Shown: positions 1 through 46,273, counted from the first letter of the stretch. The stretch: 46,273 bases of DNA from a virus (IMGVR_UViG_3300005825_000078:1-46273); one strand, 5' to 3'. Made by a program: numbers and translations. The notes: generated by a model not told the origin, from the sequence alone.

Positions 1-120
1 CTGCAACGCCGCCTCCAGCGCGAGGATGCGCTGCTCCAGTGCGGTTGATTCCTTGCGAGTACGGGCCATGAGAACCTCGATGCCGTTCTCCACCGTCCGC
101 GCACGTTCTCGTGGCACTCC
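1..120. repeat. Terminal direct repeat, copy 1 (identical to 46154..46273)
   Basis: The first 120 nt match the last 120 nt of the window base for base. The repeat lies inside a minus-strand ORF. Confidence 0.95.
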
Positions 121-162
121 GTAAGCGGCTAACACTGAGAACATTCTGTCTATGTCGCTCAT
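1..162 (-). CDS. Hypothetical protein, 5' part of a gene that wraps the window ends (continues at 46153..46007; 102 aa once the repeat is collapsed)
   Basis: The ATG at 162 overlaps the upstream stop (ATGA at 159-162). The frame runs off position 1 and stays in frame with 46007..46153 (162+147=309 nt). Confidence 0.6.
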   Translation of the reverse strand, partial: MSDIDRMFSVLAAYGVPRERARTVENGIEVLMARTRKESTALEQRILALEAALQ

Positions 163-395
163 CCCGCCTCCCCTTCGTCCGACCAGTCGATGATGAGGAG
201 ATTGCGCTTCTCCTCGAACACGTTGTCGCATTCCTCGCCCCGCTCGATGCGCTCGCGCAGGGTGCAGAGAAGGGCTGCGTCTTGGTTGCGTCTGGACTGC
301 ACGTCGCCATATCCGCGCACGAAGGCGAGCAGCCCTGATTCTTTGACAGTCGCAGCCGCCCGCTCCAACGCCTCGCAGACCTCGGTCTTGGTCAT
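159..395 (-). CDS. Hypothetical small protein (78 aa, MTKTEVCEALERAA...)
   Basis: This uses an internal ATG of ORF 159..707. That ATG forms an ATGA overlap with the stop of the upstream gene at 392-395. Confidence 0.6.
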   Translation of the reverse strand: MTKTEVCEALERAAATVKESGLLAFVRGYGDVQSRRNQDAALLCTLRERIERGEECDNVFEEKRNLLIIDWSDEGEAG

Positions 396-679
396 GACAC
401 CTCCTTTGCTCGGCGGGCTATGGCGTCGCCGTCGTGCTGATGAGTCGGTAGTCCGCACGCGCAATGCGTTCTTGCAATCCGCTCGGCATCCCGATAGCAG
501 AAGGCAGCCAGTTCGCGGAGCAGTTCTTTGGCGTTGCTGTTGAGAAACTTCAGTTCGACACCACCCTCTGGCGACGAAACGCGAGGAAGAATGGTCACTT
601 TCAGAAGCGATGCCAGCCGTTCGATCTCTTCCCGTAGCTCCTTCGGAGCCTTTGCTTGTAGGTCGGTCGGTGGGGTCAT
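392..679 (-). CDS. Hypothetical protein (95 aa from MTPPTDLQ...)
   Basis: ORF 392..712. The ATG at 679 forms an ATGA overlap with the stop of the 45-aa TM ORF. The alternative start is at 712. Confidence 0.6.
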   Translation of the reverse strand: MTPPTDLQAKAPKELREEIERLASLLKVTILPRVSSPEGGVELKFLNSNAKELLRELAAFCYRDAERIARTHCACGLPTHQHDGDAIARRAKEVS

Positions 680-813
680 GGCAGAATTCGATGTACTTGC
701 TTCGCAAGCCATTCCCCGAACTGCGCCAGCGGCAAGATGACTACAACGCTAACCGCTAGTCCGGTAACGGTGATTACCACGAACCACAGATACGCAGATG
801 CAAACTCGCTCAT
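676..813 (-). CDS. Small membrane protein (45 aa, MSEFASAYLWFVVITVTGLAVSVVVILPLAQF...)
   Basis: Hand-translated; it falls below the apparent ~60-aa floor of the ORF track (no listed ORF is shorter than 60 aa). It has ATGA overlaps at both ends (810-813 and 676-679) and one clear hydrophobic helix. Confidence 0.5.
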   Translation of the reverse strand: MSEFASAYLWFVVITVTGLAVSVVVILPLAQFGEWLAKQVHRILP

Positions 814-1016
814 GGCCGGCTCTCCACCCAAAGTTCATAGATCCCGACGCCAAGATGCTTGTGCTTCCAGTTGCACGCCATCCCTTGTACTATCGGATCG
901 GACATTTTAAGCAGAACGTGTTGTAGTTGCTTGCGCGTGATGCGCTCCCGGAACGTGCCAGGGAGCATTGCCCAATGATTCTGACTTGGCTCCCATCCAT
1001 TTTTGCGCTCGCTCAT
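810..1016 (-). CDS. Hypothetical protein (68 aa)
   Basis: ORF track. Its stop is coupled by ATGA to the downstream small ORF. Confidence 0.55.
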   Translation of the reverse strand: MSERKNGWEPSQNHWAMLPGTFRERITRKQLQHVLLKMSDPIVQGMACNWKHKHLGVGIYELWVESRP

Positions 1017-1039
1017 GTCACCTTCTTTCCAATATCGTT

Positions 1040-1456
1040 TTACAGCAGATCTAGTACAGTGGCTGCAAGTAGTTCTTCTTCACTACTCAGGGATTCTGTA
1101 TCTGAATCCCGGGGCCGTTTCATTTCCCCATCCTTCCTCGCCCAACCCCCGAAATACCACGCCGTTGGATATTCGTATGCGATTAAAAACTCCCGCTCCA
1201 ACGCTTCGACCGGCAGCGCACGGTTGTGCTCTTCGTGGGGCAGCCAGAGTGTACCGATTCCGCATTTGTCGCAGAGCCAAGGAGTGAACGTCCATTTACT
1301 CTCAGCGCACTCGACGGCACAACGCGCCCACACTTCACCGCACGCCGGACAACAGAAGGCGGCATGGAACGGGGCGTAGTGCACGCCGTCCTTGAATAGA
1401 TTGTGTATCCTTCCGACGCCGAGAAGACGATCGTGAAGGACGATGAAATAGTTCAT
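1040..1456 (-). CDS. Cys-rich (zinc-binding-like) hypothetical protein, 138 aa
   Basis: ORF track. It has CCPAC...C...C and CDKC clusters. Its start at 1456 forms an ATGA overlap with the upstream 48-aa ORF. Confidence 0.7.
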   Translation of the reverse strand: MNYFIVLHDRLLGVGRIHNLFKDGVHYAPFHAAFCCPACGEVWARCAVECAESKWTFTPWLCDKCGIGTLWLPHEEHNRALPVEALEREFLIAYEYPTAWYFGGWARKDGEMKRPRDSDTESLSSEEELLAATVLDLL

Positions 1457-1599
1457 CTGGCGTATACGTTCGAGTGCCGTTGTAGTTTCCGCGCGAGTTT
1501 ACTACCCGCGGGATTCCGTTCGTGCTCTGCTCCGTGTCGAGTCTTCCGACACGTCTTCGCTTCCCTTTGCTTTGGGCGAATTGTGTTGTGCTTGTTCAT
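1453..1599 (-). CDS. Small highly basic protein (48 aa, MNKHNTIRPKQREAKTCRKTRHG...)
   Basis: Hand-translated. A GAGGA motif sits 6 nt upstream of the ATG at 1599. The stop overlaps the next start (ATGA at 1453-1456). Confidence 0.45.
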   Translation of the reverse strand: MNKHNTIRPKQREAKTCRKTRHGAEHERNPAGSKLARKLQRHSNVYAR

Positions 1600-1608
1600 A
1601 TCGTTTCC

Positions 1609-1830
1609 TCAGTTGAAACATGCAATGTCACGATCGCAGTAACCCTTGTCGATGCAGTGCGCAGGTCGTCGACAGGAGGGGTACGGCGCGTAGAGTTCCA
1701 ACGCAGCTCGGGCCTGCTGCATTGTTTGATTTTGATGAACTGCTCCAAGGTTGTTGATTGTGATGTAGTCTGCCGTCTCGAGGTATAGCACTTTCAAAGC
1801 TTCGAGTAGGATTACTTCTCTCGGTGTCAC
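1609..1830 (-). CDS. Hypothetical protein (73 aa, GTG start)
   Basis: The GTG at 1830 forms a GTGA overlap with the nuclease stop. AAGGAGG lies 4 nt upstream. The longer ORF 1609..1929 would overlap the nuclease gene. Confidence 0.55.
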   Translation of the reverse strand: MTPREVILLEALKVLYLETADYITINNLGAVHQNQTMQQARAALELYAPYPSCRRPAHCIDKGYCDRDIACFN

Positions 1831-2756
1831 GCTGCCTCCTTCCACCCTTGCGGGTCCTTCTCCAACGGATTCCAAGAGCGCTTCGTGAAGTTCGACTGCA
1901 ACCGGCGCTCGGGTTCTGTGTTGAAGCACACCTCACGAAAACCGCAACCACCGAACGACGAGCACGCATGATCTTCCGCCATGTCGAAGTAACCTTCCTC
2001 CCACATACGAATCGCGCGTTTAACATCTCGCACGAACTGCAATCGCCACCGCTCAATTCGGTCGGGGAGACGGTAGGTTACGACTTCAACGGGTTTGACC
2101 TCCGTCGCGTACATGCCCATGCCACGTATAATGGCGCCGGCGACTGGGTAGCCGAACTGACGTGCCGCCCAGCAGTAGGTCGTAAACTGTCCCTGAAAGT
2201 CCCATTGATTCGCCCACTGAGCGCCTAGCTGCGACGCGGTTTTCTCATCCACGCAGAAGAGGACGTTTTGAAAACGATGTATGCCGAGCATGTCGAACCG
2301 CCCGGCGACGAGGATTTCGTCTCCCGTAACGGGATGCTTAAGACTAGGATCGATCGGAATTGCGAAGGTGAATTCAATGCAGTAGTTTCCGGCCGTTTGA
2401 AACGGGATAAGGTAGTCGCTGCCAAGCTTGTATGTTTGAAAATACACAGCCAGCGCTTCGAGCATCCGGTCGAATCGTTTATTCTTATACCGATCGTCCG
2501 GCTCGAATGTGCCGTAGTATTCAATTAACCTCTGCGCGCCCAAGCCGAGCGATACTTCCGGCGATAGCCCGTCGGACCAGAAGCTCCGTCGAGTCGTTTC
2601 AATCGCTGCTGCGAACGCGCCACCGGCGTGTAGATGGACGTTAGGTTGAGCTGGCGCCCACCCTTCGATAAAGCTGCGTTGGAGTTTCCGGGGACACTCG
2701 ACGAGGGTTCCTCGCATCGTGTTGTCCCAGATCAGCGGGAAGTTTGGTCGGTTCAT
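1827..2756 (-). CDS. Cas4/RecB-like PD-(D/E)XK exonuclease with a Cys cluster (309 aa)
   Basis: It has an N-terminal Cys (VECPRK), a GRFDMLG...CVDEKT (D...ExK) core and a C-terminal C-x5-C-x5-C (HACSSFGGCGFREVC). The RBS is GAAAGGACTAACAATG. Confidence 0.75.
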   Translation of the reverse strand: MNRPNFPLIWDNTMRGTLVECPRKLQRSFIEGWAPAQPNVHLHAGGAFAAAIETTRRSFWSDGLSPEVSLGLGAQRLIEYYGTFEPDDRYKNKRFDRMLEALAVYFQTYKLGSDYLIPFQTAGNYCIEFTFAIPIDPSLKHPVTGDEILVAGRFDMLGIHRFQNVLFCVDEKTASQLGAQWANQWDFQGQFTTYCWAARQFGYPVAGAIIRGMGMYATEVKPVEVVTYRLPDRIERWRLQFVRDVKRAIRMWEEGYFDMAEDHACSSFGGCGFREVCFNTEPERRLQSNFTKRSWNPLEKDPQGWKEAA

Positions 2757-3009
2757 TGTTAGTCCTTTCGGTATACTGTTCTGCCGGCTCGTTTAAACCC
2801 GACAGTTTGCGCATCCATATGCGCGGGTAGGTGTGCGGACCTAGATCGACGAACTCTGTGAACATAAGCCGTGCGCAGTACTCGCATTTAAGTTTCTGAA
2901 AGAACACGCCCTGCACGCGTCGTATTCGCCCTGCTAGCGTATTCGCTGCGCCGCTACAGCAGTAGTGCACTGCGAACGCCATATCGCCTTTACTTGGAAG
3001 GTTATTCAC
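2641..3009 (-). CDS. Hypothetical Cys-containing protein (122 aa; last ~38 aa overlap the nuclease gene out of frame)
   Basis: ORF track. The start is GTG at 3009, with GGAGGA 6 nt upstream. It has CC...CEYC motifs. The ORF runs 116 nt into the downstream gene. Confidence 0.55.
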   Translation of the reverse strand: MNNLPSKGDMAFAVHYCCSGAANTLAGRIRRVQGVFFQKLKCEYCARLMFTEFVDLGPHTYPRIWMRKLSGLNEPAEQYTERTNNEPTKLPADLGQHDARNPRRVSPETPTQLYRRVGASST

Positions 3010-3030
3010 GTCTAATCCTCCATAAGAGGG

Positions 3031-3101
3031 AGCCGCTCCACGTCCATAGGGGAAAGGACTAGTAAACCCTATCTACGGGAGTAGTTCGAACGGGAGCGGC
3101 T
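3031..3101 (-). other. Nested RNA hairpin in an intergenic spacer
   Basis: A perfect 9-bp outer stem (3031-3039 AGCCGCTCC pairing with 3093-3101 GGAGCGGCT) encloses a 6-bp inner stem (3046-3051 with 3067-3072). Confidence 0.5.
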
Positions 3102-3106
3102 GTTTG

Positions 3107-3343
3107 TTAAAAGTCGAGCAGTGCGTCGTCGGCGGCTTTCTTCTCCGACTTCGTTTCACCACTCGCCTTTGCCCGAGTCCTCGTTTCCAACGCTTCCTTC
3201 CGCGCGTTGGGCAGCGCGGCGATTGCGGCGTGAAGAGTCTCCGGCGTTATTTCGTACGGCGGAGCTTCGCCGCGTTCGCGCGCGGATTTGTTCGCGAGTA
3301 CTTTGCTGCGAAGATCGTTGAGATCGATCGAAACCTGTTCCAT
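3107..3343 (-). CDS. Hypothetical protein (78 aa)
   Basis: ORF track. The conserved GAAAGGAC RBS lies 7 nt upstream of the ATG at 3343. Confidence 0.7.
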   Translation of the reverse strand: MEQVSIDLNDLRSKVLANKSARERGEAPPYEITPETLHAAIAALPNARKEALETRTRAKASGETKSEKKAADDALLDF

Positions 3344-3462
3344 TGCTTCAGTCCTTTCCTGATGAGTATTTCAATCAACGGCGCGATGATGAAAATGAAA
3401 AGCACCACGGCGACGAAGAGTACGGCGAGTAGGTCTAACGCGTCTCTTAGTGGGTATCTCAT
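3247..3462 (-). CDS. Small membrane protein candidate (71 aa; N-terminal TM helix; tail overlaps the next gene)
   Basis: ORF track. It has the hydrophobic stretch LLAVLFVAVVLFIFIIAPLI. The last 97 nt overlap 3107..3343 out of frame. Confidence 0.4.
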   Translation of the reverse strand: MRYPLRDALDLLAVLFVAVVLFIFIIAPLIEILIRKGLKQWNRFRSISTIFAAKYSRTNPRANAAKLRRTK

Positions 3463-3512
3463 TTGATCCTCTTCACAATGGTAGCGCGCGGGAGGTCACA
3501 TGGCAAGGGAGG

Positions 3513-3704
3513 TTATAAATCCCCCGGTCGTTTCTCTGCCTTCGTCAACCACTCTTCCAACAAACCAGAGACTAAACGACTCCACGCACCGTGCGGGAGT
3601 TTATCACTCAAGCGGTCGGTCAACTGCGCGTTGACGCGTTTTATCACACTCGACGGAATTGAGAGTGTCTTTTCCACCGGCCGATCGATGCGTGGAGTTC
3701 TCAT
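3513..3704 (-). CDS. Ribbon-helix-helix-like DNA-binding protein candidate (63 aa)
   Basis: The N-terminal beta-strand-like KTLSIPSSVIKRV segment followed by two helices resembles the Arc/CopG pattern. This was judged by eye only. Confidence 0.5.
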   Translation of the reverse strand: MRTPRIDRPVEKTLSIPSSVIKRVNAQLTDRLSDKLPHGAWSRLVSGLLEEWLTKAEKRPGDL

Positions 3705-3713
3705 GCTACGCTC

Positions 3714-4019
3714 CTACTTGTGTTTCGCGATGTGAACAGACAGCCAGCGCCATCTGCGGTAGTTGTATCCCGGCGGTGGCGTTTCCCCGCACACCGGGCA
3801 CTTCGCCCTAAGGCCGTAGTTCCTCCCTGCGTGGACCGGTTCGAAGGATCGCGCCCACCCCGTCGGTAAGTACGGCGAAAGAAAGTCCGTGGCCTCGTGC
3901 GTAAGTTTCGAGCCAGCACGCGACGTAGCCCGCCGCGAACGCGATACTGTCTGACGCTGTGCTTGTTTGCTGTTTACCAACTTTACTAACTTTACCAACT
4001 TGAGTGCGCTTCTTCGCAT
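3714..4019 (-). CDS. Hypothetical protein with C-terminal CPVCG...H...H zinc motif (start uncertain)
   Basis: ORF track. The 3' half is strongly G/C-rich at third codon positions. It overlaps 3808..4086 by 212 nt in another frame. Confidence 0.45.
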   Translation of the reverse strand: MRRSALKLVKLVKLVNSKQAQRQTVSRSRRATSRAGSKLTHEATDFLSPYLPTGWARSFEPVHAGRNYGLRAKCPVCGETPPPGYNYRRWRWLSVHIAKHK

Positions 4020-4086
4020 GACGCTCCTTTAAAATTGCGGATATTCGACGTCTGCCTTTTGGCGTTTGCGTCCAGTGCTTAGCCAT
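3808..4086 (-). CDS. Hypothetical basic protein (92 aa; real 3' end uncertain)
   Basis: ORF track. The start overlaps the stop of 4079..4312 by 8 nt. The N-terminus is MAKHWTQTPKGRRRISAILKERHAKKR. Confidence 0.45.
   Translation of the reverse strand: MAKHWTQTPKGRRRISAILKERHAKKRTQVGKVSKVGKQQTSTASDSIAFAAGYVACWLETYARGHGLSFAVLTDGVGAILRTGPRREELRP
3973..3999. repeat. Three tandem 9-bp units (TTTACCAAC/TTTACTAAC/TTTACCAAC)
   Basis: Read directly. The units encode VGKVSKVGK or LVKLVKLV, depending on which overlapping frame is used. Confidence 0.9.
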
Positions 4087-4312
4087 CGTCGCGTATCCTT
4101 TCGCGTAGTACGACTGACGTTTGTCCGAAGAAGTCCGCCAATGCCTTTAGCTGCTCGGTGTCGAGGTAGAGAAAGACGCTGCTGGCGGGATCGTCGCCGT
4201 TCGCGGGCGAATAGATGTGGACGTGTGCCCACGCATCGCCATTGTTCTGTACTGCGTAGACGACGTCGTTGTCGATAATGATCGCACCGAGGGGTTTTAC
4301 GAGCTCTTCCAT
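4079..4312 (-). CDS. Hypothetical acidic protein (77 aa)
   Basis: ORF track. The RBS is GAAAGGACTAACAATG, identical to the one at 2756. Confidence 0.7.
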   Translation of the reverse strand: MEELVKPLGAIIIDNDVVYAVQNNGDAWAHVHIYSPANGDDPASSVFLYLDTEQLKALADFFGQTSVVLRERIRDDG

Positions 4313-4314
4313 TG

Positions 4315-4980
4315 TTAGTCCTTTCTAACTTGTATCGCATTTACCGTGTAGAACTCCCCGTGCTGCTTCACGCGCATGTCGAGTGCTGCGTTACAGAGCA
4401 TGGCGATATGCGACGTCTCTTGCACATACGCATTCAGCGGGAGGTCGAACTGCACGGGAAAGTGCTCTTCTAACGCGAAACATCGCGGGCACTCCGGGAT
4501 CGTGTCGAACGCGAGCGTATCGACTTCGCGGGGTAAGCCGTGCTGATAGTCACTTATCCGCCCGACGATACGCTTGTGCGACACGGCGTTTGTGCGAATG
4601 TGCCGTTCGGTGAGAAACACGCCGATGGATTGCACTTCCTCCGCCCCGCAACATTTGCAACGTACGACCGCCTGTCCAAGCGTGACGGCAACGGGCTTCC
4701 ACGCTTCGAGACGCTTGGCTTCCTCGTTGAGTCCGTCCAACAAGTCCGCGAACTCGTCGTCGGGCGCGAAGGACGTACGCGGCTTCTGAAACTTCTGCTT
4801 CGCCGGTACGCCTTTCGCCTTCGGCTTCTTTGCTGTTGAAATCAACGCGTCCCACTCGTCGACGTCTACGCCTTTATGCCGTTGATCGATCCTGGCGTAT
4901 GACGTCCACGTACGACTCTCGCGCTTCTCGTTTGTAAACTTCTCGTCGGTCGGAATCAGATCGTCGAAATCTTCACTCAT
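4315..4980 (-). CDS. Hypothetical protein with CxxC...CxxC zinc-ribbon-like motifs (221 aa from MSEDFDD)
   Basis: This uses an internal ATG of ORF 4315..5103. The ATG at 4980 overlaps the stop of 4973..5236 by 8 nt. It has CKCCG and CPRC motifs. Confidence 0.7.
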   Translation of the reverse strand: MSEDFDDLIPTDEKFTNEKRESRTWTSYARIDQRHKGVDVDEWDALISTAKKPKAKGVPAKQKFQKPRTSFAPDDEFADLLDGLNEEAKRLEAWKPVAVTLGQAVVRCKCCGAEEVQSIGVFLTERHIRTNAVSHKRIVGRISDYQHGLPREVDTLAFDTIPECPRCFALEEHFPVQFDLPLNAYVQETSHIAMLCNAALDMRVKQHGEFYTVNAIQVRKD

Positions 4981-5236
4981 CGCTGGCCTCCGACATGTGG
5001 GTATTAGCGATGCAGCTGAGGAAGAAGTAGTCGTTCGACACTGCAACGTCCGGGGTGACGAGTAATGCGCCGTGTAGAATATACACGATTTGCATCCAGT
5101 CACTTCGTGTAACCGCTGCGTGCCAACGGCGCAGGATGTACCGCTCGACGAATAGTTCTGACTCCGTCTTGTTGTGGAGTCTTTTTAGTATATCGACGGC
5201 ACTCATGGGCTGAATTGTACCTACGACGACGCCCAT
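4973..5236 (-). CDS. Hypothetical protein (87 aa from MGVVVGT)
   Basis: ORF 4973..5260. GGGAG lies 6 nt upstream of the ATG at 5236, which sits 1 nt after the upstream stop. Confidence 0.6.
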   Translation of the reverse strand: MGVVVGTIQPMSAVDILKRLHNKTESELFVERYILRRWHAAVTRSDWMQIVYILHGALLVTPDVAVSNDYFFLSCIANTHMSEASDE

Positions 5237-5237
5237 G

Positions 5238-5447
5238 TTAGACTCCCGCGAGTGGATCAACTGCGCCGACGGCGGTTCCGACTGGCTCGACTGTCACGAT
5301 GATAACCGCGGGTGGTTGTGGCGCTTCGTGGCCGGTGATGAAGACGTGTTGGCTAATGTAGAGTGTGTCGATCCCACTCATCGGCTGCGCAGATTCGAAG
5401 ACGAATGTACGCTTCGTCGCGCGTTTGAAATTCATCTGCACTTTCAT
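5238..5447 (-). CDS. Hypothetical protein (69 aa)
   Basis: ORF track. The RBS GAAAGGACTGACA lies directly before the ATG. Confidence 0.65.
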   Translation of the reverse strand: MKVQMNFKRATKRTFVFESAQPMSGIDTLYISQHVFITGHEAPQPPAVIIVTVEPVGTAVGAVDPLAGV

Positions 5448-5485
5448 TGTCAGTCCTTTCGTTGGTTGTACTACGAGTACTGCAA

Positions 5486-5686
5486 TTATTTCGTGTAGTC
5501 CATCTCCGTGCGTACCAGCTTCACGTTTTCAATCGTGATCCCGCGAAGCTTCGCGTTGCTAATGTCACGCTTGGCTCCATCACGTGCGAGCGTCAGCCCG
5601 ACATCGACGAAGGCACGGAGTTCCTTCAGCGTGACTCCTGTTGGTTTGTATAGCTTCAGTGCGAAGGTTACAACTGCGCGAGCCAT
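5486..5686 (-). CDS. Hypothetical protein (66 aa)
   Basis: ORF track. TAAGGAG lies upstream of the ATG at 5686. The gene is downstream of the promoter at 5744-5772. Confidence 0.65.
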   Translation of the reverse strand: MARAVVTFALKLYKPTGVTLKELRAFVDVGLTLARDGAKRDISNAKLRGITIENVKLVRTEMDYTK

Positions 5687-5743
5687 TGTTTCGCTCCTTA
5701 GTCTTTTCGTTTGCGGTCCTCTGGGATGGAGGACTACCCTGGG

Positions 5744-5772
5744 ATTATCGCATATCCAAGGGGAGTGGGCAA
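5744..5772 (-). promoter_or_regulatory. Sigma70-type promoter (TTGCCC-17 nt-GATAAT), leftward
   Basis: The reverse complement of 5744..5772 reads TTGCCC, then a 17-nt spacer, then GATAAT. It lies about 60 nt upstream of the ATG at 5686. Confidence 0.6.
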
Positions 5773-5834
5773 GCGATTTCTGCTCTACGCGTATTGAATG
5801 TTTTTATCCCGTGGCCCTCGGCGCTAATGGCAAT

Positions 5835-6509
5835 TCAGAAGTCCATATCACCTTTCGGCTTCACGCCCAACTCCGCTTTCGCCTTGCACTGCGCGCTGCA
5901 GTAGTCGCCGAAGTTAAAGTTCTCCGGCAGGTCTGTCCAGTATACGCCGCCACAGCGAGCGCACTTAGCGGTTGGACGAGCGGAGGGTAAACGCTCCTGG
6001 GATTCAGGAACTGAATTCCCGGGTTGTTTATCCTCCACGCTTCGTTTCCCGGGCGTGAAGCCAAGCATGGAAAGGACTTCGTCTTGTAGTTCTTGCGTTC
6101 GCTTTACAAGTGGCGCTTCACTCGGTTCTTCGGCTCTAGCTTCCGCTACGGCTGTTCGAATAGCCTCACGCTCCAATAACGACGGCGCTATTCCAACTGG
6201 CACGCCGTCTTCGGTGAACGATACTTCCATATGGGGCTCTAGTACGACGTACCACGATCCGCCAAGTTCTTTCACTAAATGCGCATAACCACACGCATTA
6301 TTAAACTTCCCCCTAATGTCGAATAGTATAGCGTCGTCGGGCTGATCTCTCAGCGTCTTTTCCATGGCACGACGAAGACCGTACAGGCGTAAACGCAGTG
6401 CCATTGCTGCACGTTTGCTTCCGCAGTTGATCTTTTTCAGTACGAAACCCGTCTCGTATATACTTAGCAGCTCCGAGGGGTATGATTCGATGTACTTAGA
6501 TGTGCTCAC
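5835..6509 (-). CDS. Hypothetical protein with C-terminal CxxC...YCSxxC (FCS/TRASH-like) zinc motif
   Basis: ORF 5835..6566. I prefer the GTG at 6509 (GGAG 7 nt upstream) over the TTG at 6566. The C-terminus reads KCARCGG...DYCSAQC. Confidence 0.65.
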   Translation of the reverse strand: MSTSKYIESYPSELLSIYETGFVLKKINCGSKRAAMALRLRLYGLRRAMEKTLRDQPDDAILFDIRGKFNNACGYAHLVKELGGSWYVVLEPHMEVSFTEDGVPVGIAPSLLEREAIRTAVAEARAEEPSEAPLVKRTQELQDEVLSMLGFTPGKRSVEDKQPGNSVPESQERLPSARPTAKCARCGGVYWTDLPENFNFGDYCSAQCKAKAELGVKPKGDMDF

Positions 6510-6570
6510 GTGGTAGCTCCGGGGAAAGGAAAGTGGTAGTGTGGCATGGGGGAAGGGACGTGGCAAGAGA

Positions 6571-6610
6571 TATTTCCCCCTATTTCCCCCGTTATTCCCC
6601 TATTTCTCCT
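6571..6610. repeat. Four tandem 10-bp units (TATTTCCCCC, TATTTCCCCC, GTTATTCCCC, TATTTCTCCT)
   Basis: Read directly. The period is 10 bp, and the array sits immediately upstream of a weak -35/-10 pair (TTGCCA-17 nt-CACACT) for gene 5835..6509. Confidence 0.9.
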
Positions 6611-6617
6611 AACGACG

Positions 6618-6644
6618 AAAAAAGGGGTTAGGGGGTAATCCCCC
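6618..6644 (-). terminator. Possible intrinsic terminator (GGGGG-ATTA-CCCCC hairpin, then a T6 run 7 nt downstream)
   Basis: The minus strand reads GGGGGATTACCCCCTAACCCCTTTTTT. Confidence 0.4.
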
Positions 6645-6667
6645 ACATCAACGCGCTGCAAATGGCA

Positions 6668-6715
6668 TACGTGTAAACCGAATACATGTGTACGTAAATC
6701 GAATACATATGTGTA
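6668..6715. repeat. Two direct ~22-bp repeats (TACGT(GT)AAAYCGAATACAT(AT)GTG)
   Basis: Read directly. CGAATACATGTGTA lies at 6679-6692 and CGAATACATATGTGTA at 6700-6715. Confidence 0.85.
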
Positions 6716-6760
6716 TTAAATTAAAAAAACTTAAAAAAAAAATCACGTATATATAAGACT
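6716..6760. other. AT-rich tract (A7 and A10 runs, TATATATA)
   Basis: It reads TTAAATTAAAAAAACTTAAAAAAAAAATCACGTATATATAAG. This is the most AT-rich stretch I saw in the window. Confidence 0.85.
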
Positions 6761-6783
6761 CCGATTTAGTTTTGGCGTGGTGT

Positions 6784-6812
6784 GGGGGGTTTGCCCCGGA
6801 CCCCCCTTTTTT
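6784..6812 (+). terminator. Plus-strand terminator-like hairpin (G6...C6 followed by T6) with no plus-strand gene upstream
   Basis: It reads GGGGGGTTTGCCCCGGACCCCCCTTTTTT. Confidence 0.45.
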
Positions 6813-6825
6813 GCGGTTAGGAGAC

Positions 6826-6847
6826 ATCGGGGAATATCGGGGAATAT
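6826..6847. repeat. Two tandem 10-bp units (ATCGGGGAAT x2), inverted relative to the 6571-6610 array
   Basis: GGGGAATAT at 6829-6837 and 6839-6847 is the reverse complement of ATATTCCCC, which is similar to the left-hand units. Confidence 0.85.
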
Positions 6848-6870
6848 AGAGGTAAATGATAAGTCCAACG

Positions 6871-6895
6871 AAAAAGAGCCGAGTTTCCCCGGCCC
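6871..6895 (-). terminator. Intrinsic terminator of paralog A
   Basis: The minus strand reads GGGCCGGG-GAAA-CTCGGCTC, then TTTTT. The stem is 8 bp with two G-U pairs. Confidence 0.65.
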
Positions 6896-6917
6896 CTTTC
6901 GTGCAATGCGACGACTA

Positions 6918-7382
6918 TTAGAATCCGACTTCGACGCCCTTGCCTTTCTTGGCCTTCAGGCGTTCCGCAAGAGCTCGCTTGATGCCCTTGGCGTTGGCCT
7001 TGAGCACCGCGTCTTTCTTGTCGCCGGGCAGGCCGTTCCACGCGGAGAGAATAGCGTCTTCCGCACGCGTGTCGCCACGAGCACGCTTGGCCGCGACGAT
7101 GAACGAGCCGATGACCTGGTTTTGTTCGTCGGTCGTGAGTTCGATCTTCTCGCGATCGACGCCCCAGTTGCCCGCGAGCAGTTGTTCAAGCCCAGTTGCA
7201 ATGGCTTTGCGCGCTTCGGCGGTGTCTTTACCGGCGGTGTAGTTGCGGAGTTTCGTGCGGATGCCGAGCTTCAGCATTTGATCGAGGACGTTCTTGGGAA
7301 ACTGCGACGCTTCGACGGCGGTAGGTGCACCGTTGTCCTCAAAGTCGATTTCGAATTTGTTGCCTTCCCATGCGTATTTCAT
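6918..7382 (-). CDS. Hypothetical protein, paralog A of a duplicated family (154 aa)
   Basis: ORF track. It has its own promoter and terminator. About half of the last ~74 residues are identical to paralog B. Confidence 0.8.
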   Translation of the reverse strand: MKYAWEGNKFEIDFEDNGAPTAVEASQFPKNVLDQMLKLGIRTKLRNYTAGKDTAEARKAIATGLEQLLAGNWGVDREKIELTTDEQNQVIGSFIVAAKRARGDTRAEDAILSAWNGLPGDKKDAVLKANAKGIKRALAERLKAKKGKGVEVGF

Positions 7383-7442
7383 GGTTATACCTTTCGAAAG
7401 TTAGTAGCGATTGGGCGCGAACCCCACGTCCGCGCTGATTGA

Positions 7443-7471
7443 ATTATCCCTGATGGGGGATGCGTTGTCAA
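7443..7471 (-). promoter_or_regulatory. Sigma70-type promoter (TTGACA-17 nt-GATAAT) for paralog A
   Basis: The reverse complement of 7443..7471 reads TTGACA ACGCATCCCCCATCAGG GATAAT. Confidence 0.7.
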
Positions 7472-7485
7472 GCGATATTTTCAAT

Positions 7486-7528
7486 CGGCCACCCACTGGC
7501 GACGGGGCGGATTTGGGCGGCCACCCAC
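7486..7528. repeat. Direct repeat CGGCCACCCAC x2 (7486-7496 and 7518-7528), upstream of the paralog A promoter
   Basis: Read directly. The two copies start 32 bp apart. Confidence 0.8.
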
Positions 7529-7550
7529 GTGAGCGGGCGGGGGGAGGGGC

Positions 7551-7582
7551 GAAAAGAAACGAGCCGGGATGCTCTCCGGCCC
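7551..7582 (-). terminator. Intrinsic terminator of paralog B
   Basis: The minus strand reads GGGCCGG-AGAGCATC-CCGGCTC, then GTTTCTTTTC. The stem sequence is homologous to the terminator of paralog A. Confidence 0.6.
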
Positions 7583-7594
7583 GCTTCTCGCGTT

Positions 7595-8083
7595 TTAGAT
7601 ATCGATCTCGCTTGCCTTGCCGCGTTTGACATTCAACCTTTCGCGGAGGACTCGCTTGATCTCCTTCTTATTCGCGTCGAGAACCGCTTGCTGTTTTGCA
7701 GCGGGGAGTTTGCTCCAGATCGTTCTGATCTCGGCTTCCGGGCGTTTGTCGCCGAGATCGCGTTTGCGCGAGACAATGAAGCCCGCGATCGCGTCGGCTT
7801 GTTCTTCTGTCGAAAGTTCGACTTTGCCCGGTCGCGCGATTTGGAGCTCGCCGTGCATCCAGGCCGTCCATTGCGCTTGGATGTTATCGGCGGCCGCTTT
7901 TCGGTCCTCCGCCGCGTCGATCTTGCCCGCTGTCCGTTCGCGGAAAACGCGCTGCACCGCAACAGCGACTAAGGCCTGTTGCACCTTCTCCGGCAACTCT
8001 GCCGGGTTGAAGGCGAGCTCCTCGTTGCTGCCCTGCAACACAACCACCTTCCCTTCTTGGATGATGCTCGTCTTGACTTCCAT
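7595..8083 (-). CDS. Hypothetical protein, paralog B of a duplicated family (162 aa)
   Basis: ORF track. It has its own promoter and terminator, and its C-terminal half aligns with paralog A. Confidence 0.8.
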   Translation of the reverse strand: MEVKTSIIQEGKVVVLQGSNEELAFNPAELPEKVQQALVAVAVQRVFRERTAGKIDAAEDRKAAADNIQAQWTAWMHGELQIARPGKVELSTEEQADAIAGFIVSRKRDLGDKRPEAEIRTIWSKLPAAKQQAVLDANKKEIKRVLRERLNVKRGKASEIDI

Positions 8084-8132
8084 TTGATAGCCCTTTCAGA
8101 AGTGGCGCCGCGAAATGCGAGCGCCTATATAT

Positions 8133-8161
8133 ATGATAGTCGAATGGCAGAAATGTTCCAA
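8133..8161 (-). promoter_or_regulatory. Sigma70-type promoter (TTGGAA-17 nt-TATCAT) for paralog B
   Basis: The reverse complement of 8133..8161 reads TTGGAA, then 17 nt, then TATCAT. Confidence 0.6.
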
Positions 8162-8316
8162 TGAAACGTTTTGATGCGCGCATAAGCATACCGCATGACC
8201 CGGCCTGCCCCCCAACGCCCGCCCCCGGCGACTATGGGGGGCGTCCTCACGGCGGACTGTATAGTGGGAGAATCCCCGGGGAGTACGAACGGCGCACTGT
8301 GTGGTGTGATAATCCT

Positions 8317-8338
8317 CTGGGATTCAGTTACTGAATTC
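8317..8338. repeat. 22-nt palindromic motif CTGGGATTCAG-TTA-CTGAATTC (second copy at 5997..6018)
   Basis: It is identical at 20 of 22 positions to 5997..6018. A related direct-repeat version lies at 17914..17938. Confidence 0.85.
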
Positions 8339-8394
8339 GGAGGTCGTTTGGCGGGCCGCACAACGTGCGCCCGGAGCTAAGTCGCCCGGAGCCG

Positions 8395-8574
8395 TTACCA
8401 CTCCTCAAAACTATCCTTCTTCTCCGTGGGGTCGGGCTCGCCCCTAAACTGGCGCAGGGCGCGCTGGCGCAGTTCCACGTGGTACTTATTGCGACATCTA
8501 GAACTGCAAAAGATCTGCCATGGACGCTTCGGCGTGAATTGTTTCTTGCAGGGTGTATAAGCGCAGGTAGCCAT
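8395..8574 (-). CDS. Small FCS/TRASH-like zinc-finger protein (59 aa, MATCAYTPCKKQF...QIFCSSRCRNKYH)
   Basis: Hand-translated; it is one residue shorter than the shortest ORF listed in the track (60 aa). It has a CxxxxC...FCSxxC pattern and is the second gene after the leftward early promoter. Confidence 0.6.
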   Translation of the reverse strand: MATCAYTPCKKQFTPKRPWQIFCSSRCRNKYHVELRQRALRQFRGEPDPTEKKDSFEEW

Positions 8575-8623
8575 CTTCTAGGAGCTCCAAGTGGGGGGTA
8601 GTGGTGTAGAAGTGCTGATACTT

Positions 8624-8761
8624 TTACGATGGAGCGTGGTCTTGCGTAGGAGCGTAGTCACCGCAGTAAAAACACTCCCAGGGGCGATCGCTTTCGCGCT
8701 GGGAGTAACATCGCAGGGTAGCGCCTAGGCGCTTCGAGGTGGGCCGACGTTGCGTTGACAC
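8624..8761 (-). CDS. Small Cys-containing peptide candidate (45 aa, GTG start)
   Basis: Hand-translated. AGGAG lies 6 nt upstream of the GTG at 8761, about 20 nt downstream of the predicted transcription start. It has an RPWECFYC motif that resembles the next gene. Confidence 0.35.
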   Translation of the reverse strand: MSTQRRPTSKRLGATLRCYSQRESDRPWECFYCGDYAPTQDHAPS

Positions 8762-8790
8762 GCAGAGCTCCTGTTGGGCTAGCTCCTTGC

Positions 8791-8819
8791 ATGATAATGC
8801 ATTGCTCGCATTTTGTCAA
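8791..8819 (-). promoter_or_regulatory. Leftward early promoter (TTGACA-17 nt-TATCAT)
   Basis: The reverse complement of 8791..8819 reads TTGACA AAATGCGAGCAATGCAT TATCAT. Confidence 0.7.
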
Positions 8820-8871
8820 CCCCGTCCTTCCCTTCCATTCCCCCTCCCCGTCCCTCGTTCTCCACCCCTCC
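8820..8871. other. Polypyrimidine (plus) / G-rich (minus) tract between the divergent promoters
   Basis: 47 of 52 plus-strand bases are C or T. The C-runs at 8830-32, 8840-44, 8846-49 and 8852-54 give a G3+N1-7 quadruplex motif on the minus strand. Confidence 0.8.
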
Positions 8872-8881
8872 AATAAATCGC

Positions 8882-8910
8882 TTGCAACGTTTCGCTTCCC
8901 GGTATATCCT
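8882..8910 (+). promoter_or_regulatory. Candidate rightward (late arm) promoter (TTGCAA ... TATATC/TATCCT)
   Basis: TTGCAA lies at 8882-8887. TATATC follows with a 15-nt spacer, or TATCCT with a 17-nt spacer. This match is weaker than the leftward promoters. Confidence 0.4.
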
Positions 8911-8954
8911 CCGCCCCATCGTAACGCACCAGCCGCCCCGTTGCGGAGGTTACT

Positions 8955-9464
8955 ATGGCGAAAGCGCAGATTATCAAACTTCGGCCCCTGCACGAGCAAA
9001 TTGCTCTGAGCATTCTGCAGAACCCCGGGATCACGAACCGTGAGCTCTCGCAGCAGTTCGGCCGGACGGAAACGTGGATCTCGATCGTGCGGAACAGCGA
9101 TTGCTTCACGGCGAAGATCGACGAGCTTCATGCCGACGCGGAGGATCGAGTAGTCGCTGACATTCCGACGAAACTTCGGGTGGTCGCTGACATGGCGCTC
9201 GACCGCGTGACGGAGAATCTAGTGCAGGAGCGCTGCACGCCGTCGTACGCCATGGGTGCGTTGAAAGAAGCATTGGGCGCGCTCGGATACAAGCCGGGAG
9301 GCGGTGTGGGCACGACCTCGCCCGTGGGCACGCAGAATAACTACTTCTTCACGGCCTCGCCGAAAGAGCTGCAAACGGCGCGGGAACGTTTGGTCTTGAA
9401 CCACGAGGCGCCGAGTGACAAACAGCTTTTGCCCGAGGCCGTCATGGTTTCGACCGGCGGGTAA
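8955..9464 (+). CDS. HTH DNA-binding protein, probable small terminase subunit (169 aa)
   Basis: GGAGG RBS. It has an HTH-like ITNRELSQQFGRTETWISIVRNS segment and is the first gene of the packaging module, upstream of the large terminase. Confidence 0.55.
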   Translation: MAKAQIIKLRPLHEQIALSILQNPGITNRELSQQFGRTETWISIVRNSDCFTAKIDELHADAEDRVVADIPTKLRVVADMALDRVTENLVQERCTPSYAMGALKEALGALGYKPGGGVGTTSPVGTQNNYFFTASPKELQTARERLVLNHEAPSDKQLLPEAVMVSTGG

Positions 9465-10008
9465 TGTACTGTGGGCTCGGTTCGACGCTGTCGGGCCGGG
9501 CTTCACAGTGCCGCACTTGCGTGGACGGAGAGGCGATGGGATACGATACGAGTGGAAGGTCCACGGGTATCTCGCTCGGTTATTTCCCGGAAAGGTGTGC
9601 CATGCGCCGTGGATACGCTTTCATAGTGAGGGCCAGCGTCTTCGTTGGGCGCAACCGGACGTGCTGCTCATCGACATTCTTGCCGGTCGGATCGTCGTTG
9701 GGGAAGTTAAGCATACGCATACGTCGGATGCTTGGTATCAGCTTGAGCATCTGTACAAACCGCTTCTTCGTACGATATTCCCCGAGAACCTGTGGAGAAT
9801 CGATTTACTCGAGATCGTTCGATGGTACGATCCGGCCACGTTGTTTCCATGCCCAATCGTGCTGACGAACGATCCCTTTAACGTGCCGCTCGGACGGTTT
9901 GGTGTGCACATCATTGGAAGAAAGGAGTTGAACTATGGCGAAGCAGCGAAAGAAAAAGGGTGGAAAGAAGACGCCTCCGATGCCGGGGTACTGATGTCTA
10001 GCTTTTAG
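9415..10008 (+). CDS. PD-(D/E)XK nuclease-fold protein (197 aa, start uncertain)
   Basis: It has the motif PDVLLIDILAGRIVVGEVKH (D...ExK). The start is GTG at 9415, with GAGG 6 nt upstream. There is no in-frame ATG until the last few codons (VLMSSF). Confidence 0.55.
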   Translation: MTNSFCPRPSWFRPAGNVLWARFDAVGPGFTVPHLRGRRGDGIRYEWKVHGYLARLFPGKVCHAPWIRFHSEGQRLRWAQPDVLLIDILAGRIVVGEVKHTHTSDAWYQLEHLYKPLLRTIFPENLWRIDLLEIVRWYDPATLFPCPIVLTNDPFNVPLGRFGVHIIGRKELNYGEAAKEKGWKEDASDAGVLMSSF

Positions 10009-10016
10009 GAGGTGCT

Positions 10017-10172
10017 ATGCCTGCGAAGAGTGCAAAGCAGCAGCGGTTCATGGGCATGTGCTCCACGCCGAAGGGCAGGAAGAAGGCGAAAGGAAAGTGT
10101 CCGCCTGTGAAAGTGGCGAAGGAGTTTGCGCATAATCCGGACACGCCGCACAAGGTAAGCTCTAAGTGGTAG
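10017..10172 (+). CDS. DUF3008-like small protein (51 aa, MPAKSAKQQRFMGMC...)
   Basis: Hand-translated. AGGAGG lies 5 nt upstream. The N-terminal MPAKS.KQQRF.G signature is typical of DUF3008. Confidence 0.6.
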   Translation: MPAKSAKQQRFMGMCSTPKGRKKAKGKCPPVKVAKEFAHNPDTPHKVSSKW

Positions 10173-11632
10173 TTGCGCTGGAAGAGATCACGCCGCAAGA
10201 AGCCGTACAGCTCGGGGCCGAGAGTCTCGGGCTGTTCGGCCGTTTGTTCTTTCCGCGTACGTTTCGACAAGAGTCGCCCGCGTTTCATAAGGAGATGGAC
10301 GCTGCGTTGTACTCCCCTTCGAGGTACAACGCGTTTATGGTCTTTCGTGATGGGGCGAAGACGACACGCTTTCGCGTCTACACGGCGCAGCGGATTTCGT
10401 ACGGGATTAGTCGTACGATCATGTACACTTCCGGGAGTCAGATACATTCGATCATGTCGCTAAGGTGGTTAAAGCGGCAGGTGATGTATAATACGAAATG
10501 GGCCCAAACGTTCGGTTTGCGCAAAGGCGAAAAGTGGACGGATGAGTGGTTGGAGATTTATCACGGCGTCGATGAAATGCCGATTACAGTACTCGCGATG
10601 GGTATCACGGGGCAGATCCGCGGGTTCAATCCCGACGACTTCAGGCCAGACCTGATTATTTTGGACGACGTATTGAATGAAGAAAACACAGCAACAGACG
10701 AACAGAGGAAGAAAACGGACGCCCTTATCTTTGGCGCGTTGGTTAACTCACTCGCTCCCGCGACCGAGGCGCCGTTGGCAAAGGTTGTGTTCGGGCAGAC
10801 GCCGTTCGATAAGAGAGATGCGATCCATACGTGTTTGAACGATCCCATGTGGAATGGGCTGAAGTTTGGAATTTTCGACGATAAAGGCAGCTCACGCTGG
10901 GAAGAGCGGTGGCCGACGAAGACGATGAAGGAGGAGAAAGAAGCGGCGATACGGCGGGGGCAGTATTCGTTGTGGATGCGGGAGAAGGAATGCACGATCG
11001 TGTCGTCGGAGTACAAGGCGATTGACGTACGGCGGTTTCGCTTCTGGGATATACTGCCGGAATACATGGACGTTATCATTGCTATCGACCCGGCGAGTAG
11101 TGATTCGAAAGACGCGGACGATAACGTCGTGGGTACTCTCGGCTTTCGCGGGATGGACGTTTATCTCCTGGCGTATAAGATTTCAAAAGGTACGATGCCC
11201 GATATGTGCGCTGCGCACTTCTTCGAGCAAGCGTTAACGTTTCGGCCCTTGCGCGCAGCTGTGGAGTCAATCTCGTATCAGCGGACGCTTGCGTGGTATA
11301 TTGAACAAGAATCGATCAAACGCAGAGTGTTCATCCCCGTGAGCCGCGTGCAAGATAAAAGGAGCAAGGCGAATCGTATCATGGGCACGATTCCCGGGAT
11401 CTCCGCGTATGGGCATTTCTACATTCATCCTTCGATGACGGAGTTTATCGAACAAGCGGATGACTACGACCCGCAGGTGAAAGATCAGCCAGACGACATT
11501 CTGGACATGGTGGCAATTGGCATTATCGATTACAACCCCGCTTTGCACCAGGCCGGTCTTACGATCGACGGCGAAGCTCAACGTGTCGACGACGACTATG
11601 GTGAACCGCTACGCATGAGAGGTGCCCCGTGA
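10166..11632 (+). CDS. terL: Terminase large subunit (488 aa)
   Basis: It has a Walker A-like FRDGAKTT, a Walker B LIILDDV, and nuclease Asp motifs (IAIDPASS and DDILDMVA). It lies immediately upstream of the portal. Confidence 0.9.
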   Translation: MVVALEEITPQEAVQLGAESLGLFGRLFFPRTFRQESPAFHKEMDAALYSPSRYNAFMVFRDGAKTTRFRVYTAQRISYGISRTIMYTSGSQIHSIMSLRWLKRQVMYNTKWAQTFGLRKGEKWTDEWLEIYHGVDEMPITVLAMGITGQIRGFNPDDFRPDLIILDDVLNEENTATDEQRKKTDALIFGALVNSLAPATEAPLAKVVFGQTPFDKRDAIHTCLNDPMWNGLKFGIFDDKGSSRWEERWPTKTMKEEKEAAIRRGQYSLWMREKECTIVSSEYKAIDVRRFRFWDILPEYMDVIIAIDPASSDSKDADDNVVGTLGFRGMDVYLLAYKISKGTMPDMCAAHFFEQALTFRPLRAAVESISYQRTLAWYIEQESIKRRVFIPVSRVQDKRSKANRIMGTIPGISAYGHFYIHPSMTEFIEQADDYDPQVKDQPDDILDMVAIGIIDYNPALHQAGLTIDGEAQRVDDDYGEPLRMRGAP

Positions 11633-13587
11633 ACGAAGAACTGTCCATTACACTCGATCCGCTGAAGGAGAAGCATACAATACTCGTGTCTGCGCTGCGC
11701 GCGCGTTTGCGGCGTTCGTACGACGACATGAGCAAGTCGTATGCAAACTGGGCGACGCGGGAGGAGCAGTTTCAGGCGTATGTGAAACCGAAGGAGGAAG
11801 ACAAGCCTAAGCGGGCACGTGATCCGGAGGATACGAACTATAGCGACATCTACGTGCCGTATTCGTACGCAATGGCGATGACGGCACATACGTACTTGTC
11901 GAGCGTGTTCCTGGGCCGGAATCCGGTGTATCAACTACAAGGGCGGCACGGAGAAAGCGAGCAGAAGACGCTTGCGATGGAAGCGTTGTTGGATTATCAG
12001 ATGTTAGTCGGCGCGCATCTGGTGCCGCTGTACATCTGGCTGCTCGATCCGGCGAAGTACGGCATGGGCTTTCTTGGGCACTACTGGCAGAATGAAGTGA
12101 TTACGACCACGAGGCTGATTGAGGTGCCACGTACGTTCATGGGTATTCCGTTGCAAGGGGTCGGAACGAAGGAACTGCAAACGGTCGACGTCCCGGGGTA
12201 TCAGGGGACGAAGTTGTTTAACATTCGTCCGCAAGACGCGTTCCCCGACACGCGAGTTCCCGTGTGGCGCATGCAGGAGGGGGAGTTCTTCGCACGGTAC
12301 GTTGAAATTCCGTGGAGCGAAGTAAAAGATGGGGCGCGGAACGGAACGTATATCAACCTCAAAATGATCCCTGCGGGTGGAACGATCGAACGCTCGAGCT
12401 ACTATCAGTCGGAGATGCGAAACTTGGGTGGGGCAGTGTCTAACCTCCCGGGCGATTTGGATACGATATACTCGAATTTCGAGAGTGACCAGAAGCGGAA
12501 GAGTGGCATGGTCCGTGGGCATGAGTTCTACTGGAAGATCTCACCACGCGAATGGGGGCTCGGGCCGAGTGAGAAGTACGAAATGTGGGCGATCACACTG
12601 ACGCTCAACGACGTGATCATTCGCGCCCAACCGATGGGGCTTGTGCATGGACAGTTTCCTATCGACGTTCTACAATGGGAACCGGATGGGTACAACGTTA
12701 CAACCCGCGGCGCGATGGATATCACGAAGGATTTGGAAGACTTAATGAACTGGCTCGTGAATTCGCACATGTACAGCGTGCGGAGTTCGCAGTATAGTAC
12801 TTGGCTGTACGATCCCACGATGATCGTCGGGAAGGACTTCGAGCGGCCGGGGCCGGGTCGGGCGATTCGGCTGAAACCTAATGCGTACGGGCGCGATGTC
12901 CGTACGATGTTGCAGCAAATGCCGTATCAAGATACAACGCAGAACAACCTCGGCAATGCGCAGTACGTGTCGGACATTATGCAGCGTGTCCTTGGCGTGA
13001 CGGATAATGTCATGGGACAGGTGAATCAGGGCGGGCGGAAGACTGCGACGGAGGTACGGACGAGTACGAGTTTCTCCGTGAATCGGTTGAAGACGATTGC
13101 GGAGTTCTACTCAGCAGTGGGTTTTGGACCGTTCGCGCAGAAGCTTGTGCAGACGACGCAACAGAATTTCGACCAAGAGCGGGCGTATAGGATTGTGGGG
13201 GATCTCGCACTATTCAGTCCCGGGTTCATGCAGGTTACACCCGATATGATCGCGGGTTTTTACGACTTCGTGCCTGTCGACGGTACGTTCCCGGTCGACC
13301 GGTTTGCGCAGGCGAACCTGTGGCAAATGATGATGGGGCAGATGGTGAAGTTTCCCCAGATCATGATGCAGTACGATATGGGGAAAATCTTCGGTTGGGT
13401 TGCGCAACTTGCCGGGATTAAGAACATCAATCAGTTTCGCGTGAACGTGCAGGATCCAAACGCATTGGCCGCAGCTGCAGCAGCGGGAAATGTAGTGCCG
13501 ATCGGTGGACAGGGTAAGAGCGGTCCACCGGATTTGAATCGTGGTAGTATGGCTGCGCAAGTTGGAGGCGCGGGGAGTGCTGGATGA
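11629..13587 (+). CDS. Portal protein (652 aa)
   Basis: It has a GTGA overlap with the terL stop. Its size and position (terL-portal-scaffold-capsid order) fit a portal. Confidence 0.8.
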   Translation: MNEELSITLDPLKEKHTILVSALRARLRRSYDDMSKSYANWATREEQFQAYVKPKEEDKPKRARDPEDTNYSDIYVPYSYAMAMTAHTYLSSVFLGRNPVYQLQGRHGESEQKTLAMEALLDYQMLVGAHLVPLYIWLLDPAKYGMGFLGHYWQNEVITTTRLIEVPRTFMGIPLQGVGTKELQTVDVPGYQGTKLFNIRPQDAFPDTRVPVWRMQEGEFFARYVEIPWSEVKDGARNGTYINLKMIPAGGTIERSSYYQSEMRNLGGAVSNLPGDLDTIYSNFESDQKRKSGMVRGHEFYWKISPREWGLGPSEKYEMWAITLTLNDVIIRAQPMGLVHGQFPIDVLQWEPDGYNVTTRGAMDITKDLEDLMNWLVNSHMYSVRSSQYSTWLYDPTMIVGKDFERPGPGRAIRLKPNAYGRDVRTMLQQMPYQDTTQNNLGNAQYVSDIMQRVLGVTDNVMGQVNQGGRKTATEVRTSTSFSVNRLKTIAEFYSAVGFGPFAQKLVQTTQQNFDQERAYRIVGDLALFSPGFMQVTPDMIAGFYDFVPVDGTFPVDRFAQANLWQMMMGQMVKFPQIMMQYDMGKIFGWVAQLAGIKNINQFRVNVQDPNALAAAAAAGNVVPIGGQGKSGPPDLNRGSMAAQVGGAGSAG

Positions 13588-13868
13588 GTGCGAGGGAGGA
13601 GAAACGACTCTGGGAGGCGTTACAGGCGCATCCGGGGTGGAAGATGCTCGAAGGCATCGTGGACTCACGCTGTTCAAATTTAGCTTCCGACGTGCTACGT
13701 CCTGTGCTATCCTCCGAGGAGATGCTCGCACGCAACGCGTTGAGCGGAGAAATTTTGGGTATGCACTGGGTGCTTGCCCTTCCACATCAGCAGGCGGAAA
13801 TGCTTGGTGAAGATTTGAAACGATTGGAGGCAACAGGTGAAGCTGAAGACGATGAACCGGCTGCTTGA
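13584..13868 (+). CDS. Hypothetical protein (94 aa)
   Basis: ORF track. It has an ATGA overlap with the portal stop. Confidence 0.6.
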   Translation: MSAREEKRLWEALQAHPGWKMLEGIVDSRCSNLASDVLRPVLSSEEMLARNALSGEILGMHWVLALPHQQAEMLGEDLKRLEATGEAEDDEPAA

Positions 13869-14856
13869 CGAGAAGGACGGCGACGGGGACGATCTTGGTG
13901 GTGGTGGGGAAACTGGTGAAGAAGCCGGGTTTCAAGACGCGAGTGCGGAGAATCTTTCGGACCTGTTGGGAGAAGGTTGGCAAGAGCCGACAGCCCCAGC
14001 GGCGCGTAAAGAAGGCATCGCGATTGGCAGTGACCCAACGCCTTCTGCACCCCCTGCGTCGGTAACGCCGCCCGCGAAGCCGCCCGTCGAGCCGCAGACG
14101 CCGCCCGCGCAACAACCGACCGAACCACAGGCTCAGCCCCCCGTTGATCCGCAAGCCCAACCGCAGGCGCAACAACCTGTTCAGCCCGCGCAACCTCCTG
14201 TCGAGCCGGTACAGCCTCCGGCCGCCCCAGAGCCTGCACAACCCCCGGCACCGCAACAGACGCCGGAGGAAATTGTCGCAGCTCAACAGGCGAATAGGCA
14301 GAAGTTCGTGGAGCAGCTTACGCAGGCCTACGCAATTCCAGAAGACGCCATTGAAGAACTGCGTGACAGTCCGGAAGTTGCTATGCCCAAACTAGCAGCG
14401 AAACTCCATGCGGATATTTTCGACTCGCTATTTCATGGGTTAACACAGCAGCTTCCGCAGCTCGTCGACGCGTTAATCACCGGTCGTACAACTCGGAATG
14501 CCGAAGAAGAGCGTTTCTTTAGTAAGTGGTCGAAGTTAGGAACCCCAGAGCTGAGACCGAAGGCTTTGGAAAAGGTACGACAGTATCGACAGCTGAATCC
14601 AACAATGCCGCTTGAGCAGTTTCAGCATGAGGCTGGAATGTGGGCTCATATGGCGTTGCAGATTCCACTGGAAGTGCCGTCGACGCCGGGGAACGGAAGT
14701 GGGCAGCCAGTACCGGCTGCACCAGTACCGCAACAACAGCCTCGTCAACAGCCTTTCCAACCTGCCGGTGCTTCGTCAGCCGCTGGTGGAGTTCCTCTTG
14801 CGCCACAAAAGAACTCTTGGGATGCTTGGGTCGACGAGATGGCCCAAGATAAGTAA
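13837..14856 (+). CDS. Scaffolding protein candidate with a long P/Q-rich linker (339 aa)
   Basis: GGAGG lies 6 nt upstream of the GTG at 13837. The gene sits between portal and capsid, has an acidic N-terminus and a helical C-terminal half. Confidence 0.6.
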   Translation: MKLKTMNRLLDEKDGDGDDLGGGGETGEEAGFQDASAENLSDLLGEGWQEPTAPAARKEGIAIGSDPTPSAPPASVTPPAKPPVEPQTPPAQQPTEPQAQPPVDPQAQPQAQQPVQPAQPPVEPVQPPAAPEPAQPPAPQQTPEEIVAAQQANRQKFVEQLTQAYAIPEDAIEELRDSPEVAMPKLAAKLHADIFDSLFHGLTQQLPQLVDALITGRTTRNAEEERFFSKWSKLGTPELRPKALEKVRQYRQLNPTMPLEQFQHEAGMWAHMALQIPLEVPSTPGNGSGQPVPAAPVPQQQPRQQPFQPAGASSAAGGVPLAPQKNSWDAWVDEMAQDK

Positions 14857-14868
14857 AAGGAACGCAAA

Positions 14869-16119
14869 ATGACGGCAGTTGCAGGCCTGAGAGGTACGGG
14901 TACCTCCGATTGGGCCACCGACGAACGACCGAAGAACTTCCGGGAAATGATCCTGTGGAGAGACCCGAACGGTCAAACCCCTTTAACAGCCCTAATGGGC
15001 AAAATGCGGGACGAGAGTGTCGACGATCCGGAGTTCAGCTGGTACGAAGAAGAGCAGAAGCCCGCTCGGATTCAAGCTGGCGCCGCGGCGACGACGGGGC
15101 AAACTTCGCTGACGGTGTATACCGGTACGGACGCAGACGCGACCGCGCTGGACCTCGTCGCTGGCGATGTGTTGCTCGTGGAGAAGTTGGAAGTTGCTGG
15201 AGCAACGTTCCCGTTCGAGCTGGTGGAGGTCTCCTCCGACCCGAGCGTAAGCACGACTCTGGCAATTTCACGAGGTGCTGCGAACACGGGAGCGAACACG
15301 GCGACGATTGCGAGCGGGACGTACCTGCTTAAGATCGGAAGTGCGTTCGAAGAAGGTTCGAGCTCTCCGGAAGCCACGAGCCGCAAGCCCACGAAGATCT
15401 ACAACTACACGCAGATCTTCAAGCATACGTATCGGCTGACGAACACCGCGAAAGAAACCCGGTTCCGTACCGGCGATCCGACGCGGAACGACAAGAAACG
15501 CAAGATGTTTGACCATGCAGTTGCGATGGAGCTTGCGTTCCTGTTCGGTACGCCGTACGAGACGACGGGCAGTGGGAACAAGCCGAAGCGGTACACTGGT
15601 GGCTTGTACCACTATCTGGCGACGAACTATGTCGCTACCACGAAGGAGACGATCAAGATTTGGACGACCACGGCGGTAACAGAGGAAGACATCCTCGATG
15701 CCGTACATCCGGTCTTCGACTTCGGGTATACCGGTGCAGGAAACGAGCGTATCGCTCTGTGCGGAAATGGATTCGCCAACTATCTGAACAAGATTGTAAT
15801 GGCGGATTCGGCGACGCAGTTGTCGTACAACGGAACGATCACGCAGTTCGGGATGAAGTTGACGACGTGGATGGTGCCGCAAGGTACGATCTATATCAAA
15901 ACCCATCCGCTGATGAACACCAATTCGCGCTTCAAGAACGGGTGTTTCATCATCAACCCGGCGGCCATCACGTATCGGCCCATCAGAAATCGCGACACGA
16001 AGTTCAAGGACAACGTGCAAGCGAACGACGATGACGAGACGAAGGGGCTCTGGATTTCGGAGTGTGGAGCAGAGTTCCACCACCTCCGGAGCATGAAGTA
16101 CCTGGCAATTCAGGTGTAA
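14869..16119 (+). CDS. Major capsid protein (416 aa)
   Basis: AAGGAA RBS. Position follows the scaffold gene. The N-terminal region DERPKNFREMILWRDPNGQTPLTALMGKM...DDPEFSW resembles podovirus HK97-fold capsid proteins, from memory. Confidence 0.8.
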   Translation: MTAVAGLRGTGTSDWATDERPKNFREMILWRDPNGQTPLTALMGKMRDESVDDPEFSWYEEEQKPARIQAGAAATTGQTSLTVYTGTDADATALDLVAGDVLLVEKLEVAGATFPFELVEVSSDPSVSTTLAISRGAANTGANTATIASGTYLLKIGSAFEEGSSSPEATSRKPTKIYNYTQIFKHTYRLTNTAKETRFRTGDPTRNDKKRKMFDHAVAMELAFLFGTPYETTGSGNKPKRYTGGLYHYLATNYVATTKETIKIWTTTAVTEEDILDAVHPVFDFGYTGAGNERIALCGNGFANYLNKIVMADSATQLSYNGTITQFGMKLTTWMVPQGTIYIKTHPLMNTNSRFKNGCFIINPAAITYRPIRNRDTKFKDNVQANDDDETKGLWISECGAEFHHLRSMKYLAIQV

Positions 16120-16129
16120 GGAAAGTAGC

Positions 16130-16690
16130 GTGGCGCATCCGCAACAGAAAGCATTTTGCGAGAGGGTGCGCCACGCCCTTTCTGAGTGGTTCGTGAATTC
16201 GAAAGTGGTCGACTTCGGGTCGTTGGATATTAACGGTTCGAATGGGTACTTGTTTAAAGAGTGCGATTACACTGGTGTGGATCTCGACATTGGGCGGAAC
16301 GTGGACGAGGTGATGCCCACACATGAGTACAAGCCCGACGCGCCAGTGGATGTGGTGATTAGCACGGAAATGCTGGAACACGATGAACACTGGGAACTCT
16401 CGTTGAAGAACATGGTTGACATACTGCGGCCCGGCGGGTTGCTTCTTTTCACGTGCGCGACGACCGGGAGACCGGAGCACGGAACGAAGAAAAGCAGTCC
16501 CGACGATAGCCCGTTTACGCCGGAGTACTACCGGAACTTAACGAAGGAAGATGTAATGTCTGTCCTTGACGTAGATGCGTTGTTCAGCGATTACGTGTTT
16601 GAAGTAGACGGCAGTTCGTGCGATTTATACTTCTGGGGGTTGAAGCGTGGTCTGGTTTTGTCCGACACTAGGCAGGCCGAAGCGGCTTAA
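16130..16690 (+). CDS. Class I SAM-dependent methyltransferase (186 aa)
   Basis: Motifs are VVDFGS (I), YTGVDLD (post-I acidic), VDVVISTEMLEH (II) and LRPGGLLLF (III). AAGGAAA RBS. Confidence 0.7.
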   Translation: MAHPQQKAFCERVRHALSEWFVNSKVVDFGSLDINGSNGYLFKECDYTGVDLDIGRNVDEVMPTHEYKPDAPVDVVISTEMLEHDEHWELSLKNMVDILRPGGLLLFTCATTGRPEHGTKKSSPDDSPFTPEYYRNLTKEDVMSVLDVDALFSDYVFEVDGSSCDLYFWGLKRGLVLSDTRQAEAA

Positions 16691-17402
16691 ACAGCTTGCG
16701 AAGTCGTGGGAACGGTGTGAACCGAACACGCCGCTGCATGTGCGGCTGTACGTCCACGACACGCGCATGGCGGATTACAAGGCTATGCGTTGGCCGAAGA
16801 ATTGGTTCTTCTACACGAGTGACAAACTGCGCTGCGGTCCGGCGTTGAATGAGTTTTACCACGATAAGAATCCCACGGCCGATTCCTACGGTTTCATCGC
16901 GGATGATATTGTGTTGCGGACGAAGGGTGGGCTGGGGCACCTTGAGGCGTTAGCCGAGCCTTATTTCATTGCGTATCCGAACGATACGCTCCAACGCGAG
17001 AAGCTTTGTACGCACTTCTGTATCGGGGGCGCGCTCGTGCGTGAGCTGGGCTGGTTCTCGCTGCCGGGACTGCAGCAGTCGATTGACATGCCTTGGATGT
17101 ATATAGGCATGCATACTAGTCTGCTGCGTTATGCTCCGAATGTCGTTTTCCAGCATAAGCACTTTTTAAACGACGGCGCGCCGAAAGATGCGACGTATTC
17201 GATGGTGTATGCTGGAAATTCCACTACGCCAACTGCGGATTTCATTCAGCAAGACACGCGGTTCCTCGAGAAGTACATGGAGAAGCAAATTTTCGAAGAT
17301 GTTGTGAAAATCAAGAAGATGCTCTTTGTGGATACGGAGGATCCTCAGGAGTGGGATGAGCAAGACGCAGCGGACCGCATAATCGTGATGGAGAAAGCGT
17401 GA
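16647..17402 (+). CDS. Glycosyltransferase-like protein (251 aa)
   Basis: It has an N-terminal CPTLGRP beta-strand/loop and an FIADD acidic motif. The start is GTG, immediately after an in-frame stop. The assignment is by pattern only. Confidence 0.5.
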   Translation: MVWFCPTLGRPKRLKQLAKSWERCEPNTPLHVRLYVHDTRMADYKAMRWPKNWFFYTSDKLRCGPALNEFYHDKNPTADSYGFIADDIVLRTKGGLGHLEALAEPYFIAYPNDTLQREKLCTHFCIGGALVRELGWFSLPGLQQSIDMPWMYIGMHTSLLRYAPNVVFQHKHFLNDGAPKDATYSMVYAGNSTTPTADFIQQDTRFLEKYMEKQIFEDVVKIKKMLFVDTEDPQEWDEQDAADRIIVMEKA

Positions 17403-17689
17403 TGGCGAAGAAATCGAAGATGAATGCGAGTGTTGGCGCAGCGGCGGCGTTGCCGGACGCGAAGCCGCGGTTGTGGGTCGACGTCGAGAAGGGAGATATG
17501 GACATTTTGAACGACATGACGGTTGGAAAGACCGTCGTCGTGGCTGTGAAGGGAAAGGTCGTTGCCGTCGCGAAGCGAGAGAATGAGTACGAGGGCGAAG
17601 GCAAAACGGTCAAGGGCGAGTTCCAGCTCGAGAACTACGAAGTGGAACTCATGACGATGAACGATTTCGAAGCGCTGTCGGACGACTAA
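17402..17689 (+). CDS. Hypothetical protein (95 aa, MAKKSKMNAS...)
   Basis: ORF 17399..17689. The ATG at 17402 overlaps the upstream stop (TGATG). GGAGAAA RBS. Confidence 0.65.
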   Translation: MAKKSKMNASVGAAAALPDAKPRLWVDVEKGDMDILNDMTVGKTVVVAVKGKVVAVAKRENEYEGEGKTVKGEFQLENYEVELMTMNDFEALSDD

Positions 17690-17904
17690 TGGGCGTGTAC
17701 TTCGTAGCCGTGACGAATCCCTTCTTCAAGAAAGGGGAGTTTTTGCTCGATAGCGACGACGGTTTCGTGCAACGGACGGTTATGACGAACGAAGGGCCGA
17801 GTGGGTATCAGGGTATTATGGTGCCGTTGGTTACGATACGCCCGTTCGTGATTAAGGTACAAAAGCGTGGAATCGACTGGCGGAAGGGTGGGGCGTTAGG
17901 ATGA
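17689..17904 (+). CDS. Hypothetical protein (71 aa)
   Basis: ORF track. It has a TAATG overlap with the upstream stop. Confidence 0.6.
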   Translation: MGVYFVAVTNPFFKKGEFLLDSDDGFVQRTVMTNEGPSGYQGIMVPLVTIRPFVIKVQKRGIDWRKGGALG

Positions 17905-17913
17905 GAAACGACC

Positions 17914-17938
17914 CTGGAATTCAGCTTCAGAATTCAGC
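17914..17938. repeat. Direct repeat of the GAATTCAG half-site (CTGGAATTCAG-CTTCA-GAATTCAGC)
   Basis: Read directly. It lies in the intergenic spacer before the GT2 gene. The half-site matches the palindromes at 5997 and 8317. Confidence 0.8.
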
Positions 17939-17947
17939 GGGATTATA

Positions 17948-18613
17948 ATGCGCAACAAATATCTCCACGTCGTTGCAATCGTCCCGAGCATGGGGTTTTG
18001 GCGTGCGGAAACTGCCGTGTCGACCGCGATCATGTTTGGCTACTTCGGCGCGAAGAAGGTCGTGGGCGCGGAGACGCAGAAGCTGAGCATCATGTCGCCG
18101 CAGGGGAGTGTCATTGCGGCGCTGCGGCACAGTGCGACGAAGGCAGTGATGCAGAATCCAACGGCGACGCATTTGCTGTTCGTCGATTCAGACATGGATT
18201 TTCCGCGAACGGCTTTGCATCGGCTGTTGGCGTGGGATAAGGACATCGTAGCGGCGAACTGCACGACGCGGAAGCATCCAGTTGAGCAGACGGCGCATGA
18301 TTTCAACCACGATAAGATTGATTCACGCGATAAGGACGGTATTGTAGCAGTGCGGCAAGTTGGTTTGGCTATTGCGCTAATTCGGACGGAAGTGATTAAA
18401 AAACTGCGTCCCCCGCTTTACTTGAACGACTGGATTCCGGCAATTTCGGATTACTGCGGGGAAGACGTTTATTTCTGTCAAGTGGCGCAAGCCGCAGGGT
18501 TCGAAGTGTTCATCGATCATGAGCTGTCGGTCGAGATTGGACACGTGGGGTCGTACATCTACGGCCACAAAGATATCCCTGTGACAACCAACGAGCCGAG
18601 TGATGCAGCGTGA
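17948..18613 (+). CDS. Family 2-like glycosyltransferase (221 aa)
   Basis: It has the N-terminal strand VVAIVPS, a DxD motif (LLFVDSDMDF) and a GEDVYFCQ motif, all typical of the GT-A fold. Confidence 0.7.
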   Translation: MRNKYLHVVAIVPSMGFWRAETAVSTAIMFGYFGAKKVVGAETQKLSIMSPQGSVIAALRHSATKAVMQNPTATHLLFVDSDMDFPRTALHRLLAWDKDIVAANCTTRKHPVEQTAHDFNHDKIDSRDKDGIVAVRQVGLAIALIRTEVIKKLRPPLYLNDWIPAISDYCGEDVYFCQVAQAAGFEVFIDHELSVEIGHVGSYIYGHKDIPVTTNEPSDAA

Positions 18614-19286
18614 TACGGCGGTAAACCAACTTCTCGACCAGTGCGGGCAGCGGCGAAGTGATACGACGCTGCAACAAGCGGCGATCGATCAGTTCGTGAA
18701 TGAGCAGAACGAAGCCGAGCGCGGGCCGTTACTTCCCTGGTTTTTAATTCAGCTGTATGAAAATGCTAGCTTCGTGACCGTTGCTGGGCAGAACTACGTC
18801 GCGACGCCGACCGGGTTCCTGCGTGAGATGGACGACGACCATGCGGATATCGGGTGTTTGTGGTATTACAACGCTGCGGTGTCCGACCCGTGGGTGCCGG
18901 TTTATAAAGAGGATATGTCGATTAATAAGCGTAAATGGGGCGGCGACGATCAAGGCTACCCCCGGCGCTACAGTGTGGTCGGCGGGAACATTTATTTGTA
19001 TCCTACGCCTGCGAACGTGTTGTCGTTGAGGCTATTGGCGTACTTTGCCGATACGTCTCTCACGGGCGCGTATGGAGGCGCGGGAAGTACGACGGAGAAT
19101 CTTTGGTTAACCGAAGCGCCGAAGTTGCTAATCGCACGGGCAGGGAAGGTTGTCGCTCGAGCGTACGCGAAAGATGAAGCGTCGGAAAGGACGTTTAAAG
19201 AGGCAGAGGGTGAGGCTTGGGCCACGCTGCTGACACACGACACTGCTCGTAAAGAGGCTGGAATAATGCGGGCGATGGGGGTGTGA
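18603..19286 (+). CDS. Virion structural protein (possible head-tail adaptor / tail tubular A-like), 227 aa
   Basis: ORF 18600..19286, using the ATG at 18603. The call rests on position after the head module and on size. No motif proof. Confidence 0.5.
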   Translation: MQRDTAVNQLLDQCGQRRSDTTLQQAAIDQFVNEQNEAERGPLLPWFLIQLYENASFVTVAGQNYVATPTGFLREMDDDHADIGCLWYYNAAVSDPWVPVYKEDMSINKRKWGGDDQGYPRRYSVVGGNIYLYPTPANVLSLRLLAYFADTSLTGAYGGAGSTTENLWLTEAPKLLIARAGKVVARAYAKDEASERTFKEAEGEAWATLLTHDTARKEAGIMRAMGV

Positions 19287-19287
19287 A

Positions 19288-19584
19288 GTGGAAGATAAGG
19301 AGAACGGAGTGGAGATTACAGGTCCTGCGGGGTTTAAGTTGCGTACGCACGGGCCGTGGGTTTACGTTACGCTGATTGTGCTGCTGGCGTTCGGTTTTGT
19401 TGGTTTTTTAGTTTGGCAGCACGACAATGCTCGAAACCTGATGGAGCAGCGACTGTTGTCAAACCAAAAAGACATGGTAGAAGCGCAAGAGGCGACGACT
19501 TATGTGCTTACGCTACCGCAAGAGGAGAGGGATAAGCTGAAACTGCGTATGCCGCAGAGGTTGAGGGATAGGGTGCAGCGATGA
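19288..19584 (+). CDS. Membrane protein (98 aa, one TM)
   Basis: ORF track (GTG start). The TM segment is WVYVTLIVLLAFGFVGFLVW. Confidence 0.6.
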   Translation: MEDKENGVEITGPAGFKLRTHGPWVYVTLIVLLAFGFVGFLVWQHDNARNLMEQRLLSNQKDMVEAQEATTYVLTLPQEERDKLKLRMPQRLRDRVQR

Positions 19585-19871
19585 ACCTTCCTACGCTTGT
19601 TACTGTAGCGAGTCTTGTGACGACTCTTGGCGGTGCGGGCTGGTATGCGCGTGAAAAGCTTGCGACGAAAGACGACGTCGGAGAGGTGAAAGAGCTCGTG
19701 ATGATCGCCGACTCGAAGGGAAGTATCGCTCTTGATCGGCAGATGGAGGCGTTGATTAAGGCGATAAATCGGCTGGAGGAAAAACCGAATAAGACGGCGG
19801 AAGATTTAGCACAGCTACGCTATTGGCGGGAGCAGTTGAAGGATCTGCGGAAAGCGAGGGCAGGGAAGTGA
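19581..19871 (+). CDS. Membrane-anchored coiled-coil protein (96 aa)
   Basis: ATGA overlap with the upstream stop. It has an N-terminal TM segment (LPTLVTVASLVTTLGGAGWY). Confidence 0.6.
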   Translation: MNLPTLVTVASLVTTLGGAGWYAREKLATKDDVGEVKELVMIADSKGSIALDRQMEALIKAINRLEEKPNKTAEDLAQLRYWREQLKDLRKARAGK

Positions 19872-20080
19872 ATCCCTTTACAGAAGCAAAAGACGGTAAG
19901 TGGTCCTCGTCGCGCTTGTTGGGCGCGGGCATCGTTGTGGCGGTTGTTATTGTGCTCCTTTGGGCAACGGCGGAAGGCGAGTGGGAGACAGCACGGACGC
20001 TGAGTTTGGAACTGCTTCTACTCGCTGGCGCGTTGTACGGAATTAACCGATTTTCTCAACCTAAGCAGGAGGTGACGTGA
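19868..20080 (+). CDS. Holin candidate (70 aa, two TM segments)
   Basis: The GTG at 19868 forms a GTGA overlap with the upstream stop. It has two hydrophobic helices and lies immediately upstream of the endolysin. Confidence 0.5.
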   Translation: MNPFTEAKDGKWSSSRLLGAGIVVAVVIVLLWATAEGEWETARTLSLELLLLAGALYGINRFSQPKQEVT

Positions 20081-20541
20081 ACTTCGACGACGCGTTTGAA
20101 CAGCTAATCGGGCATGAGGGAGGGTATGTGAACCACCCCAACGACCCGGGCGGCGAGACGAAGTATGGTATCAGCAAACGGAGCTATCCGGATGTTGATA
20201 TTAAAAACCTTACGCTGGCCGAAGCGAAGCTGCTCGCTAAGCGTGATTATTGGGACGCCGTGAATGCAGACGCGATGCCGGCAATGCTGAGGTTTGATTT
20301 GTTCGATACGGCATACAACTCCGGCCCGGGTACGGCGAAGCGTTTATTGCAACGGGCGGTCGGCGTTGCGGAGGACGGCGCGGTTGGGCCGCTGACGATG
20401 AAAGCGGTGAAAGCGTTGCACCCCTGGGAGCTGCGCGCGAAGTTTAACGCGTGTAGGCTGTACTTTTTCACAACCCTGTCGACCTGGCCGACGTTCGGAA
20501 AAGGCTGGGCGCGACGGATTTCGGGCAATTTAGTCCTTTAG
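20077..20541 (+). CDS. Endolysin, glycoside hydrolase family 108 with a PG_binding_3-like C-terminus (154 aa)
   Basis: It carries the HEGGYVNHPNDPGGETKYGI signature. AGGAGG RBS. GTGA overlap with the upstream gene. Confidence 0.85.
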   Translation: MNFDDAFEQLIGHEGGYVNHPNDPGGETKYGISKRSYPDVDIKNLTLAEAKLLAKRDYWDAVNADAMPAMLRFDLFDTAYNSGPGTAKRLLQRAVGVAEDGAVGPLTMKAVKALHPWELRAKFNACRLYFFTTLSTWPTFGKGWARRISGNLVL

Positions 20542-20549
20542 GAGGTGGT

Positions 20550-20846
20550 ATGGAACCGCAAGTGTATCAAGTCGCAATTGACTCGCAGATGCTAGGTCTG
20601 CTAAAGGTAGCGTTCTGGGCAGCAAGCGTTGTAGTCGCTTGGTTCGCCGGACAGTGGTACAAGGCGCGGCGACTGAAGGGCATGAGCCGGGAGCAGATTC
20701 TACAGGATCTGGGCTTTCGTGTGAACGAAATCGCGGATCATCAACTCACGCGCGTGCAGGACGCAATTCCGGGCACAGCGGATGATGCGATTCTTAACGC
20801 GTTGAAGAAACTAATCGCCGACGCGACAAAAGCGCCGGGAAAGTAG
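20550..20846 (+). CDS. Membrane protein of the lysis cassette (98 aa)
   Basis: AGGAGG RBS. It has one TM segment (LLKVAFWAASVVVAWFAGQWY). Confidence 0.6.
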   Translation: MEPQVYQVAIDSQMLGLLKVAFWAASVVVAWFAGQWYKARRLKGMSREQILQDLGFRVNEIADHQLTRVQDAIPGTADDAILNALKKLIADATKAPGK

Positions 20847-20869
20847 GAAGCCGTGGTTTCGCTGAGCCA

Positions 20870-21352
20870 ATGCTTATCGCAGGTATTGCGATTCTCGTAC
20901 TCGCCGGGACGAGCTGGCTTTTCTACGACCGTTGGCAAGCGGCTGTGGAGCGGGAAGCTACGGTGCGAGGGCAGTATGCGGGCTTTCGGGACGACATTGA
21001 ACGGAAGGGCAATGAGGCGCGTATAGCGGCGGAGAAGAAAAATGTGGATAACTATGCAATTCTCACCAAGCAGATCCGCACCGTTAAGGCTCTTACTAAT
21101 AGGGCTGTCTACGCTGAGCGCCTCTTGCGCGAGCGGCCCCCTGTTCGTCCCGACGGCAGTACAGTGTCCAGTACCACCTGCGATTCGGGCGGAACTGCTA
21201 ACGCCGCTGGAGAATTTGTATCTCTTGTCGACTATCGAGCCCTCGAAGTCCGGGCCTACCGAGACACCGACAAGTGTAACGCCCTCCAAGAAACCGTGAA
21301 AGATTGGGCGGCGAAGGGCTTAGTGACGATCTCGGTTGAGGTGATAAAATGA
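20870..21352 (+). CDS. Inner-membrane spanin (Rz-like i-spanin), 160 aa
   Basis: It has an N-terminal TM segment and a coiled-coil periplasmic domain, and it contains an embedded lipoprotein ORF in the +1 frame. Confidence 0.7.
   Translation: MLIAGIAILVLAGTSWLFYDRWQAAVEREATVRGQYAGFRDDIERKGNEARIAAEKKNVDNYAILTKQIRTVKALTNRAVYAERLLRERPPVRPDGSTVSSTTCDSGGTANAAGEFVSLVDYRALEVRAYRDTDKCNALQETVKDWAAKGLVTISVEVIK
21042..21299 (+). CDS. Outer-membrane spanin (Rz1-like o-spanin lipoprotein), embedded
   Basis: It has a signal peptide with lipobox LSASC and a Pro-rich mature part. It lies entirely inside 20870..21352 in another frame. An alternative ATG is at 21054. Confidence 0.7.
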   Translation: MWITMQFSPSRSAPLRLLLIGLSTLSASCASGPLFVPTAVQCPVPPAIRAELLTPLENLYLLSTIEPSKSGPTETPTSVTPSKKP

Positions 21353-21996
21353 CGATCGAAGCAGCGACGTATATTGATACTCTGGACGATACGTATCCTG
21401 CGGGTACGGACGCCAAGAAGGAGGGGGATAATCATATACGGCTGTTGAAGACCGTATTACAAGCGACATTTCCGAATATTGACGGAGCAGTAACGGCAAC
21501 GCCGTCGAATTTGAATAAGGTGCAGTATTTGGCGAATGTAACGGCGGATTTGACGACGTCGCTGCATGCACCAGCGGGGACGAAGGCGATCTTTGCTCAA
21601 ACGGCGGCACCAACAGGGTGGACGAAAGACACGACGCATAACGATAAGGCGCTGAGAGTTGTAACAGGAACGGCGTCGAGCGGCGGATCGGTAGCGTTTA
21701 CGACGGCATTCGCGTCTAGCGGCGTGACGGATTCACATACGCTGACGACGGACGAAATTCCGGTTCACTCGCATGGAGTAACGGATCCGGGACACGTACA
21801 TACGAAGGCAGGTTCTTTCGCGATTCTGTCGATCGGAAATGCTTATTCGGTGCTATTCAATAGTGGTTCAACTTCGACGAATTCGAACACGACAGGAATT
21901 ACGATTAACAACGCTGGGGGTGGAAGCGGGCATACGCACACTCTCGGCACCTTAGAGGTGCAATATGTCGACGTCATCATCGCAACGAAAGACTGA
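21349..21996 (+). CDS. Tail fibre protein with a C-terminal tail-collar-like domain (215 aa)
   Basis: The N-terminal fibre signature is (YPAGTD...GDNHIRLLKTVLQATFPN). The C-terminal His-rich part (PVHSHGVTDPGHVHT...GGGSGHTHT) is like the phage tail collar domain. Confidence 0.7.
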   Translation: MTIEAATYIDTLDDTYPAGTDAKKEGDNHIRLLKTVLQATFPNIDGAVTATPSNLNKVQYLANVTADLTTSLHAPAGTKAIFAQTAAPTGWTKDTTHNDKALRVVTGTASSGGSVAFTTAFASSGVTDSHTLTTDEIPVHSHGVTDPGHVHTKAGSFAILSIGNAYSVLFNSGSTSTNSNTTGITINNAGGGSGHTHTLGTLEVQYVDVIIATKD

Positions 21997-21997
21997 A

Positions 21998-22297
21998 ATG
22001 CGTGACGGAGAGCTTTGCCCGTTGCTGAAGAAGGAATGCGCGCGGCATCAGTGTGCGTGGTTCCTACGCCTATCCGGCCTCGACCCGCAGTCGGGAGAGA
22101 CGCAGGATAAGTACATGTGCGCCATTGTGGCGCAGGTGATCGTGGTGCTCGAGGGGAACAAGGAAACGCGACAAGCCGCCGCGGCGGTCGAGTCGTTGAG
22201 AAACGTGCAGGCGAAGGCGGGCGAGCGTGTTGGTGAAGCGCTTGAGAATTTTAAACAGCCGCGGGCGGTGATTGGTCATGCGACTACCGATAGGTAA
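21998..22297 (+). CDS. Hypothetical protein (99 aa)
   Basis: This uses an internal ATG of ORF 21965..22297, placed 1 nt after the fibre stop. Confidence 0.55.
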   Translation: MRDGELCPLLKKECARHQCAWFLRLSGLDPQSGETQDKYMCAIVAQVIVVLEGNKETRQAAAAVESLRNVQAKAGERVGEALENFKQPRAVIGHATTDR

Positions 22298-23882
22298 AGT
22301 TGGCTTTTCCGACATAAACCGCGACGTTTCGGCGCACGAGTTGCCGCCGGAAATGTTCAGTGCGGCGGAGAATGTGCGGTATAAAGACGGTGCGCTTGAG
22401 CGGTTTCTCGGGCATCGAGATATAACGTCGCCTAACGATCCTCCGTTTTGGCTTCTGCCCGTGCCGCACACGTCGGAGTACTACTGGTTGTATGCGTGTG
22501 AAGATACGGTGTACGAGTGGCACGCGTCGACGCATACAGAGCTAACGCCAGCGGGCGGGTTGAATACGGCATTGTATAATTACTGGACCGGAGGACTGTT
22601 GAACGGGATTCCAGTGATAAATAATACAGTAGATATTCCGCAAATGTGGACGCCCGTTTCACCGGCGCAGTTGTTGCAGGATTTAACAGCTTGGCCTTCC
22701 GGATGGTTGTGTAAGTCGCTAAGACCGTTTAAAGCGTTTCTCGTTGCGATGAATCTGACGAAGTCGGGCGTGCGGTTTCCGCATTCACTTGCATGGTCGC
22801 ACCCGGCTGATCCGGGGAGTATTCCAGCGAGTTGGGATCAGAGTGACGCGACGTTGGACGCGGGAGAGAATACGCTTTCGGAGACGGGGGGAGAAATTGT
22901 CGACGGAAGGCAGCTACGCGATCAATTTATGGTGTACAAGTCCGATGCAGTATACGCGGGCTTTGCTGTGGGCGGGTCGAAAGTGCTGGACTTCCGCCGT
23001 ATTGGAAAAGAGGGCAGTGCGTTGACGAGAAACTGCATTGCGCCCTTTACGTTCAAGGGCGATAAGCATGCGGTGTTTGGAATTAACGATTGCTACATTG
23101 TCGACGGCGTGAATGTAACGCCTCTGTTGTCAGGTCGCGTGCGGGATTGGCTGTATAAGAACATCGACGCGGATAATTTGCTGAACAGTTTTGCCGCGAC
23201 GAATCCAGCGCGCGGAGAAGTGTGGTTCTGCTTCCCGGAGACGGGCGAAACGGTGCCGAGTAAAGCACTCGTGTGGAACTGGACGGAGAATAAGTTCGGT
23301 GTTCGCGATTTGCCCGCGGCCTCCCACGCTGCACCGGGTACGATTACTCCGCCAAACGTAGCAGATACCTGGGACGGGGACGATGACGCGTGGGATGGAG
23401 ACGAAACGGCTTGGGGCGAACAGTCGTACAACCCCGCGCAGGAAAAGTTGATGATTGCAACGCCGGGAATTGGCGGTGAGGGTGGCGGTGGAGCTCCTTC
23501 GTTGTTCGAGGCGGACGTGTTGAGCACATACGATGGAAATGAATATACCGCAACGATCGAGCGGACGGGCTTGACGGTTGTGAGTAAGGATTACAAAGGA
23601 CAGTTGATTAGTGATATTAATGCACGAAAGCAGGTGAATGAAGTTTGGCCTTCGTTCGAAGGTGAAGCGGGAACGGTTGTGCAAGTTCAGATTGGAGCGC
23701 AGGAAGAGCGTAATGATCCAATCATGTGGACCGCGCCGATGACCTTTACAATCGGCGTTGATAAGAAGGTTAACCCTTTGGTGTCTGGACGCATTATCTC
23801 CATACGCTTTAGCTCTGCCGGCACGCGGTTTTGGAAGTTGCTCGGATACGAGTTGGAGATCAAGCGGCTTGGGATGTACTAG
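22278..23882 (+). CDS. Tail tubular B / nozzle-like structural protein (534 aa)
   Basis: ORF 22272..23882, using the ATG at 22278. The N-terminal pattern loosely resembles the T7 gp12 family. It is a large, beta-rich protein in the tail module. Confidence 0.5.
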   Translation: MRLPIGKVGFSDINRDVSAHELPPEMFSAAENVRYKDGALERFLGHRDITSPNDPPFWLLPVPHTSEYYWLYACEDTVYEWHASTHTELTPAGGLNTALYNYWTGGLLNGIPVINNTVDIPQMWTPVSPAQLLQDLTAWPSGWLCKSLRPFKAFLVAMNLTKSGVRFPHSLAWSHPADPGSIPASWDQSDATLDAGENTLSETGGEIVDGRQLRDQFMVYKSDAVYAGFAVGGSKVLDFRRIGKEGSALTRNCIAPFTFKGDKHAVFGINDCYIVDGVNVTPLLSGRVRDWLYKNIDADNLLNSFAATNPARGEVWFCFPETGETVPSKALVWNWTENKFGVRDLPAASHAAPGTITPPNVADTWDGDDDAWDGDETAWGEQSYNPAQEKLMIATPGIGGEGGGGAPSLFEADVLSTYDGNEYTATIERTGLTVVSKDYKGQLISDINARKQVNEVWPSFEGEAGTVVQVQIGAQEERNDPIMWTAPMTFTIGVDKKVNPLVSGRIISIRFSSAGTRFWKLLGYELEIKRLGMY

Positions 23883-23898
23883 CAGATAAGGAGAAGTC

Positions 23899-24327
23899 AT
23901 GAGCAAAGGCAATACGTTCGAAAACGATCTGCTGAAGCTGATCTTCAATGCGACGGCAATCGCGAATATCGCAGACGATGCAGCTTCGGCGCCGTTGACG
24001 AATTTGTATGTTAGTTTTCACACAGGCGATCCTGGTGAGACAGGGGATCAGACGACGAGTGAGTGTGCGTATACTAGTTACGCTCGTGTAGCAGTTGCAC
24101 GAACAACTGGTGGCTGGACCGTTACGGCGAACAGCGTCAGTCCCGTGGCGAATGTCGACGGCGTGGAGGCGACGGGTGGGAGTGAAACGATCACGCACTT
24201 CGCGGTCGGCACGGCTGTGAGTGGTACGGGGAAGTTGCTGTACAGCGGCACGATCACGCCGAACATTGCCGTATCGTCAGGCGTAACGCCAAGGCTGACG
24301 ACGGCGAGTACGGTAACGGAAGACTAA
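23899..24327 (+). CDS. Hypothetical virion protein (142 aa)
   Basis: ORF track. AAGGAG RBS. Confidence 0.7.
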   Translation: MSKGNTFENDLLKLIFNATAIANIADDAASAPLTNLYVSFHTGDPGETGDQTTSECAYTSYARVAVARTTGGWTVTANSVSPVANVDGVEATGGSETITHFAVGTAVSGTGKLLYSGTITPNIAVSSGVTPRLTTASTVTED

Positions 24328-24345
24328 CATGCGGACGCCACGTCA

Positions 24346-24633
24346 ATGGTTCGCGGATGCTCTGGGCGAGATCTGGTGGCGTCTCGGCCGCTTTTTGCGA
24401 AGGATACGAAAGTGAAAAACTCAGGACTAAGGGTGTCGGTCGAGGTGCTGCGTGAGGATGGGACACTGGCGCAGCAAATCGTGTTTGATCAACGGGGATT
24501 GACGTATGTGCAGTTGCTGGAACTTCAGCAGAAGGCGATCACGCCCTGTGCGGAGGCGCTGATGGCGATTATGGCCACGTGGGGAAAAGAAGCAGCGAAA
24601 AAGGTCGAGCAGGTGGATACACCTACGGCGTAA
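24346..24633 (+). CDS. Hypothetical protein (start uncertain)
   Basis: ORF track. An alternative arrangement is a 28-aa ORF at 24329..24415 coupled by GTGA to a GTG start at 24412. Confidence 0.4.
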   Translation: MVRGCSGRDLVASRPLFAKDTKVKNSGLRVSVEVLREDGTLAQQIVFDQRGLTYVQLLELQQKAITPCAEALMAIMATWGKEAAKKVEQVDTPTA

Positions 24634-24664
24634 TTTTTCCTAACGGAAGAGAGGTAGTTGTCTG

Positions 24665-24916
24665 ATGGCAACAGTGAACCTGAAACTCGAAGGCGTTTGC
24701 GCCGGCGGCGGACATGGAAGAATCCGCGTCACGCTGAACGGCGTTGATCGGGGAGCGTACTCCGTCGAGATCGACGCCGTGCTTAGTCAACCGCCCGAGG
24801 AAGGCGACGCGGAAACCTTCCTCAAGATGCTGCTCAAGATCGCACTCACCGATCGAACGCCGCAGCAGGTACGCACTGGGCTATTGAACGTCAACGGCTA
24901 CACGGTTACGGTATAA
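24665..24916 (+). CDS. Hypothetical protein (83 aa)
   Basis: ORF track. GAGAGG RBS. Confidence 0.65.
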   Translation: MATVNLKLEGVCAGGGHGRIRVTLNGVDRGAYSVEIDAVLSQPPEEGDAETFLKMLLKIALTDRTPQQVRTGLLNVNGYTVTV

Positions 24917-24928
24917 GCGAGACTTGAA

Positions 24929-26086
24929 ATGGGATTCCGATATGTCACAGGCGCCGGTTGGACCTACCCCGACATTGCTCCGTTTAACTATAACTATGGC
25001 GCGGGGTCCGCGGGTTACAACCTCGGACAGGGTACGCTCGACGCGACTGGCGAGGCGTACCACTTCACAGGATCGTTATTTGTTCCTGACGATCAAGATT
25101 CCACGTCGTCGCACACAATCTCGGCCGCTGGCAGTGGAAAAATCACAACGTATTTTGTGACCGTCACGCTGGCCGATGGGTCGTCCGAGTTGCGCTTAGG
25201 TTTGCAAGACGCTGACATGGCTCACTCGGACGGATACGCGCACGGGGATGGAACCTTTGACGTTTACAAATCCTACACGAGCGCGGCGCCGCCAGCGACG
25301 GGCTTTGTCACTCACACGATGTCGTCTGGGAGCAAAACGCTCGCGCATGGGGATATTTTCTCGTTTGTCGTAGAGATGACGGCACGAGGCGGGAGCGACG
25401 TTATCCGACCGATCCAGTATGCGTTGTTGCAATCGTCATCAACGAACAGGTTTCCTTGCGGCACGCAATATTTGTCGTCGGCTTGGGGTAATTACAACTT
25501 CTTCACGGATATGGTCATCGAGTTCGATGACGGTTATTTGGGTTGCATGTACGGGATGCCTCCCATCGGTGGGACTTCGGAAGCGACGTTAACCGCATCG
25601 TCTACGCCGGACGAAATCGGGCTGATTTTTCAAGCGCCGATGCGTGTACTAGTCAATGCGATTTGGTGCGTCGCGCAGCAAACTTCCGACGCGACCTCGG
25701 ATTACGAGTTGATTCTGTACGCCGATCCACTCGGTACACCGACGGCGCTTGCGACTATTTCCGTCCCGGCAGAGCTGTCGCCCTACACGATCACCACGAG
25801 CGCACCAAAAATATTCGCCATTGACCCTGTTGTCCTAGAACCGAATACAGACTACTGCGTAGCGGTGAAGGCAACCGGAACAGGCAACGTCCGCAATACG
25901 GGGCAGGGCGTGAATGACGCAAATTGGAGGCGTTTCCTTTCCGGCGGAACCACGCTGCGAAGGGGGGAGCGTTCCGACGGCTCGGGCGCGTTTGGTAGCC
26001 TATCGACGACGGCGTTCCCTCTGTGCGGTGTAGCGATCAGCGCGGTAGACGTAGCACCAATGTCTGGTTTTCATCTGGGAGTCTGA
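24929..26086 (+). CDS. Hypothetical beta-rich structural protein (385 aa)
   Basis: ORF track. It lies in the tail and fibre module. Confidence 0.7.
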   Translation: MGFRYVTGAGWTYPDIAPFNYNYGAGSAGYNLGQGTLDATGEAYHFTGSLFVPDDQDSTSSHTISAAGSGKITTYFVTVTLADGSSELRLGLQDADMAHSDGYAHGDGTFDVYKSYTSAAPPATGFVTHTMSSGSKTLAHGDIFSFVVEMTARGGSDVIRPIQYALLQSSSTNRFPCGTQYLSSAWGNYNFFTDMVIEFDDGYLGCMYGMPPIGGTSEATLTASSTPDEIGLIFQAPMRVLVNAIWCVAQQTSDATSDYELILYADPLGTPTALATISVPAELSPYTITTSAPKIFAIDPVVLEPNTDYCVAVKATGTGNVRNTGQGVNDANWRRFLSGGTTLRRGERSDGSGAFGSLSTTAFPLCGVAISAVDVAPMSGFHLGV

Positions 26087-26089
26087 ATA

Positions 26090-26404
26090 ATGGCAGCACC
26101 CTACAATCCGCCGGTCAAGAACGAAGACTTCGTGACCTACGTTGCGCTTGATGACATGAACGCTCCGGGCCGCACGAAGGCCGACCCGACTCTTGCAGCC
26201 GGCGATGTGCAGATCAAGAAGGACACGGGAGCCTACGCGAACATCGGCACGCTTCCAGCGGTCGACACCGCAGGCGATGACGTGGTGAGGGTCGCGCTTA
26301 CGGCAACGGAGATGAATGCTGACAACGTGGTGATCCGCTTCAAGGATCAGACGGACCCTCCCGAGTGGGCGGATAAAGTCATCAGTATCCCGACGACGGC
26401 GTAA
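26090..26404 (+). CDS. Hypothetical protein (104 aa)
   Basis: ORF track. It is tightly packed against both neighbours. Confidence 0.7.
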   Translation: MAAPYNPPVKNEDFVTYVALDDMNAPGRTKADPTLAAGDVQIKKDTGAYANIGTLPAVDTAGDDVVRVALTATEMNADNVVIRFKDQTDPPEWADKVISIPTTA

Positions 26405-28278
26405 TGTCGACTTGGCGTCTATTTTTCGGAAATCCTTCTGCGGCAGCAGGAGGCGTTGAGAGCGGTGTCGGTAGTGCGACAGGCACGGGGGCTGCTACTG
26501 GCGTTGGAATAGCAACAGCAGCTGGTGTAGCAGTTTCAAGTGGTGTTGCAACGGTTAGTGCCGTTGGACGCTCCACCGTTGCAGGTGTTGGTTCTGCTGC
26601 TGGCGTTGCAACGGTTGCGGGTGTAGGCTCTAGCGGAGCGGTTGAGGAAGGAGTTGGTAGCGCAGCGGGTACCGGTACAGCTAGTGGCGTTGGCATTAGC
26701 ACGTTTGCAGCCGCGGGCAATAGTACGGGCGTTGGGGCGGCAAGCGGCGTTGGAATTAGCACTGCTGAAGCGGTTGGCGCGGCCGCGGGCACGGGAGCAG
26801 CCTCTGGAGTAGGCGTAGCGGTTAGCGCTGCCGCTACACAGTTCCTAGCGCAGTATAACGATGTCGACGGTGAAACTGAATTCGTCGACGATATAGCTGG
26901 CATTACCCACACTGAGCTCGGCTCAGTCGAGATTGACACAGCTCAGTCGAAATGGGGCGGGTCGTCGATGCTCGTGCCGGTAGGTACGGGTCTACAACAT
27001 CAAGACGCTATTTCCGGCTTTACCGCAGTTTCTACCGGCAGCTTCACGTTCGAAGGCTGGACTCGCATGACCAGTGATGCGATTTCGCATCCACGGTTGG
27101 GCGATGGTACGAATCCGTTGAACATCGGCATTGCGCCAATTCCGGCAACGGATCAGGTTGCGATTCTGGCAGTTGACACTGGCGGATCGACGTTTATCAA
27201 TACGACGATTAGTAGCGTCACGGTTGATAACGACACGTGGTACTACTGGGCGATTGTGCGTGACGTTTCGGGTGGAGATTACCACTTCTATTTCAACGGC
27301 ACGCGTATTTACACCGTTTCCGATTCGACAGATATTCGCTCATCGACTGAAGCGCATTTGCTGGGCGACACTACGGGTACTGCTGGTCGGACTGTTTGGT
27401 TTGATAGTACGCGGCTGGTAAATTCGGCGCTCTACACGGGCGCGACGTTAACGATTCCGACCGCAGAATTCGTGCCGGAAGGAACGTATGCAACGGTCGG
27501 CACGTCAGCGGGTACGGGTGCTGCAAGTGGTGTAGGTGCTAAGATTGCGGCAGGCGTTGGTGCGGCTGCAGGCGTTGGTGCTGCGAGTGCGACGAGTGAA
27601 GAGATACACAACGGTGTAGGCTCTGCCGCTGGCGTTGGTACTGTAAGTGGCGTTGGATCGTACATCGCAACGATCGAAGGAGTTGGCTCAGCAGCTGGTG
27701 TTGGAGCGGCCGATGGTGTAGGTTTTGCCGCAGGGATAGGACAAGGTGTTGGTAGTTCTGACGGTGTAGGGGCTGCTAGTGGCGTAGGTGCAAGTGTTAG
27801 CACCCAGAGCGGTGTGGGCGCGAGCGCAGGCGTGGGAGCTGCAACGGGTATTGGCATTGCGACAGGTGCTGGCGTTGGTGCTAGTGCTGGTGTTGGAGCA
27901 GCTAGTGCTGTAGGCGCACTCGGAGGTACGGTATCGGCCGTTGGAAGTGCTACAGGCGTAGGTACGGCTACTGGTTATGGCATAGGCGTTGTTACAACGG
28001 CTGTCGTACAGCGTGCACGCAGATTCGAAATTGAACCGCCGCCCACACCGTACACTGACGAAGGTCGGGATATTCTATACTGGGCGTTTAATCAGATGAC
28101 TTTGATTACACAACAGGTCAATGCGTTTGAAGAGGCTCAGGTTGGGGAATATCACTCCGAGCCCGACAAGCCGAGAAGTGGACGAATTGTACTTGCTGAC
28201 GGCACGAACTGGGACCCCGGTAGCGGGGCGGGATACTACGGTTATATAGAGGGTACAGGATGGACATTCCTCGGTTAA
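26404..28278 (+). CDS. Fibre/adhesin-like protein: two Gly/Ala/Val/Ser hexad-repeat blocks flanking a LamG/ConA-like domain (624 aa)
   Basis: G-x-G-x-A-x hexads span aa ~15-145 and ~365-530. The central segment FTFEGWTRM...WYYWAIVRD...YHFYFNGTRIY is LamG-like. The C-terminus reads RSGRIVLADGTNWDPGSGAGYYGY. Confidence 0.7.
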   Translation: MSTWRLFFGNPSAAAGGVESGVGSATGTGAATGVGIATAAGVAVSSGVATVSAVGRSTVAGVGSAAGVATVAGVGSSGAVEEGVGSAAGTGTASGVGISTFAAAGNSTGVGAASGVGISTAEAVGAAAGTGAASGVGVAVSAAATQFLAQYNDVDGETEFVDDIAGITHTELGSVEIDTAQSKWGGSSMLVPVGTGLQHQDAISGFTAVSTGSFTFEGWTRMTSDAISHPRLGDGTNPLNIGIAPIPATDQVAILAVDTGGSTFINTTISSVTVDNDTWYYWAIVRDVSGGDYHFYFNGTRIYTVSDSTDIRSSTEAHLLGDTTGTAGRTVWFDSTRLVNSALYTGATLTIPTAEFVPEGTYATVGTSAGTGAASGVGAKIAAGVGAAAGVGAASATSEEIHNGVGSAAGVGTVSGVGSYIATIEGVGSAAGVGAADGVGFAAGIGQGVGSSDGVGAASGVGASVSTQSGVGASAGVGAATGIGIATGAGVGASAGVGAASAVGALGGTVSAVGSATGVGTATGYGIGVVTTAVVQRARRFEIEPPPTPYTDEGRDILYWAFNQMTLITQQVNAFEEAQVGEYHSEPDKPRSGRIVLADGTNWDPGSGAGYYGYIEGTGWTFLG

Positions 28279-28709
28279 CGGTTGAAGGCAACACAGCTCG
28301 ACTCGCACCCGCAGAGGTGTCGTATTCCTGGCATCTCGTAGCGCCTATGATCGACGCGGCGTTGGAACGGGGGCATGGGGAGTTCGATCTTGAGCATTTG
28401 CGGACTTTCGTACTGCAGGGAAACATGCAGCTGTGGGTCGGGTACGAAGAGTCGAAGATTTTTGCGGTGTGTTTAACGGAGTGTGCGACGTATCCGAACT
28501 ATAAGGTGCTTCGGGTCGTTGTACTGGCAGGAAGGGACATGAAAGAGTGGACGCATCTTGAGCCTCTACTTGAGGGATATGCACGTGCTACCGACTGCGC
28601 GTTTATCGAGGGCTGGACTCGGCCGGGGATGGCAAAGGTAGTGGAGCCGCTTGGTTACAAGCCGCACTACACGATCATCCGTAAGCCTGTGACGCAAGGA
28701 CTACACTAA
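28260..28709 (+). CDS. Hypothetical protein (149 aa; GNAT-like fold suspected)
   Basis: ORF track. GAGGG RBS. The only functional hint is the segment RPGMAKVVEPLGYK. Confidence 0.6.
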   Translation: MDIPRLTVEGNTARLAPAEVSYSWHLVAPMIDAALERGHGEFDLEHLRTFVLQGNMQLWVGYEESKIFAVCLTECATYPNYKVLRVVVLAGRDMKEWTHLEPLLEGYARATDCAFIEGWTRPGMAKVVEPLGYKPHYTIIRKPVTQGLH

Positions 28710-29572
28710 TGGGCAGCAGCGGCGGGGGTGGAACGACCACTCAGGTACAAAAGGCGGATCCGTGGTCAGGGCAGCAGCCCTATCTACAGGACATTTTCTC
28801 GCAGGCGCAGCAGAAGTATTACGGTGGACAGCCGCAGTATTATCCGGGAACCACGGTGGCGCCGCAAACTGAAGCAACCACGGCTGCGCAGGGGTATTTA
28901 ACGGGTACGGCTGCGCCAACGTTGCAAGGGCTCGGACAGACGGCAGCAAATACGAGTAATTTCCTCGCCACGGGCGCGCCGTATGTGAGTCAGAATCCGT
29001 ATTTGCAAGATGCCATCGGCGCGGGGATACGACCGATTGTGCGGAACTTTCAGGAGTCGATTTTACCGTCGATTCGGGCGGACTTTGGGCAGGGAGAGAA
29101 CTACGGGAGCTCGCGTAGAGCTTTGGCCACAGGCGTCGCCGCGGGCAGGACGAGTGAAGCGGTGGGAGACGTCGCAAGCCAGATGGCGTCGAGAGGGTAC
29201 GAGACGGGACTAGATGCGCAGGTGAAGAGTTTAGCGCTTCAGCCGCAGGTGGCGGGAGCGGTGAATGCACCGGCTGTGGCGCTTGATGCAGCAGGGCAGC
29301 AGCAACAGGCGCAGATGCAGGATGAGATTAACGCGATGATCGAGAAGTGGAATTATGAACAAACCGCTCCTTGGGCTTCGTTGACGCAGTATCAGAATCT
29401 CGTGCAGGGGAATTATGGAGGGACGACGACGAGTACGAGCCCCACGCCTACGAGGAACCGCACGACGAGTGCTCTTGGTGGGGCGCTTTCGGGCGCAGCG
29501 GCGGGTTCGGCGTTTGGTCTTCCGGGAGCGGTCATTGGCGGTCTTGCAGGACTTGTACTAGGAGGGCTGTAA
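28709..29572 (+). CDS. Internal virion protein candidate with a Gly-rich hydrophobic C-terminus (287 aa)
   Basis: TAATG coupling with the upstream gene. It is Q/G/T-rich, with a C-terminal GGALSGAAAGSAFGLPGAVIGGLAGLVLGGL. It lies before the giant ejection-type protein. Confidence 0.6.
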   Translation: MGSSGGGGTTTQVQKADPWSGQQPYLQDIFSQAQQKYYGGQPQYYPGTTVAPQTEATTAAQGYLTGTAAPTLQGLGQTAANTSNFLATGAPYVSQNPYLQDAIGAGIRPIVRNFQESILPSIRADFGQGENYGSSRRALATGVAAGRTSEAVGDVASQMASRGYETGLDAQVKSLALQPQVAGAVNAPAVALDAAGQQQQAQMQDEINAMIEKWNYEQTAPWASLTQYQNLVQGNYGGTTTSTSPTPTRNRTTSALGGALSGAAAGSAFGLPGAVIGGLAGLVLGGL

Positions 29573-29573
29573 C

Positions 29574-30155
29574 ATGCCGAATGCACAGGAAATTATGGCG
29601 AAATTGGAAAGTTTCTTCACGGAAGACCCGAAAGAACTGCGGAAGAAGCATCCGACGGTGGATCCGTTCGAACTGCTAAAGCAGATTCAGTCGCAAGGAT
29701 TGGGTGCGGGATTGGCCACAGGCGGTCAGGGCGCCCAGTTGCCGGGGCAGACGCTTGGTGGAGGCGGACCGCAAATACCGGGCGCGATGCCGCAGGGTGG
29801 GCAAGGGTTTGTGCTTCCGCAAGACGACCCCTTTCAGCCTCGCAATCTGGATACTATGAATCTCGCAGACTATGCAGGAGCGAGTCAGCCGGGGTTTAAC
29901 GTAGGGACAGCGCCAGGTGTTGGTCAAGGACTAGGCGCAGGACCGAACTGGGCGGCGATGCTCAGTGCAGCCTCTGGCCTGTTGAAGCCTCCCCCAGAAC
30001 AGCAACCGTTCACACCCCCCGGTCCGATTCCGGGTGGGGCGCGTCCGGGAGGTGGGGTTAAAGCGCCGTATGTAATGCCACGGCCTCCCCTGCCGCAAGT
30101 GGATATTCAATCGCTGTTGCAACTCCTAAGGAGTGGAAATGCCAACCTTGGATGA
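29574..30155 (+). CDS. Gly/Pro/Gln-rich internal virion protein candidate (193 aa)
   Basis: ORF track. Low-complexity composition. Confidence 0.6.
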   Translation: MPNAQEIMAKLESFFTEDPKELRKKHPTVDPFELLKQIQSQGLGAGLATGGQGAQLPGQTLGGGGPQIPGAMPQGGQGFVLPQDDPFQPRNLDTMNLADYAGASQPGFNVGTAPGVGQGLGAGPNWAAMLSAASGLLKPPPEQQPFTPPGPIPGGARPGGGVKAPYVMPRPPLPQVDIQSLLQLLRSGNANLG

Positions 30156-31371
30156 AGATCCCTTTACACAACTTCCCGCAGGTTTCAACGCAGGGGAGCC
30201 GACTGATCCGACGGAGATTAAGCGGCGTGAAGACGGCTGGGCGCAGTTGCAGGCGACGCTGTCCGAGCCAAACATGCGCTTGTCCTTAATGCGGATGGGG
30301 TTGCAGATGATGCAGCCTGTGCCGGTTGGACAGACGGGAGTAGGCCACACGGCACAGGCCGCGCTGAGTAGTATGGACTATTTGCAGTATCTCAAGCAAC
30401 AAGAGTTGCAGAATAAACAACGCCAGCAGCAAATCGATTCGACGGTGGACGTGCAGGGCGCGCGGGCGGAACGGGAGAGGGCGGAAACGCGAGATCTGCT
30501 TCCGGCGCAGGTGGCGGAGCAGAAATCGTCTACGAAACGGCGCGAGGCGCTACTGCCTGTCGAGTTGGATACGAAAGCGAAGGAACTTGCCTTGCTCGAC
30601 CTTCAGATCAAAGATGCGCCGAATGAGTCAGAGCGGAAACGCTTGATGCTCAGGCGTGAGGCTGTCGGTCTGGAGTTGGACGAGAAGTATGGTGGTGCGG
30701 ACAAGCAGGCCAGCATCGGACTGAAACAAGCACAAGCGGGGTACTACGGTGCTCTTTCGCGCGCGCAGAAGGGGCTGGAGAAGGAGCGTGAGGCGAAGGC
30801 GTTGAAGGCGTCTAAGATTAAGTGGAAGACGCAGTCGATTGACCGGGACGAGGAGAATCCCTACCGCTTCGTTGTGGTCGATTTCAGCGACGACGGGGAG
30901 AAGCGTATTACGACTGTAGACAACGGAATGCCAGCTGCGGAAGCTCGGGCGCGGGCACGTCAGGAGATTAAGGCGTATTCTAAGGAGCAAATACAAGCGC
31001 GCTTCCCGGGAATGACGGCACAAAAAGCAGAGACAGTTCTGATGAACAAGTTCATGCAAGGCGCGCATGATGTTGTGTTCTTCAACGCACAAGGAGTGCC
31101 GCGTACTGCAGAAGAGTCCACAGGGAAACCTCCGTCGCAAGGACTCGACGCGCCGAAGCTAGACGCACGTCCTCTACCTGCCGCTATGCAAACTTGGGCG
31201 GATGGTGACGGCGTGCCGGATAAGGACGGGCGCTGGTGGGTGAAACGCGGGAATCAACTCGTGCCTGCTACGGGTGATGATATGAAACGCATTGCTGCGC
31301 AGAAAGGTAAGCCGACGAACTACGCGGCAGGAGCAATTACTCCCGCGCCGGTACTGTCAGGAGCACAGTAA
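30139..31371 (+). CDS. Coiled-coil internal virion protein candidate (410 aa)
   Basis: ORF 30133..31371. The ATG at 30139 has AAGGAG 5 nt upstream. Confidence 0.65.
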   Translation: MPTLDEDPFTQLPAGFNAGEPTDPTEIKRREDGWAQLQATLSEPNMRLSLMRMGLQMMQPVPVGQTGVGHTAQAALSSMDYLQYLKQQELQNKQRQQQIDSTVDVQGARAERERAETRDLLPAQVAEQKSSTKRREALLPVELDTKAKELALLDLQIKDAPNESERKRLMLRREAVGLELDEKYGGADKQASIGLKQAQAGYYGALSRAQKGLEKEREAKALKASKIKWKTQSIDRDEENPYRFVVVDFSDDGEKRITTVDNGMPAAEARARARQEIKAYSKEQIQARFPGMTAQKAETVLMNKFMQGAHDVVFFNAQGVPRTAEESTGKPPSQGLDAPKLDARPLPAAMQTWADGDGVPDKDGRWWVKRGNQLVPATGDDMKRIAAQKGKPTNYAAGAITPAPVLSGAQ

Positions 31372-34300
31372 TGGCTGATGAAGATCTGTTGTTCGATCAG
31401 GCTGTGGGCTCGGAAGAAGCGTATGACGTTACGCAGGCGGTGCACTTTCCAACGCCGTCGATGGGAGAGGTTGTAAAGAGCGTTCCGGGGGTGGCACAAG
31501 GGATTGGACAAGAGTCTCTCGGCGGGGGCATTCGAGCGGTTGGGGATGTTATTGGCTCTGAAACCGTTGCCGATATAGGCGCTGGCATAGCGGAGTCGGG
31601 AGTTCGTAACGTCGAAGCTGAAACGCTTCCTGGCATGTCGCTTGGGCAGCAGTTTGTGCAGAGTGGGGGCGCGAACGTACTCGTTGCAGCTCCGGCAATT
31701 GCGTTAGGCGCGACGTTCGGCGTACCCGCTGCGCTAACGGGTATTGGTGCTACGACTTTTGGCTCTACGTATAACCAATCCCGAGAAGCGCAGCTGGGCG
31801 TCGGACGGTCGTTGTTCCACGGCGCAGTGGACGCCGCGATTGAAGCGGGAACGGAGTACTTTGCCGCGAAGTATCTCTTCGGTTCTGCGGGCGGACCCAC
31901 GTTGCGAGATATAGGTAAAGCGTTGGTTGCGGACTACGGAGGTGAAATTGCGGCGACTCTTCTGCAGGATTTAAACGCAAAGGCGAGCTATCGTCCCGAT
32001 TTAACCCTTCGAGATGTTGTAGACGACACGATTCTTACGGCAGGCTCCATGTTGGTGGCGGGGCCGTTGACGGCTGGGTTGGGCGCAGGCTTAACGCACA
32101 CCGTTCGCGGACTTCGTAAGCTACAGGCCAAGGGCGACACTCTTCCTTCCTCCTCCGGTGTCGCTACCCCACCGCCTGTAGTGCCGACGTTGGAGCCTGC
32201 CCTAAGCACCGGGATTCAGGAGCAGAATCCAGCGGTCGTTTCAGCTCTTCCCGTCGAAGCTCTCGCAGAACAGGATTTGCAGAAGTCGCAGTGGGTACAA
32301 ACGCACGCAGAGAAGAGAGGTTATCGTGAAACGGGTGTTGCTATCATGGAACAGGATCCAGCAACGAAACCTATACCACTGGCAACGCGGCCAGAGCTCG
32401 TGGGCAAACAACTCGGCGCTGTTGAAGACCTTAAAGGAGGAGACGTTGTCGTCGCCGGTGAGCTTTGGGAAGGGCATCCGCAGGAGTATATGCAAGTTGT
32501 AATGGAGGAAATACAACATGCTGTTCAGAACATACTGGGCAACAAGGTTGCGGTTGTACTTGCAACAGGACTTATGCGGAACAAGGCAGGGGTCGCAGCG
32601 ACGGCTTTCGCGACTGACGGAACTCCTATTGCGTTCGTCAATCCGCGGCACGTTTACGAAACGATGCTTAGCCGAAAAGCCGAGGGTAAGACGTCGCTAC
32701 ATGCGGAGAGTGAAGCGCAGTACTCGCTATACCATGAAATCGGTCATGTGATCGAACATTTCCTTGTGCAGAATGCAACGCCTGCGCAGAGGCAAGCACT
32801 TGCGGATGAGTTTAGAGTTGCCGCAGAAGGCGTTGCGAACGGCACAATGCCGGCAGTAGAGTTCGTGCAGAAGTACATGTCCCCTTGGAAAATTGCTAAG
32901 GGGTTTGCAATGGACGACTACGGAGGTAAAAAAGGTGAGTGGAGTCCTCTCAGTGCTCAAAGATTTGTGCAGTATGTTGTTTCGCGGCCTGGTACGACTT
33001 ATCCTCCGGTTAAGGACGTTAGTGGCGTCACTGCTAAAACGTTCCTAAGCCTGCTCGCGAAGAAAGGGGGCATGCGGGCGTGGACGGATGTGTTCAATTT
33101 CCAGGAATTCGTCGCGGAGCAACACGCGCGATGGATGCGTAATCCGAAGCGACAGTTGACCTCCCCAATCGGGCAGTTTTTTGGTGAGATGAATACTGTG
33201 ATGAGTCAGTATTTCAACTGGCTCGTACGGAGTAAGAAGATCACGCGGAAGGAACTGAACGCGACTGAGGCGTATAGTAAGTTCATCCGAACGGTGATTT
33301 CGAAGAATAAGAAGGTTACCGAGCCGGTGATGTTGACGAAGGAGGAGTTGAAGAAGTCGAAGAACGCGGCGGTGCGGAAGGGGAAGATTTACTACGACTT
33401 AAACGAAGACGGAAGCGAAGGGCACAATGCGATGTACGCAGGTGTGCCGGAACATCTGTTGACGAATCCAACGGTCGTAAAGCTCGCAGCGAGGTGGCAA
33501 ACGGCGTATGGACACGTCACGAAGTCGCCGTTCTTTCACGCGTGGGGCGGGAACTGGGAGTTGGAACACGCCGTGAGTCTCATGCACACTGACACGAGCG
33601 ACGCAGCCCTTGGCCGGGCGCGAAATGAAGTGCGAAAGCAGGAGTTGAAACTCGTCAACGCACGGAATGAGGCGGTACGCGAAGGTGCGCCGAAGGAAAT
33701 TATCGAGATGCTGGACAAGCTTCGGTCCGACATTCCGCGCGCGCTGAGAGGGGAGTATCCGGAGGTGTGGATCATCCGCGATCCGACAACGCATGAGCCG
33801 AAACAGCTGTATCATGGCGTCTGGGATGAGTTTGAGGGTGAAGAGTTTCTTGAGCGGAAACGCGGAACGGGTGTAGGTGGAGCCGATACGGAGTATGGCT
33901 GGTTCGTAACGGATAATCCAAACGTATCGGCAACGTATGTAAACTGGGCAATGCCTGGGGGCGATCCGTACGAGGATCCCCAGTCCGGTTTTATCATGCC
34001 GATTTATTTGCGGATGTACAAGCCTGTAAACGTTGGGCATCCCGATTCGGGCGTCGTGCGTTCGTACGATTCTTATTCGTACACAAACGCCATGCAAATT
34101 GCCCACGAGCAGAATCGAGGTGGTGCGATTATCCATGACGTCGTCGATGGTGGTATGGGGCCGTATGCGGACTACTCCGACATTCGTTCTTCGAACGTCT
34201 ATATCTTCCGTCGCTCAAGTGACGCAAAGAGCGCATGGCGGAATATGGGTACGTTCAGTGCAAAGTCGAACAATATTCACTGGGACACTGGCAGCGTCGT

Positions 34301-37115
34301 TGCGCAGGGGGATGAAGGACCGTTGCGTAAGGCGCAGAGTGCAGGGCTGGACATTCCGATCGCAGACTTGAAAGAGGCCGGGCAACGGATTCGGCATAAG
34401 CTGTGGATCGTCGAACAACTCCGCGCCTTTGGGCTTGACCTCGGCACGTGGGAGGTCAATCTTCTTCAATGGCAACATATTGCAAAGCGGCTTGGCGGGC
34501 TGCCGTTCGTACAGCGCTTCGTCGACCTCTCTCGAGCGTATACGGAGAATAAACACTCGCTTGTGAAGTATCCGAGCGAATCGGCTGTGAATGCATACAA
34601 GCAGCTCGGCAAGACGCAGATCGATCAGCTGCGCAGGATCATGGAGTTTGAAACAGATGAGGGTGTGCATTTAACGGAGGTGATGGATGGGTACCTTCCT
34701 GACGGCCGTCCGGCTAAGATTCGAAGCATTGCGGACATGGATTCGTTTCGCCGGCATATCGAGTCTGAACTCGGGTTTGTACCCGATGAACTCACCCTCG
34801 ACTACTATCAGCGCTTCCGTACGTCAATGCATAATCAACTTCTGGAACTGCAAAACGCAGCGATGGAGAAAGCGCAGGCCGGAGCAGAGTTGAGTCTTGA
34901 AATGCTAGGCGAGTTTGGTGACCTGTTCTCCGATGCGAAGATGGAGGACATACAGCAATTGCAGGACCTTCTCGACAAGCCGCAGTATCCGTGGAGCCGC
35001 TTTGGACGGTATGCGCTTATCGTCAAGCAGGAAGTAGTGGACGAGAAAGGTAAGAAAACGCAGAAGCCTGTGCATTATCGACACTTCGAAAACGTTCTAG
35101 ATCGAAATAAGGCGTATGACCAGATGACGTTACAAAAGGGCGAGTCGAAAGAGACGTTTGATTATCACAATGACTACACGGGCTTTAGCGTGATTCCGCA
35201 GAGTTTCGTGGAAGTGGTGATACAGCGTGCAGGTTTCGACACGAATAGCGCTGACGCTGATAAGCTCCGTCAGCTCGCCGCCGTGCAGAGGAATACGAAT
35301 CTCTTCAAACGCTTCGAGGAGGACTTCAAACTTACGGACCGAACGGAGCACGATATCGTTAAGGACTTCGCAGACTTCAGTGGGCACTTGGCGGCGTTGA
35401 CGGCGAAGGTGCGGTATCGAAGACAGTTGAGTTTGACCCTGGCCGACGCGCAGAAGGCGATTAATAGGCTTAACGCTGAGGGGATTAACAGCGAGGATTT
35501 GCAAACGCTTAGACACTACATGAAGCAGCAGTTGGACTACGGCATGACGCCGCAGGATGAACTACAAAGCTTTAGGAATATCGTTATGAAGTCAATGCTG
35601 TTCGGTAATGTACGTGCGGCGTCGATGAATTTAACAGCGATTCTGAACACTGCATCGTACGTCGATGCTTTGATTTCGAAGTACAACGTGCTCAGTTGGC
35701 CCTCGATGGTGAAAGTGTTTACAACGGTGATAAAAGACGTTGCAAGTCTGTCGAAGACCTACGACGCGTTGACGCCAGATGAGCGTACGTTTCTGCAGGA
35801 CCTTGAAGGACGGGGGGTGACGGATCAATCGTACGCCTACCACCTGGCGGCTGCGGCGGATAGTGGTGCTTACTATCGTCTCACGCATAGTAAGAGTAAA
35901 TGGGGTACGAAGATCGTCGAAACTGGTATGCTGCCCTTTAGGTTTACCGAACGCTACGGGCGGCGAACTGGAGCGTTGGTGGCCTATCGTATGGCCAAGA
36001 CGCATCCGGAGATTCTCAACGGGAAAACGCCCGCGGAGTTTGCGCAAGATGCGATGGAGTTGACGCAGGGCGATTACACTGCAATGAACCGACCCCGGAG
36101 CCAACAGGGGTTGAAATCGGCGGCGTTGATCTTCTTCACATATACGCAGACGATGGCAACGATCTTTGGCGGTACGCTAGGAGGCGCAACGTCGGCGAGG
36201 TTGTTCTTAGTGTATACCATGCTTGGTGGTTTAATGGGCTTGCCGTTCGCGGAGGATTTAATCAACCTTTCGAACTGGGTATGGAGGCGACTATTTAAGG
36301 GTGAGGAAGATCTGCGAGTCGTCGCGCATCAAGTCGCTGCAGAGATTCCGTACATCGGCCCACATCTTCTTCGCGGGGTGATGCACAATATCGGCGGGTT
36401 CGACCTGAGTCAAAGTATCTCCCTCGGGCGTATTGTACCCGGCATGGACGCGTTTGCGAAGAGCAACTACACGCCGGTAGACGAAGCGGTGGGCGCGTTT
36501 ATGTTCGACCTACTCGGACCGATGGGCGGATATGTACGAGGGTATCTACAAGCCGGTTCCGCCATGCTACAAGATCCAAGCGGTGCGTCGGCTATTCGCC
36601 TGTTGCAAGCGGCCATGCCCGCGCAGAGGCACGCTTTCGACCTCATGCTTTACCAACTGGAGAGTGGAGATCCTAGTACCGTGCGGGGCTACGCAGGGCA
36701 GGTAATTACGAAAGAGGCGGACGGTACGGTACGACCGTTGACGACGAAGGAGATGTTCGGCAAGGCGTTAGGGTTCAACCCCGGTATTATCTCCGTGAAC
36801 CGGGAAACGGACTTTTTGCAGCGAGAAGTTGCGACGTACTGGACGCAGCGTCGGAAACGGTATATGGATGAGTACTGGCAAGCGCACTTGCTCCGCGATG
36901 TGGAAATGAAAGCGGACGTGCGGAATGAGATACGCAACTACAACAATAGCGTACCCGATCGGGCGCTGAAGATCACGTCGAAAGACATTGCGCGATCGAG
37001 GAAACAGCGGGAGCGGATACGTAAGCTGGAGGAGCGTGGCAGCTCGCCAGTTAAGCGGTATCGGACGCTTTATCGTCGAGTTGAGGAAGTGGCTGGGCCT
37101 CAGGCGTATGAGTAA
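31371..37115 (+). CDS. Giant virion (ejection/polyvalent-type) protein with HExxH zincin motif (1914 aa)
   Basis: TAATG coupling with the upstream gene. It has YSLYHEIGHVIEH at aa ~475 and an LYHGVWDEF...GWFVTDNP...IMPIYLRMY region at aa ~830-900. There are hydrophobic segments near aa ~1590-1640. It is the last gene of the late arm. Confidence 0.75.
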   Translation: MADEDLLFDQAVGSEEAYDVTQAVHFPTPSMGEVVKSVPGVAQGIGQESLGGGIRAVGDVIGSETVADIGAGIAESGVRNVEAETLPGMSLGQQFVQSGGANVLVAAPAIALGATFGVPAALTGIGATTFGSTYNQSREAQLGVGRSLFHGAVDAAIEAGTEYFAAKYLFGSAGGPTLRDIGKALVADYGGEIAATLLQDLNAKASYRPDLTLRDVVDDTILTAGSMLVAGPLTAGLGAGLTHTVRGLRKLQAKGDTLPSSSGVATPPPVVPTLEPALSTGIQEQNPAVVSALPVEALAEQDLQKSQWVQTHAEKRGYRETGVAIMEQDPATKPIPLATRPELVGKQLGAVEDLKGGDVVVAGELWEGHPQEYMQVVMEEIQHAVQNILGNKVAVVLATGLMRNKAGVAATAFATDGTPIAFVNPRHVYETMLSRKAEGKTSLHAESEAQYSLYHEIGHVIEHFLVQNATPAQRQALADEFRVAAEGVANGTMPAVEFVQKYMSPWKIAKGFAMDDYGGKKGEWSPLSAQRFVQYVVSRPGTTYPPVKDVSGVTAKTFLSLLAKKGGMRAWTDVFNFQEFVAEQHARWMRNPKRQLTSPIGQFFGEMNTVMSQYFNWLVRSKKITRKELNATEAYSKFIRTVISKNKKVTEPVMLTKEELKKSKNAAVRKGKIYYDLNEDGSEGHNAMYAGVPEHLLTNPTVVKLAARWQTAYGHVTKSPFFHAWGGNWELEHAVSLMHTDTSDAALGRARNEVRKQELKLVNARNEAVREGAPKEIIEMLDKLRSDIPRALRGEYPEVWIIRDPTTHEPKQLYHGVWDEFEGEEFLERKRGTGVGGADTEYGWFVTDNPNVSATYVNWAMPGGDPYEDPQSGFIMPIYLRMYKPVNVGHPDSGVVRSYDSYSYTNAMQIAHEQNRGGAIIHDVVDGGMGPYADYSDIRSSNVYIFRRSSDAKSAWRNMGTFSAKSNNIHWDTGSVVAQGDEGPLRKAQSAGLDIPIADLKEAGQRIRHKLWIVEQLRAFGLDLGTWEVNLLQWQHIAKRLGGLPFVQRFVDLSRAYTENKHSLVKYPSESAVNAYKQLGKTQIDQLRRIMEFETDEGVHLTEVMDGYLPDGRPAKIRSIADMDSFRRHIESELGFVPDELTLDYYQRFRTSMHNQLLELQNAAMEKAQAGAELSLEMLGEFGDLFSDAKMEDIQQLQDLLDKPQYPWSRFGRYALIVKQEVVDEKGKKTQKPVHYRHFENVLDRNKAYDQMTLQKGESKETFDYHNDYTGFSVIPQSFVEVVIQRAGFDTNSADADKLRQLAAVQRNTNLFKRFEEDFKLTDRTEHDIVKDFADFSGHLAALTAKVRYRRQLSLTLADAQKAINRLNAEGINSEDLQTLRHYMKQQLDYGMTPQDELQSFRNIVMKSMLFGNVRAASMNLTAILNTASYVDALISKYNVLSWPSMVKVFTTVIKDVASLSKTYDALTPDERTFLQDLEGRGVTDQSYAYHLAAAADSGAYYRLTHSKSKWGTKIVETGMLPFRFTERYGRRTGALVAYRMAKTHPEILNGKTPAEFAQDAMELTQGDYTAMNRPRSQQGLKSAALIFFTYTQTMATIFGGTLGGATSARLFLVYTMLGGLMGLPFAEDLINLSNWVWRRLFKGEEDLRVVAHQVAAEIPYIGPHLLRGVMHNIGGFDLSQSISLGRIVPGMDAFAKSNYTPVDEAVGAFMFDLLGPMGGYVRGYLQAGSAMLQDPSGASAIRLLQAAMPAQRHAFDLMLYQLESGDPSTVRGYAGQVITKEADGTVRPLTTKEMFGKALGFNPGIISVNRETDFLQREVATYWTQRRKRYMDEYWQAHLLRDVEMKADVRNEIRNYNNSVPDRALKITSKDIARSRKQRERIRKLEERGSSPVKRYRTLYRRVEEVAGPQAYE

Positions 37116-38355
37116 CCTCCTCTTCTGAATTATAAACGAGATAAATATGCGCACCTATTTGCTGCTCGATTATCTCGCCAGATAGTATTGCTTCCTGCAA
37201 CGCATCGTTCAACTCCTTTGGCGATAGAATGGTATGGCTGCGCATTAGTACTTGCTTCCTTACTCTTTTCAATCGGCGTATCTCCCCCACTACAGACGAG
37301 ACGGTTTTCGCGGCGAGGGTCATACCGATCTTTTCAAACACCTGTGGAATATACACTTCTGCACTACGTAGAACGGCATCGGCGCGTTGAAGAATTTCGA
37401 CGGTTATGTCCATCGCGTCTCCTTCTGCAGCCGTGAGGACCATTGCGAGTTTGTGTAATTGCGTCTGTCTACGAGAAAGAACGGCTTCGAACTTTTGACT
37501 CTGTAAATGGGGCGGAGGGTTTTTGTGCATTTCAACATACCATTCCGACCCCCATTCGTACGCGGCTTTCGTCAGTTTCATTTCGCCTAGCATGTCGCCG
37601 ATTATGTTGATATCGTTCACGAGCCGGGCGCGCAAGGCAGTTTGGTCGTGCTGCTGTGCGAGTTTCTGATACGGGACGAGCTGCTGTTTAACGTCACCGT
37701 AGATCCAAACGCAACGACTCGCGAAGCCGCCGCCAATTGTAGTTTCCGTCGTGTTGTCTTTTAGCCACGACGGCGTTGTAGCCGCAATGAGGTTTAGCCA
37801 AGGATTTAATATCACGGATGAACCGTGCATTAGCGTTAAGCGTTCCCATTGCGGATTTGTGCCGTCCCACAAATCGGTCATAACATCGACCATGTCCGCA
37901 TTTCGCAAAGACATGAAGGGCCCGAGTTCTTTCGCCACGGCGGAAATACAGGACATAGTTAACTGTTCGCCCATAAAGAGTTCGCCTTCGTCTACGCGCG
38001 CGACGTGTCCAGGTCCAACTGGTACTGTTATTGTAGCCTCTGCTAAACGCTGTAGTAAAGCCTGCCAAGAAGTGCTGTTCGGAGCGAAGCGCACCGTGGG
38101 TACTTCGCGCAGTAGTTCTTCCCCCATTTTGATAGAGGTAGACTTTCGGGCGACGCCGGGGGGTCCGACGAATACTATATAGAAGTTTGGGTAGTAATTC
38201 AACTGCCCGTCTTCTATCCATACTTTTCTCCCAAGTGCACCGGCGATAGTAAACACTCCAGTCCAGAGACGAAACTGAACTGGCGATTCTGTGTGGTCCG
38301 TATATTCTAAAAACGTACGTAACCAATCATTGCACTGCCTAGTTCCACGACTCAC
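37051..38355 (-). CDS. DUF3987-type P-loop NTPase (replicative helicase candidate), 434 aa
   Basis: Walker A VGPPGVARKST preceded by YPNFYIVF. The layout is typical of DUF3987/D5-like proteins. It lies next to the DNA polymerase. Confidence 0.65.
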   Translation of the reverse strand: MSRGTRQCNDWLRTFLEYTDHTESPVQFRLWTGVFTIAGALGRKVWIEDGQLNYYPNFYIVFVGPPGVARKSTSIKMGEELLREVPTVRFAPNSTSWQALLQRLAEATITVPVGPGHVARVDEGELFMGEQLTMSCISAVAKELGPFMSLRNADMVDVMTDLWDGTNPQWERLTLMHGSSVILNPWLNLIAATTPSWLKDNTTETTIGGGFASRCVWIYGDVKQQLVPYQKLAQQHDQTALRARLVNDINIIGDMLGEMKLTKAAYEWGSEWYVEMHKNPPPHLQSQKFEAVLSRRQTQLHKLAMVLTAAEGDAMDITVEILQRADAVLRSAEVYIPQVFEKIGMTLAAKTVSSVVGEIRRLKRVRKQVLMRSHTILSPKELNDALQEAILSGEIIEQQIGAHIYLVYNSEEEVTHTPEAQPLPQLDDKASDTA

Positions 38356-40714
38356 CCGTACAATCCCCCCAAGTTGTCATTGATGTTTTAAGATCAAACG
38401 GGATGATCAGCGGGTCATCGTATGGAACTGGAATAACCGTTATTTCTTTCACCTTCGGTTTTACGCGTTGCCATTCGGAGTCTTTTACTTGAAATACGAC
38501 ACTATCGTGAACTTGAAGGAGTACTTCTATTTCGGGGATTTGTTCGTCGATACGACACATTGCCTCGTGACAAACGATGGCAACTGTACTTTGCGGCACC
38601 CAACCGAGAGCCTCGGGAAGTACCGAATCGAGCCGATCGAAGTAGTAACGCCGAAAGCCGAATTTATTACGCACCTCGCGCTTTGTTAGAAGCTGCTCGC
38701 GTGTACGTTCATGCCAGTTGTAAATCCAAGGATGGATTTGAAACCATTTGCGAATGAACATTTCAGCTTCGTGAACGGTAATGCCGAGCGTGGCGCTCAG
38801 CTTCCGCGGTTGGCAGTAGTAGTCGACTGCGTGTACACCTTGCTTGGCGCGAGTGTAGTAGGGCTCACGCTTTCCGTCCGCCCCCGCGTTGGGGCCGAAT
38901 AGTGCTTTCGCGTTCTCGGCGTGGATCTTCACGCGATCACGGAACATCTGTTTTAAAATAGGATCGTCCGCTTCCCATGCTACAACTTGCGCATCGGCTC
39001 CAGCGAGATCGATCTCACAGATGCGATAATCTGTATCTGGAATAAAACGTCGTCGCACATTGGGCATCTCCATTGTTGTTGACCGGTTGCCCATTGGGAT
39101 GTTTTGGAGTGGTCCTCCACGATCGAAAACGTTTGAACGAGAGGATGACCGATATGTTTCTGCGCCTGTTGGGTCATATTCGCAACGCATTCTTCCGTCT
39201 GGGTCAAGCTGTGCTCGTACGAAAGTGGAAAGAAATACCTTGAGAGATCGTTCTTCAGCGATAGCGTCGCACAGGGGCATGAGGATAGGTTCTTTGTTTG
39301 CAATGTCTTCGAGGGCTTGGTCATTGAGAGTTACCTTTTTCGTCTTCGGATGGAAACGACGCTTCTGGCCGAGAGCGTCGTAGAAAAGGTTCTTCATCTG
39401 CACGGGGCTATTGACGTTTAGCTCTTTGTTTGTTAATTTCGTAATAAACGCCTGCCGCTGAACGATGGCGTCGCAGAGTTCTTTATCCATCTCACCGCGA
39501 AGCGCTTCGTTCGTCTTAATCCCCCGCAACATCATGCCGAAGTACGTGCGGTAGACCCGGTGCAGGTACATTTCGAACTGGGCGCGAAGGTTGAAGTGGC
39601 TGATCAGCTTGTCGAGCACTTCATAATCCTCGAAAGTTCGACAGGTGTCCTCGCAGTTGTACGTCCAGAGCTGCTCCTCCGGCATCAATGGGTTCCAGTG
39701 CTTTCCGTCTTCCTTCCAGAAACAGTAATGCTCGTTGTACATCGAAGAAATGTAATCGAGCCTGCGTGGGGTTCCCGGGAATACTATCGCCTGCGCGTGC
39801 ATCGTATCGAAATCCACGACATAGTCGAAGCCGTAGTAGTAGCCAATGTATTGCAAATCAAACGAATGATTCTGCCCAATGATAAAGGCGTTTTTGTGCG
39901 TGAGGACTTGGTAGAGTTTAAAGATTACCGCTTTTTCCTCTTCGATCGTCCAGTAGCCTGTTGGCCTTTCGATACACATGAGCGGGAGGCAGATGGATTC
40001 TGTTCGACTCCATGCCACCCCGATACATGCAATGTGACCCGCCCGAGTTTCGATGTCGATGGATAACGGTGTACGTCCTGCATGAAGACGTACAAGGAGT
40101 CGCTCCATTTCTTCAATAGCTCGTCCAAATGACGGGCGAATAGTAAATCGCCATGCGGGTCTTCGTACTTCGGCGTACCCGGATTCTCGGGCCGCTCGAC
40201 GGAGATCTTGAACTGTAGTTGCGCGCAAGTCCCAGTTACGGAGTATATGCGCTGGGTGATACGTCGGGATGACTTTGCCATAGGGAGACTCCAGTTCACT
40301 TCCACGCCAGTTGGTTATGCCCCATTGACCAGTGGTGGCCCAAAGGCCAATGTTGCCGAAGGCAATAGTGACGTTCGGTCTTAGCGCAGAGAGCTCACAG
40401 TCAAGACGAAACAGGTGGGATTCAAGTGCAGGGGCGATGCACTTTTTATTATGCCAATTCCAATCAAGCTCCTTCGCTTCGGTTTTCGTCGTTGCGAAGA
40501 AATAGTCCAATTCATTATCCGGCGGGCGCTCCCACAGGACGTTTGTAATGTAGCATTCCTCACGCTTAATCCCTGCTTCTGCCAGCATACGCGTGAGTTC
40601 CTGCCCACTTCCGCCAACGAAGGGCTGGCCGGAGTATTCCTCCTGCTCACCAAGGGCTTCGCCAAGTATGACGATCTTAGCGTTGCGGGGACCTTCGGGA
40701 CGGAAAGGTTTCAT
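38339..40714 (-). CDS. Family A DNA polymerase fused to an N-terminal family-4-like uracil-DNA glycosylase domain (791 aa)
   Basis: UDG-like motifs are GEALGEQE, CYITNVLWERPPDN and YHPAHILR. Exo I is SIDIET. Pol motif A is EIDLAGADAQV, motif B is RAKQGVHAVDY and motif C is LQVHDS. Confidence 0.8.
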   Translation of the reverse strand: MKPFRPEGPRNAKIVILGEALGEQEEYSGQPFVGGSGQELTRMLAEAGIKREECYITNVLWERPPDNELDYFFATTKTEAKELDWNWHNKKCIAPALESHLFRLDCELSALRPNVTIAFGNIGLWATTGQWGITNWRGSELESPYGKVIPTYHPAHILRNWDLRATTVQDLRRAARESGYAEVRRPAWRFTIRPSFGRAIEEMERLLVRLHAGRTPLSIDIETRAGHIACIGVAWSRTESICLPLMCIERPTGYWTIEEEKAVIFKLYQVLTHKNAFIIGQNHSFDLQYIGYYYGFDYVVDFDTMHAQAIVFPGTPRRLDYISSMYNEHYCFWKEDGKHWNPLMPEEQLWTYNCEDTCRTFEDYEVLDKLISHFNLRAQFEMYLHRVYRTYFGMMLRGIKTNEALRGEMDKELCDAIVQRQAFITKLTNKELNVNSPVQMKNLFYDALGQKRRFHPKTKKVTLNDQALEDIANKEPILMPLCDAIAEERSLKVFLSTFVRAQLDPDGRMRCEYDPTGAETYRSSSRSNVFDRGGPLQNIPMGNRSTTMEMPNVRRRFIPDTDYRICEIDLAGADAQVVAWEADDPILKQMFRDRVKIHAENAKALFGPNAGADGKREPYYTRAKQGVHAVDYYCQPRKLSATLGITVHEAEMFIRKWFQIHPWIYNWHERTREQLLTKREVRNKFGFRRYYFDRLDSVLPEALGWVPQSTVAIVCHEAMCRIDEQIPEIEVLLQVHDSVVFQVKDSEWQRVKPKVKEITVIPVPYDDPLIIPFDLKTSMTTWGDCTGESWN

Positions 40715-40938
40715 TACGGGATTAGTACGTAGTCAATGTGAAAACCCGTCTGCTCCTCAAGAGCTTCGACGAGGTTCGACCAGTCGATCTCCTCTTCGTC
40801 GAAGTCCAGATCAATGCCAGCAGCGAGCAGCACGCGCAGTCCCACCGCCATTTCCGTATCGCCCTCTTCAAGAGTAACGTTCAGTTCCCCGTTTTCCGGG
40901 TCGTACAGTCCAACTGCGTACCTTGGCATTTTGTTCAC
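40714..40938 (-). CDS. Small, very acidic protein (74 aa; 18 Asp+Glu against 3 Lys+Arg)
   Basis: ORF track. Residues were counted by hand. It has TAATG coupling to the polymerase gene. Confidence 0.7.
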   Translation of the reverse strand: MNKMPRYAVGLYDPENGELNVTLEEGDTEMAVGLRVLLAAGIDLDFDEEEIDWSNLVEALEEQTGFHIDYVLIP

Positions 40939-40941
40939 TCC

Positions 40942-42270
40942 TTAAAAGTCTATAGTTTCGGTCTCGGTTTCGGACGTCTCGTTGATGCGGCTAAACGCGA
41001 CGTTGCAGTTGTCCTTGTCCCGCTCGATTGCAGTGGCCGTAAGGTTCAGCTTATTGCTCGCTGGAAAGATCGTGCCACTGCCTGCGAACGAGTCGAGAAC
41101 AAGTTGCCCAGGTAGCGCGCTCCACGAGAGGAGTTCTGTGTAAAGGCTCACAGGCTTCTGTGCAGCGTGCTTTGAATTCGATACTGGTGTATGTTCGAGT
41201 ACGTCGGCGCCTACGCGTTGGACTAACTTCTCGCCTCTGCGCGCGTAGAGGATGGCTTCGTATGTACGTCTCGGTCCGTCGACCGCGCCGATTATGTTGC
41301 CCCGGCCGTTCTTCGACCAGATCAACGGGACAGGCCAAACGCGCCAGTCGTCCTCTAGCTTAATCGCCCAGTGCTTCCACAGGCGAATGTCGCAGAACAT
41401 GTACAAGTGCGCGTTCTCTTTCGCGACTCGCGTCCATTGCGGAATGACCGCGTCTAGGAGTTTATCGACTACGTCGAAGGAGTCTTCGTAGAAATGCCGC
41501 ACTCCGCTATTGCTCCCGCTCTGGGGCATCCAATTGTCGGCACCTACGCCGTAAGGCGGATCGGTGAGGATGACGTCGAACGTATTATCTTCGAAGGTTA
41601 GTAACACTTCTGCTGCGTTGCCGTGGATTAGTGTATGCCGCGACACTTCTTTCGGCGCAAGCTCACCGAGTTCTGCGATGAATGTGCGTTCCATGTCCTT
41701 CTTAAGAAGGTTCAACGCTTCTTTTTCGTTCTTCGCATTCGCAATGATCGGGTTGTCAAGGTGCTTAGCCAACACGAGAGCCTGCGAAACAGTCCGCTGA
41801 AACTCGCCAGTGGGCTCTTTGCCGAGTATTTCCTCCGCGGTGTTCTTAATTGTCTGAACTCCTCCCTGACTTTCGGCTTGGATCGTGCGGAGCGCATGGA
41901 GGTCTGAATATCCTTTCGTTCGTTCTTGCCACGTTAAGTCCCGGCGAAGAACGTTTTCTTCGAGTTCGACTTGGATTAACTCATCGGGCGCAAGTTCTTC
42001 GTGGAGGACTACGGGTATGTGATCAAGAGGGAGTAGCGTTCCGCCCGTGAGCTTAACCCTATCGCCCATCGCTACGATTGCTCTCATTGCACGCAGACGG
42101 CGCTCCCCAGTGGAGAGTATAAAGTCACCGTTAACCTTCCGCACGGTTGGCGGGTTGATTATGCCGACCTGCCGAATGGATTTCTCCAAATCGTCCAGCG
42201 CAGCTTGGTCGAACTCGCGCCGTATCCGGTCCGCGGGTACTTTTACTACACCAATGGGGAGCATTTCCAT
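40942..42270 (-). CDS. ParB-like N-terminal domain fused to a DNA methyltransferase (N6A/N4C, DPPY type), 442 aa
   Basis: It has a ParB GERR motif (ILSTGERRLRAM), motif IV ILTDPPYG and motif I VLDSFAGSGT near the C-terminus. Confidence 0.8.
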   Translation of the reverse strand: MEMLPIGVVKVPADRIRREFDQAALDDLEKSIRQVGIINPPTVRKVNGDFILSTGERRLRAMRAIVAMGDRVKLTGGTLLPLDHIPVVLHEELAPDELIQVELEENVLRRDLTWQERTKGYSDLHALRTIQAESQGGVQTIKNTAEEILGKEPTGEFQRTVSQALVLAKHLDNPIIANAKNEKEALNLLKKDMERTFIAELGELAPKEVSRHTLIHGNAAEVLLTFEDNTFDVILTDPPYGVGADNWMPQSGSNSGVRHFYEDSFDVVDKLLDAVIPQWTRVAKENAHLYMFCDIRLWKHWAIKLEDDWRVWPVPLIWSKNGRGNIIGAVDGPRRTYEAILYARRGEKLVQRVGADVLEHTPVSNSKHAAQKPVSLYTELLSWSALPGQLVLDSFAGSGTIFPASNKLNLTATAIERDKDNCNVAFSRINETSETETETIDF

Positions 42271-42273
42271 CTG

Positions 42274-42744
42274 TTACTCCGTCTTCGTCACGCCGCGGAC
42301 GTCGGTGTACATCTGCCCACTACCGTCGTCAGCCATGCGATGTTTGATCGTGATCTTTGCAACTTGCCCTTTCAGCATTCCGGGCGACCACGACTTCGAC
42401 GGATCGTTCTGCCCAAGCGCGTCACGCAACTGGCCCAGCGGAACGTTCTTCCCTTTTGACAGGTCGAGCCCACCTTCCGGCGTGAGGTCGAGGAAGATCG
42501 ATTGTCTCGCGACGTTCTTCGGTAGCCCAGTAACCTGCTGCACGGTTTTCCCCTCTGGTGTCATCGTTCCACCGTCGACGAGCCAGAGAACGTCGAGAAT
42601 CGCACTGTCCTTCGCCTTGCGCGGCTTGATGTCGTCGATGACGGCAACGTAGTCGTGCGCGGGGATGGGAATGCGCTGCGTGTCCAACGCGCCCGTGACT
42701 TGCATGTTCAAAAATGTGTCTGGATTGAAAATCGTTTCGGACAT
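42274..42744 (-). CDS. DUF669-like protein (phage ssDNA-binding-type), 156 aa
   Basis: The N-terminal pattern is IPIPAHDYVAVIDDI. It lies in the same gene cluster as a Sak4-like ATPase. Confidence 0.55.
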   Translation of the reverse strand: MSETIFNPDTFLNMQVTGALDTQRIPIPAHDYVAVIDDIKPRKAKDSAILDVLWLVDGGTMTPEGKTVQQVTGLPKNVARQSIFLDLTPEGGLDLSKGKNVPLGQLRDALGQNDPSKSWSPGMLKGQVAKITIKHRMADDGSGQMYTDVRGVTKTE

Positions 42745-42773
42745 GTTAAGGTTCCTGTTTGAATGTCGGATGG

Positions 42774-43325
42774 TTACTCACCGGTAGGTTCCGACGGTGC
42801 TACCGGTACCATGACGGTACTCTTCCAGTCGTTTGGCAGAGCGCGTCGCGGATCGAGAAAACGATTAAGCTTCTTTGATAGAAGCAATTGTCTTCGAACG
42901 TGGGTTTCAAATGATTTGTTCAATCCTTTCTGGACGTATAGTCCTAAGTCTTCGAACATCGAGTCGGTGAAGTTGACACTCCCAACCATCCCGAAGATGC
43001 TCCGACCGATAGTGGCGTAGACGAACTTTTCATGTGAGCCGATGCGGATGCGCCAGTCGATACGCTTCCACTTGTCGGCCAGTTCAAATACGCCAGTGAG
43101 ATACCATGAAAAATCCTCCGTATCCTCTCGGGGAAGTCCGATGAGGATGGTAACGTCGTCAGGACGCCGCACGGTAATCAGCTGAAGCAGCCCGGCGACG
43201 ACACTTCCCTTTGCCCACATCTTCGGTGCCGCGTACGTTGCGATGGTGATGTTCTTGGCGTCCGAGTCTTCAACGAGGATACGGATGTTCTCCATCCACG
43301 CGTGTCGACGTAGAAGTTCGCTCAT
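42774..43325 (-). CDS. Phospholipase D-family (HxK) nuclease-like protein (183 aa from MSELLRR)
   Basis: It has GSHEKFVY ... GSVNFT (HxK...GSxN). The ATG at 43325 forms an ATGA overlap with the upstream stop. The track ORF extends to a TTG at 43361. Confidence 0.65.
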   Translation of the reverse strand: MSELLRRHAWMENIRILVEDSDAKNITIATYAAPKMWAKGSVVAGLLQLITVRRPDDVTILIGLPREDTEDFSWYLTGVFELADKWKRIDWRIRIGSHEKFVYATIGRSIFGMVGSVNFTDSMFEDLGLYVQKGLNKSFETHVRRQLLLSKKLNRFLDPRRALPNDWKSTVMVPVAPSEPTGE

Positions 43326-44122
43326 GGCGTCGGCTCGATCGTATTTCCGCTCTTCACCCAAGCTTCGACGAGTGGCTTGAACGACGGCTCTAGTCGCGGG
43401 CTAATTGGAAGTAGCCGTTGCTTCGTGTCCACGCCCATCGATTCCGTTGACCAGTAGAAACTCGCGCCTTCCCGTCGGGCGTAAACCACTTCTCCGAACA
43501 TGGGCGGTATCTTCGGCGGTAGTGCCTTGCCGAGAGACGAGACGGTAATATGTGTGCCGCCCGTGATCTGGTCCGTCTCGCGTTCGATGTGTGCGATTAA
43601 AACGAAATGGCAGTTCAAGTTCGTCAGCATGAGCAGAAAGTTCTCCAACTGATTCTGTCCCACGCCGTATTCCGGTGGTGCCATTGTGGGCTTAGTGCCG
43701 ATAGTGTTACGGATAACGGTACGGGTAAGGCCGGTAAGACCGTCGAGTACAAGGCAACGGTCAGTTCCCCACGAGTCGACGGCGCCGTATTCCTTACCGT
43801 CGTTGTCCGTGAAGTTCGCCATGAGCATGACGAGGTTGATGAATTGTTGATTCTGCGCCTTGTCGCTAGGCGCCATCTTGGTGAGCATTTCGTACGTGAA
43901 CTGATTCACGTTCCGCGCCATGCTCGCCATCTTGTCCCAGTTGAGTGGAACGGGACGGTGGTACTTCCGCACGAGATCGTCGCCCCCAACGTCGCCTAGG
44001 GCGTCTTCTCCTTGTTCGAGAAAGACGACGAAAGGTTTAACGCTAGTGCCGACGAGTGTACGGAGAGAATACGTCTTCCCTACCCCACCGGGTCCTTCGA
44101 TTAGAACTTTAAGTCCAGGCAT
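43322..44122 (-). CDS. Sak4-like RecA-fold ATPase (AAA_24 type), 266 aa
   Basis: Walker A EGPGGVGKTYS at the extreme N-terminus and Walker B-like CLVLDG. Confidence 0.7.
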   Translation of the reverse strand: MPGLKVLIEGPGGVGKTYSLRTLVGTSVKPFVVFLEQGEDALGDVGGDDLVRKYHRPVPLNWDKMASMARNVNQFTYEMLTKMAPSDKAQNQQFINLVMLMANFTDNDGKEYGAVDSWGTDRCLVLDGLTGLTRTVIRNTIGTKPTMAPPEYGVGQNQLENFLLMLTNLNCHFVLIAHIERETDQITGGTHITVSSLGKALPPKIPPMFGEVVYARREGASFYWSTESMGVDTKQRLLPISPRLEPSFKPLVEAWVKSGNTIEPTP

Positions 44123-44131
44123 TTTAGTTCC

Positions 44132-44314
44132 TTAAGGTAAGTCGTTCTTGCGGCTGAAGTCAAACCGCTCGACAGTTGTGAAAGTCTTTTTGCACCTGTC
44201 GCATTGCCTCCTGCGTTTCAGCCCTGCGCGTGACACTTTCGCCCCGATGTACTTGACGAGCGTTTTGACGTGCCGACAATACGGGCAAGGCAAGTGCGAA
44301 GCGCGCGTGGCCAT
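44132..44314 (-). CDS. Zinc-ribbon protein (60 aa, CPYC...CDRC; NrdR/Ogr-like ribbon)
   Basis: ORF track. It has two CxxC pairs followed by FTTVE. It is coupled to the upstream stop by TAATG. Confidence 0.6.
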   Translation of the reverse strand: MATRASHLPCPYCRHVKTLVKYIGAKVSRAGLKRRRQCDRCKKTFTTVERFDFSRKNDLP

Positions 44315-44682
44315 TAGAACACCCTTGTAGGTGCGGTTGGAATGTACTGCACGCCGTGCGACCAGCCGAAGCAGTGCAGCACTTCGTGGCCCAGTACTTC
44401 GGGCCAGACGGTTGTGGCGGTGTAGATCGTGCAGCGGTCATTCTGCCTCACCGCGCACGCTAACATTTGCCGCCTTACTGCTGTGCCGACCTCTAAAGGT
44501 GAGCTTCCGCCACACCGCTTTTGCAGCTCGAAGAAGCCAATCGTCTTCCAGTGCAACTGAACTTGCCGTTCTTCGGACGGGCCTACCAGTGGGGCGGAAC
44601 AGGCGGTCGTAATCGGCAACACTAGCAATACTGCGTGTCGCTTTACCCACCTTCGGAGTGTAGTCGATCTGAAAACGTTCAT
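44314..44682 (-). CDS. Small lipoprotein with a metzincin-type HExxHxxGxxH motif (122 aa)
   Basis: It has a signal peptide with lipobox-like LPITTAC and the motif HEVLHCFGWSH 13 residues from the C-terminus. The conserved RBS GAAAGGAC lies 6 nt upstream. Confidence 0.7.
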   Translation of the reverse strand: MNVFRSTTLRRWVKRHAVLLVLPITTACSAPLVGPSEERQVQLHWKTIGFFELQKRCGGSSPLEVGTAVRRQMLACAVRQNDRCTIYTATTVWPEVLGHEVLHCFGWSHGVQYIPTAPTRVF

Positions 44683-44857
44683 CGGTACGTCCTTTCAGTT
44701 TGTTATTCTCCCTGTGCAAATCGCGAATGATTTGAAGCAGAATCGTTGTGGTATTGAGGTTCACGGGTACGACGTGTCCCGGCGCGAAGAGATCGCGTAC
44801 GTCCTGCTCCAGTTGAGCCGCTCGTACTTGCTCCATCAGCTTTTCTATTTCCGCCAT
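44438..44857 (-). CDS. Hypothetical coiled-coil protein (139 aa; last ~81 aa overlap the lipoprotein gene out of frame)
   Basis: This uses an internal ATG (MAEIEKLMEQ) of ORF 44438..44944. It overlaps the stop of the upstream TM ORF by 13 nt. Confidence 0.4.
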   Translation of the reverse strand: MAEIEKLMEQVRAAQLEQDVRDLFAPGHVVPVNLNTTTILLQIIRDLHRENNKLKGRTDERFQIDYTPKVGKATRSIASVADYDRLFRPTGRPVRRTASSVALEDDWLLRAAKAVWRKLTFRGRHSSKAANVSVRGEAE

Positions 44858-44979
44858 AGTTGCCAAACTCCCCACGCTACAATTCCGCCGAAAAAGAGGA
44901 TGCCGAGAGTTTCCAGTAGCATCCACCCCGTTAGCTCCGCCCAAGCGGTTATTGTCGCGAGATAGTGCGGTTCGTACAC
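44845..44979 (-). CDS. Small membrane protein candidate (44 aa, GTG start)
   Basis: This is part of ORF 44845..45108, which otherwise overlaps the secreted-protein gene. The TM segment is WMLLETLGILFFGGIVAWGVW. GGAGG lies 10 nt upstream of the GTG. Confidence 0.35.
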   Translation of the reverse strand: MYEPHYLATITAWAELTGWMLLETLGILFFGGIVAWGVWQLWRK

Positions 44980-45443
44980 TCCGAAGAAACCTCCGCGATT
45001 GACTGTTCCTGACAGATTCGGTTCATCACAGATTCCAGCGAAAACACCTGCTTGTTCTGCGCGTCTTTTACCGACGTCATCAACTCGACGTCCCGCCACA
45101 TCGCGCATTTGGAGATCTCGTATGTACCGGACACGATGAACAGATCCACACTGCCCAGAAGCGGGCAGAGTCCTTGCGAGGTTGTAAGGGCCGATTTCGT
45201 GTATGAATATGCGTTCGTTTTGTTCGTGCTGTTGAACGTCGTCGAACCGCCGGTAGAATTCAATATCGCAGTCGGATTGGCCACGGCGCCAGCTGCCGCA
45301 AGCGATGTAGCCTTGCTTGTGGAAGCCGAGAACGAATTCTGCGTCGGGCCGAAGTGCTTTCGCATGTGAGGGCTGGCCTCACCACCAGCGAAAACGGGAG
45401 TGGTAAACACGAGCGATATAGCTAGTGCGATTGTGCGTTTCAT
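44949..45443 (-). CDS. Secreted Ser/Thr/Ala-rich protein with Cys-containing C-terminal domain (164 aa)
   Basis: It has the N-terminal signal peptide MKRTIALAISLVFTTPVFAG and four Cys in the C-terminal half. Confidence 0.7.
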   Translation of the reverse strand: MKRTIALAISLVFTTPVFAGGEASPHMRKHFGPTQNSFSASTSKATSLAAAGAVANPTAILNSTGGSTTFNSTNKTNAYSYTKSALTTSQGLCPLLGSVDLFIVSGTYEISKCAMWRDVELMTSVKDAQNKQVFSLESVMNRICQEQSIAEVSSECTNRTISRQ

Positions 45444-45444
45444 T

Positions 45445-45774
45445 TCAGTCCTCTTTAATGTGACGTTGCATGTGATGTTCGATAAGTGCTGCTTCGTTGT
45501 CGTCTTTGATGCGCTTGGTTACTATCGATAGAAGTTTCTCCATTTCACGATCGTTGAGGAGAGGAAGAAGGTCGACTTTCATCGGACCTTCCGCGAGGAA
45601 AATGCTCATGAGTTCGTACGATTCGGGTTCGTCGGGTTCGATTTTCAGTCCACCGTCCGTCGCCCCGCGATGCGCGCGTTGATGAAGGACAACGACTTCG
45701 GCGGTGGTGGAGTATTCGAAACCGATCGAGTCGATGGTGAGGTTGATGTCAATCGGACGGGATAGAAGGGTCAT
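45445..45774 (-). CDS. Hypothetical protein (109 aa from MTLLSRP)
   Basis: This uses an internal ATG of ORF 45445..45831. The RBS GAAAGGACAAACA lies directly before the ATG. Confidence 0.6.
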   Translation of the reverse strand: MTLLSRPIDINLTIDSIGFEYSTTAEVVVLHQRAHRGATDGGLKIEPDEPESYELMSIFLAEGPMKVDLLPLLNDREMEKLLSIVTKRIKDDNEAALIEHHMQRHIKED

Positions 45775-45827
45775 TGTTTGTCCTTTCGTGGTTGTGGGCG
45801 TCTTGAGCGGCGATAGCGGCGTCGATT

Positions 45828-46010
45828 TCATCCATTACCGCTCTCCTCGTGCTTGGGCTCAACCTTCACGACCGCATATCCTTTACAGGTCGGACACTCT
45901 TTATCGGTCGGCCCTCTTTCTGTCCAGACGTATCCATCCGGGCAATCCGGGCACGAACGCAGCTCGTCTTTGTTCCGATCAAACGGTACTCGCGGGTCCA
46001 TGATAATCAT
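45828..46010 (-). CDS. Small zinc-binding protein (60 aa, CPDC...CPTCKG)
   Basis: ORF track. ATGA overlap with the upstream stop. It has two CxxC pairs. Confidence 0.6.
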   Translation of the reverse strand: MIIMDPRVPFDRNKDELRSCPDCPDGYVWTERGPTDKECPTCKGYAVVKVEPKHEESGNG

Positions 46011-46273
46011 CCCTTCTCCTCTTGGCTGTCGTGCAGGAGGGCGCGGGCAGCATCGATGGTGTTCATCAGTGCGGACCCCGCTCGCAGAAGTTCGCGCGAG
46101 TCGTTACAGGCATGGACGCCGGCAATCAACGTGATCGCGGATTCTTTCACGGCCTGCAACGCCGCCTCCAGCGCGAGGATGCGCTGCTCCAGTGCGGTTG
46201 ATTCCTTGCGAGTACGGGCCATGAGAACCTCGATGCCGTTCTCCACCGTCCGCGCACGTTCTCGTGGCACTCC
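46007..46273 (-). CDS. Hypothetical protein, 3' part of the junction-spanning gene (5' end continues at 162..121 in the circular form)
   Basis: ORF 46007..46270. The frame is open to the window end, and the last 120 nt duplicate 1..120. Confidence 0.6.
   Translation of the reverse strand, partial: GVPRERARTVENGIEVLMARTRKESTALEQRILALEAALQAVKESAITLIAGVHACNDSRELLRAGSALMNTIDAARALLHDSQEEKG
46154..46273. repeat. Terminal direct repeat, copy 2 (identical to 1..120)
   Basis: Base-for-base identity with 1..120. Confidence 0.95.

Follow-up and report, generated by a model that had tools for sequence, protein, structure and literature searches.

Putative Capsid Glycosylation Genes in the Head Module of an SU10-Like Phage: Encoded Enzymes, Conservation, and a Candidate Acceptor Site

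Introduction

To our knowledge, mycobacteriophages are the only phages for which experiments have demonstrated that enzymes glycosylate the virion (2023), a modification that reportedly alters the recognition of the phage by antibodies. Among other viruses, the capsid protein of STIV is glycosylated, and in the chlorovirus PBCV-1 enzymes such as A064R, with cytoplasmic GT-A and methyltransferase domains, build a methylated glycan on the major capsid protein, Vp54. The mycobacteriophage Corndog, with Che8 named alongside, encodes a methyltransferase (MT) and three glycosyltransferases (GTs), gp35−gp38, and thus resembles the locus described here in having an MT and tandem GTs inside the head-morphogenesis module. 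In two papers citing Freeman et al. 2023 (PMC11600133, PMC12619734), the Corndog MT and GTs are reported to modify the capsid and the tail tube. A literature search on glycosylated capsids of cyanophages or of Gram-negative podophages, on Mel-JY34, and on phage VP1 returned nothing relevant in the papers covered.

Organization of the Locus

The window, that is, the whole 46,273-nt stretch of viral DNA under analysis (IMGVR_UViG_3300005825_000078), is a complete circular phage genome with a 120-nt terminal overlap. A spanin-like pair, together with Microcystis as the host of a cultured relative, suggests that the host is probably a diderm. Five co-oriented and tightly packed open reading frames lie between an SU10-type major capsid gene (14869..16119, + strand; 416 aa; Pfam SU10_MCP 6e-42) and the head−tail adaptor gene (18600..19286, + strand; Pfam SU10_adaptor 3.4e-11), which is the downstream limit of the cassette. 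All five are present on the + strand at the positions given in the initial annotation, and translation recovers the motifs quoted there, FCPTLGRP and GFIADD from the second frame, VDSDMDFP and CGEDVYF from the fifth. In order, they encode the MT, a first glycosyltransferase (GT1), two small proteins (s96 and s71), and a second glycosyltransferase (GT2).

The capsid gene is separated from the MT gene by 10 nt; the reading frames then overlap by 44, 4, 1, and 14 nt, with a single 43-nt gap ahead of GT2. Consensus scans gave no promoter or terminator signal above chance, so that it is from packing and orientation only that we infer co-transcription of the cassette with the late genes; of the late expression claimed initially, the overlaps and the common orientation stand. 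NCBIfam and PADLOC searches gave no informative match.

The Glycosyltransferases

GT1 (16647..17402, + strand; 251 aa) has no Pfam match and matches a PHROG annotated as glycosyltransferase at 1.5e-19. Searching PDB directly with the GT1 and GT2 sequences was uninformative, and fold prediction was therefore needed. The AF2 model of GT1 (pLDDT 93.6) has as its top PDB matches in Foldseek GT-A enzymes throughout, namely AvpGT, WrtF, PcManGT, and TarS/TarP, with chondroitin synthases also among its structural neighbors. D86, D87, D113, H123, H170, H172, and D181 are invariant in 22 homologs, and the acidic motif at the end of β4 is DD, not the canonical DxD. GT1 is confidently predicted to be a GT-A fold glycosyltransferase, an assignment made at the outset and borne out by the model, the Foldseek matches, and the PHROG annotation.

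The AF2 model of GT2 (17948..18613, + strand; 221 aa; pLDDT 95.1, pTM 0.91) has a GT-A fold with a single Rossmann-like α/β/α domain. Foldseek gave 223 matches in PDB at E ≤ 1e-3, and among the 50 listed nearly every protein has a GT-A fold, the best being STIV A197, followed by LH3, ColGalT1, and Mnn9, with vaccinia H3 at rank 47. GT-A enzymes thus came out on top for both GTs in the comparison that had been suggested as a check. R60, D80, D82, D173, D190, S194, and H199 do not vary in any of 38 diverse homologs; D80-S-D82 is the DxD motif, and D173 lies within GEDVYF. The family counts 1,825 cluster representatives at E ≤ 1e-30. GT2 is confidently predicted to be a GT-A fold glycosyltransferase: the fold and the motifs agree with the "GT2-like" enzyme initially described, a label that is justified at the level of the fold only. 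For both GTs the prediction is a compact, soluble protein, whose acceptor is not readable from the GT-A fold.

The sole Pfam match of GT2 is to Anp1, at 22.6 bits against a cut-off of 28.8 and over profile positions 109−187 of 263. With a score under the gathering threshold and a partial profile, the assignment of GT2 as a Pfam Anp1/CAZy GT62 mannosyltransferase was rejected.

The Methyltransferase

The MT (16130..16690, + strand; 186 aa) scores 38.3 bits against Pfam Methyltransf_23, above the gathering threshold of 27, and matches phrog_32762 at 5e-49. Judged from these profiles, which confirm the earlier call, it is a class I SAM-dependent methyltransferase. What does it methylate? A bacterial homolog with 52% identity is located in an O-antigen cluster with rmlBACD, ABC-2, GT2, GT4, and GT9 genes, and in two relatives the same slot holds a rhamnosyl-O-MT/CmcI-like protein (L007) or an NAD epimerase/GDP-mannose-dehydratase-like enzyme (L004). 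These neighborhoods, and its nesting within loci carrying GT1 and GT2 (see below), suggest that the MT is probably a sugar O-methyltransferase tailoring the predicted glycan, the methyl group going to a sugar and not to protein, DNA, or a small molecule. The link to sugars is not exclusive, because members of this very large family (>2,100 close homologs) also occur in phages that have neither GT1 nor GT2 in the 17 kb examined. The context of the MT in one large phage (L174) was uninformative.

Conservation in Related Phages

GT2 homologs were located between the capsid and adaptor genes in 51 of the 80 related IMG/VR loci; some of these (L028, L047) have GT2 as the sole gene of the interval, with no s96 nearby. 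A second SU10-like lineage has a GT in 80/80 of the loci retrieved, with the order portal−scaffold−capsid−h100−GT−adaptor in 79/80, the exception (L122) carrying its GT upstream of the portal gene. The survey of relatives proposed with the initial annotation thus finds capsid−GT−adaptor synteny kept in two SU10-like podophage lineages, in which this is nearly always the place of GT2.

The other enzymes follow GT2. Across 101 non-redundant loci, GT1 accompanies GT2 in all 15 of its occurrences and is found in none of the 41 loci scored as lacking GT2, while the MT accompanies both GTs in 4/4 occurrences, so that the pattern of presence is strictly nested (GT2 > GT1 > MT). Fusions bring the same partners together in one chain: GT1 with GT2 in two proteins (P0185, P0242), and GT2 with Methyltransf_24 in another (P0036). 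The top structural match in BFVD is a GT domain in a 788-aa protein named FkbM methyltransferase.

The two small reading frames had been described as unknown, which holds for one of them. The gene s71 (17689..17904, + strand; 71 aa), coding for a conserved small protein, has no match in Pfam, PHROG, or NCBIfam; its place is nearly always just ahead of GT2, as seen for its homologs in 12 loci, 15 of its 16 occurrences are in loci with GT2, and it may be a GT2 partner. A relationship between s71 and h100, the 100-aa protein that precedes the GT in the second lineage, was considered and rejected (hhalign probability 0.2%). The other, s96 (17399..17689, + strand; 96 aa, with an acidic C-terminus), belongs to a widespread family found directly 3′ of the capsid gene in 38 related loci, with or without GT2 (without it in L034 and L037). 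While s96 itself has no match to gp10, one family member (L006) matches Pfam PF21628 Gp10-like at 2.5e-8, and the family profile aligns nearly full-length but weakly with gp10 of epsilon15 (PDB 3j40_N; E 0.13). These similarities suggest that s96 is probably a capsid decoration (staple) protein rather than an enzyme.

The Capsid Protein and a Candidate Acceptor Site

The capsid protein matches PDB 9in6_M, "major capsid of VP1", at E 1e-94; 9in6 is the solved capsid structure of a GT-less relative. The protein has the SU10-type HK97 fold with an extra region of ∼100 aa. The doublet T267/T268 varies with the presence of GT2; it belongs to T266-T267-T268 within the motif IKIWTTTAVTEED (codons 15664..15672 for the three Thr, + strand, translation checked) and is the predicted O-glycosylation site. 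Ser or Thr occupies both positions 267 and 268 in 53/60 capsids from loci with GT2 versus 2/41 from loci scored as lacking it (Fisher 2e-18), a status assigned on ∼15-kb loci, in which a GT located elsewhere in the genome, as in L122, could be missed. The exceptions are therefore 7/60 capsids without the doublet and 2/41 with it; the GT-less Vibrio phage VS-ABTNL-3 carries it.

The association persists when phylogeny is taken into account. A Pagel test of GT2 against the doublet on a motif-masked, simple NJ tree, with at least seven gains or losses of GT2, gives LR 41.5 and p of about 2e-8. In seven independent sister pairs, T268 (7/7) and T267 (6/7) are the top two of 513 columns, and in a sign-flip control the pattern was reproduced by only 1 of 128 sign patterns. 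The columns for aa 77 and 78 score 5/7, and those for aa 73, 76, and 82 score 4/7. These five positions fall within aa 72−84 (AAATTGQTSLTVY; 15082..15120, + strand), a secondary S/T-enriched segment in phages with GT2, and aa 73−84 is possibly an additional glycosylation site.

T267/T268 is predicted to lie in a loop between a β-strand and a helix, probably in the A-domain. The initial annotation had listed the capsid region of about aa 70−150 as a candidate acceptor; within it only aa 73−84 shows a secondary signal, and the strongest candidate lies outside. Neither indels of the capsid protein nor C-terminal S/T tails were found to go with GT2, and the capsid C-terminus has no S/T run. The same Thr-Thr motif is absent from the capsid protein of the second lineage.

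Proposed Mechanism and Alternatives

That a virion protein is glycosylated had already been proposed; this is still a prediction, to which enzymology, synteny, fusions, nesting, exchanges in the MT slot, the O-antigen MT homolog, and co-evolution with the capsid now lend support. The balance leans slightly toward the cassette being a phage-encoded machine for stepwise O-glycosylation of the capsid, made late with the head proteins. We infer the following for the acceptor, the sequence of the reactions, the sugars involved, and the biological benefit. GT2, acting as a metal-dependent soluble GT-A enzyme, would place the first sugar, drawn from a host nucleotide-sugar, on the major capsid protein, most likely at T267 and/or T268 and possibly also in the S/T-rich segment of aa 73−84. 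GT1 would extend this with a second sugar, and the MT would O-methylate the glycan. The resulting coat could provide surface shielding, stability, or changed adhesion.

Might the same chemistry serve another virion protein, with the capsid not the acceptor, or not the sole one? The gp10-like product of 17399−17689, the fiber, and the S/T-rich product of 28709−29572 are candidates. PMC12619734 reports both capsid and tail tube as modified in mycobacteriophages; here, the GT genes flank that of the probable decoration protein, and in the second lineage the capsid gene and the GT are always separated by a 100-aa gene. However, GT2 can stand alone between the capsid and adaptor genes, as in L028 and L047, s96 also occurs without GT2, and the sole co-evolution signal tested points to the capsid protein, the fiber and 28709−29572 being outside the fetched loci. 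An acceptor in the virion other than, or besides, the capsid is unlikely.

An equally doubtful alternative places the target outside the virion: a host envelope glycan (LPS O-antigen, capsule, or EPS) would be modified late, so that the receptor is destroyed or masked on infected cells and debris, sparing the progeny, and the virion is left unmodified. The seroconversion genes known so far are carried as morons by temperate phages, near attachment or lysogeny modules, whereas the GT here is near-core and, in two lytic-looking lineages, has a fixed place in the head module. No integrase was found among the window ORFs scanned with Pfam, and the compact, soluble form predicted for both GTs also speaks against this alternative, which leaves the co-evolution with capsid T267/T268 unexplained. 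In its favor are the O-antigen setting of the closest cellular MT homolog, the presence of glycan-polymer enzymes (WrtF, TarS/TarP, chondroitin synthases) among the structural neighbors of GT1, and the fact that serotype-changing phage GTs are well known (PMC12619734).

It is very unlikely that the GTs glycosylate the phage DNA before packaging, as an anti-restriction hypermodification. The GT-A enzymes that hypermodify phage DNA (Pyle et al.; bioRxiv 10.1101/2023.12.21.572611) are also small and TarP-like, with similar R...DxD...ED(Y/F) motifs, DNA glycosylation likewise occurs late and before packaging (PMC13326640), and in Streptomyces phages distant homologs of GT1 are found among genes of DNA and nucleotide metabolism. 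Yet the described routes need a hydroxylated base, the product of a thymidylate-synthase homolog or of a C5-MT with TET/5mYOX (bioRxiv 10.1101/2023.12.21.572611; PMC13326640), and the GT genes cluster with C5-MT and 5mYOX or with thymidylate-synthase homologs, whereas the window GTs are fixed in the head module. Pfam scans of 48 ORFs of the complete genome found no TET/JBP, 5mYOX, C5-MT, thymidylate-synthase, or hydroxymethylase gene, only a ParB-N6/N4 methylase, which makes DNA glycosylation unlikely; no such enzymes are annotated in Mel-JY34, and the window MT is a Methyltransf_23 protein, not a DNA C5-MT.

Finally, that GT2 has no catalytic role and, like vaccinia H3, serves mainly in structure or assembly despite its glycosyltransferase fold, is suggested by its occupying the usual position of head-completion and decoration genes and by H3 itself being among the structural matches, but is hardly credible given the invariance of R60, D80, D82, D173, D190, and H199 in 38 diverse homologs and the second GT and sugar-tailoring genes that co-occur with and fuse to GT2.

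Perspectives

Should the cassette indeed glycosylate the capsid, such modification would also occur in a very large group of podophages, most of them uncultured, whose hosts are Gram-negative bacteria and cyanobacteria. A broader proposal, to be taken as tentative and with somewhat less confidence than the mechanism above, is that O-glycosylation of HK97-fold capsids by a GT-A enzyme encoded between capsid and adaptor is a widespread ancestral trait of SU10-like environmental podophages of diderm bacteria and cyanobacteria. The GT family numbers thousands. Under this proposal, the glycan would have diversified modularly, like an O-antigen locus, through a second GT, O-methyltransferases, and nucleotide-sugar epimerases, and Thr-Thr sites would have been gained and lost with the enzyme. 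Glycan-coated capsids would then be common in aquatic viromes and not a peculiarity of mycobacteriophages. Since the enzymes are unrelated to those of mycobacteriophages, independent origins would be implied, and with them a general selective value of a capsid glycan coat. Such benefits could include stability, less nonspecific adsorption or grazing, masking from binding factors of the host or the environment, and adhesion to mucus or EPS.

T267/T268 offers a concrete, testable site, and the cultured Microcystis phage Mel-JY34 a test system. In addition, if these predicted small, soluble protein O-glycosyltransferases act as proposed, they might serve to engineer glycosylated phage particles.

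Comparison with Known Systems

The best structural match of GT2, STIV A197 (PDB 2c0n; E 4e-11, TM 0.67 normalized to the target), is, like GT2, a viral GT-A enzyme that is small, stands alone, and carries a DxD motif; the two share 18% identity, STIV infects archaea and has a double-jelly-roll capsid, and the acceptor is putative in both. The next-best matches are the collagen hydroxylysine enzymes LH3 (GT domain) and ColGalT1 and yeast Mnn9/Anp1 (GT62). LH3 and ColGalT1 glycosylate proteins directly, but all of these are eukaryotic secretory-pathway enzymes at 11−15% identity to GT2. As for PBCV-1, its combination of GT-A and methyltransferase domains is mirrored here by the fusions of GT2 with an MT; this eukaryotic giant virus has atypical N-linked glycans and another capsid fold, and is compared by shared fold alone.

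The mycobacteriophage cassettes offer a functional precedent. The initial annotation had placed their GT genes next to the capsid gene: a head-module MT/GT cassette reported to modify capsid and tail tube does exist in Corndog, but it lies between the portal and capsid genes (portal−MT−GT−GT−GT−...−capsid), upstream of the capsid gene, whereas the window cassette is downstream. The Corndog MT is a TylF/Methyltransf_24 protein and that of the window Methyltransf_23; the mycobacteriophage glycans are reported at C-termini, while the site predicted here is internal (T267/T268); and the hosts are actinobacteria in one case and probably diderm in the other. The cassette enzymes gave no significant match to Corndog gp35, gp37, or gp38 in BLASTP and hhalign comparisons (E 0.14−3.5, probability <1%), and membership in the Corndog enzyme family was rejected on this ground. 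The two cassettes are best read as analogous, not homologous.

Genome organization and the glycosyltransferase cassette

The first and last 120 nucleotides of the window (positions 1-120 and 46154-46273) are identical when its ends are compared, so that it represents either a complete circular assembly or a terminally repetitive genome, with a unique length of ∼46,153 bp. The minus strand carries the replication genes, and the plus strand a long late operon in the order terminase, portal (SU10_portal), scaffold-like protein, major capsid protein (14869-16119; SU10_MCP, 6e-42), five ORFs, and adaptor (18600-19286; SU10_adaptor). The five ORFs, hereafter MT, GT1, s96, s71, and GT2 from capsid to adaptor, are tightly packed: a 10-nt gap is followed by overlaps of 44, 4, 1, and 14 nt, with one further gap of 43 nt. 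In all these respects, as in their coordinates and motifs, they are as the initial annotation had described them. Simple scans gave no promoter or terminator signal above chance; consequently, it is their arrangement that suggests co-expression with the head genes. In related loci (L004-L088), the capsid-adaptor interval is a hypervariable cargo hotspot of 0.5 to more than 6 kb, and it hosts many unrelated gene families besides the GT genes (clusters c2, c4, c6, and others, including repeat-bearing ones of more than 800 aa).

Other features of the window deserve mention. An ORF of 160 aa with an N-terminal TM segment (20870-21352) embeds, in the +1 frame, an ORF of 85 aa (21042-21299) with a signal peptide and a lipobox-like motif (…LSASC); from their sequences, the two look like an embedded spanin pair. 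They adjoin a GH108/PG_binding_3 endolysin (20077-20541), in keeping with a diderm host. On the minus strand, a family A DNA polymerase of 791 aa (38339-40714) has, in the same polypeptide, a uracil-DNA-glycosylase-superfamily domain at its N-terminus as well as a 3'-5' exonuclease domain, and a protein of 442 aa (40942-42270) has a ParB-N-terminal domain fused to an N6/N4 DNA methylase. The latter is collinear with a "DNA modification methylase" of the cultured Microcystis phage Mel-JY34, just as a late protein of 1,914 aa (31371-37115), probably an internal/ejection or tail protein, is collinear with a hypothetical protein of 1,894 aa in that phage.

The enzymes

GT2 (17948-18613, plus strand) has a GT-A fold in its AF2 model (pLDDT 95.1) and a sub-threshold match to Anp1. 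It has 42 homologs, and R60, D80 and D82 (DSD), D173 (GEDVYF), D190, S194, and H199 are invariant in its family. In the PDB, the model best matches A197, a viral glycosyltransferase from STIV, and next the protein-glycosylating enzymes LH3 and ColGalT1, and Mnn9; the best viral structural match is the GT domain of a protein of 788 aa that bears the name FkbM methyltransferase. The family is large: at E≤1e-30, an exhaustive profile search yielded 1,825 representatives of clusters. GT1 (16647-17402, plus strand) has no Pfam match, and its AF2 model (pLDDT 93.6) is of the GT-A type, resembling AvpGT, the WrtF fucosyltransferase, PcManGT, and TarS/TarP; D86, D87, D113, H123, H170, H172, and D181 are invariant in 22 homologs. 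Distant homologs of GT1 (∼25% identity) occur in the Streptomyces phages Daubenski and Comrade (L169 6363-8072; L170 5372-7090), of the Stanwilliamsviridae, as part of a GT-GT-HldE-like nucleotidyltransferase trio amid DNA-metabolism genes; the trio may act on DNA, the cell wall, or the virion.

MT (16130-16690, plus strand) is a class I SAM methyltransferase, with Methyltransf_23 above threshold and a match to phrog_32762 (5e-49). A bacterial homolog, 52% identical, sits in an O-antigen cluster together with rmlBACD, an ABC-2 transporter, PGM, and genes of the GT2, GT4, and GT9 types. The slot directly after the capsid gene is occupied by a Methyltransf_23 enzyme in the window and in L005, L006, and L009, by a rhamnosyl-O-MT/CmcI-like protein in L007, and by an NAD-dependent nucleotide-sugar epimerase/dehydratase in L004. 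The MT family is very abundant: homologs at ∼50% identity or above number more than 2,100, most of them ∼175 aa long and encoded on contigs of phage size. Phages of ∼35 kb (e.g., L171 7345-7872) have it as well, with GT1 and GT2 absent from the 17 kb examined.

Distribution and a modular locus

The arrangement capsid-GT2-s96 was found in one cultured phage only, Mel-JY34, whose genome is collinear with the window and whose GT (XAI96494.1) is annotated as hypothetical; its capsid protein (XAI96495.1) has the motif AFSTTPTVN. Of 80 IMG/VR loci whose capsid gene is related (43-73% identity), 51 have a homolog of GT2 in the capsid-adaptor interval, in some cases as the sole gene there. A scan with the GT2 profile retrieved at least 525 viral loci, and the best 80 of these all belong to a second podophage lineage with SU10-type capsid and adaptor genes, where the GT is present in 80/80. 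The order portal-scaffold-capsid-h100-GT-adaptor (h100 being a protein of 100 aa) is kept in 79 of them, the exception being L122 with its GT upstream of the portal gene.

Across 101 non-redundant loci, the cassette genes are strictly nested: GT1 occurs in 15 loci, all with GT2 (GT2+) and none among the 41 without it (GT2-), while MT occurs in four, all with both GT1 and GT2. Natural fusions join GT1 to GT2 (P0185, P0242); in another, P0036, a domain of the GT2 type is combined with Methyltransf_24. Taken together, the fixed synteny, the nesting, the fusions, the exchanges in the slot after the capsid gene, and the O-antigen homolog of MT point to a modular glycan-building locus. GT2 would be its core and probably initiating enzyme, GT1 would extend the glycan, and MT or the epimerase would perform a tailoring step.

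The small ORFs

The family of s96 (17399-17689, plus strand; 96 aa) lies directly 3' of the capsid gene in 38 related loci, GT present or not. Its members (e.g., L001 6665-6949, L006 6602-6910, L008 3441-3734) have ∼90-140 aa and an acidic C-terminus (…ELxEDD). One of them matches Pfam Gp10-like (2.5e-8), and the family profile can be aligned, weakly (E 0.13) but along almost all of its length, with the gp10 capsid staple of epsilon15 (PDB 3j40_N). From these similarities, s96 is most likely a decoration protein, unannotated in these phages, and head genes and GT genes would thus be interleaved. The other ORF, s71 (17689-17904, plus strand; 71 aa), belongs to a family that nearly always sits immediately 5' of GT2 (homologs in 12 loci), with the consensus MxLYxVxxPNPFFxxGxFxEDxxxGFVQ…GxMVP…VRPYxVKIxxxGLD. 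No known domain or recognisable family was found for it, and it may be a partner or specificity factor of GT2. As for h100, it is located between the capsid gene and the GT in nearly all loci of the second lineage (L002 2065-2367, and the equivalent position in L089-L168), and it has no Pfam match; homology to s71 was rejected by hhalign.

The predicted acceptor

Which molecule would receive the sugars? In an enlarged set of non-redundant capsids, 60 GT2+ and 41 GT2- (the latter calls being read from partial loci), one loop stands out between the groups. It reads IKIW-T266-T267-T268-AVTEED in the window and F/W/Y-x-T-T-P-T-E in GT2+ capsids, whereas GT2- capsids have, for example, F-G-A-A-V-T-E, Y-T-A-A-A-T-E, or F-T-A-P-Y-N-L. 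Ser or Thr occupies both positions 267 and 268 in 53/60 GT2+ capsids versus 2/41 GT2- capsids (Fisher, 2e-18). On a simple NJ capsid tree built with the loop masked, GT2 was gained or lost at least seven times, and the Pagel test for correlated evolution of GT2 and the doublet gave LR 41.5 (p 2e-8). Seven GT2+/GT2- sister pairs are independent of each other in the phylogeny, and across them T268 (7/7) and T267 (6/7) take the top two ranks among the 513 columns of the alignment; in a sign-flip check, the true orientation alone, 1 of 128 patterns, reproduces this result. The T/S/A-rich capsid region at aa 70-150, proposed earlier as a substrate, retains a weaker second signal at aa 73-84, but the top columns lie elsewhere.

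T271, the loop's third threonine, is conserved in GT2+ and GT2- capsids alike and resembles a helix N-cap. The doublet, being variable, therefore behaves like a dispensable, putative surface feature that is retained only with the enzyme. The rule has exceptions, namely seven GT2+ capsids without the doublet and two GT2- capsids with it. Vibrio phage vB_VspS_VS-ABTNL-3 (L282) is a further exception, with TT in the loop yet no GT2; its capsid shares the F-G-x-G-G loop variant with the solved capsid of another GT-less relative (PDB 9in6, "VP1", E 1e-94). The co-evolution of the doublet is the main new evidence for the capsid protein as the predicted acceptor.

Alternative explanations

Another virion component, such as a decoration protein, a fibre, or a tail protein, is a possible acceptor, alone or besides the capsid to which the doublet points. 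Modification of the host envelope would agree with the folds taken alone and with the cellular relatives of MT, which are O-antigen enzymes; however, it leaves unexplained both a head-module position fixed in two lineages and the co-evolution with the capsid. Glycosylation of the phage DNA fares worse: the systems known to do this depend on a hydroxylated base, which comes from a thymidylate-synthase homolog or from a C5-MT with a TET-like enzyme, and their genes cluster with those of nucleotide metabolism, whereas neither route was found in Pfam scans of 48 ORFs of the complete genome of the window. What these scans did find are the ParB-N6/N4 methylase, the polymerase with the UDG domain, a DUF3987 protein (primase/helicase-associated), an AAA_24 protein, and a nuclease of the PD-(D/E)XK type. 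Lastly, a purely structural, non-catalytic role of GT2 is contradicted by its invariant catalytic residues.

Glycosylation of a virion protein, as first proposed, is a prediction with partial support: it is strengthened computationally, by sequence comparisons and models, and narrowed to a specific predicted site, the T267/T268 doublet. On this prediction, glycosylated capsids would be common among phages of the environment; a literature search found no report of it in podophages of diderm hosts.

Comparison with known systems

The closest functional analogue is found in mycobacteriophages. The Corndog cassette, located between the portal and capsid genes, comprises an MT (TylF/Methyltransf_24) and three GTs, reported to modify the capsid as well as the tail tube (PMC11600133 and PMC12619734, with reference to Freeman et al. 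2023). Homology of the window proteins to Corndog gp35, gp37, and gp38 was not detectable, the position of the cassette differs, and the site predicted here is internal, whereas that of the mycobacteriophages is reported to be C-terminal. For these three reasons, the cassette is likened to the mycobacteriophage system and not placed in it: by analogy, it would function like that system without being a member of it. STIV A197 offers a further parallel, and so does the chlorovirus GT+MT enzyme A064R.
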